From the UHGV virus genome UHGV-0108273: a DNA stretch of 34,823 nucleotides; one strand, given 5' to 3'. Every line of letters begins with the position of its first letter. The first letter of the stretch is position 1. The position numbers and the translations under genes were made by a program. The notes beneath the pieces are model-generated. The model was not told the origin of the DNA. It saw only the letters and a program-made list of their open reading frames with translations, and made no database searches. The DNA is from a virus. Positions 1 through 34,823 of this stretch are shown in pieces.

Positions 1-2430
1 AACTCCAATTACTTGTCTAAGAACAAACCTGTTATTGGTATAAGCAACTCCATTGTTTCCCTGTCCGGTATAGTTATTTTCAACCCCACCGGTGAGTTTG
101 CCATCAGATATGTTCAATACTTTAACACTCGCATATCCGCAAACTTCAGACATAAGCGTGAAACACCACGGTTTTCCTGAGTATGTAGAAACAGCGCTTT
201 TAGGCACGAAGAAGCTATGTAATCTTGTATTAGTAGCAGACCCATTATAATAGTCAGAGAATATCAATACGATTCCATGAGGTTGATTTGATACAGGGCT
301 ACTAAAAGTTATGGTATGAGTATTACTCGGCCATAAACTTCCGGTCCATAGTGTATTATTTGTAAACCTTTCGGTAACTGAACCTCTTACAAAGCCATTA
401 TCAGCAGTAAACGTCATAGCAGTTCTGATACTGTGAGGGGAATATGAATCTGTTGGGGTCATGAGAAAATAATTTTCGCTACTCCCATCAACTTTTCTAG
501 CAAACATTTTTACTGTAGGACTGACTCCTCCTCTATCCCCTTTAACGCTAACATAAGAAGCCACACCATCGTGTGACTCAAAATTTGCTAACATATCAGC
601 AATATCTGCTCTTAATACCACGCGATACTCTCCATCATAGCGGCTAGTGTAAATTGTTTCAGTAGTTGAGGCAGCATTAGCTTCGTATGTAATGATTGGA
701 TCATCATCATCTTCGAAATAAACGAGAACATCGTCTGTAAATGCTTCATCGTTTTCGATGACTAAAGTACCTTTTACAGTAGATATCTTACCTCTACCGT
801 TATTCATGGATATTACTGTATTATCTGAATTTTTCCCGAGATCTATTAACGATTCACCAAAAGTAGCCAACTCAGTAATTCCGTTTCTCATTTCGATGTC
901 TGTACTACTAATAAGAATATTTCTGCCAAGAGTTGATGTTCTCTTATCAGCAACCATAAGTCCATTAGCATCGAAACCGAGGAAGTTTGTAGCGGTTTTA
1001 GCAGCTTCTACAGCCTGACCATAAGGATCAATCCAGCTACTCCATGTTGAAGTTGAAGTTCCAACACGCCAATATTCTTTTCCAGTACCTTCGACTTTGG
1101 CTGTCTGTCTCGGATATCCTCCGCTAGTATCTTTGTACGGCATATCAGTTCGTAAATGACAGTAAGTCCCTACTCCAGACAATCCTATAGTAGAACAATA
1201 CTTGAATTCGGCAACTGATGTACTAGGATAATTATTTATGTAATATAGCGGCGGGTAATTCGAATTTTTGGTATCTTTTACGTCAAGTCCGTCGCCTTTT
1301 GGTCCTTGTGGTCCAGTAGGTCCTTGTGGTCCTGTTGCGCCTGTACTACCAGTTTCTCCTCGTGGTCCAGTAGGTCCTTGTGGTCCAGTGGCTCCTGTGG
1401 CTCCGGTGTTACCAGTAATACATACACCATTAGATGATGGAGTATATGATGTAGTGTTGTCTGTGTACGTTACCAGTGTTCTTCTCCAAATATACTTTCC
1501 ATCAGCCCACGTAGGTTGACTCGTACTCCATGATCCACCTGTTAATGTTGTCGGGGAATTGGATGAATAGAACTGTTCTTGTGTACTTTTTATGGTAGAA
1601 CCCAGTGTTACGCTCAATCCATTAGCAGTCTGTTCTAGAGTAGAGACCTCGCCTTCCAAATCTGTTACTTTCGAACTTAAACCACTGGCAGTCTGTTCTA
1701 CCGTACTAACCCTGTTTCCAAGAGAAGTAGTTTCCTGTACATTTGCTTCTATTCTGTCAGCATTTTGATCGATACTGGATTTAGCGTTTGTTAGATCTGT
1801 AGTGAGCTTCGATACATCCGAAGTTAAGCCATCAGCAGTCTGTTCAAGCGTGCTTGTCCTGACACCTAATTCATTTGTGGCGTTCACATTTGCTGTAATA
1901 CGTTCTCTTTCTATGTTCAGATCAGCTTCGTACTCCGTTCTGAGGTCATTCACGGCTTCCCATGAACTATCACAAACTGGGCTTGTGTATGCATTTGACG
2001 TTGGGTTCTTATACGTAATGAGATATCTCGTCCATAAATACATACCAGTAGACCAGGTAGGCATGGAAGTTACCCATGACCCGCCTGTCTGTGTTGTTTT
2101 GGAAGTGCTTAAATAATATTGCTGAGTGATGCTATCAATGCCAGTACCAGTAGGACCCTGAGATCCTGTTGCCCCGTCGGTTCCATTCTTAGGTATGTAA
2201 GATACTGAATATGTTGTAGATGTATCACCCTCTGTATATGTAATGACGGTTCTGCTCCACAAATACTGTCCAGGTGATACAGAGGGGATTGTCGTACTCC
2301 ATGTACCGTTTGGAGGATTTGTGCCTGACGTACCAGCCTGATAAGTTATGACTGTGGATGTAATTCCCTTGCCGTCTATTCCGTCTATAATGTCCGAGAT
2401 AGTAACCTCGGCTTTAGCTATCACAGCCAA
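1..2430 (-). CDS. Partial tail fibre / receptor-binding protein (N-terminal about 810 aa; continues beyond window start). Contains collagen-like Gly-X-Y tracts, a coiled-coil-like segment and three copies of a G-x-W-x-T-x-P...Y-[LI]-W-x-R-x-[LV]-[IV]-T-Y motif
   Basis: My own reverse-strand translation found no stop from about 2430 down to position 1. The ORF track lists no minus-strand ORF here, consistent with an ORF lacking a stop inside the window. Likely TTG (2428-2430) or GTG (2422-2424) start, with AAAGGA upstream. N-terminus 'AVIAKAEVTISDIIDGIDG' resembles the N-termini of the 457-aa and 374-aa proteins downstream of the tape measure gene. The plus-strand 'GPxGPxG' ORF at 1268..1519 is the antisense shadow of the collagen tract. 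Confidence 0.6.
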   Translation of the reverse strand, partial: MAVIAKAEVTISDIIDGIDGKGITSTVITYQAGTSGTNPPNGTWSTTIPSVSPGQYLWSRTVITYTEGDTSTTYSVSYIPKNGTDGATGSQGPTGTGIDSITQQYYLSTSKTTQTGGSWVTSMPTWSTGMYLWTRYLITYKNPTSNAYTSPVCDSSWEAVNDLRTEYEADLNIERERITANVNATNELGVRTSTLEQTADGLTSDVSKLTTDLTNAKSSIDQNADRIEANVQETTSLGNRVSTVEQTASGLSSKVTDLEGEVSTLEQTANGLSVTLGSTIKSTQEQFYSSNSPTTLTGGSWSTSQPTWADGKYIWRRTLVTYTDNTTSYTPSSNGVCITGNTGATGATGPQGPTGPRGETGSTGATGPQGPTGPQGPKGDGLDVKDTKNSNYPPLYYINNYPSTSVAEFKYCSTIGLSGVGTYCHLRTDMPYKDTSGGYPRQTAKVEGTGKEYWRVGTSTSTWSSWIDPYGQAVEAAKTATNFLGFDANGLMVADKRTSTLGRNILISSTDIEMRNGITELATFGESLIDLGKNSDNTVISMNNGRGKISTVKGTLVIENDEAFTDDVLVYFEDDDDPIITYEANAASTTETIYTSRYDGEYRVVLRADIADMLANFESHDGVASYVSVKGDRGGVSPTVKMFARKVDGSSENYFLMTPTDSYSPHSIRTAMTFTADNGFVRGSVTERFTNNTLWTGSLWPSNTHTITFSSPVSNQPHGIVLIFSDYYNGSATNTRLHSFFVPKSAVSTYSGKPWCFTLMSEVCGYASVKVLNISDGKLTGGVENNYTGQGNNGVAYTNNRFVLRQVIGV

Positions 2431-2450
2431 ATAACATCACTGTCCTTTCT

Positions 2451-2732
2451 CTAAATATCTGTAGCTCCCTCGAATTCAGGAAGTGTTTTAAGATACTCAT
2501 ATGCAAGTTCAATTGTCATATTAGGACTATAATCTGTCTCATAAGTCTTGCTCTTTTTATAAGCAACAGAATCGAATGTGTCTTTTTCGTCATTCCTTGC
2601 ATGTTCATCAATGTATGAGAGAACCGCTATGGAATTCTGCCGATTGATTGTCGACTGAATAAATAAGATTCTATGATAGTTTGTAGTAACGCCGTCCAGT
2701 TGTTTAATAGCTTTACATAATGCCATAATCAT
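2451..2732 (-). CDS. Hypothetical small protein (93 aa) between tail fibre genes
   Basis: ORF on the same strand as the flanking structural genes, tightly spaced; no recognisable motif. Confidence 0.4.
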   Translation of the reverse strand: MIMALCKAIKQLDGVTTNYHRILFIQSTINRQNSIAVLSYIDEHARNDEKDTFDSVAYKKSKTYETDYSPNMTIELAYEYLKTLPEFEGATDI

Positions 2733-2740
2733 CAGTCTCC

Positions 2741-4525
2741 TTAACTAAAAGTAATCTTTCCGTCCCAATATATACCAATAGCATCATTGTTTGTTACATT
2801 TGTTGTGTTAGTAAAAACTACTTTAATATAAACACCAACTCCATATGTAGCGTACGTATCATATGAATCGGGTTTCACATAAACAGAAGCAGCCGATCCG
2901 TGTGTATACTTAGTGTTCTGCCTTAATACAAAACCGTCCAAACTGGTAGCCGTTGCAGTTGGTGATCCTATTATTGGTTTTGACATAGGAACCCAGAATG
3001 AAATATCTCTGCCGGAATTAGTCACATAACCAGCAGTTCGTAATGTTATCGAAATGGTATCTCCACGCGAATAATATGGTTTGTATGTACCTGGACTAGC
3101 CAAGTCACTAATACCAAATGTTATGTTATGACCATAAATATTCGTGTTGCCCGTTCTAGCATCCCAGTTTCCATACCCGACAATAGTATTACCATATTGG
3201 TTCTGAGCCTGGAATGCTTCGTGATAAGTCCCATCGGTAGCATTTTTAGCTATAATGGAATTCGGAGAATCCAGAACCACATCTTGCCTAAAATAAGCTT
3301 TATAATTAACATCAAAAGCGTCATTTAACTCAGCTGGTTTACCAATTGATACACCTTTTCCTCCAGCTTTAAAGTCGATAGGAAATCTAGCACCACCAAG
3401 AGTTTTCTTAACCGATGTAGTACCATTCTTACTATCAGTTACTTTAATTGTGAATTCATAAGATTTATCAACGTTTAACGCATTATCTCCTACTACTACA
3501 GAAGCGCTTCCACTATTACCAGATGCAGAGATGGTTTTCGTGTTGGTCAACCATGACACAGTTACTGATGTTACCGGGTTTGATCCGGTTAACTGACTAC
3601 AAGACCAATTAAATGTAATCTTACAATAAGTTCCGGTTTCCTGTGTCGTACCGCTTGAATTACAACGAGTAACTTTCACGCTTGATATAGTTGGAGGCTT
3701 ATACGCAAGTTCCCATACAGCGTAAAGAGTAATAGCAGCATTTGAAGTATAGTTAGCTCCTGCCGCATAAGCTACAGCACCTGTCGCAGACTTAGCCCAA
3801 CCTTTAAAGTTATAGTTCGTCCTGGTAGGTTTAGTAGTTGATAATTTAAGAGTTACACCGTACGTTTTCGTTTGCTGTGCAGGTGCTCCACTTCCTCCGT
3901 TAGCATTATAAGTAACTTTGTAAGTGATAGCCTGCCATACCGCATAAAGAGTAACACTCGCATTTGCTGTATAACTTGCCCCAGCAGCATAAGCCACACC
4001 CCCAGTAGAAGATGTGGCCCAACCTTTAAATGTATATCCTGTTCTCGTAGGTTTTGTAGACGATAATGTAATGTTTGTTCCATGCCATTTTGTCTGTTGA
4101 GATGGAGCACCTGAACCTCCGTTTGCGTTATAACTAATCTTATAGGAAGTTTTAGCCGCAACCGAGATCGATCCACTGGCAGTCTTAGTTCCAGCGTAGG
4201 TTCCGCTCCATGTGAAATTCATTTCAAAGGAGAACCACAAAGCGATAGATCTTGCTGATGTTCCCTTTGTAATAGTTACGGTTCCACTTGTAATTGTCTG
4301 AGAACTTTTACCACCTATGGAGAATGTTCCAGATTTAACAACTTTACCATCTATTTTGACACTGTAATTTTTCGCAACGCTAGAGTTAACAGTATATCCA
4401 TGAGTTACCCATTTGAGTGTCCAAGAAAGTGTGGCAGTGGTTGCAGTACTACTTGACTGAGTTACTACAAGTTGAACCTGCGGACAGGATGAACTACCAA
4501 ATTGTGCCGTTGTTAAAGTTGCCAT
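2741..4525 (-). CDS. Tail / receptor-binding protein with two tandem Listeria-Bacteroides-type (Flg_new-like) repeats
   Basis: 594-aa ORF. Two copies of 'YNANGGSGAP.QQTK..G..L.STKPTRTGY.FKGWA.S.TG.VAYAAGA.YT.NA..TLYAVW', matching the Y..F..NGG...P.R.GY.F.GW......Y.....TLYA.W signature. Start ATG overlaps the stop of the upstream gene (ATGA-type coupling at 4525). Confidence 0.7.
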   Translation of the reverse strand: MATLTTAQFGSSSCPQVQLVVTQSSSTATTATLSWTLKWVTHGYTVNSSVAKNYSVKIDGKVVKSGTFSIGGKSSQTITSGTVTITKGTSARSIALWFSFEMNFTWSGTYAGTKTASGSISVAAKTSYKISYNANGGSGAPSQQTKWHGTNITLSSTKPTRTGYTFKGWATSSTGGVAYAAGASYTANASVTLYAVWQAITYKVTYNANGGSGAPAQQTKTYGVTLKLSTTKPTRTNYNFKGWAKSATGAVAYAAGANYTSNAAITLYAVWELAYKPPTISSVKVTRCNSSGTTQETGTYCKITFNWSCSQLTGSNPVTSVTVSWLTNTKTISASGNSGSASVVVGDNALNVDKSYEFTIKVTDSKNGTTSVKKTLGGARFPIDFKAGGKGVSIGKPAELNDAFDVNYKAYFRQDVVLDSPNSIIAKNATDGTYHEAFQAQNQYGNTIVGYGNWDARTGNTNIYGHNITFGISDLASPGTYKPYYSRGDTISITLRTAGYVTNSGRDISFWVPMSKPIIGSPTATATSLDGFVLRQNTKYTHGSAASVYVKPDSYDTYATYGVGVYIKVVFTNTTNVTNNDAIGIYWDGKITFS

Positions 4526-5898
4526 TATGAATCACTTCCTTTCCAAATGAGACCCATGTTACCGTTACTGCGCTCTGCAAATGCAAATCCGCCAAATGCT
4601 AATTCATCCTCAACTTCTGCTTTTCCGATTTTTAACGATTGGTTAGTTACATATGCCGGGACGGTTGTACCATCCATGAATTTTATAGCTGTATTGGTGA
4701 TTAGAACTTTAAACGAACTCTCATTTCCAAGCTCAATGCACGGTTCGTCTCCATCAGTTGTGATTCGAATATAATTCGTTAACTCTTCCAAACCTGTCAC
4801 AGCATTTTCCAATGCAGTGATATCTCCACCTTGAGCGTCAATATCATTCTCCAAAGACTTTATTCCATCAATAGCATTCTGTAATTGAGTTAAAGTCTCA
4901 CCCATAGAAAATATCCATCCACTTGATGTTTGCTCCATTAACGAAGCTCCGCTACCGTCAACAACCATGGTAGATATTGAATCAGCTATCTGTGAAATCC
5001 TAGATTCTGCTTGTTCGATACGTTCAGTCAATCTATCGGCTGCATCTTGAGCAGCATTTTCCGCTGCTTCTAAGCCATTAGATGACGCTAAATCTTCCGG
5101 AGCCGGTGTCCAGTCGGTTGCTTTGTTTCCGAGTTCGAATTTAACATTTCGAATTTTGCAACCTACCTGTGTTGGACAATATATCTCTATTTTGTTACTA
5201 CTAATCAAGTCAGTTCCTTCTTCTCCTTTATCAGCAACGGTAATGTCCAATTCTTGATGTACCCAAGTAGTTCCAACAGCCTGGATTGAATTGTTTATAG
5301 TCATTACATATCTGGGTGTTCCGTTCGTATTATATACATTGCAAGTTGTACTTCCGTTTGGACTAACGATATCAAAACTCATTTTGACTTTTTCCCCAAC
5401 GAAGTTACTCATAGGAACTGTCAGATTATAAAATTGTGAAAAAGAACCTGTATCTTGATATGTTGCTAAGACATATTCATTATTTTCATCAAATGGTAAA
5501 CCACTACGACCATCACCATCATAATCAACGTCTCTTGTTCCGAAATAGTTTCTTCCTCCTATTTCAAGTCCGTCAATCTTATTATTAGTGCTATTCGCAG
5601 TGTTCTGTGCATTAACCGCTTTGTTGTATGCCTGCTTCGCCGCTTCATACGAGCTCGATTTCGAAACTGACGAATATCTAAAATTCCCATTTGTAAATAC
5701 AGTACAATCCACGAAATATAAAGTATTAGTAGATCCAGCACTGTATGAAGGTTCCGTCAATGACCAATTACCGCCTGGCGGATTACTTGTGGGTTTGGCC
5801 GGGATGTTGGTAGTAGACGATTGTAACAGATAATATCGAGTTACAGATTCTATATCAACGATATGGGATATTGTTATCTCGGCCTTCCCCCTAATCAT
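4525..5898 (-). CDS. Tail fibre / tail-associated protein (457 aa)
   Basis: N-terminus 'MIRGKAEITISHIVDIESV' is paralogous to the other fibre N-termini; 'GGNWSLTEPSYSAG...LYF' motif; coiled-coil-like central region (AENAAQDAADRLTERIEQAESRISQ); translationally coupled to the downstream gene. Confidence 0.6.
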   Translation of the reverse strand: MIRGKAEITISHIVDIESVTRYYLLQSSTTNIPAKPTSNPPGGNWSLTEPSYSAGSTNTLYFVDCTVFTNGNFRYSSVSKSSSYEAAKQAYNKAVNAQNTANSTNNKIDGLEIGGRNYFGTRDVDYDGDGRSGLPFDENNEYVLATYQDTGSFSQFYNLTVPMSNFVGEKVKMSFDIVSPNGSTTCNVYNTNGTPRYVMTINNSIQAVGTTWVHQELDITVADKGEEGTDLISSNKIEIYCPTQVGCKIRNVKFELGNKATDWTPAPEDLASSNGLEAAENAAQDAADRLTERIEQAESRISQIADSISTMVVDGSGASLMEQTSSGWIFSMGETLTQLQNAIDGIKSLENDIDAQGGDITALENAVTGLEELTNYIRITTDGDEPCIELGNESSFKVLITNTAIKFMDGTTVPAYVTNQSLKIGKAEVEDELAFGGFAFAERSNGNMGLIWKGSDS

Positions 5899-5908
5899 AT
5901 TAAGCTCC

Positions 5909-7033
5909 TTACTGCTCTAACTGAGCGGTATAAACTACAGAATTAGTAACCTCAGCCGCTGATACGCTCAATGTCTTACTGGTTTTAATTGCTGTAGTTG
6001 ATCCCTGTTTATACCATTTAATACTTCCAAGAGATCCGCATACTCCGGCGTCCGTGATTGACTGTTCAATAGCGCCTTTAAATACATGAGCTGTTAATAC
6101 AGTAGAGCCGGAATTGTTCTTAAATATAGTTCCGTTTGAGGAAGTAATGGTAATTGTAATAGCATCAGCTCCAGCATTACCCTGAGCACCTGTTGCTCCA
6201 TGAGTTCCGATGATTGCTGGAGTAGAAGAAGCTGTCTGACCATTTGTATATGTAGTCTTCTGATATGACCAAATATATTTGTTTGTTGTTGTAGTTGCTG
6301 TCGGTGTAGTTGACCATCCACTTGTAGATGTAGTCACTCCACTTGATGCGGATGTTGTAAGGTAGAAAGTTTCAACCTTCGATATGCCATTACCTGTAGC
6401 ACCTGTCTGACCTGTAGCTCCTGTTGCCCCATGAGTACCAATAATGACAGGTGTGGTTGTGGTCGGAGAACCTGTAGTATACGAAATTTTCTGATAACTC
6501 CACAAATATTTGTTAGTTGTTGTAGTGGACTGCATTGATGTTGTCCATCCGGTAGTAGAAGTAGTAACACCAGAAGGAGATGATGAAGCCAGGTAGTAGG
6601 TTTCAACTCCCGTAATACCTTTTCCCGGAGATCCAGTAGCTCCTGTCTGTCCAGTTGCTCCTGTCTGCCCCTTCATCGCTACCGCAAACGAGAACTTCTT
6701 ATTTACGGTGATTCCATCCACTACTACAGGTATTGTAGCCTCACAAGCTTCTGTAATTGCAGCTGTTGTTGTGAATGTTATTTTCACGGCTGATGTTCCA
6801 CTGTTTGCCACAGATGCACTAATTCCTTCTGGACAAGTTATATTAGCTGCTGTAACACTAACCGATGAACACTGATTTGTTCCGCAGAATGCAACAGCTT
6901 CTGTAGTACAAGTCAGACCAGTAGCTGTACCGCTAGTACCTCCAACAAAAGTGTAAGCTTCACTAGTTAACATGACTGAATACGCGTCTGTAACGTCTAT
7001 AATCGTAATCTGATCAGCTGATCTAATTGCCAT
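5909..7033 (-). CDS. Tail fibre-like structural protein with short collagen-like tracts and an internal tandem duplication (374 aa)
   Basis: N-terminus 'MAIRSADQITIIDVTDAYSV'; GQTGATGQTGATG tracts; duplicated segment 'SGVTTSTTGW.TS...TTTTNKY[LI]WSYQK..YT.G......P.IIGTHGATGA'; preceded by GGAGGAAAATCAAAATGG. Confidence 0.6.
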   Translation of the reverse strand: MAIRSADQITIIDVTDAYSVMLTSEAYTFVGGTSGTATGLTCTTEAVAFCGTNQCSSVSVTAANITCPEGISASVANSGTSAVKITFTTTAAITEACEATIPVVVDGITVNKKFSFAVAMKGQTGATGQTGATGSPGKGITGVETYYLASSSPSGVTTSTTGWTTSMQSTTTTNKYLWSYQKISYTTGSPTTTTPVIIGTHGATGATGQTGATGNGISKVETFYLTTSASSGVTTSTSGWSTTPTATTTTNKYIWSYQKTTYTNGQTASSTPAIIGTHGATGAQGNAGADAITITITSSNGTIFKNNSGSTVLTAHVFKGAIEQSITDAGVCGSLGSIKWYKQGSTTAIKTSKTLSVSAAEVTNSVVYTAQLEQ

Positions 7034-7051
7034 TTTGATTTTCCTCCCTTA

Positions 7052-8626
7052 TTAAACAATTAATTGACATAGAAATGTGATTTTTGTATCGACGTCTTCA
7101 GGACTTAGTGTGAAGGTAAAACCATCGTTGCCAAGTCGCTCATCGTCGGCTGATATAACTCCAAATGAATCGTCATTAAGTCGTTGCCAGCTCCATTCAA
7201 GGTATGCACCAGGACCAACTGCCTCTTTAAGGGTTTTCATATCTGTAATTCTTCTGCTTCCACGATAAATAACCGCCGATAATACGGTGGCTACTTGATC
7301 GTTCTTAAATACAGTTCCTCTCGATGATTCAATCCTCAAAAGAGTTGTTACTTCATCCTCAATCTGGGTCATATGATTTTTGATGCTATCAATCTCTTCT
7401 TGAAGACTTGGACCGCTGCTACCACCAGCAGACATTGATATGCTGTTTGCTGATATTTCGAGCTTATAAGTACCGTCTTCTGTTTTATAATATTTCAAGA
7501 AATTGCTAGAGTCTCCGAAAGCTATTTGCCCCTCATTATCGAGATAAATACCACGAGTATTGTTATCTACAGTCTCTTTAACTCCAGAATATATGGAATT
7601 GTTTGTTATATTAAGTCCACCAATAGTTGCGCCAAAAGCAACCAAATCGCTAACTGATATCTTCTCTGCTGTTACTGATTTCGCTCTAATGACTTGTCCA
7701 TTAAGGCTGTTATAATCAGTTTGTTCGGCTTCTGTGGTAACTCCATCTGTATTAAGTTTGTAATATAGACCGTCTTCACCTTTCACCACTAACTTATCAG
7801 CAACAATAGTATTGGCTTCAATCATGTCACCACGGATAGTAACACCGACCAACTCTCCTGTGAGCGTTTGATCTCCTACAACCAAATCTTTAATAAGACC
7901 ACTTTCAGTAAATAAGTTTGTAATAGCAGCTTTTCCGATATTGGAAAAATCGATATTGGCATATTTACCGTCAAGGTTGGCAATTGTAGCGTTGATGGCA
8001 GTTAAATCCTCTGTGGTAAGATTCTTGAAGTTACCAAAGTCAGATTCTAAATTATGAATATTAGCGTCGACAGCTTCCAGACTTCCTATTGTCGCGTATT
8101 TAATATCAGCTATATCGGCATCGAGTTTCTTAGCGTTTAAGTTTTCTATTTCCGCAGAATTAGCGGTTAGTTTCCCTTCAATTGTTGCATCATTGGCTTT
8201 TAATGTTTCAATATCGGCTTTGCTAGCAGTCAATGTATCTTTAATAGTCACATTATCACTGACTAAGTCATCGATACGACCCATCTGAGCATCGAATTCT
8301 TTAGTACTTACTTTGTCAGCAATTACTATTTCGAATTCTGATATTTGATCACCAATTTCCGTAACAACTTTATTACTAGCCGACGGGGATGACGTGCTAC
8401 CAGTGACAGTCGCAGAATGGTCTTTAATTGTCACAATAACTCGGTCACCGTTTTCTACTACTGTAGTAGATTTCATAGGTGTTAATAGATCAGACCCATC
8501 AAGCTTTACAAATTTCTCACCATTGTAATCGACTATTGTTCCAAAAGAGGTGCTTTCGGAAGGTTCCTTTTTGGTATCTTTAGTCGCTTTTACGAATTGT
8601 GATATCAAATCGCTAGAGAGTCCCAT
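7052..8626 (-). CDS. Tail fibre / baseplate protein with coiled-coil-like repeats (524 aa)
   Basis: Long ORF in the structural operon; heptad-like N/D/I/L-rich central region (ANSAEIENLNAKKLDADIADIKYATIGSLEAVDANIHNLESDF...). Confidence 0.55.
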   Translation of the reverse strand: MGLSSDLISQFVKATKDTKKEPSESTSFGTIVDYNGEKFVKLDGSDLLTPMKSTTVVENGDRVIVTIKDHSATVTGSTSSPSASNKVVTEIGDQISEFEIVIADKVSTKEFDAQMGRIDDLVSDNVTIKDTLTASKADIETLKANDATIEGKLTANSAEIENLNAKKLDADIADIKYATIGSLEAVDANIHNLESDFGNFKNLTTEDLTAINATIANLDGKYANIDFSNIGKAAITNLFTESGLIKDLVVGDQTLTGELVGVTIRGDMIEANTIVADKLVVKGEDGLYYKLNTDGVTTEAEQTDYNSLNGQVIRAKSVTAEKISVSDLVAFGATIGGLNITNNSIYSGVKETVDNNTRGIYLDNEGQIAFGDSSNFLKYYKTEDGTYKLEISANSISMSAGGSSGPSLQEEIDSIKNHMTQIEDEVTTLLRIESSRGTVFKNDQVATVLSAVIYRGSRRITDMKTLKEAVGPGAYLEWSWQRLNDDSFGVISADDERLGNDGFTFTLSPEDVDTKITFLCQLIV

Positions 8627-8632
8627 TAAATA

Positions 8633-9709
8633 TCACCCCCATAATTTAGTTGTAAATACAGCTTTCTCTGTAACTGGACATCCAGGCTCACATTTGATAG
8701 ATTGACTAACAACTTTGGCTTTTATGTTACTTATTCCAGCTCGTTTATAGTTAAGACGTACACAATCATTTAACCGTACAGGACAATACGCGTGAGTATA
8801 TGTCACCGTATATTCAAGGCAGGACACTTCACGGAGTAATTGCTCTGCATATTTTTGAATCTGTGATTCGGTCGGTATACCTGACAAGCTAGGATTAGTC
8901 ACTCGATGTAAAATCTCTCGACCGCGATTGATAGTAGAAGTTGGACTATTTTCGTCGTCATTAACTGCCCTACCGTAATAAATATCGTTAGCGTCAGAGT
9001 ATACTACCTCAACAACATTCGGTATTCCGTACAGATCATGATTTACTGTTATCTCAGGATACAAGATAGAACTATTATTATCATCATAGGTATGAACAGG
9101 TTGCAAAGAGGCCGTATCCTGATCGGGAGCGAAAAGAATACGACCTAATTCGTCTAAACTAAGTTTATATTTTGCATTTGATATCAAATCCGAAGTAAAT
9201 GTTATCCAAGTATCATCCGTGTTTGCTACAAAATCGTTATATAATTCAGTCTCATTGTCTGCTTTTATAACTGGTGCTCTTACGTTGTCACGACATATCT
9301 GATAGGCCATTTTCATGATGTTCTCGCCTTTTAATATGGAATATCCAAGAGGTGGTGGATTCTCCTTTAACTCAATCAGTGGTGTGTAAGCGTCAAGAGT
9401 GTTGTCTTGTTTCTTACCGTCGAATGATGAGGATGGGGTTTGAACTAAGTAAGTGCCTAGAGGATGTTTCTCAGTTAATCCATTTTGAATCGTAATGAGA
9501 TAAACCCTCACATAGCACTCACCGATAGTTTCCGTAATATCTAATGTAGCTGATCCAAGTGTTTCAGCCCCTGAGTCTCTGGAAATAGAACACGATTTCA
9601 CGGTATCTATTCGTTTCATATCTTTCCATGTGCCTGGATCGACTATATAGTATTCAAATGTCTGTTCCATCGACTTAGTCCAATCTGGCATATCAGATAC
9701 CTCCTTCAA
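8633..9709 (-). CDS. Tail / baseplate structural protein (358 aa)
   Basis: ORF overlapping the upstream gene by 17 nt and positioned among tail genes; no specific domain recognised by eye. Confidence 0.5.
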   Translation of the reverse strand: MKEVSDMPDWTKSMEQTFEYYIVDPGTWKDMKRIDTVKSCSISRDSGAETLGSATLDITETIGECYVRVYLITIQNGLTEKHPLGTYLVQTPSSSFDGKKQDNTLDAYTPLIELKENPPPLGYSILKGENIMKMAYQICRDNVRAPVIKADNETELYNDFVANTDDTWITFTSDLISNAKYKLSLDELGRILFAPDQDTASLQPVHTYDDNNSSILYPEITVNHDLYGIPNVVEVVYSDANDIYYGRAVNDDENSPTSTINRGREILHRVTNPSLSGIPTESQIQKYAEQLLREVSCLEYTVTYTHAYCPVRLNDCVRLNYKRAGISNIKAKVVSQSIKCEPGCPVTEKAVFTTKLWG

Positions 9710-11771
9710 CTCTTGTTATGTCTAGAGTAACCGGAATAGTGACATCGGAATGTTTCTGATTAAAAGATACAGTGATGTTTGCCCAATAGCCGCTTCCGGA
9801 CGGTTCCCTAACATACACATCACCCATCCATACGGATAAACGCCGTAATGCATAAAGAGTCTCTTTGTCTTCCTTAGGAATAACCATATTCCAAGTTGCA
9901 GAAGCGCCAACATGAGTGCCATAATAACTAACCGGATACTTTCTTCCGATATAATTTACGAGTGTACTATCCGGTTTGTTATTGTCTGATACATCAATGT
10001 TGTAAGGGATTTTCAGCATCGAACCTACCCATGGAGGAGTTTCGAGTTCTTCGTCTTCAGTTGTGTTAAAATTGGTCCATTCATCGTCCCACTGAATTAT
10101 TACGGAATTGCCTCCTACTGGATACCCAGGTGGATCATAGTAACTAACAGAACCTGTACTTTTCGATGTGGCGACAATTCTATATCGCGCGTAATCTAAA
10201 GCTGGGTGTGGATCAGTTACGTATGATTCATCTAAAGGAGATAGACCGGTAGCTAGCTCGGTAAATGTTCCATCAAACTCTTTCCTATAAACCGATAGCT
10301 CAACATCGGCCACAGCTTCCGACATTTCGTTCAAACAATATGGACTTATGTATGCTGTGTATGTTTCTTCGTCAATTCCTATTTCTGCATCCGGTTCATA
10401 TGTGAATTCAGTCCATGATACATCGAATTCTAATTCCGCTTCTGACGTAAGACCGGAATCCATAGAAGCAGTGCATTTAACTGTATAGCTGATGGCATTT
10501 TCGAGATCTATACTATGTGCAGAGATCTCCAATAACAACTGCTCTTTAGTGTCAAAGTACTGAGAATATAATGCTTCTCCTGCGTTTATTATTTTCTCAT
10601 TGCCTATTTCATCAACTGTTGTGTAAACTTCATTCGATGTTATTTCAACATGATATCCAATTGGCATCTGAGTGTTAGGACCAGTTTCACACTTAAGATA
10701 AATAGGAAACGAATTTACTGTAGTGATAATATTATTTTGATTATCAGTCAAATTCATGGACAATGTGGCCGGAGCATAAACGTTAACTGTTCTCTGTATC
10801 GACCAATCGCCATACTGTTTAGTTACACCAGCAGTTCTAACTCGCCACTTTATAACAGTGCCTTCTTTGTATTGGGTAGTATCCACAGAATAGAAACTGG
10901 TTCTATCTTTATCTTCTTCGACATTGGTATTTTCTATAGTGTGGGTTATTTTTTCTTCATCATAATATATCTCTAATTCAGCAAACGTCTGACTAGAGCC
11001 GTCTTCCGCATTATGAACCCAATATAGAAGTAACTCTTCCCCAGTAATCGCGGTAGTTGTTGAAGACCATGTTGTAGGAGCTGATGGACTTTTACCAATA
11101 ACTATGGATTTAATCGATGTCCATGACGATTCTCCATTATCGTTTACAGCTCGTACTCTAAAGAAATATTCCTGTCCTGATTCCATCCCGGTTATCTGAG
11201 CATATTGGTAAGCAGTAGATGTCACGCTTTTAACCTCTCCAGGATTTTGATCGAAATACGATTGTTTTGTTGTATATTCGATAGTAAAGCTTGTAGCATT
11301 CTCTACTTTTTCCCATTTAAGCTGCACAGACGTGTCCGACGTAGCCTTGATGAAAATTATTTCTTTAGGAGCTGCTGGTACTGTTCCTGCTGAATTCGAG
11401 TAATCAGACCATTCGCCATAGATTTTATCGCTTCCGTATAGGTTCACTGCTCTACAACGAACTCTGTAGTCTGAACCTGGATTAATAGTAAAAGACGCCA
11501 CAGCTCTACAGGTCTGAACCTTTACTGTCGACGTCTTAAACCGAGTTGCCCCACTATAAACTTCAAAAGCGATCTGGTCAGTTCTAGGATCATCAATGTT
11601 ATCGATAGTTGCTGTTAATGTGTACTTATCGATTTTTACACTTGGTGCATTAGGCTTAGCAGGAGGATTACCTGCAAAATTCAAGTATGCACTAGCTTTA
11701 GTGGCAGTCCAATAAGCAACGTCTTTACCATTCACCTTATGCTTTTTAGCGACAGGTTTAACATATACCAT
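9693..11771 (-). CDS. Tail structural protein with two N-terminal fibronectin type III-like domains (692 aa; possibly distal tail or baseplate component)
   Basis: FN3-like segments, e.g. 'PAAPKEIIFIKATSDTSVQLKWEKVENATSFTIEYT...ITGMESGQEYFFRVRAVNDNGESSWTS'. The annotated ATG at 11771 has no obvious Shine-Dalgarno, and the reading frame stays open 49 codons upstream into the preceding gene. Confidence 0.6.
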   Translation of the reverse strand: MVYVKPVAKKHKVNGKDVAYWTATKASAYLNFAGNPPAKPNAPSVKIDKYTLTATIDNIDDPRTDQIAFEVYSGATRFKTSTVKVQTCRAVASFTINPGSDYRVRCRAVNLYGSDKIYGEWSDYSNSAGTVPAAPKEIIFIKATSDTSVQLKWEKVENATSFTIEYTTKQSYFDQNPGEVKSVTSTAYQYAQITGMESGQEYFFRVRAVNDNGESSWTSIKSIVIGKSPSAPTTWSSTTTAITGEELLLYWVHNAEDGSSQTFAELEIYYDEEKITHTIENTNVEEDKDRTSFYSVDTTQYKEGTVIKWRVRTAGVTKQYGDWSIQRTVNVYAPATLSMNLTDNQNNIITTVNSFPIYLKCETGPNTQMPIGYHVEITSNEVYTTVDEIGNEKIINAGEALYSQYFDTKEQLLLEISAHSIDLENAISYTVKCTASMDSGLTSEAELEFDVSWTEFTYEPDAEIGIDEETYTAYISPYCLNEMSEAVADVELSVYRKEFDGTFTELATGLSPLDESYVTDPHPALDYARYRIVATSKSTGSVSYYDPPGYPVGGNSVIIQWDDEWTNFNTTEDEELETPPWVGSMLKIPYNIDVSDNNKPDSTLVNYIGRKYPVSYYGTHVGASATWNMVIPKEDKETLYALRRLSVWMGDVYVREPSGSGYWANITVSFNQKHSDVTIPVTLDITRVEGGI

Positions 11772-11890
11772 GACACTTATCGCATTTGACGGGACGGTGT
11801 ATGTAGATTGGTGTACTTTTTCTTGTGAATTACTTCCTACAAAAAATATTCCATCACCAGTGCTATAACGCCATTCAACTTGATAATAAT

Positions 11891-12247
11891 CTACATAAAA
11901 GATACTGACCTGGTTCCATCACCGAAGTCAGTACCACTTCCATCTTTTATCAGATATCCGACATTTATAGCGGACTGAATATTATGAGTACCACTTTTAT
12001 TCCTGCCTAGAACAGCTCTTGCTCCTTTAATCTGAGTAATTTTCCATGTCTCATTAAAAACCCAGGAGGAAATGCTAACACCGTTATACCATGTAGCACC
12101 ACTTTGAATTGTTACCCATTCGCCTACTCGATAGTTTCCAATTTGTTCTGCATATATTTTTGCCGGTTCTTTAAAGTCCCATGTAGCGTAATATGTACTA
12201 TCTGTACCAGACTGAAGCGCTAATTTAAGATTGGTAACTGACGCCAT
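11891..12247 (-). CDS. Hypothetical tail protein immediately downstream of the tape measure gene (118 aa)
   Basis: Strong RBS (AAAGGAGGA, about 8 nt spacing) and ATG 4 nt after the tape measure stop; no recognisable domain. Confidence 0.55.
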   Translation of the reverse strand: MASVTNLKLALQSGTDSTYYATWDFKEPAKIYAEQIGNYRVGEWVTIQSGATWYNGVSISSWVFNETWKITQIKGARAVLGRNKSGTHNIQSAINVGYLIKDGSGTDFGDGTRSVSFM

Positions 12248-12251
12248 TAGC

Positions 12252-15200
12252 TTATATCCTCCTTTCTATCACGGCTGCTCTTACAATTTCTTTAACAGCT
12301 TCTGTAATATTGCTTCCATCATCATAAGTAAGACCGTTAATGTTATATGAAACACCACCAACATTACCTAAGTCTTTACGAAGTCTGTTTATTGCTGAAA
12401 CAACATCATCCATAGATCCATTTTGAATTCTTTCACCCATCATAGAATTTATGGTGTTTAGTCTTGACATTACTCCCAATGTAGGAGTTCCATTCAACAT
12501 GCCGTTAATTGCACTAGCTCCAGATTTAATATCAGACAAATCAAGGACTGGTCTTATTGTCGGCTGAGTGTTGATATCTCCGTCAAGAAGACTCGAAATT
12601 CTCGACATTGCTGTTTGAGTACTGTTAACAGCGTTATCGGACATTCTAGAAATAGATTGTTTCACTAATCCTCCGAACATACCGATACCCTTAGCAAATC
12701 CAATAGGAACATATGAACCTATTTTCATGAACACCCTTGAAGGTGAATGAATAGCAAGATTAGCCCTAGCTGCTGCCGATGCTGCCGCTGCCATTGAAGC
12801 TGCTGCATTTGCCGCCGACCAAATGTTCGCTTGAATACCTGCTACAAATCCGCTAGCTACATAAGATCCAGAACTATAAAAGCTTGAATAATATCCTCTA
12901 GTAGAAGATACTGCTGAAGACAATATCGACGTTGTTGTGTTCACAACACTTGAAGCTCTACTTCGCATACCGTTTACGAATTGTGTCATTAAAGCAACGC
13001 CATTAGTTCCAAATACGGATCTTTTACTGCTAATAGCTTTAAGCATCGAGTTGATAATATTGGTAGCTGTTGATGTTACCAATGCTTGTTTTGATTTCAA
13101 ACCATTAGAGAAAGATGTAATTAAGTTCGATCCAATGTTCGACATCTTAGACGTTGAACCACTAAATGATTTAGTAATACTATTCATAGAAGTTTGACCC
13201 AAAGTAGATACAGCAGTTTTAAACGATGCTACGCCGCTTGTGTTAAGTCCGGCCAAACTACTAATAAAATTCTTAATCTTAGTAGCCGCTGTTATAGAGC
13301 TAGATATTGATCCGACATTTATACCTGCAACAGAATCAGAGTAACTTTTTAAAGTACTTCCGATAGTTCCTATCTTAAAGTTTGAAACTCCACTAGAATC
13401 CAAACTTGATAGTCCCTGAATAAAAGTCTTTAATCTATTTGCCGCAGTAACAGAAGATGTAACTTTACCAGAGTCCACATTTTCAACCGACTTAGAGTAG
13501 CTCTTCAAAGTAGTTCCAATAGATCCTATTTTGAAGTTACTAACACCACTACTATCCAATCCCGTAAGACTTGATACAAAATTTCTAAGTCTATTTGCTG
13601 ATGATATGGATGATGAGACTATACCCGGGTCCATATCTTTAACGGAGTTTCCGTAGTCCTGCATAGCCTTACCTATGGAATTAATCTTGAAGTTTTCAAT
13701 ACCGCTTGTATCAAGACCCACCAGACTAGCTATTAAACTCTTAAGTCTTAAAGCTACTGAGACTGCTGTGTTTACTTTAGCGATATCGATATCGGCTACA
13801 GATTCTCCGAACTTACCTATAGCCTGTCCAATATTAACCAAATGACCGTCTCCGGCTCCAACACCTGCAAAGCTACTAACACCACTTGCATCGAGATCGG
13901 CTAAAGCGGTAATCAGGTTTTTAATCCTATAAGCGGCTGTTATGGCGGTGTTTATACCATCAGAGTTTATGTTTGCAGCGTCTGTTGAGAATGTAGTCAT
14001 GGCCGAGCTGAATTTTTCGACGTATTTTGAGAATTCCTCAAGATTCATCTTACCGTCAAACCAGCCTTCTTCTGGAAGGGCTTCTTGAAGAGCTATAATA
14101 GCGCTACCTGCATTCGTTACGGATGTTACGACTGCTTCCGATATACCGTCCTCTCCCATTCCGGTTTTAAGTTTGCCCATAGCTGTAGCAAATTGACCTA
14201 TGTTTTCGCCAAAAGTTCCTAAGTCATCTTTTCCGGTAAACCAGTCGATTACTCCTCCCATATTCTCAAGAGAAGATTGTAATCCAGCAAGTTTAGTAGC
14301 CGCATTTATAATAGAAGTAATTGAATCATCATCTATTTTTGTATCTCCTAAATCGGCAAAAGCAGTTTTCATCGATCCCATAAAGCTAGCGACACTAGAC
14401 CCAAAAGTCCCTAAGTCGTCCCTTCCAGTGAACCAGTCAACCACTCCTCCTATATTTTCAAGCGATGACTGCAAGCCTGATAATTTAGTAGCTGCGTCGA
14501 TGATTATGCCGATTGCTTCGGTATTTATTTTGACTCCGTCTAAGCTTGAAAATGCTTTTGTCATAGATCCTATAAATAGACCTATATTTACACCAAATGT
14601 GCCGAGGTCGTCTCTACCTTTAAACCAGCTTATTACTCCGCCTATTGGTTCAAGGCTAGATTGAAGTTTACTCAGTTCAGCAGCTCCAGTAATGATCGAT
14701 GTTAAAGCTTCCGTATTGAAGGATACTCCGTCAAGACCTAGAAAAGCATTCTTCATTGAGAATATAAATTGACCGACGTTAGTTCCGAAAGTCGCGAGGT
14801 CATCCCTGCCAGAGAACCAATCCATAACACCGCCTATAGGCTCCAATGACGATTGTAATTCGCTAAGTTTCGTTGCTACATTTATCACAGCGCCCATTGC
14901 CGCCTCGTCTATTGTGATTCCAGCAGAAGCTTGCGATATCGCTTTCATAGCATTGAAGAACGCAACACCATCGGTCTCAAACTTCTCCATAGAAGTACCA
15001 CCGAGAGTGAATATGTCAGCGATAGAAGTACCAACTGTTGTAAATCCTATCTCTGCCATAGCACTCATTAAATCGGACACGCCATCGAAAGATCCTGATT
15101 TAATACCACTAGCATTTTCGCTTGCTATAGCTAGTTTGTCCATGAAATCAGCAATATTTTGACCTATTTCCGGTAAACTTCCGGTAATACCTTCTCCGAT

Positions 15201-18200
15201 TCCTCCTATGAATGCTCCGATTCCTTTGCCGATTGCGTTTCCTATTTTTCCTAATAATCCACCGCCAGCTTCAACAAGGGACGAAAAACCTGGAATTTTA
15301 GATAACCCACCGATTGCTGCCAGAAGTACTGCTATCTCAGCTATTACAGCACCAACGGCTAATACTCCGGTCATTGCTGGGCCGGCTAAAGCTCCAGCTC
15401 CGGCGAATACTTTCATCAATATTCCGATTACTCCGAATGCACCTATGCCTTTTAGCATAGTATCCATATCTAAATTGCCTATCGAATCGACGATACCTTT
15501 GACAACTTGTCCGACAAAATTCATTATTGCCGATATTAATTCTGGAGTATGCTCGGCAAGACTATTAATAACTCCGATTATAAAACCGAGAAGTGAATCG
15601 ACAATCTGTGGTGCATACTGTTCTAATGCGTCTAAAACGCCTAAGAGCAGTTTCAGAAAACTTTCAGCCAATTGAGGTGCATATTCTCCTATAACTTTTG
15701 CGATTTCGACGATACCTCGACCTATTACTTCAGCAATTTGTGGAATCAATCCTAAAATACCGGTGATTATAACTGTTATTGATGCGACAAGCGCTGTGGC
15801 ACCAGCAGTTCCAGCAGTAGCAAGAGCTGTGAATCCAGCTGATAGAGCAAGTATACCAACGCCAATTCCAGCTATAGCTACAGCAAATATAGCCATCGCA
15901 GCGGATAAACCAAGTATTGCCGGAGTGAGTGGACTCAGAAGAGCTCCAGCTACTCCTATTACTACAAAGGCTCCAGCAAGAGTTACGAGACCTTTTACTA
16001 TGCTCTCCCAACTCATAGATCCTAATGATTTCAATACAGGTGTTAAAATTGCTAATCCAGCAGCTGCAACAACTAATGCGGCAGACCCCTTAAGAGATCC
16101 ACTCATGGCTTTTAATCCAATAGATAGCTCGACCAAAGCTATTCCAAGTACAACGAGTCCTTTTCCTATACTCTCCCAGCTCATCGATCCTAATGATTTT
16201 AAGACTGGAGTTAATATAGCAAGTGCTGACGCCATCAAAAGCATTTGACCGCCGAACTTAGCGATAGATCCACTACCCTTGCTCATAATTTTAGAAGCTA
16301 ACACCAGCATTGTAACAATACCTAATATTCCAGCTCCACCTTTAGCTAATTCGTTCCAACTCATAGAACCCAAACTCTTACCAACAGCAGCCAAAATGCC
16401 AACCGCAGCTGACATGATAAGCATCTGTCCAGCAAATTTGGTTATAGACTTACTTTCAGTATTCATGAGTTTGGCAGCACCAACTAATATAGCGACTATT
16501 CCTAATATTCCGGCCCCACCTTTGGCTAATTCTTCCCAACTCATTGAACTGAGAATTTTAGCGACTCCAGATAACGCTGCTATTGCTGCTGATAATATAA
16601 GCATCTGTCCAGCAAATTTGGTTATAGACTTACTTTCGGTATTCATAAGTTTAGCAGCCGCGACGAGTATAGCTACCATTCCACCAATACCAACGAGGCC
16701 TTTTGCTACACCGTTCCAATCAAGTCCAGCTATAATTTTCATAGCGCCTGCTAATATAAGAATAGCTGCTCCGAGTCCAATCATCTGAACAGTTCTAGCT
16801 ATACCTGACAAACTTGATACTATACCAGATAAAGGTTTGACACTTTTGCTGTTTATTTTTTCAAGCACTGCTAATGCAGATATCAACTCTACAAACAAAC
16901 CGCCTATTGCGCCTAAAGAACTTCCGAGTTTATCCTCGTCTATTCCAGATATGACAAAAAGAGCCGCTGCCAGTATTCCAATAGCACCCGCTATTTTTAG
17001 CAATGTTCCGGCTTTAAGATTCTGTTGCCATGATTCCAAACTTCCCTTAACGCCATCAAGTATTTTTTTAACGTTATCTAAGAAACTTATTTTTTCGAAT
17101 GGATCAGATAATCCTTTAATAAAGTTTCTTATGGCTAGTAATATTCCAGCAAACAATCCGCTGTTTAATACTTCGAAAATATCGCCTTTACCAAAGGCAT
17201 CGGCTATCATATTACCTATATCGGAAAAAGCTTCTCCGATGGCCGCGCCAACCGACTTTATAGTGTTCCATAGACCGGAAAAGAAGCCAAGAAAACCTTG
17301 AAGTGTAGGAGAAATCTTAAAACTCTCAATAAGTGAGCGTCCAAACTCTGCTATTTTTGAAATCCCGTTGCTAAGAAATCCAACAATTTTATCAACTGCG
17401 TCGCCAAACAGATTTCCTTCTACTATGGAGTCTCTCACATTCGAGATAAAATCTCCAAAAGAACTCGTTGCATCCAGTATTCCTCCACCAAGTCCGGTGA
17501 AGTTTCCAATAATATCTAGAGCGCCTTTTCCAACAGCTTTAAAAGCCTCTATAACAATATCGATAGCGGAAAAGATTCCTTTAAATGTAGATTTTATTTT
17601 AGATGCAGCGCCTTCACTTACTTTTAAAGTATCAGTGAAAGCTTTGAATCTATCAATCATACTTACTACTTGGTCGACTGTAGTAGGTGGAAATATCTCT
17701 CTAAAAGCTTCTTTTATCGGTTTTATTATATCTCCAAGGAATTTGAATATATTTTTCAAACCCTCTATAATTTTTTCTCTACCGCCAAGCTCGGTTATTC
17801 CATCGATAAGACCATCTATGTTGTCTTTTAATTTATTCGTAGATTCGTTTGCTTCATTTAGCGCTTTTAATGTAGCGTCATCAACGATACCTGTTATTTC
17901 TAAATCGTTAGCTTCCTGAAAAGCTTTAATAGCTGACTCTGTGGCACTTCCGAAAATTCCATCAGCACCAGAATCGCCAATATCATAGTTAAGGCTTTGT
18001 AATGCTTTTTGTACTTTTGTTACGTCGTCTCCTGTATTACCTTTCGATAAACCGGCTTCGACTCCACTTAAATCTACAAGTTCGCCTTTTAATCCGCTAA
18101 CAGCTTCTTTTAAAATATCAGAAGATATGGCACCAGATTGAAAAGCTTTTTCTAGAGAACCATATTTTTTTATGATCTCGTCCATATTAACGCCATGGTC

Positions 18201-19415
18201 CTCAGCAATCGATCTAACTTTTTCCTCAAAAGTATCGGTTTCTACACCAGCTTCATTTATTTTTTTTACAAGCTTATCCCAGTTAGAAGACATCGCGCCT
18301 TCCAATAATTCGTTACGAGATTTCGCTGATGATTCAACCATCTTTCCAATGGTATCTGAAATTCCAGTGAACAATTCTTTGGAGTCTTCAAAATCACCGA
18401 CAAGTATTCTCCAAGTTTGACCCCATCCAGATTGGAGAGATTCTTTTACCGTATCTATCAGCTGTGTGAATGTTTTTACTTTTGAAGCAGCGTCTTCAGC
18501 GTCCTTCGCTAAAGCCATAATATCGTTTGCTTGAGATTCGCTATAACCTTGGGCAATAAGATCGGCCTTACTATATGCGCCAGACAATTGGTTAAGAGTT
18601 TCAGTTAATACCTCGGTCGTTAACCATTCACCTTTTGTTAGGCTTTCTCTAAAGCTGCCATATGTATCAATAGCTTGTTTAGCGCCTGTTCCCAAAAGTT
18701 CAGACGTTCTAACAAGTGCGTCCTGAAATACCTTACCACCCATACCGGCATTAACAACTGAGTTCCAGTCCATAAGACTAACTTTACCTGCCGCCAATGC
18801 CTGAGAAAGCTGATACATCGCAGTAGATGCCTGTTGAGAAGTTGATCCAGAAACTGCGGCCAAGTTCGCAATACCTTTAATAGCATTAACTGAGGTATCA
18901 AGTTTTACACCAGCTGCTGTAAACGTACCGATATTACGAGTCATTTCCGTAAAATTGTAAATCGTCTTATCGGCATATGTATTTAGCTCATCTAAAGCCT
19001 TATTTACAATATCAACATTAGTGCCTTCCTGCCTTGTATTGGATAGAATTGTCTGAATAGCACCAATCTGAGTTTCGTATTCTTGGAAACCGCTTTTAAC
19101 CGGATCTATAGTTAATGCTGATATCATACGTTTACCAGTGTTAACAGCCTGGTTAGTGATGTTTGCTAAAGCAGTTACACCAGCGACCTGTAGTGCTGAA
19201 AATTTAGCCTGAACTGTCTCTATACCACTGCTCATTCCTGCAAAGCTAACACCTTTAGCAGCCTTACCGACATTCTCCAACCCTTTGGAGGCACCAGATA
19301 GATTTAACTTTTGTTTGAGCTTATCGAGAGTTGACATACTGGTTGCGACTCCGCTCTCAAACTGCTTATTGTCGAACCGCATCTCCAAGACTCTGTTGTC
19401 AATAGTCGTACTCAT
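12252..19415 (-). CDS. Tail tape measure protein, 2387 aa, with a peptidoglycan-binding (PG_binding_1-like) domain and three families of internal tandem repeats
   Basis: N-terminal region typical of tape measure proteins; 'GDDVTKVQKALQSLNYDIGDSGADGIFGSATESAIKAFQEANDLEITGIVDDATLKALNEA' matches the PG_binding_1 pattern; long hydrophobic and Gly/Ala/Ser-rich repeat blocks; start overlaps the upstream gene stop (ATGA). Confidence 0.88.
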   Translation of the reverse strand: MSTTIDNRVLEMRFDNKQFESGVATSMSTLDKLKQKLNLSGASKGLENVGKAAKGVSFAGMSSGIETVQAKFSALQVAGVTALANITNQAVNTGKRMISALTIDPVKSGFQEYETQIGAIQTILSNTRQEGTNVDIVNKALDELNTYADKTIYNFTEMTRNIGTFTAAGVKLDTSVNAIKGIANLAAVSGSTSQQASTAMYQLSQALAAGKVSLMDWNSVVNAGMGGKVFQDALVRTSELLGTGAKQAIDTYGSFRESLTKGEWLTTEVLTETLNQLSGAYSKADLIAQGYSESQANDIMALAKDAEDAASKVKTFTQLIDTVKESLQSGWGQTWRILVGDFEDSKELFTGISDTIGKMVESSAKSRNELLEGAMSSNWDKLVKKINEAGVETDTFEEKVRSIAEDHGVNMDEIIKKYGSLEKAFQSGAISSDILKEAVSGLKGELVDLSGVEAGLSKGNTGDDVTKVQKALQSLNYDIGDSGADGIFGSATESAIKAFQEANDLEITGIVDDATLKALNEANESTNKLKDNIDGLIDGITELGGREKIIEGLKNIFKFLGDIIKPIKEAFREIFPPTTVDQVVSMIDRFKAFTDTLKVSEGAASKIKSTFKGIFSAIDIVIEAFKAVGKGALDIIGNFTGLGGGILDATSSFGDFISNVRDSIVEGNLFGDAVDKIVGFLSNGISKIAEFGRSLIESFKISPTLQGFLGFFSGLWNTIKSVGAAIGEAFSDIGNMIADAFGKGDIFEVLNSGLFAGILLAIRNFIKGLSDPFEKISFLDNVKKILDGVKGSLESWQQNLKAGTLLKIAGAIGILAAALFVISGIDEDKLGSSLGAIGGLFVELISALAVLEKINSKSVKPLSGIVSSLSGIARTVQMIGLGAAILILAGAMKIIAGLDWNGVAKGLVGIGGMVAILVAAAKLMNTESKSITKFAGQMLILSAAIAALSGVAKILSSMSWEELAKGGAGILGIVAILVGAAKLMNTESKSITKFAGQMLIMSAAVGILAAVGKSLGSMSWNELAKGGAGILGIVTMLVLASKIMSKGSGSIAKFGGQMLLMASALAILTPVLKSLGSMSWESIGKGLVVLGIALVELSIGLKAMSGSLKGSAALVVAAAGLAILTPVLKSLGSMSWESIVKGLVTLAGAFVVIGVAGALLSPLTPAILGLSAAMAIFAVAIAGIGVGILALSAGFTALATAGTAGATALVASITVIITGILGLIPQIAEVIGRGIVEIAKVIGEYAPQLAESFLKLLLGVLDALEQYAPQIVDSLLGFIIGVINSLAEHTPELISAIMNFVGQVVKGIVDSIGNLDMDTMLKGIGAFGVIGILMKVFAGAGALAGPAMTGVLAVGAVIAEIAVLLAAIGGLSKIPGFSSLVEAGGGLLGKIGNAIGKGIGAFIGGIGEGITGSLPEIGQNIADFMDKLAIASENASGIKSGSFDGVSDLMSAMAEIGFTTVGTSIADIFTLGGTSMEKFETDGVAFFNAMKAISQASAGITIDEAAMGAVINVATKLSELQSSLEPIGGVMDWFSGRDDLATFGTNVGQFIFSMKNAFLGLDGVSFNTEALTSIITGAAELSKLQSSLEPIGGVISWFKGRDDLGTFGVNIGLFIGSMTKAFSSLDGVKINTEAIGIIIDAATKLSGLQSSLENIGGVVDWFTGRDDLGTFGSSVASFMGSMKTAFADLGDTKIDDDSITSIINAATKLAGLQSSLENMGGVIDWFTGKDDLGTFGENIGQFATAMGKLKTGMGEDGISEAVVTSVTNAGSAIIALQEALPEEGWFDGKMNLEEFSKYVEKFSSAMTTFSTDAANINSDGINTAITAAYRIKNLITALADLDASGVSSFAGVGAGDGHLVNIGQAIGKFGESVADIDIAKVNTAVSVALRLKSLIASLVGLDTSGIENFKINSIGKAMQDYGNSVKDMDPGIVSSSISSANRLRNFVSSLTGLDSSGVSNFKIGSIGTTLKSYSKSVENVDSGKVTSSVTAANRLKTFIQGLSSLDSSGVSNFKIGTIGSTLKSYSDSVAGINVGSISSSITAATKIKNFISSLAGLNTSGVASFKTAVSTLGQTSMNSITKSFSGSTSKMSNIGSNLITSFSNGLKSKQALVTSTATNIINSMLKAISSKRSVFGTNGVALMTQFVNGMRSRASSVVNTTTSILSSAVSSTRGYYSSFYSSGSYVASGFVAGIQANIWSAANAAASMAAAASAAARANLAIHSPSRVFMKIGSYVPIGFAKGIGMFGGLVKQSISRMSDNAVNSTQTAMSRISSLLDGDINTQPTIRPVLDLSDIKSGASAINGMLNGTPTLGVMSRLNTINSMMGERIQNGSMDDVVSAINRLRKDLGNVGGVSYNINGLTYDDGSNITEAVKEIVRAAVIERRI
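13250..16800 (-). repeat. Intragenic tandem repeats within the tape measure gene (three repeat families, about 45-62 codons each)
   Basis: Protein repeats 'LSSLDSSGVSNFKIGSIG..LKSYS.SV...', 'LQSSLE.IGGV.DWF.GRDDLGTFG...' and 'AKLMNTESKSITKFAGQMLI.SAA...LSSMSW.ELAKGGAGILGIV' recur 4-6 times. Corresponding DNA stretches recur (e.g. 'ctcccaactcatagatcctaatgattt' near 16000 and 16180). These generate the spurious plus-strand ORFs at 14200..17301. Confidence 0.8.
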
Positions 19416-19789
19416 ATCTTAGTAACCTCCCTCCAGGCCTCTTCTGCCATTTTGTCAAAAATAGGCTGAATCGCAGGATTGATATAATCTCTCCCTTGAA
19501 CCCAGCCTCCAGTACCAGTCCCATGACCATATTGCAAAATAATAGCGATTGGTACACCTTTATTAATGTTAGAGTTTGTAAAAGTAATCTTTGCTGATCC
19601 GGATGTATTCTCAATTTCGTATCCCCACGATTTAGCAGTCAATCCAGATTCTACAGGAGTAGCAGACATAAGAGCAGCCACCCCTTCCCGACCATATTTG
19701 TCGAGTACGCTGAGCTTTGCATTCCCTTTAAGTTTCTCAAAATATCGAGTAACTTTAGAGAAGTCTCCCTTATGTCTGAAACTAATCAT
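19412..19789 (-). CDS. Small phage protein, possibly an HK97 gp10-like tail component (125 aa)
   Basis: Size and position immediately upstream of, and coupled to, the tape measure gene; weak resemblance to gp10-family proteins judged by eye only. Confidence 0.4.
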   Translation of the reverse strand: MISFRHKGDFSKVTRYFEKLKGNAKLSVLDKYGREGVAALMSATPVESGLTAKSWGYEIENTSGSAKITFTNSNINKGVPIAIILQYGHGTGTGGWVQGRDYINPAIQPIFDKMAEEAWREVTKI

Positions 19790-19804
19790 TTTGATCTTTC
19801 TCCT

Positions 19805-21373
19805 TTACAGTAGCTCGTTAACTCGATCCTGAATTTTCTGAATCATGTTGTGATCGTATCCAGCTTTTGCGAGGGCATTAATTCGTGCATCTCCATTACC
19901 GTATTTTCCGGCAATGACATCACGGGCTACATTATCAATCACTATCTGATTTACTTTCTTCTGCACAGTGTCTGGATTATAACCAGCTTTCTTGAGAGCA
20001 GACACACGAGCATCACCATTACCCCATTTTCCAGCTAAAACCTCTTTAGCTACTTCATCGATAGATTTAGTAGGTTTTGCAGGAGCTTTAAGTAGTTCAT
20101 TCACTTTCTTCTGTACAGTGTCTGGATTATAACCAGCTTTCTTGAGAGCAGACACACGAGCATCACCATTACCCCATTTACCGGCGATTACTTCTTTAGC
20201 AATTTCATCGATAGATTTGGTCGGTTTTGGCGTAGATGTAGGTTTAGATGTTGGTGCTGGTGTGGAAGAACTTTTCGCATATTTTGGTCTAGCAAAACCA
20301 CGAATCATACCCCAGCCAACCGGAATGGTACGTCTTGCTACTGCTTCTCCTCTGTTACCTTCAATCGCTGTGATTTGTCCGTTTGAAACAGATTCCACAT
20401 ACCCGATATGATCAGAATATCCGTCGTTTGGCTGAGTCTTATCATCCCAGTTATAAACAATTACATCACCAGGTTTCGGAGTAATGGTGCCGTCCTCGAC
20501 CCAAATGCCTTTCTGCTTAAAAATCTTAATATGTTCCTCACAACCAACTTCTGTACCGATGAGATCGACTGCTCCGGATTTGATAGCTGCTGCTGATACT
20601 GTACAATCACACCATTCATCATTAGGTTTAATAGCGTATCCGCGAGCCAAAGGTTTGTGAGAATTATAGATGTTAAGAATCTCAATATATTTACCGTTAG
20701 CTTCAGAATAACCGAGCCAACTTCTCATAACATTAAGAACGTCCTGTGCTGTTACACCCAATTCCGTATCCTCCTGTTTTCCGTAAAAATAGTTCATGTC
20801 GACTTTACCTTTAATACCGCCTACAGTTCCGGAACTCGTATACTGATGAACCAAACAACCGTAATCTGCTTTTCCGTTATAATCAGCGAGCCAGAATTTG
20901 TACTGTTTAATCAGATCATGATTATACCAATTTCGATAGTAGTCGATATTTGCGTAGATTCCAGCTTTGTATCCCTGAGATTCTACGTACTCACAAAAGA
21001 TTCTTGTAAAGTTATTACATTCATTTTTACCAAGTCTCACACCTTTTGCAGCTGCTTTCTTGACTGTGTCATATTCGAAATCTGCGAAGATGATTGTGTT
21101 TTTATCAAGACCAGCTTTTCTAACAACATCAACACAGAATTTTGCTTCGTCAAGTGCGCCCTGTTCGTTTAAGGCATAAATAAAATGGTAAGTTCCTATA
21201 ATCGGAATCTTGTTGTTTTTACACCCATTGACATACTCATAGAATTTTGAATCTACTGTCTTCCTGTAAGAAGATCTAAGAATCGCGAACTCTATTCCGG
21301 AGGACTTGACTTTAGAAAAATCTACATCTCCCTGCCAATAGCTGATATCAATTCCTTTCTTCACAATCATCAT
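19805..21373 (-). CDS. Modular peptidoglycan hydrolase: GH25 muramidase + CHAP-like peptidase + three CW_7 (Cpl-7-type) cell-wall-binding repeats
   Basis: N-terminus 'GIDISYWQGDVDF...FAILRSSY...IGTYHF' fits the GH25 signature. Central Cys...His...E/N segment ('WCDCTVSAA...SDHIGYVESVSNGQITAIEGN') is CHAP-like. Three C-terminal repeats 'KSIDE.AKEV.AGKWGNGDAR.SALKKAGYNPDTVQKKVN' match CW_7. No signal peptide seen. Confidence 0.85.
   Translation of the reverse strand: MMIVKKGIDISYWQGDVDFSKVKSSGIEFAILRSSYRKTVDSKFYEYVNGCKNNKIPIIGTYHFIYALNEQGALDEAKFCVDVVRKAGLDKNTIIFADFEYDTVKKAAAKGVRLGKNECNNFTRIFCEYVESQGYKAGIYANIDYYRNWYNHDLIKQYKFWLADYNGKADYGCLVHQYTSSGTVGGIKGKVDMNYFYGKQEDTELGVTAQDVLNVMRSWLGYSEANGKYIEILNIYNSHKPLARGYAIKPNDEWCDCTVSAAAIKSGAVDLIGTEVGCEEHIKIFKQKGIWVEDGTITPKPGDVIVYNWDDKTQPNDGYSDHIGYVESVSNGQITAIEGNRGEAVARRTIPVGWGMIRGFARPKYAKSSSTPAPTSKPTSTPKPTKSIDEIAKEVIAGKWGNGDARVSALKKAGYNPDTVQKKVNELLKAPAKPTKSIDEVAKEVLAGKWGNGDARVSALKKAGYNPDTVQKKVNQIVIDNVARDVIAGKYGNGDARINALAKAGYDHNMIQKIQDRVNELL
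19840..20230 (-). repeat. CW_7 repeat array at DNA level; two copies nearly identical (about 19953..20036 and 20103..20186, period 150 bp)
   Basis: 'ctttcttctg[c/t]acagtgtctggattataaccagctttcttgagagcagacacacgagcatcaccattaccccattt' occurs twice with 1-2 mismatches; the third copy is more diverged. Confidence 0.8.
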
Positions 21374-21930
21374 CCTTTCGAATTGAATTTCTTTCTTCGA
21401 GCTGCATTCATTTCAGCATAACGACTCATTAATTCTCGCTTACTTGTCTGTTTAGGTGGCTCATTGTGAGCACTACATACCCTTATCAAAGTAATAAGTC
21501 TATTAAGATGCCATTTTTCACACTCAAATGGAATATTGTTTGCAATCATCCAATAATATATAAGCTCTGACGTTATGATCTCTCGATTTTTCTTTCCAGA
21601 TCTTCTGTCATTGATAGTAGTTGCTGTCATTGGAGCATAAATATAGTCAGTTATTTGCTTTAAGTTATCTTCACTTAACCGACCATACACACTTGGATCA
21701 ACATTCTTATTGAGTGTCATACACCTTATGTAATCTATTGTTTCTTCAATGGTTTTCTCTTTATTTGTATAAAAAGGTTTACACCATTTTGATTCCCATT
21801 TTGAAAGAGAGATGAGTGAATGTTCTAATTGTAGTGTCTGCTCTTTCTGAGCTGGCACGGGTATAAACACTTGATTTCCTTCATCCCATAATTCGTCAGC
21901 TTCTCTAGCAGGTACTATAATCTGAATCAT
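21370..21930 (-). CDS. Hypothetical protein, possibly the T-like partner of a tail assembly chaperone pair (186 aa)
   Basis: Position downstream of a chaperone-like gene and in the -1 frame relative to it; but a stop codon lies 2 codons upstream of its ATG, so no overlap exists for a canonical G-T frameshift. Confidence 0.4.
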   Translation of the reverse strand: MIQIIVPAREADELWDEGNQVFIPVPAQKEQTLQLEHSLISLSKWESKWCKPFYTNKEKTIEETIDYIRCMTLNKNVDPSVYGRLSEDNLKQITDYIYAPMTATTINDRRSGKKNREIITSELIYYWMIANNIPFECEKWHLNRLITLIRVCSAHNEPPKQTSKRELMSRYAEMNAARRKKFNSKG

Positions 21931-21959
21931 TACTCATCCCTCCATTGTGTTCGAATTTA

Positions 21960-22373
21960 TTAAGCTCCTGGAAGCAGATTCTTTGAATTAGCTTCCTGTG
22001 CAACATCAGCCGGAACGATGCCGTTAATAAATGCCGCTGCTGCTTCTGCGTCTGTAGCAAGTTCCATGAAGAGTGTGGAATAAGCTTCTGTCTGTGAAAA
22101 CTTTCTTGACAGTGGTCTTCCGTCCTCATCAAGTTTCATGAAACCTTTACCATCCGGAGCCTTTTCTCCATATGCTTTAAGAATAAGATCTTTAAAGATA
22201 GCTACGATTGTCGGAGTATCCTGTGCTGCCACGACTTTCTCAATCATCTCAGCGAATCCACCAACTGTAGATAATTCCATCTCCATAATTTCTGCTTTAG
22301 AAAGGTTGAAGTAATATGTATCTTCTCTTTCTACTCCGTTGTAATCTGTGTATTTAATAGCTTTTTTTAACAT
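21960..22373 (-). CDS. Putative tail assembly chaperone (G-like), 137 aa
   Basis: Small acidic protein directly downstream of the putative major tail gene and terminator; RBS AAAGGAGAA; assignment by position and composition only. Confidence 0.45.
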   Translation of the reverse strand: MLKKAIKYTDYNGVEREDTYYFNLSKAEIMEMELSTVGGFAEMIEKVVAAQDTPTIVAIFKDLILKAYGEKAPDGKGFMKLDEDGRPLSRKFSQTEAYSTLFMELATDAEAAAAFINGIVPADVAQEANSKNLLPGA

Positions 22374-22409
22374 GTTGTTCTCCTTTCAATTTTTCAACGT
22401 TTAATAATT

Positions 22410-22444
22410 AAAAAAAAAGACCCCACCTATTGCTAAGCGGGGCC
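22410..22444 (-). terminator. Rho-independent terminator downstream of the putative major tail protein gene
   Basis: Minus-strand RNA: GGCCCCGC-(loop about 10 nt)-GUGGGGUC followed by U9; an 8-bp GC-rich stem with two G-U pairs, 26 nt after the stop at 22470. Confidence 0.7.
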
Positions 22445-22469
22445 TATCGTTATTCCATTACTTAGTTAC

Positions 22470-23135
22470 TTACGCACCTGTCGTAGTTTTCATCATAGTA
22501 GCAACCTCATCCGGGAGTGGAAGTCTTGCTTCTGTATCCTCGTCACCGTAAAGAACTGCCTCCAGTGCTGCCAGTTTAGTTGGATCAGCTGTGGTAGAGT
22601 CGATTATGAGATGAGATGTAGGTTTGAAATTAGCTACAGATACCGGAGTAGTACTACACTCCCAGGACATAGTAGCCGCTTCCGGACTATCATTTACAGT
22701 CGCACGAGATACTTCGGAAGGAGCTGCAAGAGCACCGTATACCAGATGCAGTTTGTAACCATGTGATTCGCCCTCTGTATCATTACCAATAAGGCTTCGA
22801 TAAGATAAACCGAAATTTTTACGTTTCTGCTGTCCAATCTTAACGCCGGTTGCAATTTCTCCTTCACCGTTACATTCTGCGAATTCATCGGGATACATAT
22901 AAGCTTCGATTGTGAAACCAAATTCCTCAGCGGACATAAGTGTCACATACTTAATGTTATCTGCATAGAGCGGTGTCGGTTCTGCTCCAGATGGTGATTC
23001 TGTTACAGCTGTAAGACCATTCCATGCTGCTCCTTTCGGATAGTTTCCATCAGTTCCCATTGGATAAATTACGCCATGATCGACGCCAGTTTCAAACAAA
23101 CGTTCGCCTGTTGCGTCCCATACAAGTTTAGCCAT
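22470..23135 (-). CDS. Putative major tail protein (siphovirus-type), 221 aa
   Basis: Size, position after head-tail genes and before the chaperone-like genes, and the strong terminator immediately downstream (typical of highly expressed major structural genes); Gly/Thr/Ala-rich beta-type composition. Confidence 0.55.
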   Translation of the reverse strand: MAKLVWDATGERLFETGVDHGVIYPMGTDGNYPKGAAWNGLTAVTESPSGAEPTPLYADNIKYVTLMSAEEFGFTIEAYMYPDEFAECNGEGEIATGVKIGQQKRKNFGLSYRSLIGNDTEGESHGYKLHLVYGALAAPSEVSRATVNDSPEAATMSWECSTTPVSVANFKPTSHLIIDSTTADPTKLAALEAVLYGDEDTEARLPLPDEVATMMKTTTGA

Positions 23136-23149
23136 ATTTGATTTCCTCC

Positions 23150-23470
23150 TTAATAATATAGCGTTAATACATCGTGATTGAGATTATCGGCTTTATACAG
23201 CCTATCGTAAGAGCAGTATGGAAGTTCCATAAGCTTCTGTATAACAGGATTATCCGGTAATTTACTAATCACGGTAATGTCATATTTCCTACGTGTTAAA
23301 TATGTTGAGTTGTTAGCTTTCATGGTTTCGATATCACTTAATGAATACACAATAGCTGGATAACTCATTTGAAGTGACGCTGGGGGTTGATAGAAAACCT
23401 GGTTACTACCAAGAAGTTCTTCAAGTTTCGCTTGTAGTTCTAATCTACTAGCCACGCCACACACCCCCAA
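23150..23470 (-). CDS. Head-tail connector / adaptor-like small protein (106 aa)
   Basis: Small ORF between the capsid and tail genes; overlaps the upstream ORF by 23 nt, so the true start is uncertain. Confidence 0.4.
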   Translation of the reverse strand: MGVCGVASRLELQAKLEELLGSNQVFYQPPASLQMSYPAIVYSLSDIETMKANNSTYLTRRKYDITVISKLPDNPVIQKLMELPYCSYDRLYKADNLNHDVLTLYY

Positions 23471-23765
23471 TCGATAATATCAGTCTAGGATACTGAACTT
23501 CGACGTCTGTCACTTTCCATTTCTCATTTGAGAATTCAATCCAAGTCATGGCAGATACATGATCTCTGGCGTAGGGATCGGCCACTATACTAATCTGGTT
23601 TGAGATATTAATATCATCGTTAACGTTTCCAGAATTCTGCCGTTTCCACCGATTGCTCATGATATCACCAAAATACTGACGTTCGACGATTTCATCTTCT
23701 ATCCAGACACCAGGCTCAACCTCGCCAGTATAAGTAAATCCGATCTTCCCACACCATTTATTCAT
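23448..23765 (-). CDS. Head-tail connector / head closure-like small protein (105 aa)
   Basis: Small ORF immediately downstream of the capsid gene; synteny only. Confidence 0.4.
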   Translation of the reverse strand: MNKWCGKIGFTYTGEVEPGVWIEDEIVERQYFGDIMSNRWKRQNSGNVNDDINISNQISIVADPYARDHVSAMTWIEFSNEKWKVTDVEVQYPRLILSIGGVWRG

Positions 23766-23789
23766 GTTCTATCACTCCATTTTGAATTG

Positions 23790-25727
23790 TTAGGCAGTTT
23801 CTTTCACGAATTCAAGAGCTACTGCGGAATACGGTTTAACAAGTGTACCGGAGCAACGTGTCTCCATAAGATACTTCTGCTTGTTGTAATCGATATCGAA
23901 ATCATCGAAGAAGTTGATTTCTCCACCCTTATCTGTACCTACGTTGTAATCTTTAAGATTTACATAGATACCAGCAAGCTCATATGTCTTATTTTCATCG
24001 TCTGTTCTTGTAAGACCTTCCATTACCGGAACCGGAACGATTTCTCTTACGCGAAGAGATGCTGCAAGTTTCTGTACGCTATCATAGATAACACGTCCGT
24101 TTGTATCTTCAATGAGCAAGCAATCTGTAAGCATATCCTCAGACATGAACATATCAGGGTTGCCAGATCCTTTATAATTCTTTCTGGATTTGATGCAAGC
24201 TTTGATGAATGCCTTAGCTTTCTCTTCAGCAGTAGCGGAATCGCTTACATTGATAGCTGCTTTAACTGTGAAAAGATCTTCCATCTTCCAGATAGGTCTG
24301 ATGCAGTCCTCATTGATTTTATCGTTAGCCTCTTCAACCGGATCTCTTCCATCACCGATAAGGAATGCGCGAGCAAGTTCCTCATCAAGCATCATACGAA
24401 CTTCTCTCTTCAGCCATGGAAGAATATCGAAATCTGTAATATCAAGCATGTCATCGCGATCTAATGCCTGTTTCTTGTATACAGTTGTTGGATTTGTTAC
24501 ACGTTTGAGAAGCTTAAATACTTCTTCAATTTTAAGTTTGCCTTTCTGGTATCCCTTTGCTCTAGCCTGTGCTGCTGTGATGTCAGCAAAGATAGTTTTG
24601 ATACGGGAGAACGGTGTGTGATGTACTCCGCCAAGTACTTTTGATACCCAATCGTCATTACGTTTGATAAATTCCGGTTCATTGTTAAGATTCTTTGCAT
24701 CCGGGAATAAGATGTCAATGTCTGTGATACCATGAGCAAGCACTGCCTCTTTAAGAGAACCTGAGCGTTTCGCATCTTCGAAAATCGCAGTCATCTCGGA
24801 GTGTGTAAGCACATCATCTGCCATAGGGGTTTCATTGTCGAATACGTTGTGTTTCATATTTTTGTTTCCTCCTTCATTTTCATCATCTTCTTCGGTTTCA
24901 ACACCAGCATCTTCTAATGCCTGTCCGATCATAGCGTACACAACAGTTTTCTGTTTCTCAGAAAGAGTGTTGAATACATCAGCTACAGTTTCTTCTTTGT
25001 TTTCTCCCTTTGTTTCTTCCTCGGCATGTTTTACTTCTTCCTCAGAATGGGTTACTTCTTCTTTGTCTGGTTTATCATCGTTTTCTTCTTTGATACCAGC
25101 ATCTTCTAATGCCTGTCCGATCATAGCGTACACAACAGTTTTCTGTTTTTCAGAAAGAGTGTTGAATACATCAGCTACAGTTTCGTCCTTATTTTCTTCG
25201 GCATTATGTTTTTTGGTTTCTTCTGCCATTTTTTCTTCTCCTTTCTCAGAAGTATCTGCGTGGAACAATGACTCCACATTTTCGATATATTCGCCTGAGC
25301 TGATATATCCCTCTTCATAAGAATCTTCGCCATGCATCATGACAGACTCTATTACTGCGCCTGGATTAGCACCAGCTAAAACCAAACTAAGCTCACGAAT
25401 GACTCCGTGAACTACATTACTTCCCTGCTGTTTAAGTCTGTTGGCATATATGGAAAATCTATTCACATCACCATGCTGAACCAGCAATTTAGCATTCTGC
25501 CCTGATTCCGTATCGTTAAATGTGCAATATGCATACACACCTTCGTCCCTGTTTTCCAGCAAGGCATGACCGAGCACTTCATCTACGCTATTATGCTGAT
25601 GATTCCAAACTAACGGTACAGTTTCACCATCGCACTCTTTGAATGCATCTTTCATGATGACTCTACCGTCCGCACACAGCATGTCAGCTTTAGTAGCCCA
25701 GCCAGAACAATCATATGACTTAGCCAT
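23790..25727 (-). CDS. Fused prohead protease - acidic linker - HK97-fold major capsid protein (645 aa)
   Basis: N-terminal about 150 aa resembles prohead proteases (..VPLVWNHQHNSVDEVLGHA..); central acidic region with a duplicated 30-aa unit; C-terminal about 350 aa of capsid-protein size and composition; preceded by GGAGGCAGAAAATCAAAATGG. Confidence 0.7.
   Translation of the reverse strand: MAKSYDCSGWATKADMLCADGRVIMKDAFKECDGETVPLVWNHQHNSVDEVLGHALLENRDEGVYAYCTFNDTESGQNAKLLVQHGDVNRFSIYANRLKQQGSNVVHGVIRELSLVLAGANPGAVIESVMMHGEDSYEEGYISSGEYIENVESLFHADTSEKGEEKMAEETKKHNAEENKDETVADVFNTLSEKQKTVVYAMIGQALEDAGIKEENDDKPDKEEVTHSEEEVKHAEEETKGENKEETVADVFNTLSEKQKTVVYAMIGQALEDAGVETEEDDENEGGNKNMKHNVFDNETPMADDVLTHSEMTAIFEDAKRSGSLKEAVLAHGITDIDILFPDAKNLNNEPEFIKRNDDWVSKVLGGVHHTPFSRIKTIFADITAAQARAKGYQKGKLKIEEVFKLLKRVTNPTTVYKKQALDRDDMLDITDFDILPWLKREVRMMLDEELARAFLIGDGRDPVEEANDKINEDCIRPIWKMEDLFTVKAAINVSDSATAEEKAKAFIKACIKSRKNYKGSGNPDMFMSEDMLTDCLLIEDTNGRVIYDSVQKLAASLRVREIVPVPVMEGLTRTDDENKTYELAGIYVNLKDYNVGTDKGGEINFFDDFDIDYNKQKYLMETRCSGTLVKPYSAVALEFVKETA
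24903..25184 (-). repeat. Near-perfect direct duplication of about 90 bp (copies at about 24903..24992 and 25095..25184, period 192 bp) inside the capsid gene linker
   Basis: The two copies differ at about 1 nt; each encodes 'ETVADVFNTLSEKQKTVVYAMIGQALEDAG' in the minus-strand frame, embedded in E/D/K-rich sequence. Confidence 0.85.
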
Positions 25728-25766
25728 TTTGATTTTCTGCCTCCTTTTTAATTAACTTAAACTGCA

Positions 25767-26033
25767 TTAAACCGAAGCAGTGAAAGTAACAGCTGTTGAA
25801 CTTCCATCACTAGCGATAAGACCAGTAGACTTAAGGCATACCGGTTTGTAATATGTATCTGTCATGTAAACAGTTACTCCTTTAAGGAATAACTCCTGGA
25901 GATCTTCCTTCATGACTTTCTCCGCTTTTGCTTCCTTATCGTAGAACAGAACTTTTGAAGAATTTGCATATAAAACAACTGTTTTTACAAACTTTTCATC
26001 ATATGCTGCATTAACTGTTTCTCTTTTAGCCAT
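25767..26033 (-). CDS. Hypothetical small protein between portal and capsid genes (88 aa from the internal start MAKRETV)
   Basis: The ORF track starts at 26102, overlapping the portal gene; an internal ATG at 26031-26033 has a GGAGGA about 9 nt upstream and lies after the portal stop, so it is the more likely start. Confidence 0.45.
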   Translation of the reverse strand: MAKRETVNAAYDEKFVKTVVLYANSSKVLFYDKEAKAEKVMKEDLQELFLKGVTVYMTDTYYKPVCLKSTGLIASDGSSTAVTFTASV

Positions 26034-26076
26034 AATTATTTTCCTCCATTTGTTAATAATGTGTATTGTTTCACAA

Positions 26077-27348
26077 TCATAGGTCCGAAATTGGTGTGTC
26101 ACCTAATGAGGGTTCTTCCTCTGGTGGAATATCTTCTTCACTTATATCCGGAGTTGGATTCAATCCAGTTCCTGTTTGATTGATGTTGCTATTTACTAAC
26201 TGGTCAGCTTTTGGATCATCTGATGGTTTCATACCAATAATCTGTCGAACCTCATTAGCTGTAAGTATTTCATTCTGCGTAAACACTCCAGCGATTTCAG
26301 CCAGTTTACTAAGAGGAACGAGTCTAAACGAATCTCTGAAGAATTTGATAGTCTGATTCTGAGATCGTGCTGTCTTTGTTAAAAACTTGCGTTTCATCTC
26401 ATCGACGATTGCTGCGACAATTGGCTCAATAGTCCTTGAATAGTAGTTCAGCATTTCTTCTTCGCTCGCTGATCCATCGAGTATCGCCTGTGTGATTCCA
26501 AGCTGGCTGTATAGTTGAGCAGTTAGATATTCCACTTGTTTCATCAGGTTATTGTCGAGAGGTCTGTTTAACTGCACTATCTTTTCAGTTCCATCAACAT
26601 AGCCAATACCGTAAGTGGAACCGCTTAGCTGTTGCTCCAGGTCCGCACGTCTTTCATTAGCTAGTTTTCGCCGAGCTTCAGATTTAATAGAATATGGTAG
26701 CTGAATAATCATGTCCAATTTTCCACTACTGATACGTTCGTCCATTCTATCGAGAAGGGCAAGTTTTCGCGTAAGACGCTGCATGGTAGAATTATGCTCA
26801 TTGATAACCGCATATAAAGGATTCTCAACTATAGCTACCATTTTCTTTTCAAGCTTAATGTCTTCTCGTTCTCCTGTTCGTTCATTGTAAACTCTAACTT
26901 TCACATGGTTTGGATACCATTCAAGAATTTTACCAGTTCGCATGGAAAGTATTTTATATGATTCAGTTTGAGATGGATCTATATCTGTATCAACAGGAAC
27001 TATTGCTACACAGCCCTCGTCAAGCATAGACATAACGATATCTTGTGTGAATGCTCTACCAGTCTGATCGATATTCGCTTCAAGATTCAGACATTTATTA
27101 AGAGTCGAATCAATCTTTTCTATAAATCTACCGTTACTGTCTATACGACAGTGATTAATATTTATAGAAGAGACATCCAAAGCTATTCGATTAAAAATAG
27201 CAGTAACAACAGATCGCTCATTACCCCTAGTGAATCTCGGCCTATCCGGTCTATTTGAATATCCTGGACCAATGTTACGAGAGTCATATGTCGGATCTCG
27301 GTTCATGAAAGCATTCCACGAATGCCGAAGTCTATCTATAAAATCCAT
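26077..27348 (-). CDS. Portal protein (HK97-family-like), 423 aa
   Basis: Size and position between the terminase and capsid genes; N-terminal region 'ERSVVTAIFNRIALDVSSININH' resembles the conserved portal N-terminal helix; acidic C-terminus; preceded by AGGAGGTAAAATCAAAATGG. Confidence 0.65.
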   Translation of the reverse strand: MDFIDRLRHSWNAFMNRDPTYDSRNIGPGYSNRPDRPRFTRGNERSVVTAIFNRIALDVSSININHCRIDSNGRFIEKIDSTLNKCLNLEANIDQTGRAFTQDIVMSMLDEGCVAIVPVDTDIDPSQTESYKILSMRTGKILEWYPNHVKVRVYNERTGEREDIKLEKKMVAIVENPLYAVINEHNSTMQRLTRKLALLDRMDERISSGKLDMIIQLPYSIKSEARRKLANERRADLEQQLSGSTYGIGYVDGTEKIVQLNRPLDNNLMKQVEYLTAQLYSQLGITQAILDGSASEEEMLNYYSRTIEPIVAAIVDEMKRKFLTKTARSQNQTIKFFRDSFRLVPLSKLAEIAGVFTQNEILTANEVRQIIGMKPSDDPKADQLVNSNINQTGTGLNPTPDISEEDIPPEEEPSLGDTPISDL

Positions 27349-27362
27349 TTTGATTTTACCTC

Positions 27363-27959
27363 CTATGGTGTTGATGGATTAAGACTTTCAGCGATTTTAG
27401 CGTCTATGTATGAATGTATTTCAGCTATATCCGCTTCCGTCCAATAATCAGTACCTCTGACAGGTGTCTTCCCATCAGTACCAGGATCTCCTTTTGGTCC
27501 AGCATCACCAGTATCACCTTTTGGTCCCTGAACACCCTGTTCACCTTGAGGTCCGGTTAATCCTGTATCTCCCTTTGGACCCTGAATACCTTGTTCACCT
27601 TGAGGTCCAGTAGCTCCGGTATCACCTTTTGGTCCCTGGATACCCTGTTCACCTTTCGGGCCTGTAGCTCCGGTATCACCTTTCGGACCTTTAAGACTAG
27701 CTAACCATTCAGTCTCGCTTCCTTCGAAACCAGTAGAAAGCGCTACTTGATAAGCAGAATCACCTGGATCTCCTTTTTCACCAGGAGGGCCAGGAGTGGT
27801 TGAACCAGTTCCTCCGTTAGTAATGAGCTCGCATAATTCCCAAAGCAATTCTTCAGCTCTAGACTGAGGTCTCGGCAATCCTTCAGTACCTTTCTGTAAG
27901 ATAGTATTTTTCATATATTCTTCAAATCTACTATCCGGTATGTATGTTTCATCGATCAT
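27363..27959 (-). CDS. Collagen-like triple-helix repeat protein (198 aa)
   Basis: About 25 uninterrupted Gly-X-Y triplets (GPKGDTGATGPKGEQGIQGPKGDTGATGPQGEQG...) flanked by non-collagen N- and C-terminal segments; located between the terminase and portal genes. Confidence 0.75.
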   Translation of the reverse strand: MIDETYIPDSRFEEYMKNTILQKGTEGLPRPQSRAEELLWELCELITNGGTGSTTPGPPGEKGDPGDSAYQVALSTGFEGSETEWLASLKGPKGDTGATGPKGEQGIQGPKGDTGATGPQGEQGIQGPKGDTGLTGPQGEQGVQGPKGDTGDAGPKGDPGTDGKTPVRGTDYWTEADIAEIHSYIDAKIAESLNPSTP

Positions 27960-27977
27960 TTTGTCACCTCTAAGTGC

Positions 27978-28223
27978 TTAGAGTTCAATTCCTTCAATGG
28001 CTGCTCTTACCTCAAGACATCTGAGATACTCGCCCATGTAACGTTTCTGCTCCTGAAGTTTTGCTATCGGGCAAGTTGGTTTGAAGTCGAGAACTCCTGC
28101 TTCATGTTTTACAAGCATCTGATGTAATTTGTCATATCGAATCTTTGTCTGATAATACTCAGCTTTAAAACGATCTTTATAATCGGAACTATTCATAAGT
28201 TCAATCGTGTCTTTTAACTCCAT
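27978..28223 (-). CDS. Hypothetical small protein (81 aa)
   Basis: ORF with AAGGAGGTAAATTCAAAATGG initiation context; no recognisable motif. Confidence 0.45.
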   Translation of the reverse strand: MELKDTIELMNSSDYKDRFKAEYYQTKIRYDKLHQMLVKHEAGVLDFKPTCPIAKLQEQKRYMGEYLRCLEVRAAIEGIEL

Positions 28224-28243
28224 TTTGAATTTACCTCCTTATC

Positions 28244-28300
28244 TTATTTACGGCCGCCTTTCTTACCGCCTTTTCCTTTACGTCCACCTTTACATGCCAT
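28244..28300 (-). CDS. Possible micro-ORF encoding an 18-aa Lys/Gly-rich peptide (MACKGGRKGKGGKKGGRK)
   Basis: ATG 7 nt downstream of AGAGGTG, in the gap between the terminase stop and the 81-aa gene; below the ORF-track size cutoff; hand translated. Confidence 0.25.
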   Translation of the reverse strand: MACKGGRKGKGGKKGGRK

Positions 28301-28312
28301 AGTTTTTCACCT

Positions 28313-30046
28313 CTATTCAAAAGCATCCTTGTTCAGTTTATAAGCAACGAACGCATCCATAAGTGCTGCAACGCAGTCAATCTTATGCTCTCGTTTGCGT
28401 TTATAAAGTTTTCTGTTACCGTTGGTGTCTTCAAGGGTGATACAGTTTCCCATAGCAAACGACATGATCTCTTCATCGAATCGAAGCATTCTCTCTTCAG
28501 AAAGGTTCTTTAATTCTCCAAGAGGAATAGATTCTGTCTTTGCTCCCTGAATTACTTTCTCAATACCAAACGGACCATTCTCGGTTTCCCATCTATTAAC
28601 AAATTCCTTTGCTCCATACGGGTCAAAGCCGAAACACCGAACATCGTAATCACTATCGATAATATGTTTATCCAGATCGTCGTAAACTTGCATCATATCG
28701 AGGATCGCACCGTCGAGAACTATCAAACTACCTTCATTCATAAACTGATCGTATTTCGTCCGCATAGCTGCTGGTAATTTCATCAGAGTTAATGAAGAAA
28801 TATAGTTTCTAGTCTTAATACCGAACGTTCCATCCTGTAAAGGGAACATAAATGAGAATGAGCAAAAGTCGTCTCCCTGCGATAAGTCTGCTCCCATAGC
28901 ACAAGGTAATCCCCAGTAATCTCTACGTCTATGAGGTATTGTCTCTTCATAAGTAAAGTAATAGGTATAACCTTCCAACGGGATTCCAAATCTTTTCGCA
29001 AGAATATCGTTCTTTGCTGCTGGGTTCTGTTCGGCTCTTTCCACGTCAAGCTGATATGCTTCAGGGCTAACGGTCTTTCCAATATTCGGATTAGCCTTAA
29101 GCCACATTTCTGGATTTCCTACTTCCTCAATATCATCGAGCTTATACCACCAGATTGATACGTGAGGATTAGTGTACTCGTCTCGAAGAATCTTAGATAA
29201 TTCCATTTTGATTGTGTCGCCGCTACCATTTCGTACAGTACCTTCTGAACTGGTTGCCACAATAAGATAATCATCATTTTTTGAGGCACCCTGTTCAACA
29301 GCACCAACGACGTCTTCTCGTACATCTCCTGATAGCCATTCATCTATAGTGGAGATCTTATCTCTTCGTGACTGCAATTTATCGATGGACATTGGTAGAA
29401 CTTCGATTATTGAATTTGTAAGGAAGTTCTCTACACCCTTTTTCGTACTAGCTAACTTCTGTCGATTCGCCCTTGAGCCTGTAGTATTCTGTAAAGAGCC
29501 CTCTGTTAAGAATTTAAACAAAGGACCTCTAGCTCTTGCTATAGCTGTACGAATAGGAGCTAATGTTGCTTCTGATTGTCTCATTGTCGGCGCGGTTACT
29601 AATTGCTGAGTAGTACTCGTGTCGACATTTAAAAAATAAGCCTGAATACATGCCGCATACATCGATTTAGCAGCACCTCTGGCTACGATCAAATACTGTT
29701 TGTTAACCAGTCGTTTCTTAATTCTCTTGGTAACATATCGTCCTTCGTCGTAGTCATAGACTGATCGTTCAACGAAGTAATACCAACCGAAAATCTGTTC
29801 CGCCCAAAGTTTAAACGAATCAAGTAAATGTAGATCTTCGCCATCAGTTAATGTGAGTTCGTTCTCACAATAATTAATAAAACCCTGGATCGCTTGGTCG
29901 TCATACCAAATTCCAGGGTTAGCTATAAGATCATCTATTCGATTCATCTCCATCGAGATTTCTTTACATATTGGGATTTCTCCTCGCATGACCGCCTCTC
30001 TAAAGCGGCCGTAATATTTCGGAACAGCCGTGTTTGAAAGACTCAT
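28313..30046 (-). CDS. terL: Terminase large subunit (577 aa)
   Basis: Size; N-terminal ATPase region with a Walker A-like 'ARGAAKS' segment; acidic-residue-rich C-terminal nuclease-like region; position upstream of the portal gene. Confidence 0.85.
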   Translation of the reverse strand: MSLSNTAVPKYYGRFREAVMRGEIPICKEISMEMNRIDDLIANPGIWYDDQAIQGFINYCENELTLTDGEDLHLLDSFKLWAEQIFGWYYFVERSVYDYDEGRYVTKRIKKRLVNKQYLIVARGAAKSMYAACIQAYFLNVDTSTTQQLVTAPTMRQSEATLAPIRTAIARARGPLFKFLTEGSLQNTTGSRANRQKLASTKKGVENFLTNSIIEVLPMSIDKLQSRRDKISTIDEWLSGDVREDVVGAVEQGASKNDDYLIVATSSEGTVRNGSGDTIKMELSKILRDEYTNPHVSIWWYKLDDIEEVGNPEMWLKANPNIGKTVSPEAYQLDVERAEQNPAAKNDILAKRFGIPLEGYTYYFTYEETIPHRRRDYWGLPCAMGADLSQGDDFCSFSFMFPLQDGTFGIKTRNYISSLTLMKLPAAMRTKYDQFMNEGSLIVLDGAILDMMQVYDDLDKHIIDSDYDVRCFGFDPYGAKEFVNRWETENGPFGIEKVIQGAKTESIPLGELKNLSEERMLRFDEEIMSFAMGNCITLEDTNGNRKLYKRKREHKIDCVAALMDAFVAYKLNKDAFE

Positions 30047-30089
30047 GATGTTTTTCTCCTGTTTTATTTTGTGTTCTATTTAGCACACT

Positions 30090-30662
30090 TTAACGACCAT
30101 AACGAGCATTGTTCAATATTCTTGACACATAGGTTCGTCCAGTCTTTTTGTATGCTTCTTGAGATTCGAGCAACATAGCATCTGCCTTATCAGATAATCT
30201 TGAAGCATCTTCGAACATTTTATTATACTCCTTAGCATCTGCTGTTTTGTTCTGTGCAGAAGCTATAAATCTTGAAACTGCGTTTTTACCAAGTTTCTTG
30301 CGCTGCTCTTTAACCTGATTCCACTTTGCATCAGCAACATCACTAGCTTTTGATGCTGCATCAACCTTTTTAGAATAATCTTTTACTGCTGATTTTTTGG
30401 CATCTACTTTCGCTTTCTTTATGTCGGCTTTTGCTTCTCTTAAAGAAGCCTTAGCTGCATCTCTTTGGATCTTATTACCTTTTCGAATAGCTCCAATACC
30501 GTTCAACTGACCAGAATTCCTAGCTGCTTTACGAGCTTCTAATCCATCAGCTCTGGCTTTCTTAGAGGCTTGTCTAAAGGTCGGCTGATCGCTTCTCCTT
30601 CTAACTCCCCACTTCATGCCTTTTACACCGTAGTGCATTAATTTGTCATCATAGTATCCCAT
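30090..30662 (-). CDS. Paralog 4 of a four-gene family with a conserved N-terminal H[YH]GVKGMKWGVRR motif; highly basic Lys/Ala-rich body (190 aa)
   Basis: 'LMHYGVKGMKWGVRRR' near the N-terminus; remainder K/A/R-rich coiled-coil-like; strong RBS AAGAGGTGAAAATTCAAAATGG. Confidence 0.6.
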   Translation of the reverse strand: MGYYDDKLMHYGVKGMKWGVRRRSDQPTFRQASKKARADGLEARKAARNSGQLNGIGAIRKGNKIQRDAAKASLREAKADIKKAKVDAKKSAVKDYSKKVDAASKASDVADAKWNQVKEQRKKLGKNAVSRFIASAQNKTADAKEYNKMFEDASRLSDKADAMLLESQEAYKKTGRTYVSRILNNARYGR

Positions 30663-30691
30663 TTTGAATTTTCACCTCTTATCTCAAATAG

Positions 30692-31828
30692 TTATGTGTT
30701 CCCGGACAGCATCCCAATGATTTCTCTATCCGATAGTTTCGTGTTCGGATGTTGTTTACGATAATTATTTATCGCTTTTGTGTTAAAAGCATATGATACT
30801 CCTACTGGAACAGTTGCTCCCAAAGCATACGTAGCTCCCTTTTTTGAGCCAGTTATTATTTTGTTGACGTAGTCTTCAGCTTTCTGTATTTTCTTAGCTT
30901 GATCAAGATTCTTTGAAATCTCATCAACCGTTAATTCTCTAAAATTAGTTACAGAAATCTTTCCTTTCGCATCAAATACTATGAGAGGATTTTTTGTCTT
31001 GTAGTCATTAAACTTCATATCGTTAATGTCTTGAATAGCATTATATCCTTTTGATTTCATAGCACTATAAAATGTTTTGGATGAATATGAATCATGATTC
31101 CCAGCTAATTTAGAATTGAAATTTTCATACAGTTTTGATAACTCACTATCTGTATACGTTCCGAATTTAGCAAATCTTATAGGCTTTTCATTCGAACTTA
31201 TAGAGCTTGGTAGATTATGTACATACTCTGCGAACTTTTTATCATTCTTATAAAGATCTTTGAATACTTTCTTCGCATTATTCTTAGAAGCAACTTTGAC
31301 ATCATCTTTAACTAATAAAGACATCACATATGCTTTTCCAGTCTGTTGATATCGTTCTCTACCAAGTTTACCTGCATATTTTATGTTATCGGTTTTCTTG
31401 TATGAAGCGAAGAAATTATCGTATAACTTTCCTCCGGTATCTTTCATCTCTACTCGTTGCAACAACTTTCCAGACTTTATAGTTTTATCACAGTAATCTT
31501 TAATGTACTTATTTGTTGCATATGCAGCTATCGAAGCAACTGTGATACCGGCTGTTATGGCTATGATTTTCTCAGTTTTGATACGTCTATCAGCCGCCAT
31601 CTTAGCCTGTTTAGGACTCATCCCTTTGCTAATATACTTAGATTCAATCCTCGATCTGTGACTCGATCTATTTGTGCTCTTATCGGATTCGTTTTGGTAT
31701 TTATTCTTTCCAGCATTAGTGAGAGAACCGTCTTTATTTTGGTAACGTCTTATTCCCCATTTCATGCCTTTTACACCGTAATGGTAGAGTTCATCTGTAG
31801 AAGTTATTCTTGAAATTGCATACTCCAT
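30692..31828 (-). CDS. Paralog 3 of the same family (378 aa), with a predicted transmembrane segment
   Basis: 'ELYHYGVKGMKWGIRRYQNKDGSLTNAGKNKYQ'; hydrophobic stretch 'IIAITAGITVASIAAYATNKYI'; homologous to paralog 2 along most of its length (e.g. 'YSAMKSKGYNAIQDINDMKFNDYKTKNPLIVFDAKGK'). Confidence 0.6.
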   Translation of the reverse strand: MEYAISRITSTDELYHYGVKGMKWGIRRYQNKDGSLTNAGKNKYQNESDKSTNRSSHRSRIESKYISKGMSPKQAKMAADRRIKTEKIIAITAGITVASIAAYATNKYIKDYCDKTIKSGKLLQRVEMKDTGGKLYDNFFASYKKTDNIKYAGKLGRERYQQTGKAYVMSLLVKDDVKVASKNNAKKVFKDLYKNDKKFAEYVHNLPSSISSNEKPIRFAKFGTYTDSELSKLYENFNSKLAGNHDSYSSKTFYSAMKSKGYNAIQDINDMKFNDYKTKNPLIVFDAKGKISVTNFRELTVDEISKNLDQAKKIQKAEDYVNKIITGSKKGATYALGATVPVGVSYAFNTKAINNYRKQHPNTKLSDREIIGMLSGNT

Positions 31829-31845
31829 TTTGACTCACCTACCTC

Positions 31846-32904
31846 TTAACTCAAATACTTATCAAGTTTACGGTTCACATAAGAATCGCACTCCGACACA
31901 CTCTTCGTTCCGAGCTTAGATACGAAACCAACTGTATTAGCTCCGATTTCCTTAACGATTCTTTCTGAATTGTATTTTCGATACAGCTTGTCTACAATTT
32001 TAGGATTCGCTTCGGTTACAGACTGAAGTTTCACCGAATCTGTATCAAACACAATCATAGGTCTTTTCGCATGATAACTTGAATACTCCTTATCGTTATA
32101 GTCAAGTAAAGCATTATAACCTTTCTTCTTTAACTCTGAGTAGAAACGATTTTGTGCAGCTATCTCTTGTTGATTATGGTTTACAAGGGATAGATTCAGA
32201 GCCTTATAGATAGCCACCTTTTCAGAATTTCTAAGTTTACTTGGATCTTTCTCCAAAGCATTTTGAGCTTGTTTAAATAGAACCTGTTGAGTAGGTCGCC
32301 GCATCTTCTCTTTAGAGTCAGCTATCGAAGCCTCTACATTCTTCTTAAACTCTGGCTCTTTCAATAAGTTTGCGGTTATGTAGCCAGCGTTCTCATCTGA
32401 CGGAACTTTCAACTTCTTCACAGTTTCCAGTTTCAACTGATAAACCTTCATATTATTGCTTTTATCTCTTAGAGATTTTGCAACGTTGAAATCTTCCTCA
32501 CTGCCGGTTGCCTCAGCCTGTTTCTCAGCACGTCTTGCATCCGAAGCAGCTCTACTCGTAAGATTCTTACCAAATAATCCGAGATACTTATCCATGTCTT
32601 TCTTTTTATATGTAGCGTAGAATGCGAAATTCTCGAATTCTTTTGAAGTCTGGATTCGAGCGAATGTAGTACCTTTTCTTAAATATGTATCAACGTACTG
32701 CTTACCTGTGACTTGAGTTTTGACAGTGTTTTTTAATTCAGAAACTTTCATACTCATTAACGTAGTCTTTTTCTGTGTGATATGAGTATCTGAAGAATTC
32801 TGATATCGTTTCTTACCAGATGGTGTCAATGTTCCGTCAGCATACTGATATCTCCTAACACCCCACTTTTGACCTTTAACGCCGTGATGATAAAGTTCTT
32901 CCAT
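31846..32904 (-). CDS. Paralog 2 of the same family (352 aa)
   Basis: 'MEELYHHGVKGQKWGVRRYQYADGTLTPSGKKRYQ'; shares C-terminal blocks with paralog 3 ('YSELKKKGYNALLDYNDKEYSSYHAKRPMIVFDTDS'). Confidence 0.6.
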   Translation of the reverse strand: MEELYHHGVKGQKWGVRRYQYADGTLTPSGKKRYQNSSDTHITQKKTTLMSMKVSELKNTVKTQVTGKQYVDTYLRKGTTFARIQTSKEFENFAFYATYKKKDMDKYLGLFGKNLTSRAASDARRAEKQAEATGSEEDFNVAKSLRDKSNNMKVYQLKLETVKKLKVPSDENAGYITANLLKEPEFKKNVEASIADSKEKMRRPTQQVLFKQAQNALEKDPSKLRNSEKVAIYKALNLSLVNHNQQEIAAQNRFYSELKKKGYNALLDYNDKEYSSYHAKRPMIVFDTDSVKLQSVTEANPKIVDKLYRKYNSERIVKEIGANTVGFVSKLGTKSVSECDSYVNRKLDKYLS

Positions 32905-32907
32905 AAC

Positions 32908-33453
32908 TTACTTACCACTTAGCGCTTTGATGGCTAAAGCAATGCTTAATGCCGACCCGGTTACTGCTAAAACATCACCGGTGGTTTCTAGCATTCTACT
33001 AGCATACTCGCGTCCTTTCGTGGTTTTTTGAGGAGCAAACATATCATTATATTGTTTCTCCAAAAGAGCTCTATTAATCTGATCACGCATTTCTTTATCG
33101 GTCATGTTGCTTAAGTCCATCTTTTGTTTCGGATTATTTCTGATAGACTTATCGGTCATGGTCTTTATATTACGGCTCAGTCCAGCAGTAGCATCGGTCA
33201 AAGATTTGGTTCTTTCCAAGTCTTCTTTAACATATCGTCTAGCATCTGCTATGTTGTCAGTTCGACCGTTCTTTTTAGACTGCTTATAATAAGTACCAGT
33301 AGACTCATCATACTTATTAAATTCTTTTTCTCTAGAGTCTCTTTCATATCTCTTCTGACCTTTTTCAGTAAGAGTACCATCCTTGTTCTGGTATCTTCTT
33401 ACTCCCCATTTCATGCCTTTAATTCCATGATGATAGAGTTCATTATTGTCCAT
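32908..33453 (-). CDS. Paralog 1 of the same family (181 aa), with a hydrophobic C-terminal tail
   Basis: 'ELYHHGIKGMKWGVRRYQNKDGTLTEKGQKRYE'; C-terminal 'VLAVTGSALSIALAIKALSGK'; RBS AAAGGAGGTAATTCAAAATGG. Confidence 0.6.
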   Translation of the reverse strand: MDNNELYHHGIKGMKWGVRRYQNKDGTLTEKGQKRYERDSREKEFNKYDESTGTYYKQSKKNGRTDNIADARRYVKEDLERTKSLTDATAGLSRNIKTMTDKSIRNNPKQKMDLSNMTDKEMRDQINRALLEKQYNDMFAPQKTTKGREYASRMLETTGDVLAVTGSALSIALAIKALSGK

Positions 33454-33808
33454 TTTGAATTACCTCCTTTCCAGTTTGTTCTGCCTCCACATTAAGTCTC
33501 CATTCAAGCTCGTTGATCATCTGTTTCATGGCTTCCATTACAGCAGAGCTAAGAGGAGGATCGAAAATAAGTCTAACCTTTAGATACATATAGGTTTTTA
33601 CAGCCTCGAAGTTTTTGTTATCGGTCGGAAGAAATTCATCCCATGTAGTAAACTTATCCGTGATATGAAATCCATTACTAGGACCAACTCCCAACTGACT
33701 AAGTATCATGAATACAGAATTGATATGCATGATGATATCAGAATCAAAGTGCTCATAATCTTCTGTTATACCGAGCATCTTTTTAACTGATGTAAGTATA
33801 CTTTCCAA
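33443..33808 (-). CDS. Hypothetical protein (121 aa), possibly a gp6-like head-tail connector or a small packaging protein
   Basis: N-terminal 'VKKMLGITEDYEHFDSDIIMHINSVFMILSQLG' loosely resembles connector-family N-termini; uncertain. Confidence 0.4.
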   Translation of the reverse strand: MESILTSVKKMLGITEDYEHFDSDIIMHINSVFMILSQLGVGPSNGFHITDKFTTWDEFLPTDNKNFEAVKTYMYLKVRLIFDPPLSSAVMEAMKQMINELEWRLNVEAEQTGKEVIQNGQ

Positions 33809-33825
33809 TATTCACACCTCCTTCG

Positions 33826-34239
33826 CTATCGTTTCCAGGGACAAGTGTCATTTGGTTTTCGTTCTATTGGTTCTGTTATAAGTAAGCTCTCGTCTCCGTA
33901 GTGAATAGCGTTGTGGGTATTGAGTGTTGTAGAAATTACATTCTCTGGATCGAATACTTTCGGATCTCGTAGAAGAACGTCTTCTACTGAAATTGGATTT
34001 ATATGATGCACGAGGATCTTACCCACTATCTCATAACCTTCACAGGCCAAATCACAGCCATTATCTCGAATAATTATTTCGTTACGAAAGCGCTTCCATT
34101 CTGTCGTACGATAAAGCATCTGATTTAAATATCGATCATAGCCGAATGTCTCAACACCAACTTGTCCGCCGAGTTGTAAGTATCTAAAACGATCTAGAAA
34201 AGTTGGAAGCTTAATCAATTCGGAATATGTTCTATTCAT
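33826..34239 (-). CDS. HNH endonuclease (137 aa from the internal start MNRTYSEL)
   Basis: HNH-like 'HHINPISVEDV...NTHNAIHYG' with Cys pairs (C..C). Start moved from the track's 34269 to the ATG at 34237-34239, which has GGAGGAG about 8 nt upstream and overlaps the upstream stop (ATGAATAG). Confidence 0.7.
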   Translation of the reverse strand: MNRTYSELIKLPTFLDRFRYLQLGGQVGVETFGYDRYLNQMLYRTTEWKRFRNEIIIRDNGCDLACEGYEIVGKILVHHINPISVEDVLLRDPKVFDPENVISTTLNTHNAIHYGDESLLITEPIERKPNDTCPWKR

Positions 34240-34576
34240 CTTCATACTCCTCCGGATCTCCCTGACCATTGTAATTTCTGAAAGCCTTCATAGCGTTCTC
34301 AACGAGAACCTTGTATTCTTTCTCATCCTCTATAGCATTGGTTTTAGCTTCTAACAGTTTATTCTCTTTTTTAAGTTTCTCTTTCTCTAACTCTGCTTTT
34401 GTAGTACCAAGTTTCAGAAAATGTGTGATGACCTGAGAAGAAGCAGTGCCTTCTATTAACTGCCTTTCAGCTAGGTCCACTGCCAATGAAATCATCTGGT
34501 TTTCTCTAGCTTCTGGAGATAAAGCAGGTCTCATCTTCTTACTTTCTTTCGATGAGCTTTTGCTTAGTTTAGGCAT
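34232..34576 (-). CDS. Hypothetical small protein (114 aa), possibly a terminase small subunit or DNA-binding packaging factor
   Basis: First gene after a 247-bp intergenic region; strong RBS GAGGAGG; basic N-terminus, helical middle, acidic C-terminus; functional assignment is by position only. Confidence 0.45.
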   Translation of the reverse strand: MPKLSKSSSKESKKMRPALSPEARENQMISLAVDLAERQLIEGTASSQVITHFLKLGTTKAELEKEKLKKENKLLEAKTNAIEDEKEYKVLVENAMKAFRNYNGQGDPEEYEDE

Positions 34577-34823
34577 ACTTTCTGCCTCCTCTCGTTTAAT
34601 TATTAGTTACTTTTGTGTTACTTTTAATTTGGTTTCATGTGGTATTTAAGAAGACTCATAAGGACAATGAAAAGAAACTATTAATATTGAAAGGAGAAAC
34701 CTTAAACCTACACTGATCAACCTAGAACCTTCGGAGGTGTCCATATGAGCCTTGTTAAATACCGCATAAAACTAAACATACCACTTTTGTTTTTACCAAA
34801 AATCCCGCCGGAGAACTTCTGAA

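Follow-up and report, generated by a model that had tools for sequence, protein, structure and literature searches.

A predicted −1 frameshift downstream of a phage tape measure gene is a single tail gene broken by a 25-nt deletion private to one contig

Introduction

Programmed −1 frameshifts of the G/GT type are located upstream of the tape measure gene, take place on a slippery heptamer and join two ORFs whose arrangement is conserved across phages. Xu, Hendrix and Duda are said to have described this type of frameshift, in 2004, for the tail assembly chaperones of long-tailed phages. The locus studied here raises the question of whether a comparable event joins two overlapping ORFs of a phage tail module, in this case located after the tape measure gene. 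The whole stretch of DNA that was analysed, called the window from here on, is 34,823 nt long and corresponds to NODE_389_length_34823_cov_3.673176 of ENA assembly ERZ1755184, a SPAdes-style metagenome contig with a k-mer coverage of ~3.7x. On its minus strand, an ORF of 118 aa is followed, in the −1 frame, by an ORF of 692 aa coding for an FN3 tail protein. The original prediction, made from the window alone, interpreted this pair as the site of a G/GT-like programmed frameshift, and named a sequencing indel and translational coupling or re-initiation as alternatives.

Results

Two overlapping reading frames

The 118-aa ORF maps to 11891..12247 (minus strand). A survey of Shine-Dalgarno (SD) motifs in the window found a strong SD, AAGGAGG, upstream of its ATG at 12247. 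By direct reading of the minus strand, the 3' end of this ORF is ...TCA GTA TCT TTT ATG TAG, with the TAG at 11893-11891, so that the mRNA does end in UCU UUU AUG UAG, as originally described. No family was found for the 118-aa ORF in Pfam, PHROGs or NCBIfam.

The annotated 692-aa ORF (9693..11771, minus strand) starts from an ATG at 11771. No SD match was found for this ATG; a match of 5-8 nt is present at 21 of the 28 candidate starts in the window. Upstream of ATG 11771 the frame remains open for 49 codons, as counted by hand, starting from position 11918 and devoid of any ATG, GTG or TTG, and it is closed by a TGA at 11921-11919. This frame is −1 with respect to that of the 118-aa ORF (TTT at 11899-11897 versus TTT at 11900-11898), and overlaps the last ~8 sense codons of the latter. 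The ORF table, the translations and the SD survey all agree on these points with the description given in the original prediction, which proved accurate for the start-less extension as well as for the −1 overlap.

The 120 nt separating the stop codon of the 118-aa ORF from ATG 11771 are coding. The closest homologue has exactly the same residues as their translation, YVDYYQVEWRYSTGDGIFFVGSNSQEKVHQSTYTVPSNAISV, and homologues at 60-68% identity conserve this stretch. In addition, a Pfam fn3 domain is present in the 3' fragment. The two-ORF pattern is real and not a product of chance, and is what a single gene looks like after a frame-changing lesion has broken it.

Homologues of the fused product

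To compare the locus with its relatives, the 851-aa conceptual fusion of both frames was used as a query against a protein collection. Among the 120 homologue clusters listed, 119 are single proteins of 840-893 aa that cover 100% of the query, the remaining one (P0027) being 776 aa long with a query coverage of 86%; identity to the query ranges from 53 to 98% among the matches listed. Because a gene that is split cannot appear as a full-length match in a protein database, the comparison was repeated at the DNA level in a frame-blind way, by tblastn and ORF walking on viral contigs, genomes of 185,579 species and metagenomes. For the viral contigs, a scan with the 692-aa product alone recovered 3 loci only, and was replaced by a scan with a 40-sequence alignment.

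The tblastn survey yielded 100 related loci (87 distinct), and in every one of them the homologue lies in one frame, within one stop-to-stop ORF. Complete ORFs, of 755-937 aa, are present in 95 of these loci, and the number of split genes is 0. The original prediction had proposed a comparison with orthologous loci; the overlap is conserved in 0 of the 100, the homologue always being one ORF. Where the genome records name a host, it belongs to the gut Clostridia, among them Eubacterium ramulus, Lachnospiraceae and Oscillospiraceae, and a megablast of the locus against 50,697 GenBank phage records gave no match.

When the intact homologue P0001 was aligned to the window by tblastn, its residues 1-118 matched at 99% identity in one frame, and its residues 126-859 matched at 98% identity in the adjacent frame, starting from 11897. 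Both fragments are therefore colinear with one uninterrupted homologue, in adjacent frames, as in an indel-split gene. Specifically, the 118-aa ORF covers residues 1-117 of the intact protein of 859 aa, followed by a spurious Met and by a stop codon that derive from the frame change. The 3' fragment (9693..11918, minus strand), which consists of the annotated 692-aa ORF and of its 49-codon start-less extension, corresponds to residues 126-859. The proposal that the two ORFs are parts of one protein of ~850 aa is thus borne out by the single-ORF homologues, in which the 49-codon extension is included as coding sequence.

Many relatives lack the counterpart of residues ~27-125 altogether, and in these the sequence ..K.FGLQSNTDRT.YATW.W.. 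(the equivalent of residues 4-25 of the 118-aa ORF) is joined directly to Y.DHY.V.W.Y.TGDG, the start of the extension. It follows that the 118-aa ORF cannot stand alone. The window's subfamily carries an insert of ~95 residues inside the first FN3-like domain, and the break cuts this composite unit.

The N-terminus of the family is modular, as seen in L028, L047-L069, L077, L090 and L091 among the loci compared with window positions 11891-12247. Many relatives have an N-terminal segment that looks LysM-like, by sequence look alone (YTVKKGDTL..I..GQVLKL), and no insert, and a few have neither. This variation looks like module swapping on a conserved scaffold.

A 25-nt segment missing from the window

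DNA alignments and blastn gap lists place the lesion at 11896..11900 (minus strand), where 25 nt are missing from the window in comparison with all close relatives. At this junction the relatives read GTA TCT TTT TTC GCA GCA CCA AGA GCT AC(T/C) TCT TAT GTA (..VSF FAAPRATS YV..), while the window reads GTA TCT TTT ATG TAG, with a gap of 25 nt and perfectly matching flanks. On the mRNA strand, the missing bases are TTCGCAGCACCAAGAGCTAC(C/T)TCTT, which encode FAAPRATS plus one base. A microhomology of 2 nt (TT) leaves the exact breakpoint ambiguous inside the TTTT run. Slippage between two TCTT repeats was rejected as the origin of the gap, since it would remove 27 nt in frame, whereas the observed gap is of 25 nt with TT microhomology only.

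Metagenome contigs were then scanned for both junction flanks, allowing 0-30 free bases between them. The only matches were OHES01001109.1 (L101) and OHCC01001405.1 (L102), both with a 25-nt spacer. Over the 2,555-nt gene, these contigs show 0 mismatches to the window, and the sole difference consists of 25 extra bases, TTCGCAGCACCAAGAGCTACCTCTT, in the presence of which an intact 859-aa ORF is obtained (...RSVSF-FAAPRATS-YVDYYQ...). The identity extends well beyond the gene, as blastn found L101 to be identical to the window across 6415..14640 except for the 25 nt. At the protein level, the junction would read RSVSFYVDYYQVEWR in a −1 fusion product and RSVSFFAAPRATSYVDYYQVEWR in the intact form.

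A 96%-identical strain is intact too, as the segment is carried by L001, L002 and four more contigs (P0001). Within the 25 nt, the ACC codon of L101 and L102 is replaced by ACT in this strain; the difference is synonymous, which indicates that the 25-nt segment evolves as coding sequence. All together, these comparisons show the locus to be one ordinary tail gene of ~859 residues, broken in the window by a 25-nt deletion that is private to one contig. The 'slippery' UCU UUU AUG UAG, which is present in no relative, was itself created by the deletion. Searching further assemblies of this strain for the junction, with a gap of variable length allowed, proved a cheap and decisive test.

Origin of the deletion

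We consider it probable, although far from certain, that the deletion arose during assembly or sequencing rather than in the phage. The assembly of a low-coverage metagenome region would have introduced the 25-nt loss, the phage itself having an intact gene. Falling in the codons of a flexible linker (FAAPRATS), the deletion shifts the frame by one base and generates the apparent '−1 overlap', with no recoding mechanism involved. The handling of a coverage gap may have caused the loss. As for the sequencing indel named as an alternative in the original prediction, the idea of a frame-changing indel holds, but the lesion is a 25-nt deletion and not a miscount of the TTTT homopolymer.

The exact 118-aa and 692-aa products were found in no other contig of a collection of 153 billion gene positions. 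A second line of evidence comes from L102, which is identical to the window over 3732..14077 (10.3 kb) except for one substitution (window 7330) and for two private deletions of its own, one of 30 nt (window 5467-5496, in the 457-aa tail gene) and one of 20 nt (7064-7083, at the 3' end of the 524-aa gene). In the aligned sequences the junctions of these deletions show a microhomology of 3 nt each (TAA and TTG), and at 7064-7083 the window agrees with L001 and L101. The occurrence of different private short deletions in near-identical assemblies points to assembly error, and suggests that these metagenome assemblies suffer repeatedly from such deletions.

Spurious frameshift pseudogenes are documented to stem in large part from assemblies of low coverage, and pseudogenes that are discordant between near-identical genomes mark the low-coverage artefact (PMC11017572). 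The cases reported there share several features with the present one: a conserved gene is split by one frame-changing indel that near-identical assemblies lack, coverage of the contig is very low, and sister assemblies carry different private lesions. They differ in that they concern isolate genomes and mostly short indels, while here the lesion is of 25 nt and lies in a metagenome contig.

The main rival explanation, which we regard as unlikely but worth serious consideration, is that the 25-nt deletion is real, i.e. a very recent private mutation of the phage or prophage population, generated by microhomology-mediated slippage. An essential tail gene would then be inactivated, the contig representing a defective prophage or a non-viable minority variant, and its products would be a 118-aa N-terminal stub with little or no C-terminal protein. 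The lesion is, after all, present in the deposited contig, and a deletion of 25 nt is unlike the classic Illumina errors, which are substitutions and homopolymer miscounts. Replication slippage or end-joining in vivo would fit the 2-nt TT microhomology of the junction equally well. Moreover, relatives occur as prophages in genomes of Clostridia (Eubacterium ramulus, Lachnospiraceae MAGs), where decay is common, and the lack of any other difference from L101 over 8.2 kb is what would be expected of a very young mutation. On the other side, the lesion is found in a single contig with ~3.7x k-mer coverage, and two other samples yielded same-strain contigs with an intact gene. In addition, the different private deletions of 20-30 nt in the sister assembly L102 argue for a common technical cause.

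Recoding and re-initiation

If the deletion were real, its effect might be partly rescued by occasional, unprogrammed −1 slippage on U UUU A, yielding some 851-aa protein with a linker 8 residues shorter, and a small amount of this protein could be enough for a low-copy tail-tip component. The U UUU sequence does permit re-pairing. The deleted residues (118-125) fall almost wholly in a segment with AlphaFold2 pLDDT <50 (residues 104-124 of P0001), and homologues vary in both length and sequence at this segment, so that a shortened linker could be tolerated. However, single-site slippage on a run of four U is normally very inefficient, no clear stimulatory elements are present, and a real deletion has to be presupposed. 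For these reasons we judge such a rescue very improbable; if true, it would represent natural leaky suppression, by ribosomal slippage, of a frameshift mutation in an essential virion gene.

The programmed −1 ribosomal frameshift originally put forward, in which tRNA-Phe slips on U UUU before AUG UAG to give a regulated, G/GT-like fusion of ~851 aa, can be set aside almost with certainty. The pair of ORFs in the window resembles the G/GT arrangement in that both are overlapping tail-module ORFs, with a downstream frame that is −1 and that lacks its own start and SD. It differs in that it lies downstream of the tape measure gene, contains no heptamer and is a single ORF in every relative. A tRNA-Phe moving back by one base would again pair perfectly with UUU, and the −1 frame does enter conserved protein sequence. 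However, the zero frame (GUA UCU UUU AUG UAG) contains no X XXY YYZ, which leaves only single-tRNA re-pairing on U UUU, and the slip site exists only through the deletion, intact relatives reading TCT TTT TTC GCA. All the 100 related loci are uninterrupted (0/100 split), as is the ORF of the identical strain, whose contigs carry the 25 extra, frame-restoring bases.

The downstream RNA folds slightly better than its shuffled versions (MFE of -19.4 kcal/mol versus a shuffle mean of -14.05, z = -2.0). The stem, however, starts at the slip site and lacks the 5-9-nt spacer, and its sequence is identical in intact relatives, indicating that it has not been selected for frameshifting. Being weak, devoid of a spacer and present in intact relatives, this fold was not accepted as evidence for a frameshift stimulator. 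A 9-bp inverted repeat, ATGTAGATT / AATCTACAT, located in coding sequence at 11888-11896 / 11800-11808, constitutes the outer stem of the predicted fold, and its proximal arm is identical in intact relatives.

No more credible is the alternative of two separate genes, with the 692-aa protein produced by re-initiation or coupling at ATG 11771: although both the ORF caller and the archive gene table list two genes, this ATG lies 120 nt past the stop codon without an SD, within a conserved domain rich in beta-strands, the earlier of which are encoded upstream, and none of the relatives, whose homologues are single ORFs, starts at its equivalent. Transcriptional slippage was also discarded, the T run being of only 4 nt.

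What the window shows is therefore an ordinary case of a gene model broken in a contig of low coverage. The locus should be annotated as one post-tape-measure FN3 tail gene of 859 aa, with a deletion that probably arose in assembly; an annotation of a programmed frameshift, or of a pair of genes (118 and 692 aa), would place a false gene model in the databases. More generally, caution is needed with a start-less downstream ORF that overlaps its neighbour in the −1 frame, as this pattern mimics recoding and here comes from a private 25-nt deletion.

The intact tail protein and its genomic neighbourhood

The intact product is predicted to be an FN3-rich protein of ~859 aa, its gene being the first tail gene to follow the tape measure gene within a siphovirus-like structural module. 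Full-length homology and the position after the tape measure gene both place it in the family of post-tape-measure FN3-rich tail proteins. It comprises several FN3-type beta-sandwich domains and a strongly conserved C-terminal region (..VYVREPSGSGYWA..); in the AlphaFold2 model of P0001, the conserved C-terminal ~140 residues are at low confidence. A PDB profile search, as well as Foldseek of the AlphaFold2 model against the PDB, returned generic FN3 chains only, and no match above noise came from NCBIfam, searched with the intact protein and with its neighbours.

Among viral structures, the best match to the model of the intact protein is A0A8S5P7T7, an 841-aa tail protein named 'FN3' from an uncultured gut Siphoviridae (Foldseek E = 4.6e-78, 45% identity over 816 columns). 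This protein belongs to the same length class and protein family and has the same multi-FN3 architecture. With respect to this family no relevant difference emerged, the window copy being set apart only by the 25-nt lesion.

On the 5' side of the broken gene lies the tape measure gene (12252..19415, minus strand, 2387 aa), which matches Pfam TMP_3 and PG_binding_1 and PHROG 4372, tail length tape measure protein, with 1258 bits. On the 3' side, the next tail gene (8633..9691, minus strand, 352 aa from its ATG) matches PHROG 1887, tail protein, and is preceded by the SD AAGGAGGT. The order tape measure gene, broken gene, 352-aa gene and 524-aa gene is common to the window, L001 and L002. Besides the tape measure gene, the structural module includes portal, protease-like, major tail protein and chaperone-position genes and an endolysin-like ORF.

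Two ORFs occupy the position at which a G/GT pair would be found, one at 21960..22373 (137 aa) and the other at 21370..21930 (186 aa), both on the minus strand. They do not overlap, and the frame of the 186-aa ORF is closed by a TGA at 21936-21934 and has its own SD, GGAGG. Therefore, no G/GT-type frameshift is apparent in this phage.

A 522-aa ORF (19805-21373, minus strand) matches endolysin PHROGs (phrog_6745, E = 1.2e-72), and this endolysin-like ORF is part of the tail module, flanked by the chaperone-position genes on one side and the tape measure gene on the other. Within the tape measure protein of the window, PG_binding_1 maps to residues 461-519, and a CW_7 domain is present in the tape measure of L001. 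The alignment of the tape measure gene with L101 (14580-16600) shows dense blocks of substitutions at ~14640-14865 and 16458-16596, with overlapping alignment segments, a pattern that suggests a mosaic structure or repeat-mediated exchange. Finally, a 645-aa ORF (23790-25727, minus strand) matches PHROG 3270, 'head maturation protease', with 746 bits, best over residues 228-640; unusually long for a protease, it may be a protease-capsid fusion.

Follow-up and report, generated by a model that had tools for sequence, protein, structure and literature searches.

A predicted 2387-residue tail tape measure protein with three tandem repeat families and an optional peptidoglycan-binding domain in a phage genome

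What does the longest gene of this phage tail module encode, and can its length be read as a dimension of the virus particle? We address this question in the window, which is the whole stretch of DNA analysed here (34,823 nucleotides of UHGV virus genome UHGV-0108273). A single ORF (12252..19415, - strand) has an ATG start and encodes 2387 aa plus a stop, making a 7.2-kb gene. The window as a whole covers the structural genes of a tailed phage, which are read from the - strand (Table 1). The module begins with an HNH endonuclease, four paralogous genes of unknown function, the large terminase, a collagen-like gene and the portal. It continues with a fused protease-capsid gene, connector proteins, the major tail protein, a Phage_TAC_17 chaperone and a 186-aa gene, and ends with a 522-aa hydrolase, a 125-aa gene, the 2387-aa ORF, an fn3 distal tail protein and tail/fibre genes. 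The 2387-aa ORF is the longest of the tail module; the tail assembly chaperone is encoded upstream of it, and the distal tail and fibre genes follow downstream. No sheath gene was found in the window's tail module, indicating that the tail is of the non-contractile type. On the + strand, ORFs of 154-183 aa lie inside the long gene, and the GC skew is uniformly negative across the window; these ORFs are regarded as artefacts of antisense composition in a gene rich in Ala, Gly, Ser and Leu.

Table 1. Positions of the tape measure features and of neighbouring genes in the window.
Feature	Position (nt)	Strand	Basis or remark
TMP_3 domain (aa 137-283)	18567..19007	-	within conserved N-terminal region, aa 1 to ~345
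Accessory insertion module (aa ~373-540)	17796..18299	-	missing from relatives such as P0067
PG_binding_1 domain (aa 461-519)	17859..18035	-	Pfam profile and AlphaFold2 fold
Hydrophobic block (aa 802-1375, ~575 aa)	15291..17012	-	~17-18 membrane-helix-like segments
Repeat array A (aa 877-1172)	15900..16787	-	BLASTP chunks, in-register printing, hydropathy
Two 41-nt exact copies	16417-16457 and 16597-16637		180 nt apart; bound the A unit absent from L001
Repeat array B (aa 1465-1784)	14064..15023	-	5 x 64 aa; chunk search, in-register printing
Site of the 384 nt (two B units) present in L001 but not in the window	14592..14639		47-nt exact repeat in L001
Repeat array C (aa 1797-2064)	13224..14027	-	60 + 4 x 52 aa; chunk search, in-register printing
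C-terminal region (aa 2065-2275)	12591..13223	-	6v8i gp57 match and PHROG tape measure C-terminal families
Major tail protein	22470-23135	-	tail module
Tail assembly chaperone (Phage_TAC_17)	21960..22373	-	upstream of tape measure
522-aa peptidoglycan hydrolase (GH25 + CHAP + 3 x CW_7)	19805..21373	-	inside tail module
Conserved 125-aa partner gene	19412..19789	-	stop overlaps tape measure start by 4 nt
Distal-tail fn3 protein	9693..12247	-	split into 118 aa + 692 aa

In a Pfam profile search, the N-terminal region of the ORF matched TMP_3 (PF20155) with 55.1 bits (cut-off 41), and in a PHROG search the protein matched phrog_4372, 'tail length tape measure protein', with 1258 bits (E = 0). Tape measure homologues share the start motif MSTT(I/V)D with the window protein. 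At the other end, the C-terminus matches further PHROG tape measure families, and the C-terminal region listed in Table 1 matches residues 883-1095 of gp57 in PDB 6v8i (E 3.1e-13), a solved tail-tip structure of the staphylococcal phage 80alpha that contains a segment of this tape measure protein. The TMP_3 domain, the PHROG match and the position in the tail module all agree with the initial annotation of the gene as a tape measure gene, and on this sequence evidence the ORF is identified as the tail tape measure protein of a phage with a non-contractile tail. Pfam coverage is nil over most of the protein length, and the hydrophobic block is unusually large; both would also suit a large protein of the membrane or surface, or several genes fused by artefact. 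The two tape measure matches and the canonical tail-module position, however, make such a reading very improbable, as does the recurrence of this single ORF in isolate genomes and in hundreds of assemblies made independently. In addition, the region of repeat arrays B and C matches 1164 cluster representatives (50% identity clusters, E <= 0.001), 298 of them at E <= 1e-30. Most of the best 150 matches listed are 2000-3100 aa long and match in the C-terminal third, as in the window protein; about a fifth of these 150 are shorter and may be fragments or other proteins.

The tape measure protein had been described as very large. This holds for its 2387 aa as such, but the size is ordinary in the family: a homologue search returned at least 8000 candidates, and the best 120 span 2096-3111 aa. 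We found 447 relatives in IMG/VR and 446 in a metagenome collection. Two relatives (P0004 and P0005) show ~75% protein identity to the window protein, and one (P0001) is near-identical except that it has two additional B units and that its start is called further downstream. Among phage records, megablast gave no match, and the closest record by tblastn is 43% identical. Family members already carry PF20155 and PF01471 annotations; the family is widespread, and the gene does not stand out in it. Tandem repeats are a common feature of tape measure proteins in general, present in about half of 45,500 such proteins from IMG/VR (PMC13585406). PF22018, PF16202 and PF20989 are also listed for relatives, with weak scores and no single stretch above the cut-off, and were rejected as real domains. 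The Pfam listings of relatives also name PF01565, PF14257 and PF12363. Our literature search found no paper on Bifidobacterium phage BitterVaud1.

Prophages of isolates encode tape measure proteins of 1600-2212 aa with A-type units, and the seven proteins of at least 2082 aa also carry B and C units. The complete chromosome of Hungatella hathewayi DSM 13479 contains a prophage with the same architecture. Since this architecture exists in the prophages of cultured isolates, it is not an assembly product. Prophage relatives were found in Hungatella hathewayi, [Ruminococcus] torques, Blautia faecis, Enterocloster lavalensis, Lachnospira hominis and Clostridium leptum, and further relatives in many MAGs of Lachnospiraceae and Oscillospiraceae. 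Because the tape measure relatives are prophages of these two families, the host is very probably a Gram-positive gut bacterium of the Clostridium class.

We then located the repeats of the protein. A self-BLAST of the whole protein yielded the self match only, so BLASTP searches of 60-aa chunks against the whole protein were used, followed by in-register printing. This bore out the three tandem repeat families of the initial annotation, which we name arrays A, B and C. The array A units (60, 60, 60, 60 and 56 aa) are 44-74% identical, with E-values down to 5.5e-24. Each of them comprises two hydrophobic helix-like segments in a hydropathy scan (Kyte-Doolittle, 19-residue window, threshold 1.6), consistent with the membrane-helix-like units proposed before. 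The inner units of array B are 53-66% identical (E down to 4e-24), with the motif GGVxDWFTGRDDLGTFG...LQSSLE and a DNA spacing of 192 nt. Array C units are 45-60% identical (E down to 3e-22) and are weakly related to B units (38-42% identity, E ~3e-4). At the best E-values reached, the similarities within each array cannot be due to chance. The unit size of 45-62 aa given initially does not apply to B, whose units are 64 aa. An AlphaFold2 model of arrays B and C (aa 1440-2130) has all-helical secondary structure, but its pLDDT is only 37.7, too low for the fold to be used; with low confidence, these arrays are predicted to consist of helical units of 64 and 52 aa. Trp/Phe residues show no periodicity at 11-residue spacing (8 observed against 6.0 expected, z 0.8), and at 18-residue spacing they reach 13 against 6.3 expected, with a z of only 2.8; repeats of the TP901-1 type are thus not indicated.

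At the DNA level, where the copies are 66-86% identical, repetition is much less marked than in the protein. Tandem Repeats Finder detected in the gene no array of unit-size periods and only trivial arrays of 8-15 nt, because the DNA copies are too diverged. The longest exact repeat in the window's gene is 41 nt. The DNA-level repeats claimed for this gene are therefore diverged ones.

B units were counted in homologues with HMMs built from the window's own units. The closer homologues have 3 to 14 copies, and for the 19 closest distinct homologues the protein length follows 1965 + 66.2 x B copies (R2 0.96). The length of P0001, whose start is called 26 codons late, was corrected in this regression. 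The comparison of tape measure lengths across relatives that had been suggested thus shows that B copy number drives the length. In two expanded arrays (P0006 and P0014), adjacent units are 83-88% identical, as against at most 64% in the window, suggesting recent duplication within the array. Contig L001, which encodes P0002, has 99% DNA identity to positions 6415-19650 of the window, but carries two B units (384 nt) that the window lacks and is short of one A unit (180 nt). Its extra B units are flanked by a 47-nt exact repeat (at 4832 and 5216 in L001), and the A unit that it lacks is flanked in the window by the 41-nt exact repeat. Another near-identical contig, L140, is the same as the window over 4.8 kb and stops exactly at the edge of the B array. 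Unit-exact indels of this kind fit unequal recombination or slippage, and equally an assembler with a k-mer shorter than the repeat.

It is conceivable, if rather doubtful, that the window's five B and five A units are themselves an assembly artefact, and that the true gene has seven B units (~2515 aa), two of which were skipped across the 47-nt repeat. P0001, P0002, P0004 and P0005 each hold two B units more than the window, common assemblers use k-mers longer than the exact repeat that bounds the missing 384 nt, and the end of L140 indicates that assemblies do break at this array. The window also has a unique, frameshifting 25-nt deletion nearby (near 11899) that splits the fn3 gene, so the window copy may be defective or mis-assembled. 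On the other hand, homologous recombination or slippage would likewise leave a clean deletion, in frame and exact to the unit, and copy numbers of 3-14 are found among diverged relatives in many independent assemblies and isolate genomes. L001, with a coverage of only 3.2x and its own loss of an A unit, is no better reference than the window. Whichever count is right for this genome, repeat-number variation in nature is well supported as real and repeat-driven. The earlier caution about assembly collapse is warranted by the unit-exact indels at 99% identity and by the end of L140, but the risk comes only from the exact stretches of 41-47 nt.

The N-proximal peptidoglycan-binding domain of the initial annotation stands up in both profile and predicted fold. 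PG_binding_1 (PF01471) is matched over the full model (1-57/57) with 67.3 bits (cut-off 23, E 1.4e-18). An AlphaFold2 model of aa 370-560 has a mean pLDDT of 79, and of 84-95 across the domain. The modelled domain superimposes on the SleB N-domain 6tci with a TM of 0.88 and an rmsd of 1.0 A, and also matches C. difficile 5tv7 (rmsd 0.5 A) and phiKZ gp144 3bkh. In the model, PG_binding_1 is thus a complete three-helix fold. The span between the conserved motifs that anchor this region is 60, 171, 226 or 231 aa, depending on the relative. The 226-aa span carries PG_binding_1 in the window's group, while the 231-aa span of P0023 carries a CW_7 repeat (aa 409-447, E 9e-12), and in many relatives the slot is empty. 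Judging from these sequences, the wall-binding slot is optional and exchangeable, holding PG_binding_1, CW_7 or nothing. The empty slot in many relatives suggests that a wall-binding domain is dispensable for the basic function of the protein.

Is this domain used in infection? No hydrolase family was found in the tape measure protein at Pfam E <= 1, and matches to endolysin PHROGs are limited to the stretch of the binding domain (aa 443-534). We therefore rejected membership in the TM4/T5/phiIPLA35 type, in which a catalytic domain lies within the tape measure protein. Our literature search found nothing on tape measure proteins with a non-catalytic PG_binding_1 domain. By analogy, the domain probably serves the same step as the hydrolase motifs of TM4, T5 and phiIPLA35, namely crossing the wall. 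It might instead be a passenger captured from an endolysin gene, without a role in infection and tolerated as a slight lengthening of the tail. Its nearest matches outside tape measure proteins are indeed endolysin wall-binding domains, no catalytic domain accompanies it, and the slot is empty or otherwise filled in many relatives. We regard a mere passenger as unlikely, however, given that the domain is undamaged, spans the whole profile and is modelled with high confidence, and that 42-93% identity is kept across relatives. The CW_7 repeat in the same slot of other lineages also points to repeated selection for wall binding.

The peptidoglycan hydrolase gene lies in the same slot, two genes upstream of the tape measure gene, in all relatives examined, and the catalytic domains of this hydrolase vary across the family (GH25+CHAP, Amidase_2 or Amidase_2+Glucosaminidase). 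Between these two genes, the 125-aa partner is 55% identical to Circum gp21, and it was found upstream of the tape measure gene in six of the six relatives with an upstream flank (L082-L084 and L208-L210). One speculative arrangement, to which we give little credence at present, is a two-part tail device for wall penetration, consisting of the tape measure protein with its exchangeable cassette and the tail-module hydrolase. The hydrolase would then travel in the virion, loaded together with the tape measure protein and perhaps via the 125-aa partner, rather than being an ordinary endolysin, and the number of B units would be tuned to the thickness of the host envelope. In seven loci, we found no consistent pairing of the tape measure wall-binding module with the module of the neighbouring hydrolase.

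From the established tape measure biology of lambda, TP901-1, TM4 and T5, a mechanism can be proposed. The protein would be extended in the lumen of the tail tube with its C-terminus at the tip, tube polymerisation would be halted at the protein's own length, and the protein would be ejected upon infection. The hydrophobic block, with its hairpins, may enter the membrane and form a conduit for DNA, and the wall-binding domain may anchor the ejected protein or conduit in the thick peptidoglycan. The evolvable, length-setting part would be the repeat arrays, chiefly array B, with units gained or lost by recombination or slippage between short exact stretches. Including this mechanism, the highly likely overall explanation of the gene is that it encodes the tape measure of a long non-contractile tail, in a temperate phage whose hosts are Gram-positive gut Clostridia of the Lachnospiraceae/Oscillospiraceae type.

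Two known phages allow the tail length to be estimated. The tape measure protein of TP901-1 is 937 aa long. With this length, the TP901-1 regression, in which the tail measures 118 nm and tail length falls to zero at 127 aa (PMC5099701), gives ~330 nm for the window protein. The tail of Arthrobacter phage Circum, whose tape measure protein is a distant homologue, is 228.1 +/- 4.0 nm (S2 Table, PMC5513430); with its tape measure protein of 1492 aa, this corresponds to 0.153 nm per residue, or ~365 nm for the window. In TP901-1, deletions in the repeats and hydrophobic region shorten the tail linearly (PMC5099701), and in TM4 the deletion of an embedded, wall-directed 114-aa motif shortens the tail from 200 to 180 nm (PMC1796659). 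These deletions justify counting the hydrophobic block and the inserted domain toward the length. A tail of ~330-365 nm is thus a reasonable expectation by analogy, in agreement with the ~350 nm estimated initially, and each 64-aa B unit would be predicted to change it by ~10 nm.

Few protein sequences allow a nanometre-scale dimension of a virus to be predicted, and tape measure length is one such case. In the B-unit series (3-14 by HMM counts), 96% of the variance in length of the closest homologues is accounted for, and near-identical genomes differ by whole units; such a series could serve for testing the ruler model in phages of gut anaerobes. In practice, a tape measure length taken from a short-read metagenome assembly can be wrong by one or more entire units. 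The exchangeable wall-binding slot and the conserved tail-module hydrolase are leads on how the thick Gram-positive wall is crossed. The B-unit series, the unit-exact indels, the exchangeable slot and the fixed hydrolase gene are modestly interesting, as leads rather than surprises.

Among known systems, Circum gp22 (Arthrobacter cluster AM) and related proteins of Streptomyces and Gordonia phages have a homologous N-terminus, centre and C-terminus, with 32-37% identity. Circum also has the conserved 125-aa gene immediately upstream (55% identity) and a fused protease-capsid gene (PMC5513430), as in the window. However, its tape measure protein is shorter (1492 aa against 2387 aa), and its host belongs to the Actinobacteria, whereas the window's predicted host belongs to the Clostridia. 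The TP901-1 protein resembles the window protein in its N-domain, hydrophobic regions, repeat region and C-terminus, the last being essential in TP901-1 (PMC5099701). In that phage, the repeats and hydrophobic regions both add to tail length, and the repeats were proposed to facilitate duplication and deletion (PMC5099701). The TP901-1 repeats are, however, of 11 or 18 residues and marked by Trp/Phe, in contrast to window units of 52-64 aa, and six membrane segments are predicted there, compared with ~17-18 here. TM4 (motif 3), T5 (pb2) and phiIPLA35 have peptidoglycan hydrolase motifs embedded in the tape measure protein (PMC1796659, PMC6116005). These carry a wall-directed module in the ruler that is dispensable for assembly and counted in the tail length, as is predicted for the window protein. 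Unlike them, the window protein has a non-catalytic binding domain only, and the hydrolase is encoded by a separate gene two genes upstream. P0001, P0002, P0004, P0005 and the wider PHROG 4372 family share the architecture of the window protein and differ from it by whole repeat units.

A peptidoglycan hydrolase gene lies within the tail module of the window, with the chaperone genes on one side and the tape measure gene on the other (see the table for coordinates). A hydrolase is present at the equivalent slot in all six relatives compared (L082–L084 and L208–L210), and its catalytic domains vary among these and the window, being GH25 with CHAP, Amidase_2 with Glucosaminidase, or Amidase_2. 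This enzyme may be a displaced endolysin. Alternatively, it may be a virion-associated lysin. In one relative (L083), a holin gene is positioned beyond the fibre genes, and no hydrolase domain was found in the first 128 residues encoded by the gene that follows it. The longest exact repeat of the whole window, a 65-nt direct repeat with copies at 19965 and 20115, is located within the hydrolase gene and, because of its position and its 150-nt spacing, probably falls in the CW_7 repeats. In another relative (L209), the distal tail fn3 protein (13313-15976) carries a LysM domain, and the tape measure protein has no wall-binding insert at all. Wall-binding modules seem to shift among the tail proteins within this phage group.

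Features of the window around the tape measure gene and beyond
Feature	Position	Strand	Remarks
Fibre-like/collagen-like open reading frame, at least 812 aa	1-2440	-	continues past the low end
Split fn3 distal tail protein gene	11891-12247 and 9693-11771	-	25-nt deletion near 11899
125-aa gene	19412-19789	-	4-nt overlap between its stop and the start of the tape measure gene
522-aa peptidoglycan hydrolase	19805-21373	-	GH25, CHAP and three CW_7 domains
645-aa protease-capsid fusion, one gene	23790-25727	-	Peptidase_S78 at aa 17-94; HK97-type capsid domain at aa 422-639
198-aa collagen-repeat protein	27363-27959	-	between terminase and portal
Four paralogous genes in succession (190, 378, 352 and 181 aa)	30090-33453	-	phrog_7502, phrog_32444

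The product of the 125-aa gene is 55% identical to gp21 of the Arthrobacter phage Circum, a far higher level of conservation than that of the tape measure protein, for which the corresponding identity is about 32%. No family was found for it in Pfam, and its sole PHROG match is a partial one to 'tail completion/Neck1'. On the other side of the tape measure gene, the window lacks 25 nt relative to both near-identical contigs (L001 and L140), and the site is flanked by a TCTT microhomology. The resulting frameshift leaves the fn3 distal tail protein, otherwise 859 aa long, as two pieces of 118 and 692 aa. The deletion may be a sign of a defective prophage copy, or it may be a sequence or assembly error.

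At the low end, the fibre-like reading frame extends beyond the window and is therefore absent from the ORF list; the list instead shows plus-strand ORFs in this region, such as 1268-1519, which are antisense to it. The terminase-portal interval is an unusual spot for a fibre-like gene such as that of the collagen-repeat protein, whose counterpart in L082 has 171 aa. Directly upstream of the large terminase, the four paralogues share matches to two PHROGs of unknown function.

In the capsid gene, which holds a 54-nt exact repeat (24903/25095, spacing 192 nt), the prohead protease and the HK97-type capsid domain are joined in a single product. A protease-capsid fusion has been described in Arthrobacter phages of clusters AM and AU (PMC5513430), and their arrangement matches that of the window gene.

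Follow-up and report, generated by a model that had tools for sequence, protein, structure and literature searches.

In hundreds of sequenced phages, capsid and protease are fused, an oddity that has been remarked on and that poses a stoichiometry problem: far fewer protease molecules are usually needed than capsid subunits, of which a shell takes hundreds. A frame of 645 residues on the minus strand of the viral window analysed here (the whole stretch of DNA, 34,823 nucleotides) raises this question together with a second one, namely why its acidic linker carries two almost identical 90-nt segments. In our view, the frame is likely to be a head-assembly gene with three modules, nested products and homogenised repeat units, and a member of the known 'major capsid and protease fusion' family.

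Module order and family membership

The frame, its start signal and its two terminal modules are located as follows.

23790..25727, minus strand: full open reading frame (ORF list), 645 residues, comprising a protease, a linker with two repeat modules and an HK97-fold capsid protein
25740..25747, minus strand: Shine-Dalgarno (SD) sequence of the main start, AAAGGAGG, separated by a 12-nt spacer from the ATG at 25725..25727
25332..25727, minus strand: HK97-type (S78) prohead protease domain, approximately residues 1–132 (Pfam, TIGR01543, AF2)
23790..24857, minus strand: nested in-frame capsid ORF, 355 residues, beginning MKHNVFDNE..., with an HK97 fold (TIGR01554, Foldseek)

Residues ~1–132 are predicted to be an HK97-type S78 prohead protease. 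Pfam PF04586 (Peptidase_S78) matches residues 17–94 with 27.7 bits (cut-off 21), and TIGR01543 matches residues 24–129 (profile positions 22–138 of 142) with a score of 27.9, below its cut-off of 59. In the AF2 model, residues 7–117 adopt a beta-rich fold with a pLDDT of ~75. His54 and Ser114, both invariant in our alignment A2, are candidate catalytic residues, and the domain ends at a family-invariant His132 in the context MMHGED.

Residues 291–645 are an HK97-fold major capsid protein, as testified by matches to TIGR01554 (NCBIfam major_cap_HK97; cut-off 27.5, exceeded with 34.8–37.0 bits, the higher score being that of the nested ORF) and to Pfam Phage_capsid (PF05065; residues 422–639, 24.2 bits, at the cut-off). 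Foldseek retrieved the GTA capsid (6tb9, E = 2.5e-7), T5 (8zvi) and HK97 (2gp1), with E-values ranging from 2.5e-7 to 1e-5. A profile search of alignment A2 against the PDB sequences gave nothing meaningful (best E-value 0.42), and therefore no solved relative. The AF2 model of the full protein has a mean pLDDT of 56.6 and a pTM of 0.40; the capsid fold is recognisable in it, and it is too poor to judge docking of the linker units on the capsid domain. Between the two domains, the linker (residues 133–290) contains 48 Asp and Glu and 16 Lys and Arg residues. The order protease, acidic linker, capsid, which the initial annotation had proposed, is thus borne out by the Pfam, NCBIfam and Foldseek matches, the profile searches having recognised an S78 protease in the N-terminal half and an HK97-family capsid protein in the C-terminal half.

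Fusion of a capsid protein and a protease has already been described (PMC5513430; bioRxiv 10.1101/2020.01.10.891226). By homology and synteny, the gene belongs to this known family of 1706-like phages and an actinophage supercluster: it shares with them full-length homology at 35–63% identity with an equal module order, the succession portal, small gene, fusion gene, head-tail connector and major tail protein, a conserved 30-residue unit and the MKHNVF start motif. The 645-residue protein matches PHROG 3270 (E = 5e-224), and tblastn with it gave full-length matches in 244 phage records, 243 of which cover at least 80% of the query. The family comprises more than 8000 clusters at 90% identity and 1008 at 50% identity; these ~1000 clusters take in SEA-PHAGES actinophages, dairy Lactococcus phages and abundant gut phages. 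The neighbours of the gene in the head module are limited to a portal, a DUF7253 protein, a tail assembly chaperone and the terminase large subunit, and the module holds no separate capsid or scaffold gene between the portal and the head-tail genes. In three further relatives (L095, L098 and L100), the called capsid genes start at MKHNVF, with upstream sequence too short to classify them as split or fused.

The repeated unit and its near-identity

The linker elements discussed below are the following.

25095..25184, minus strand: repeat module copy 1, residues 182–211, ETVADVFNTLSEKQKTVVYAMIGQALEDAG (sequence comparison)
24993..25094, minus strand: acidic inter-module spacer, residues 212–245, 102 nt, with orthologous spacers in relatives P0005 and P0008
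25014..25061, minus strand: 21-nt tandem repeat inside the spacer, encoding EEVTHSE and EEVKHAE
24903..24992, minus strand: repeat module copy 2, residues 246–275, its 30 residues identical to those of copy 1 (sequence comparison)

A 90-bp duplication with about one mismatch had been noted in this linker at the outset. Indeed, the two copies agree at 89 of 90 nucleotides and lie in frame, 192 nt (64 codons) apart from start to start; their sole difference is a synonymous GAA/GAG, and a match of this length cannot be chance. The identity ends at most 3 nt beyond the unit on either side, and neither the flanks nor the 102-nt spacer is duplicated. The AF2 model gives helical units with a pLDDT of 55–65, consisting of a short helix followed by a long one (residues 184–188 and 193–209 in copy 1, 248–252 and 257–273 in copy 2). 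The helix-turn-helix shape is tentative because the model confidence is low. The unit is acidic, with a net charge of about -3. Searched alone against Pfam, PHROG and NCBIfam, it gave no significant family, the sub-threshold matches being DUF6547, DUF6844, phrog_572 and IreB.

Comparison of copy number across relatives indicates that the 30-residue unit is a family-wide module present in one to five copies. It was found in every relative examined: once in 62 of the 89 genes, twice in 26 and three times in a single one, and Arthrobacter phage Qui carries five copies. At the protein level, it is strongly conserved across phyla within an otherwise hypervariable linker. A tblastn search with the unit matched, among phage records, the capsid-protease fusion family alone, so that no other context offers a function for it. 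The copy number grows with the length of the genome or contig (rho 0.60, uncorrected for kinship and with many contigs incomplete).

Several observations bear on the age of the two-copy state. Two copies are carried at equivalent positions by 108 of the 120 closest homologues, which come from independent assemblies. Copy 1 occurs in two types within the close clade: 44 proteins have the ancestral 'KA' type, which matches copy 2 at 20.5 of 30 residues, and 52 have the 'TV' type, which resembles copy 2 (28.1 of 30). Position-specific ancestral signatures of the units are kept in other lineages, the spacer and flanks align as orthologues across relatives, and the spacer alignment suggests that the spacer is older than the separation of the query, P0005 and P0008 lineages. 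By these comparisons, the two copies are ancestral in the clade of the query and the units are old paralogues.

The copies of P0005 also agree with each other at 89 of 90 nucleotides, whereas between the two genomes the agreement drops to 79–81 of 90, a difference of ~11% made up entirely of synonymous changes. Copies that are identical within a genome and ~11% different between genomes are the pattern of concerted evolution: as read from these alignments, they were homogenised in the query lineage and, independently, in that of P0005. Where the remaining genes of the 89 relatives carry two or three copies, these differ at 2–11 synonymous codons, and it is in this homogenisation to 89/90 nucleotides that the gut-metagenome lineage departs from the known fusion family.

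If one unit had been duplicated very recently as a segment, the other possibility raised by the initial annotation, the copies would also be near-identical with sharp boundaries, and the occurrence of one-copy alleles in the query lineage indicates that copy number does change. However, the identity is confined to the 90-nt unit, and the spacer and both flanks, which are not duplicated, are orthologous to those of relatives with diverged copies. Moreover, two copies with position-specific signatures are the norm in the clade, and a relative ~10% diverged has the same within-genome identity with synonymous variants of its own. We therefore regard a recent duplication as very unlikely, since the two-copy state is old and widespread; of the two initial alternatives, it is concerted evolution that stands. 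Short repeats are also prone to mis-assembly, and the duplication or its near-identity might in principle be an artefact of the query assembly. The probability of this is close to nil because two copies are found in independent assemblies for 108 of the 120 closest homologues; in addition, each copy has flanks of its own, and the frame is kept.

In this concerted evolution, gene conversion has overwritten copy 1 with copy-2-type sequence and keeps the copies identical in the query lineage. The units can also give rise to an exact 192-nt deletion, after which a single copy remains. Such a repeat-to-repeat deletion is all that separates the gene of P0002 from that of the query (100% identity elsewhere); the coverage of the P0002 contig is 4.4, and the one-copy alleles could be collapses of short-read assembly. 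The module offers a compact natural case of repeats that change in number and evolve in concert inside one essential structural gene.

Probable internal translation starts at the module boundaries

Two in-frame sites with an SD sequence and a start codon lie at the boundaries of the modules.

24855..24875, minus strand: internal start B, GAAGGAGG, 10-nt spacer and ATG at Met291 (24855..24857), a conserved SD and start
25227..25244, minus strand: candidate internal start A, AAAGGAG, 8-nt spacer and ATG at Met167 (-8.7 kcal/mol)

The SD of site B has a duplex energy of -11.7 kcal/mol, next to -11.6 kcal/mol for the main start, and is on a par with real gene starts in the window in both strength and spacing. 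A start codon is found at the Met291 position in all 89 diverse relatives: the alignment column reads ATG in 75, GTG in 10 and TTG in 2, and in the remaining two genes an ATG or GTG lies at most three codons away. In this column, Val is always GTG (10/10; background 27%) and Leu always TTG (2/2; background 22%). Likewise, Gly codons 5' of this start are GGA in 86 of 97 cases (89%, against a 26% background), and a GGAGG or GAGG string is kept as the residues that it encodes vary (EGG, EEED, DLED, KGD). An SD of -8.5 kcal/mol or stronger precedes the Met291 site in 89% of the genes, compared with 3.4% of linker codon positions and 4% of the other in-frame ATGs.

Two rare relatives are split at this point. 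In L096, a gene for the protease and five units ends at TAA and is followed by AAGGAG-N9-ATG and a 354-residue capsid gene. In L097, a 220-residue gene (protease and one unit) overlaps, by ATGA, a capsid gene starting with MKHNVFD; the frame change in L097 could be a sequencing error. Both capsid genes begin exactly at the residue equivalent to Met291. From the conserved SD and start at residue 291 and the split relatives that start there, we infer that the gene probably also yields a free 355-residue capsid protein.

It could be objected that only the 645-residue polyprotein is made and that the internal SD and ATG are a relic of an ancestral gene fusion, cause an SD-like pause of translation between domains or simply follow from the acidic composition. 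A single CDS is annotated in every public record, the literature search found no experimental evidence of a short product, and a GAA/GGA-rich linker does form SD-like strings more easily; the measured linker background is nevertheless the 3.4% given above. A relic would not retain a start codon in every gene down to 35% protein identity, nor would it restrict Val to GTG, Leu to TTG and Gly to 89% GGA. The persistence of the GGAGG or GAGG string over changing residues also speaks against a polyprotein alone, as do the split relatives, which must use the Met291-equivalent start. We hold this objection to be improbable, and the additional synthesis of the free capsid protein remains our reading.

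Site A would give a 479-residue product with the linker and the capsid domain. An SD of at most -8.5 kcal/mol with an ATG or GTG is placed just 5' of the first module in 39 of the 89 family genes, a rate of 16.4 per 1000 codons versus 0.77 elsewhere (21-fold; Fisher p = 4e-16 and 4e-31). The Met167 site is present in 39–47 of the 89 genes and missing from about half of the family. On this enrichment, the linker-capsid product is probably made from Met167.

These sites qualify the term 'fusion gene' used initially: three modules do share one frame, and the label is an incomplete description because conserved internal translation starts sit at the module boundaries. Published descriptions of the family present a single fusion product, and our literature search found internal starts, the repeat module and copy-number variation unmentioned in the fusion-gene descriptions that it recovered. 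A conserved internal start would offer a simple, testable answer to the capsid/protease stoichiometry and would change the annotation of these genes to nested CDSs.

Candidate maturation sites and the possible role of the unit

A recurring motif, [LIV]-x-H-[SAG]-[DE], occurs at 17.4 per 1000 linker residues versus 4.5 elsewhere, and its sites delimit the 30-residue units.

25332..25334, minus strand: His132 motif site
25260..25262, minus strand: His156 motif site
25047..25049, minus strand: His227 motif site
25026..25028, minus strand: His234 motif site
24801..24803, minus strand: His309 in VLTH↓SE, the best candidate maturation cleavage site (motif and conservation)

Among the 89 relatives, His132 is conserved in 100%, His156 in 89% and His309 in 97%. 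The motif and its conservation make these sites candidates for cleavage, and a cut at His309 would create the N terminus of the mature capsid protein.

A working mechanism can be outlined on this basis. One frame would give rise to three nested products, protease-linker-capsid (645 residues), linker-capsid (479 residues) and free capsid (355 residues), which would share the capsid domain and co-assemble, so that the procapsid would enclose the protease together with the repeat units. The protease would then cut the [LIV]-x-H↓[SA]-[DE] sites at 132, 156, 227, 234 and 309, releasing itself and linker fragments and leaving a mature capsid protein that starts near Ser310.

The 30-residue unit could be a scaffold or capsid-targeting element resembling a delta domain, as its variable copy number and its position suggest: it lies between the protease and the capsid protein and, in the split relatives, at the extreme C terminus of the protease protein. 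In HK97 gp4 and P22 gp8, capsid-targeting tails and scaffold coat-binding domains occupy the extreme C terminus. Pfam, PHROG and PDB profile searches found no known scaffold family or solved structure matching the unit. This missing homology to scaffolding proteins would equally suit a regulator or inhibitor of the protease, a portal- or DNA-interacting peptide, or a neutral spacer, and so would the low AF2 confidence and an acidic charge unlike that of the basic coat-binding helix-turn-helix of the P22 scaffold. Such roles are harder to reconcile with strong cross-phyla conservation in a hypervariable linker, with the C-terminal location on the split protease protein, where targeting tails and coat-binding domains sit, with a head module that has no other scaffold gene, and with a copy number that grows with genome size. 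They appear unlikely to us, and we retain the scaffold or capsid-targeting role, which makes the unit a candidate minimal scaffold element whose valency could be altered by experiment.

Comparison with known assembly systems reveals both shared and distinct features. Lambda C/Nu3 and herpesvirus UL26/UL26.5 are nested in-frame genes in which an internal start yields an assembly protein, more abundant than the head-maturation protease and equivalent to the C-terminal part of it. The gene described here resembles them in its conserved in-frame internal SD and start. There, the shared C-terminal part is the scaffold, whereas here it would be the capsid protein, possibly scaffold plus capsid for the product of site A; no sequence homology of the 645-residue gene to lambda C or Nu3 was detected. 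With HK97 gp4 and gp5, it has in common an S78-type protease, an HK97-fold capsid protein and an N-terminal helical acidic segment before the capsid fold, presumably removed by the protease. However, the HK97 delta domain is one coiled-coil domain of ~100 residues, where this family has one to five short conserved units between putative cleavage sites, and here protease and capsid protein share one frame. The unit, predicted as a short helix, a turn and a longer helix, also recalls the coat-binding domains of P22 gp8, phi29 gp7 and 80alpha gp46, as does its place at the extreme C terminus of the protease-scaffold protein of the split relatives. Those domains are basic, in contrast to the acidic, repeated unit, which has no detectable sequence similarity to them.

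Extended to the whole family, this reading would make its members three-in-one nested genes that give protease-scaffold-capsid, scaffold-capsid and bare capsid protein in fixed ratios, with the protease and a multivalent scaffold carried into the procapsid by covalent attachment to some of the shell subunits. The unit would be a new type of modular scaffold, homogenised by gene conversion, and its copy number (1 to 5), set by recombination between units, would scale with capsid size. We rate this generalisation as possible, at somewhat below even chances.

A host scan of genome contigs returned two distant matches at 42–43% identity, in a Thermoplasmata MAG and an Ignavibacteriaceae MAG. Our guess, from the human-faecal relatives and the strong SD usage, is a host among the gut Firmicutes.

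Identity and surroundings of the fusion gene

The 645-aa ORF on the minus strand (23790..25727) was initially read as an apparent joining of a protease-like N-terminal part to a capsid-like C-terminal part, and profile searches of the two halves agree with this reading. Pfam returned Peptidase_S78 at residues 17–94 and Phage_capsid at residues 422–639; of the NCBIfam models, major_cap_HK97 was matched above its cut-off, and the HK97 prohead protease profile was covered nearly whole (residues 24–129) with a score below its cut-off. The AF2 model is weak overall (mean pLDDT of 56.6) and confident in the C-terminal half, which upon structure comparison resembles HK97-fold capsids, first of all GTA 6tb9 (2.5e-7), followed by T5 and HK97. 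The whole protein matches PHROG 3270 (E 5e-224) and can be aligned over its full length with 244 phage records, from phages of Gordonia, Arthrobacter, Streptomyces, Rhodococcus, Curtobacterium, Microbacterium, Lactococcus (1706-like), and Faecalibacterium, as well as with human-faecal contigs. The family comprises more than 8000 clusters (90% identity) at E ≤ 1e-10, the capsid part being matched by 1008 clusters (50% identity), and a single CDS is annotated in all family records inspected. The gene is clearly a member of a known fusion family: the capsid-protease fusion has already been remarked as unusual (PMC5513430; bioRxiv 10.1101/2020.01.10.891226), and the phages carrying it form a described Actinobacteria/Firmicutes supercluster (10.1101/842583).

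The neighbourhood of the fusion gene is listed below, and no separate capsid or scaffold gene was found among the head-module neighbours in the window.

Upstream of the fusion gene: terminase large subunit, crAss001_48-like protein, collagen-like protein, portal, small ORF
Downstream of the fusion gene: DUF7253, major tail protein, tail assembly chaperone
27978..28223, minus strand: 81-aa protein, PF21825 (crAss001_48 related, also labelled Sequestin; E 2.4e-20), adjoining the terminase large subunit
27363..27959, minus strand: 198-aa protein, collagen-like through its G-x-y repeats (Pfam Collagen, E 1.9e-11), with an internal near-duplicate, GPKGDTGATGP[KQ]GEQGIQ, between the terminase and portal genes
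19805..21373, minus strand: 522-aa protein of endolysin-like architecture (GH25 muramidase, CHAP, three CW_7 repeats) within the tail module, with the tail-chaperone region on one side and the 2387-aa tape measure gene (12252..19415) on the other

CW_7 also occurs in the tape measure of L096, a relative described below. Many contigs bearing the closest homologues measure 86–98 kb, and cultured family members 54–62 kb; the data suggest a siphovirus of about 90–98 kb as the source of the window.

The 30-residue unit and its homogenisation

The linker between the two domains carries two copies of a 90-nt repeat, which confirms what was noted initially:

25095..25184, minus strand: repeat copy 1, residues 182–211
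24903..24992, minus strand: repeat copy 2, residues 246–275

The copies are alike at 89 of 90 nt, the sole mismatch being a synonymous GAA/GAG, and both encode ETVADVFNTLSEKQKTVVYAMIGQALEDAG. They lie 192 nt apart, start to start, so that the repeat is in frame; identity drops abruptly at the unit edges, and the 102-nt spacer and the flanks show no duplication.

The unit, with the consensus [KE]-T-[VI]-x-[DE]-[VI]-F-x-[ST]-[LM]-x-E-x-Q-K-x-V-V-Y-x-[ML]-[IV]-G-x-A-L-E, is present in all relatives examined and was not found outside the fusion family by tblastn over 50,697 phage records. Its number varies from one to five. Lactococcus 1706, Lactococcus P078, FP_oengus, Arthrobacter GoCrazy, and Streptomyces Rima have a single copy, Gordonia Schwartz33 and ReqiPoco6 have two, and 89 diverse genes carry one (62 genes), two (26), or three (1). 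Five units are found in the 810-aa gp28 of the 113.7-kb Arthrobacter phage Qui (MN183282.1; L092:2981-5413), annotated as capsid maturation protease only, where copies 1 and 5 are identical at 26/30 positions. Unit number increases with genome or sequence length (Spearman rho 0.60, p 2e-4, with kinship ignored and many contigs incomplete), from a median of 56 kb for one unit to 65 kb for two, with a maximum of 90 kb, and 114 kb for five.

Two copies are present in 108 of the 120 closest homologues and a single copy in the other 12, and the identity between copies 1 and 2 ranges from 14/30 to 30/30. Copy 1 exists as a "KA/M24" form (44 proteins; mean identity to copy 2 of 20.5/30), which is ancestral, and as a copy-2-like "TV/Q24" form (52 proteins; mean of 28.1/30).

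The near-identity of the two copies had been ascribed to either a very recent duplication or ongoing concerted evolution. In our gene and in its relative P0005, the copies differ by one synonymous codon each, versus 2–11 in the other two- or three-copy genes among 89 relatives. The two copies of P0005 are alike at 89/90 nt, as in our gene, whereas units of the two genomes match each other at only 79–81/90 nt, with all differences synonymous. The inter-unit spacer is orthologous among our gene, P0005, and another relative, P0008. Such a pattern marks old paralogous units that gene conversion has homogenised, independently in at least two lineages, and not a recent duplication. The feature as initially described thus belongs, without being unusual, to a known family, in which it offers an interesting case of concerted evolution.

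P0008 is near-identical to our gene outside the linker (0–2 differences per 60 nt); opposite ~24920..25250 of the window, copy 1 and the spacer are replaced and copy 2 differs by 12%, which makes the linker a mosaic, exchangeable segment. A further relative, P0002 (ERZ1755778 NODE_1017), is 100% identical to our gene over 1746 nt, minus an exact 192-nt repeat-to-repeat deletion. Such one-copy alleles are seen in several sub-lineages and may reflect either true recombination or the collapse of short-read assemblies; coverage of the P0002 contig is only 4.4.

Candidate internal starts and split relatives

Two internal start candidates were identified in the linker:

24875..24855: M291 at the capsid boundary, GAAGGAGG-AAACAAAAAT-ATG
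25244..25227, minus strand: M167, AAAGGAG-N8-ATG, just ahead of the first unit

In the family protein alignment, G286, G287, and M291 are invariant within the hypervariable acidic linker tail and are followed by a conserved KHNVF. Start codons were analysed in 89 genes of 35–66% identity (80 IMG/VR loci, 8 phage records, and our gene). Of the codons in the M291 column, 75 are ATG, 10 GTG, and 2 TTG; the remaining two genes have ATG or GTG at most three codons away, each with its own GGAGG. Val in this column is always encoded by GTG, although the same genes use GTG for 27% of their Val, and both Leu are TTG (background 22%). In 89% of genes, the site has a strong SD (duplex energy ≤ −8.5 kcal/mol) ahead of it; such an SD is found at 3.4% of linker codon positions and 4% of other in-frame ATGs. 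The SD string is retained despite varying encoded residues (EGG, EEED, DLED, DMED, KGD), with GGA accounting for 86 of 97 Gly codons there, compared with 26% overall. Our M291 SD (−11.7 kcal/mol, 10-nt spacer) is matched in strength by the SDs at the main start and at the portal and major tail protein genes in the window.

Two rare relatives are divided exactly at the M291 point. In L096 (L096:1912-4065), a 357-aa first gene with the protease (46% identical, E 1e-42) and five divergent units ends at an in-frame TAA; next come AAGGAG-N9-ATG and a capsid gene of 354 aa beginning MKVNAF. In L097 (L097:2342-4467), the first gene encodes 220 aa with the protease and one unit (50% identical, E 3e-70); after a frame change, it overlaps by ATGA with a capsid gene beginning MKHNVFD. 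The conservation of the codon, the SD, and the Gly codons, together with these split relatives, leads us to conclude on sequence grounds that M291 would serve as a genuine capsid-protein start, and that, besides the 645-aa product, translation of the fused genes most likely yields a free capsid protein of 355 aa.

An SD with ATG or GTG also occurs in the segment before the first unit in 39/89 genes, at 16.4 per 1000 codons versus 0.77 elsewhere (Fisher p 4e-16 and 4e-31). This putative start is less universal than M291; initiation at M167 would yield a 479-aa linker and capsid product, comparable to HK97 gp5, which bears a delta domain.

Possible roles of the unit and known systems

In the AF2 model, at low confidence, each unit forms a short helix followed, after a turn, by one of 17 residues. 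Prohead proteases carry their capsid-targeting tails, and scaffolds their coat-binding helix-turn-helix domains, at the protein C-terminus; the protease protein of the split relatives ends within 4–7 residues of its final or sole unit. From the predicted helices, this C-terminal place, the lack of another scaffold gene, and the relation of copy number to length, we infer that the unit is a scaffold or capsid-targeting element, a candidate role in line with the scaffold or delta-domain-like function suggested initially.

The gene can be likened to lambda C/Nu3 and herpesvirus UL26/UL26.5, in which protease and assembly protein are nested in frame, and to HK97 gp5, where a scaffold is fused to the capsid protein. 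It would differ from all three: here the part shared at the C-terminus is the capsid protein, and a short unit, repeated in an array, makes up the scaffold-like part. The searchable literature yielded no account of the repeat module, of its homogenisation, or of internal starts, and the nested-start reading is what would appeal to specialists.

A [LIV]-x-H-[SAG]-[DE] motif is conserved in the family at H132 (100%), H156 (89%), and H309 (97%), and also recurs between the units (H227 and H234 of our gene) and behind each unit in Qui and in L096, in the latter as L-x-H-[AE]-D. Its density per 1000 residues is 17.4 in linkers and 4.5 elsewhere. As the most tentative of our readings, we propose these sites as maturation cleavage sites: cleavage would free the protease and every unit and would leave a mature capsid protein beginning near S310. 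Inside the inter-unit spacer, a 21-nt tandem repeat (2.3 copies, 25014..25061) encodes EEVTHSE and EEVKHAE, which doubles the putative cleavage motif [LIV]-x-H-[SA]-E.

Follow-up and report, generated by a model that had tools for sequence, protein, structure and literature searches.

Rods of collagen-like sequence have been described before in phages, both in tail fibres and in one capsid auxiliary protein. Phage fibres usually have a constant N-terminus, which docks on the particle, and a variable distal end, and the collagen-like minor tail proteins of cluster A mycobacteriophages are virion proteins. The capsid auxiliary protein, gp12 of Bacillus phage SPP1, is described as non-essential and collagen-like, with 180 copies at hexamer centres, according to Zairi et al. 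2014 as relayed in PMC6316719 and PMC6813328. For the collagen proteins of Escherichia coli prophages, the C-terminal and coiled-coil domains have been demonstrated to act as trimerisation modules (PMC3368898).

Here we describe a collagen-like gene in the virus genome UHGV-0108273, of which a stretch of 34,823 nucleotides (hereafter the window) was analysed. What is new compared with the known rods is threefold: a minimal, "headless" form, which would comprise an anchor, a rod and a cap without a distal binding domain; its consistent residence in a hypervariable cargo slot between the terminase and portal genes, beside an anti-Thoeris sponge; and an N-terminal repeat module that is covered by no Pfam, PHROG or NCBIfam model and heads at least 161 protein clusters carrying adhesin-type distal domains.

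A collagen-like gene between the large terminase and portal genes

The collagen-like gene (27363..27959, minus strand) begins with ATG and encodes a protein of 198 aa followed by a stop codon; all genes of the window lie on the minus strand. Its identification draws on the listing of open reading frames, a match to Pfam Collagen (E-value 1.9e-11) and ~64 full-length homologue clusters. A ribosome-binding site, GAGGTGA (27964..27970, minus strand), lies 4 nt 5′ of the ATG, and is kept 5′ of the homologues regardless of the preceding gene (upstream regions compared at 9 loci). Short linkers bearing a ribosome-binding site are common to different cassettes of the slot, regardless of the gene that lies 3′ of them.

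The upstream border of the slot is the large terminase subunit gene (28313..30046, minus strand; PF20441, 1.7e-31; phrog_9, 3e-102) and the downstream border the portal protein gene (26077..27348, minus strand; PF04860, 6.5e-22; phrog_12, 2e-46). The location between large terminase and portal given by the sequence-only reading is thus borne out on both flanks, with one addition that it had not mentioned: a Sequestin-family gene of 81 aa (27978..28223, minus strand; PF21825, 2.4e-20) intervenes between the terminase and collagen genes, and the collagen gene does not abut the terminase. The family PF21825, named Sequestin, is a family of anti-Thoeris sponges that has been found experimentally to sequester the Thoeris signal 3′cADPR (bioRxiv 10.1101/2025.07.12.664507), and we treat this gene as slot cargo separate from the fibre.

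The collagen gene is separated by 18 nt from the Sequestin gene and by 14 nt from the portal gene, and no promoter or terminator flanks it on the minus strand, where counts were at or below shuffle expectation. We read it as a member of the late operon because the gaps are short, a ribosome-binding site is present and neither promoters nor terminators exceed chance. The tail module occupies about positions 1–23,100 of the window, and the collagen gene lies outside it, upstream of the portal gene. Other structural genes of the window are those for the distal tail proteins (2741–11771), DUF7253-type connector proteins (23150–23765), the major capsid protein (23790–25727) and a Phage_connect_2 protein (33443–33808). 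Two genes of the tail module, at 5909–7033 and 1288–1413, have shorter Gly-X-Y runs, in keeping with the earlier remark that collagen is more usual in tail fibres.

When read directly, the sequence of the 198-aa protein showed no signal peptide, membrane segment or LPXTG motif. Classification as a bacterial surface adhesin of the Scl1, Scl2 or Lcl type was rejected: the NCBIfam scores were 54–61 bits against cut-offs of 325–500, and both the signal peptide and the LPXTG anchor are missing.

A collagen stalk of variable length

The protein consists of a 50-residue N-terminus, a Gly-rich linker, four Gly-X-Y triplets, the interruption motif AYQVALSTGFEGSETEWLASLK, a further 25 triplets and a 33-residue C-terminus. 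A triplet scan delimited the main stalk at residues 91–165 (27465..27689, minus strand), where the run of about 25 contiguous triplets counted in the sequence-only reading proved to be exactly 25, all uninterrupted. The four additional triplets (residues 57–68; 27756..27791, minus strand; triplet scan and alignment) follow the Gly-rich linker. Pfam Collagen (PF01391) scores 44 bits, above its gathering threshold of 27.2, and when the window was shuffled 200 times, the longest Gly-X-Y run over the six frames was 2–4 triplets, compared with the 25 observed. Collagen is the only Pfam domain in the protein, with no PfN, PfC or other Pfam fibre domain detected.

Part of the stalk is underlain by a tandem DNA repeat with a period of 54 bp, or 18 residues (27511..27683; 3.2 copies, 84% matches; Tandem Repeats Finder), which is the likely source of stalk expansion. 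Among homologues, the main stalk is always a whole number of triplets, the shortest having 2 (P0063) and the longest 24 (P0003); the window copy, with 25, exceeds them all. A stalk of 2–25 whole triplets between fixed ends is as expected of a spacer. If triple-helical, the stalk of the window protein would measure ~21 nm (75 residues at ~0.29 nm each).

The interruption motif (residues 69–90; 27690..27755, minus strand) was recognised from nearly invariant alignment columns and from AlphaFold2 helices at residues 69–75 and 82–88, and is predicted, with low confidence, to form a helix-turn-helix. In the form AYQ...WLASLK it recurs in many phage collagen-like fibres. A PHROG search returned 51 matching families (best phrog_819, 7e-22), tail-fibre families among them, and all match over residues ~49–185, comprising the motif, the collagen and the junction that follows it; the N-terminus is covered by none of the 51, and the alignment to the tail-fibre families starts at residue ~55. 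Likewise, tblastn matches of the full protein to GenBank phages begin only at residue 68. A search of PDB sequences gave matches only through the collagen repeat, to animal collagens, BclA, the hyaluronidase HylP and the upper fibre of phage 80alpha.

Both ends of the protein are conserved

The ~64 full-length homologue clusters, drawn from a large protein collection, are 128–198 aa long and share 52–85% identity over 97–100% of the query. In their alignment the N-terminal 50 and C-terminal 33–36 residues are fixed in length and nearly invariant. Six loci were compared codon by codon; synonymous sites were near saturation, and dN/dS was 0.02–0.11 for the N-terminus and 0–0.06 for the C-terminus. 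Both ends are under strong purifying selection, and the gene is real and constrained. We take the two ends to be the functional part, with the collagen acting as a length-variable spacer.

The C-terminal module (residues 166–198, PVRGTDYWTEADIAEIHSYIDAKIAESLNPSTP; 27366..27464, minus strand), which stands out by its nearly invariant columns and its low dN/dS, comprises a junction motif and an amphipathic helix and is a putative trimerisation cap. The junction reads TPVRGTDYWT in the window protein, and the same combination (TPVRGxDYWT plus amphipathic helix) also ends collagen proteins with unrelated N-termini (P0071, P0089, P0101 and P0108); a similar junction lies inside a longer fibre protein (at locus L080). 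Structure prediction of the end domains, proposed in the sequence-only reading, gave two helices for the N-terminus (described below) and a C-terminal helix at residues 175–193, the latter from an AlphaFold2 monomer model of the whole protein built on a 49-sequence alignment; this model has a pLDDT of 41, falling to ~30 over the repeat, and only its helix positions are usable.

The conservation of the ends bears on one alternative, that the gene once encoded a longer fibre of the P0127 type, has lost the distal domain and is now a decaying stump with no function. A 567-aa relative does combine the same N-terminus and collagen with a large C-terminal domain, and one locus (L090) carries a rearranged, collagen-less version of 79 aa, downstream of which part of the former C-terminus survives untranslated. 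However, the short form is the commoner one (64 clusters) and has its own C-terminal module, intact and conserved; dN/dS is far below 1 at both ends; and changes in stalk length always keep the reading frame and the triplet register. We therefore regard a stump as very improbable, the pseudogene reading being largely refuted by dN/dS.

An N-terminal repeat module shared with diverse distal domains

The N-terminal module (residues 1–50; 27810..27959, minus strand), a putative virion anchor, was delimited by invariant columns, dN/dS, AlphaFold2 and profile searches. It is made of two copies of a ~22-residue repeat (PDSRFEEYM... and LPRPQSRAEELL...) with the consensus LPxPQSRxExLL. We defined the LPxPQSRxExLL family by an N-terminal profile as proteins with at least two tandem ~22-residue copies at the N-terminus followed by a Gly-rich linker; in the window protein two copies span residues 8–47 and are followed by GGTGS, which places it in the family. 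The N-terminal alignment has 22 invariant columns in 16 sequences. AlphaFold2 modelling of residues 1–56 with a 70-sequence alignment (pLDDT 83.5) predicted helices at residues 11–20 and 34–48, and structure searches with this model returned generic helical hairpins only.

A word-index homology search with the N-terminus alone found just three truncated or rearranged entries, and a profile search was needed. When run exhaustively against 1.84 billion representatives, the profile identified 161 clusters with the module at E ≤ 1e-3. In nearly all of these the protein begins with the module, which is present in 2 to 5 or more copies and precedes a Gly-rich linker. The proteins that it heads range from 60 to 1,142 aa and are diverse in their distal regions, which include BspA-type leucine-rich repeats (LRR_5) and DUF285 (P0135, P0147, P0196 and P0226), the Pfam "phage tail tip domain" PF24243 (P0126 and P0129) and collagen (P0125, P0128 and P0144). 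P0127 has the same N-terminus and the same collagen as the window protein together with a globular region of ~430 residues, and in P0199 the module precedes a region that matches phrog_6782, "tail fiber protein", at 5.5e-40. The fibre-type reading draws on this pattern, because the N-terminal module is constant and the distal ends are interchangeable, as in phage fibres.

Four of the module proteins, P0126 (L096), P0127 (L098), P0131 (L100) and P0135 (L097), have real distal domains, and their genes occupy the terminase-portal slot in this phage lineage. P0199 (639 aa) comes from another lineage, where its gene follows XkdX and precedes the lysin gene, an ordinary tail-fibre position. Two variants of the N-terminal repeat gave no tblastn match among 50,697 GenBank phage records, so that at BLAST sensitivity the module appears to be absent from the cultured phages in GenBank. 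The N-terminus was likewise sought in GTDB genomes, with no match, and in IMG/VR, where a single locus turned up.

The terminase-portal slot in related phages

Relatives were fetched by portal similarity (59–83%): 80 loci came from IMG/VR, and another 43, all prophages, from genomes in GTDB. The loci extended no further than 10 kb past the gene, short of the distal tail genes. The prophages reside in Lachnospiraceae (for example Hungatella, Enterocloster and [Ruminococcus] torques), Ruminococcus, Oscillospiraceae and Christensenellaceae, and because portal-related prophages sit in these hosts we assign the phage to a temperate lineage of gut Clostridia. Slot statistics are based on the 113 loci with both flanks readable. 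The distance from terminase to portal varies among them from 14 bp to 4,455 bp, making the slot hypervariable. It is empty in 51 of the 113, and where filled it holds mostly DUF7211 paralogues (54 ORFs) and Sequestin. Neither the collagen gene nor its N-terminal module occurs in any of the 113 portal relatives.

A pattern scan of all IMG/VR recovered one complete copy of the gene (L095), and another is cut by a contig end (L003). Every homologue whose context was read lies in the terminase-portal slot, although its rank there varies. The order terminase-Sequestin-collagen-portal occurs at L084–L089, and at L090 in the rearranged collagen-less form; L082 has terminase-collagen-Sequestin-365 aa-90 aa-portal, L093 has terminase-188 aa-collagen-DUF7211-portal and L095 simply terminase-collagen-portal. 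The slot order of L082 differs from that of the window, yet their terminases are 98% and their portals 96% identical. The contigs that carry L082, L084 and L089 are of genome scale, at 78–108 kb. The collagen gene is thus a rare, dispensable passenger whose position is constant where it is present. On the question of positional conservation raised by the sequence-only reading, the position holds in every context read, while the gene itself is lacking from all 113 portal relatives. Its suggestion of an accessory (moron) gene stands as far as "accessory" goes, given this absence and the many empty slots, but the gene is no classical moron, having neither promoter nor terminator of its own.

The slot also houses a cytoplasmic anti-defence sponge, so residence there implies no structural role. 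One alternative is a non-virion accessory protein, the cargo of an accessory island, whose action would fall within the infected cell or follow lysis, for instance in counter-defence with or beside Sequestin or in superinfection exclusion. Several observations fit this: the slot is a region of plasticity whose cargo is patchy, its order differs even between near-identical phages (the window and L082), the collagen gene adjoins Sequestin, a validated anti-Thoeris sponge family, in most contexts, and in one database entry (P0044) Sequestin continues directly into the collagen protein. The link to Sequestin is not obligatory, however: the collagen gene occurs without it at L093 and L095, and Sequestin occurs without the collagen gene in 14 relatives. 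The P0044 fusion reflects a mere lost stop codon, with the intergenic linker translated. Furthermore, the collagen, the AYQ...WLASLK motif, the TPVRGxDYWT junction and the N-terminal repeat are otherwise found in fibre-type proteins; the protein has no signal peptide, membrane segment or LPXTG that would take it to the host surface, and its NCBIfam Scl/Lcl scores are low; and a collagen-like anti-defence protein is not known. On balance a non-virion role seems unlikely to us. An obligatory functional link between the two genes was rejected, as each occurs alone.

A proposed accessory virion fibre

The explanation we lean towards is that the gene product is a dispensable accessory virion fibre, probably trimeric, that would be anchored by its N-terminus, extended by a collagen spacer and capped by a C-terminal helix. 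Trimer formation, incorporation into the virion and the role of the N-terminus as anchor are features that we infer. Three chains would associate through the C-terminal amphipathic helix (~175–193) and the conserved junction TPVRGTDYWT; we propose this helix as the nucleus because collagen rods need a trimerisation nucleus, as in the E. coli prophage proteins. Association at the C-terminus would set the register and nucleate the collagen triple helix, which would then zip up in the direction of the N-terminus. The product would be a thin rod of ~21 nm (25 triplets), then a small knot or hinge formed by AYQ...WLASLK, then the four remaining triplets, with the two helical LPxPQSRxExLL repeats of each chain docking the trimer on the particle. 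A rod without a globular receptor-binding head might serve as a spacer, a whisker or a low-specificity fibre for weak contacts. Stalk length could be tuned by gain or loss of 9- and 18-residue repeat units, and the fibre would be a late product, its gene being transcribed together with those for terminase and portal.

A recognisable receptor-binding domain is absent, which makes a role in adsorption speculative. Because the gene is found in none of the 113 relatives, the docking site must either pre-exist in phages that lack the gene or not exist.

As to where on the particle such a fibre might sit, the position of the gene and the precedent of SPP1 gp12 point to the head, and the company that the module keeps (a tail-tip domain, a tail-fibre PHROG and a tail-fibre locus) points to the tail or neck. 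A capsid-shell decoration fibre, as the sequence-only reading had it among its options, would form trimers at hexamer centres or quasi-threefold sites after expansion and project from the head, aiding dispersal or weak adhesion in the manner of SPP1 gp12 or the phi29 head fibres. In favour of this, the gene adjoins the portal gene and belongs to the part of the operon that serves head assembly and packaging; dispensability suits a decoration protein; and gp12, a proven non-essential capsid binder of the collagen-like type according to the accounts in PMC6813328 and PMC6316719, follows the same plan on a smaller scale, with a short N-terminus, 8 triplets and a C-terminal helix. The segment after the gp12 collagen also aligns weakly with that of the window protein (TEAQYNDIISRLEA and TEADIAEIHSYIDA) within the segment matched by BLAST. 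Yet the similarity to gp12 is largely one of Gly-X-Y composition and the N-termini are unrelated, and the gp12 gene lies between scaffold and major capsid genes rather than at a terminase-portal junction. The N-terminal module is carried by proteins of tail-tip and tail-fibre type and occurs at a tail-fibre locus, and decoration proteins usually persist alongside their capsid protein, whereas none of the 113 relatives with similar portals has this gene. A capsid-shell fibre is accordingly a minority possibility in our judgement. For the accessory fibre we consider the tail or neck at least as likely a site as the capsid, because the module occurs at a tail-fibre locus and has members with a tail-tip domain, and attachment there is weakly favoured over the capsid shell.

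If the module is a virion anchor, annotators could use it to recognise a class of accessory fibres or adhesins in uncultured phages of gut Clostridia, and it would offer a handle for the display of cargo on such particles. A bolder idea, and one that we hold to be distinctly doubtful, is that the terminase-portal junction serves as a plug-in site for interchangeable accessory fibres that would all attach through the LPxPQSRxExLL module at one fixed site near the portal, neck or capsid, with distal ends that can be swapped (a collagen rod, either bare or bearing a globular head, a tail-tip domain or leucine-rich repeats of the BspA type). If true, it would amount to a cassette system letting gut phages change the surfaces to which their particles adhere, independently of the tail-fibre genes.

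Comparison with known collagen-like and accessory fibres

T4 fibritin is a dispensable trimeric accessory fibre whose N-terminus is the anchor and whose C-terminus nucleates folding, and the principle proposed here is the same. The head fibre gp8.5 of phi29 (PMC7602432) would share it too, as a dispensable trimeric rod with N-terminal attachment, C-terminal trimerisation and no receptor-binding head. The rods of fibritin and gp8.5, however, are alpha-helical coiled coils and not collagen, and searches of PDB sequences and structures found no sequence relationship or detectable fold relationship to either.

Like gp12 of SPP1, the window protein is a small non-essential phage protein, in which a short C-terminal helix comes after a central Gly-X-Y run, and its gene lies in that half of the late operon which serves the head and packaging; gp12 is trimeric, and the window protein presumably so. 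The two differ in scale and in parts: gp12 has 64 aa and 8 triplets, whereas the window protein has 198 aa, 29 triplets, an unrelated 50-aa N-terminal module and the internal AYQ...WLASLK motif. The gp12 gene lies between the scaffold and major capsid genes (11 and 13), the window gene between Sequestin and portal. Pairwise BLAST aligned the proteins with 42% identity over 43 residues, mostly Gly-X-Y, and the sequence evidence for homology is thin.

The E. coli O157 prophage proteins EPclA-D (PMC3368898) resemble the window protein in having an N-terminal domain, a collagen rod and a C-terminal trimerisation domain (putative here), and in a collagen length that varies in multiples of three residues. 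Stx-phage records were among the tblastn matches of the full protein. Unlike the EPcl proteins, which carry PfN, PCoil and PfC and are encoded in the tail-fibre region, the window protein has Collagen alone among Pfam domains, and its end modules are unrelated.

The top tblastn matches were collagen-like minor tail proteins of cluster A mycobacteriophages (L5 gp6 type), with 51–63% identity over residues 68–170. The match takes in the motif and the collagen only; the N-terminus of the cluster A proteins differs, and they are larger (389 aa). Their genes lie upstream of the large terminase and are conserved within the cluster, in contrast to the window gene, which sits between terminase and portal and is sporadic. 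In RhynO, the small terminase gene and the lysis genes enclose genes 4 and 5, with gene 4 also upstream of the large terminase; gene 4 is a collagen-like gene in the left arm, and the window gene likewise lies away from the tail module. The mycobacteriophages are a precedent for a collagen-like tail gene placed in the packaging region.

A hypervariable cargo slot between terminase and portal

The terminase–portal junction, at 27349-28312 in the window and in the equivalent interval of loci L001-L145, is a hypervariable cargo slot. Among the 113 relatives, that is, portal-similar loci with both flanks readable, it measures between 14 bp and 4,455 bp, and in 51 of them the slot is gene-free. Gene order within it varies even among phages whose flanking proteins are 96-98% identical, and short linkers bearing a ribosome-binding site are common to different cassettes. 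The most frequent cargo in the relatives is the DUF7211 family (54 ORFs). Three paralogous DUF7211 genes lie upstream of the terminase in the window (30090-30662, 30692-31828 and 31846-32904, all on the minus strand), each with the N-terminal motif YHYGVKGMKWGxRR; the family has a weak PHROG match to “virion structural protein”.

One locus, L090, holds a rearranged copy of the collagen gene (1053-1460), in which a 79-aa ORF combines the N-terminal module with a different short helix. The usual C-terminus, the conserved 33-aa end of the homologues, persists as an untranslated remnant ~100 bp downstream of this ORF. Homopolymer runs lie at the joints of the copy, so the rearrangement is either genuine, by deletion or replacement, or an artefact of assembly.

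Collagen segments and N-terminal repeats outside the slot

Two further genes of the window, both on the minus strand, encode collagen segments. A large fibre ORF running past the window start (1-2430) has 14 Gly-X-Y triplets at 1288-1413 and five at 2140-2184, and a 374-aa tail-module protein (5909-7033) contains three collagen runs of 5-6 triplets, set apart by a ~77-residue repeat. The N-terminal module of the collagen gene, two helical copies of a ~22-residue repeat, is absent from both of these tail-module genes.

The ~22-residue repeat is also found in another phage lineage: locus L099 (1096-4050) encodes, after XkdX, a 639-aa tail-fibre-type protein with five N-terminal copies. A tyrosine recombinase gene follows immediately and then an amidase, a layout that might reflect fibre switching by inversion. 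Many members of the repeat family (proteins P0165, P0169, P0181, P0197 and others) have a cysteine-rich loop, NCCDKCGCDGLP, between the two repeats, which suggests metal binding or disulphide bonds within a trimer. The collagen protein of the window has a single invariant cysteine, C43.

Tail- and head-module genes

Two Listeria-Bacteroides repeat (Flg_new) domains (E 5e-33) occur in a distal tail protein (594 aa, 2741-4525, minus strand). Flg_new is a cell-surface-binding repeat, and a weak match also occurs in P0147, a protein that bears the N-terminal module. A 522-aa lysin-like protein (19805-21373, minus strand) comprises a GH25 muramidase, CHAP and three CW_7 repeats; its gene lies inside the tail module, flanked by tail-assembly-chaperone genes on one side and a 2,387-aa tape measure on the other. 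At the equivalent position, the relative L100 encodes Amidase_2, SPOR and CW_7. Either the 522-aa protein is a lysin associated with the virion, or it is an endolysin whose gene is oddly placed. Within the acidic middle region of the prohead protease–major capsid fusion protein (645 aa, 23790-25727, minus strand), a stretch of ~60 residues is duplicated in tandem; the segment ETVADVFNTLSEKQKTVVYAMIGQALEDAG is present twice.

A putative anti-Thoeris gene beside the collagen gene

An 81-aa Sequestin-family gene (27978-28223, minus strand; PF21825, E 2.4e-20) separates the terminase from the collagen gene. This family membership implies that the Clostridia phage carries an anti-Thoeris sponge within its late structural operon. 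Sequestration of 3′cADPR, the type I Thoeris signal, by the Sequestin family has been demonstrated experimentally (bioRxiv 10.1101/2025.07.12.664507).
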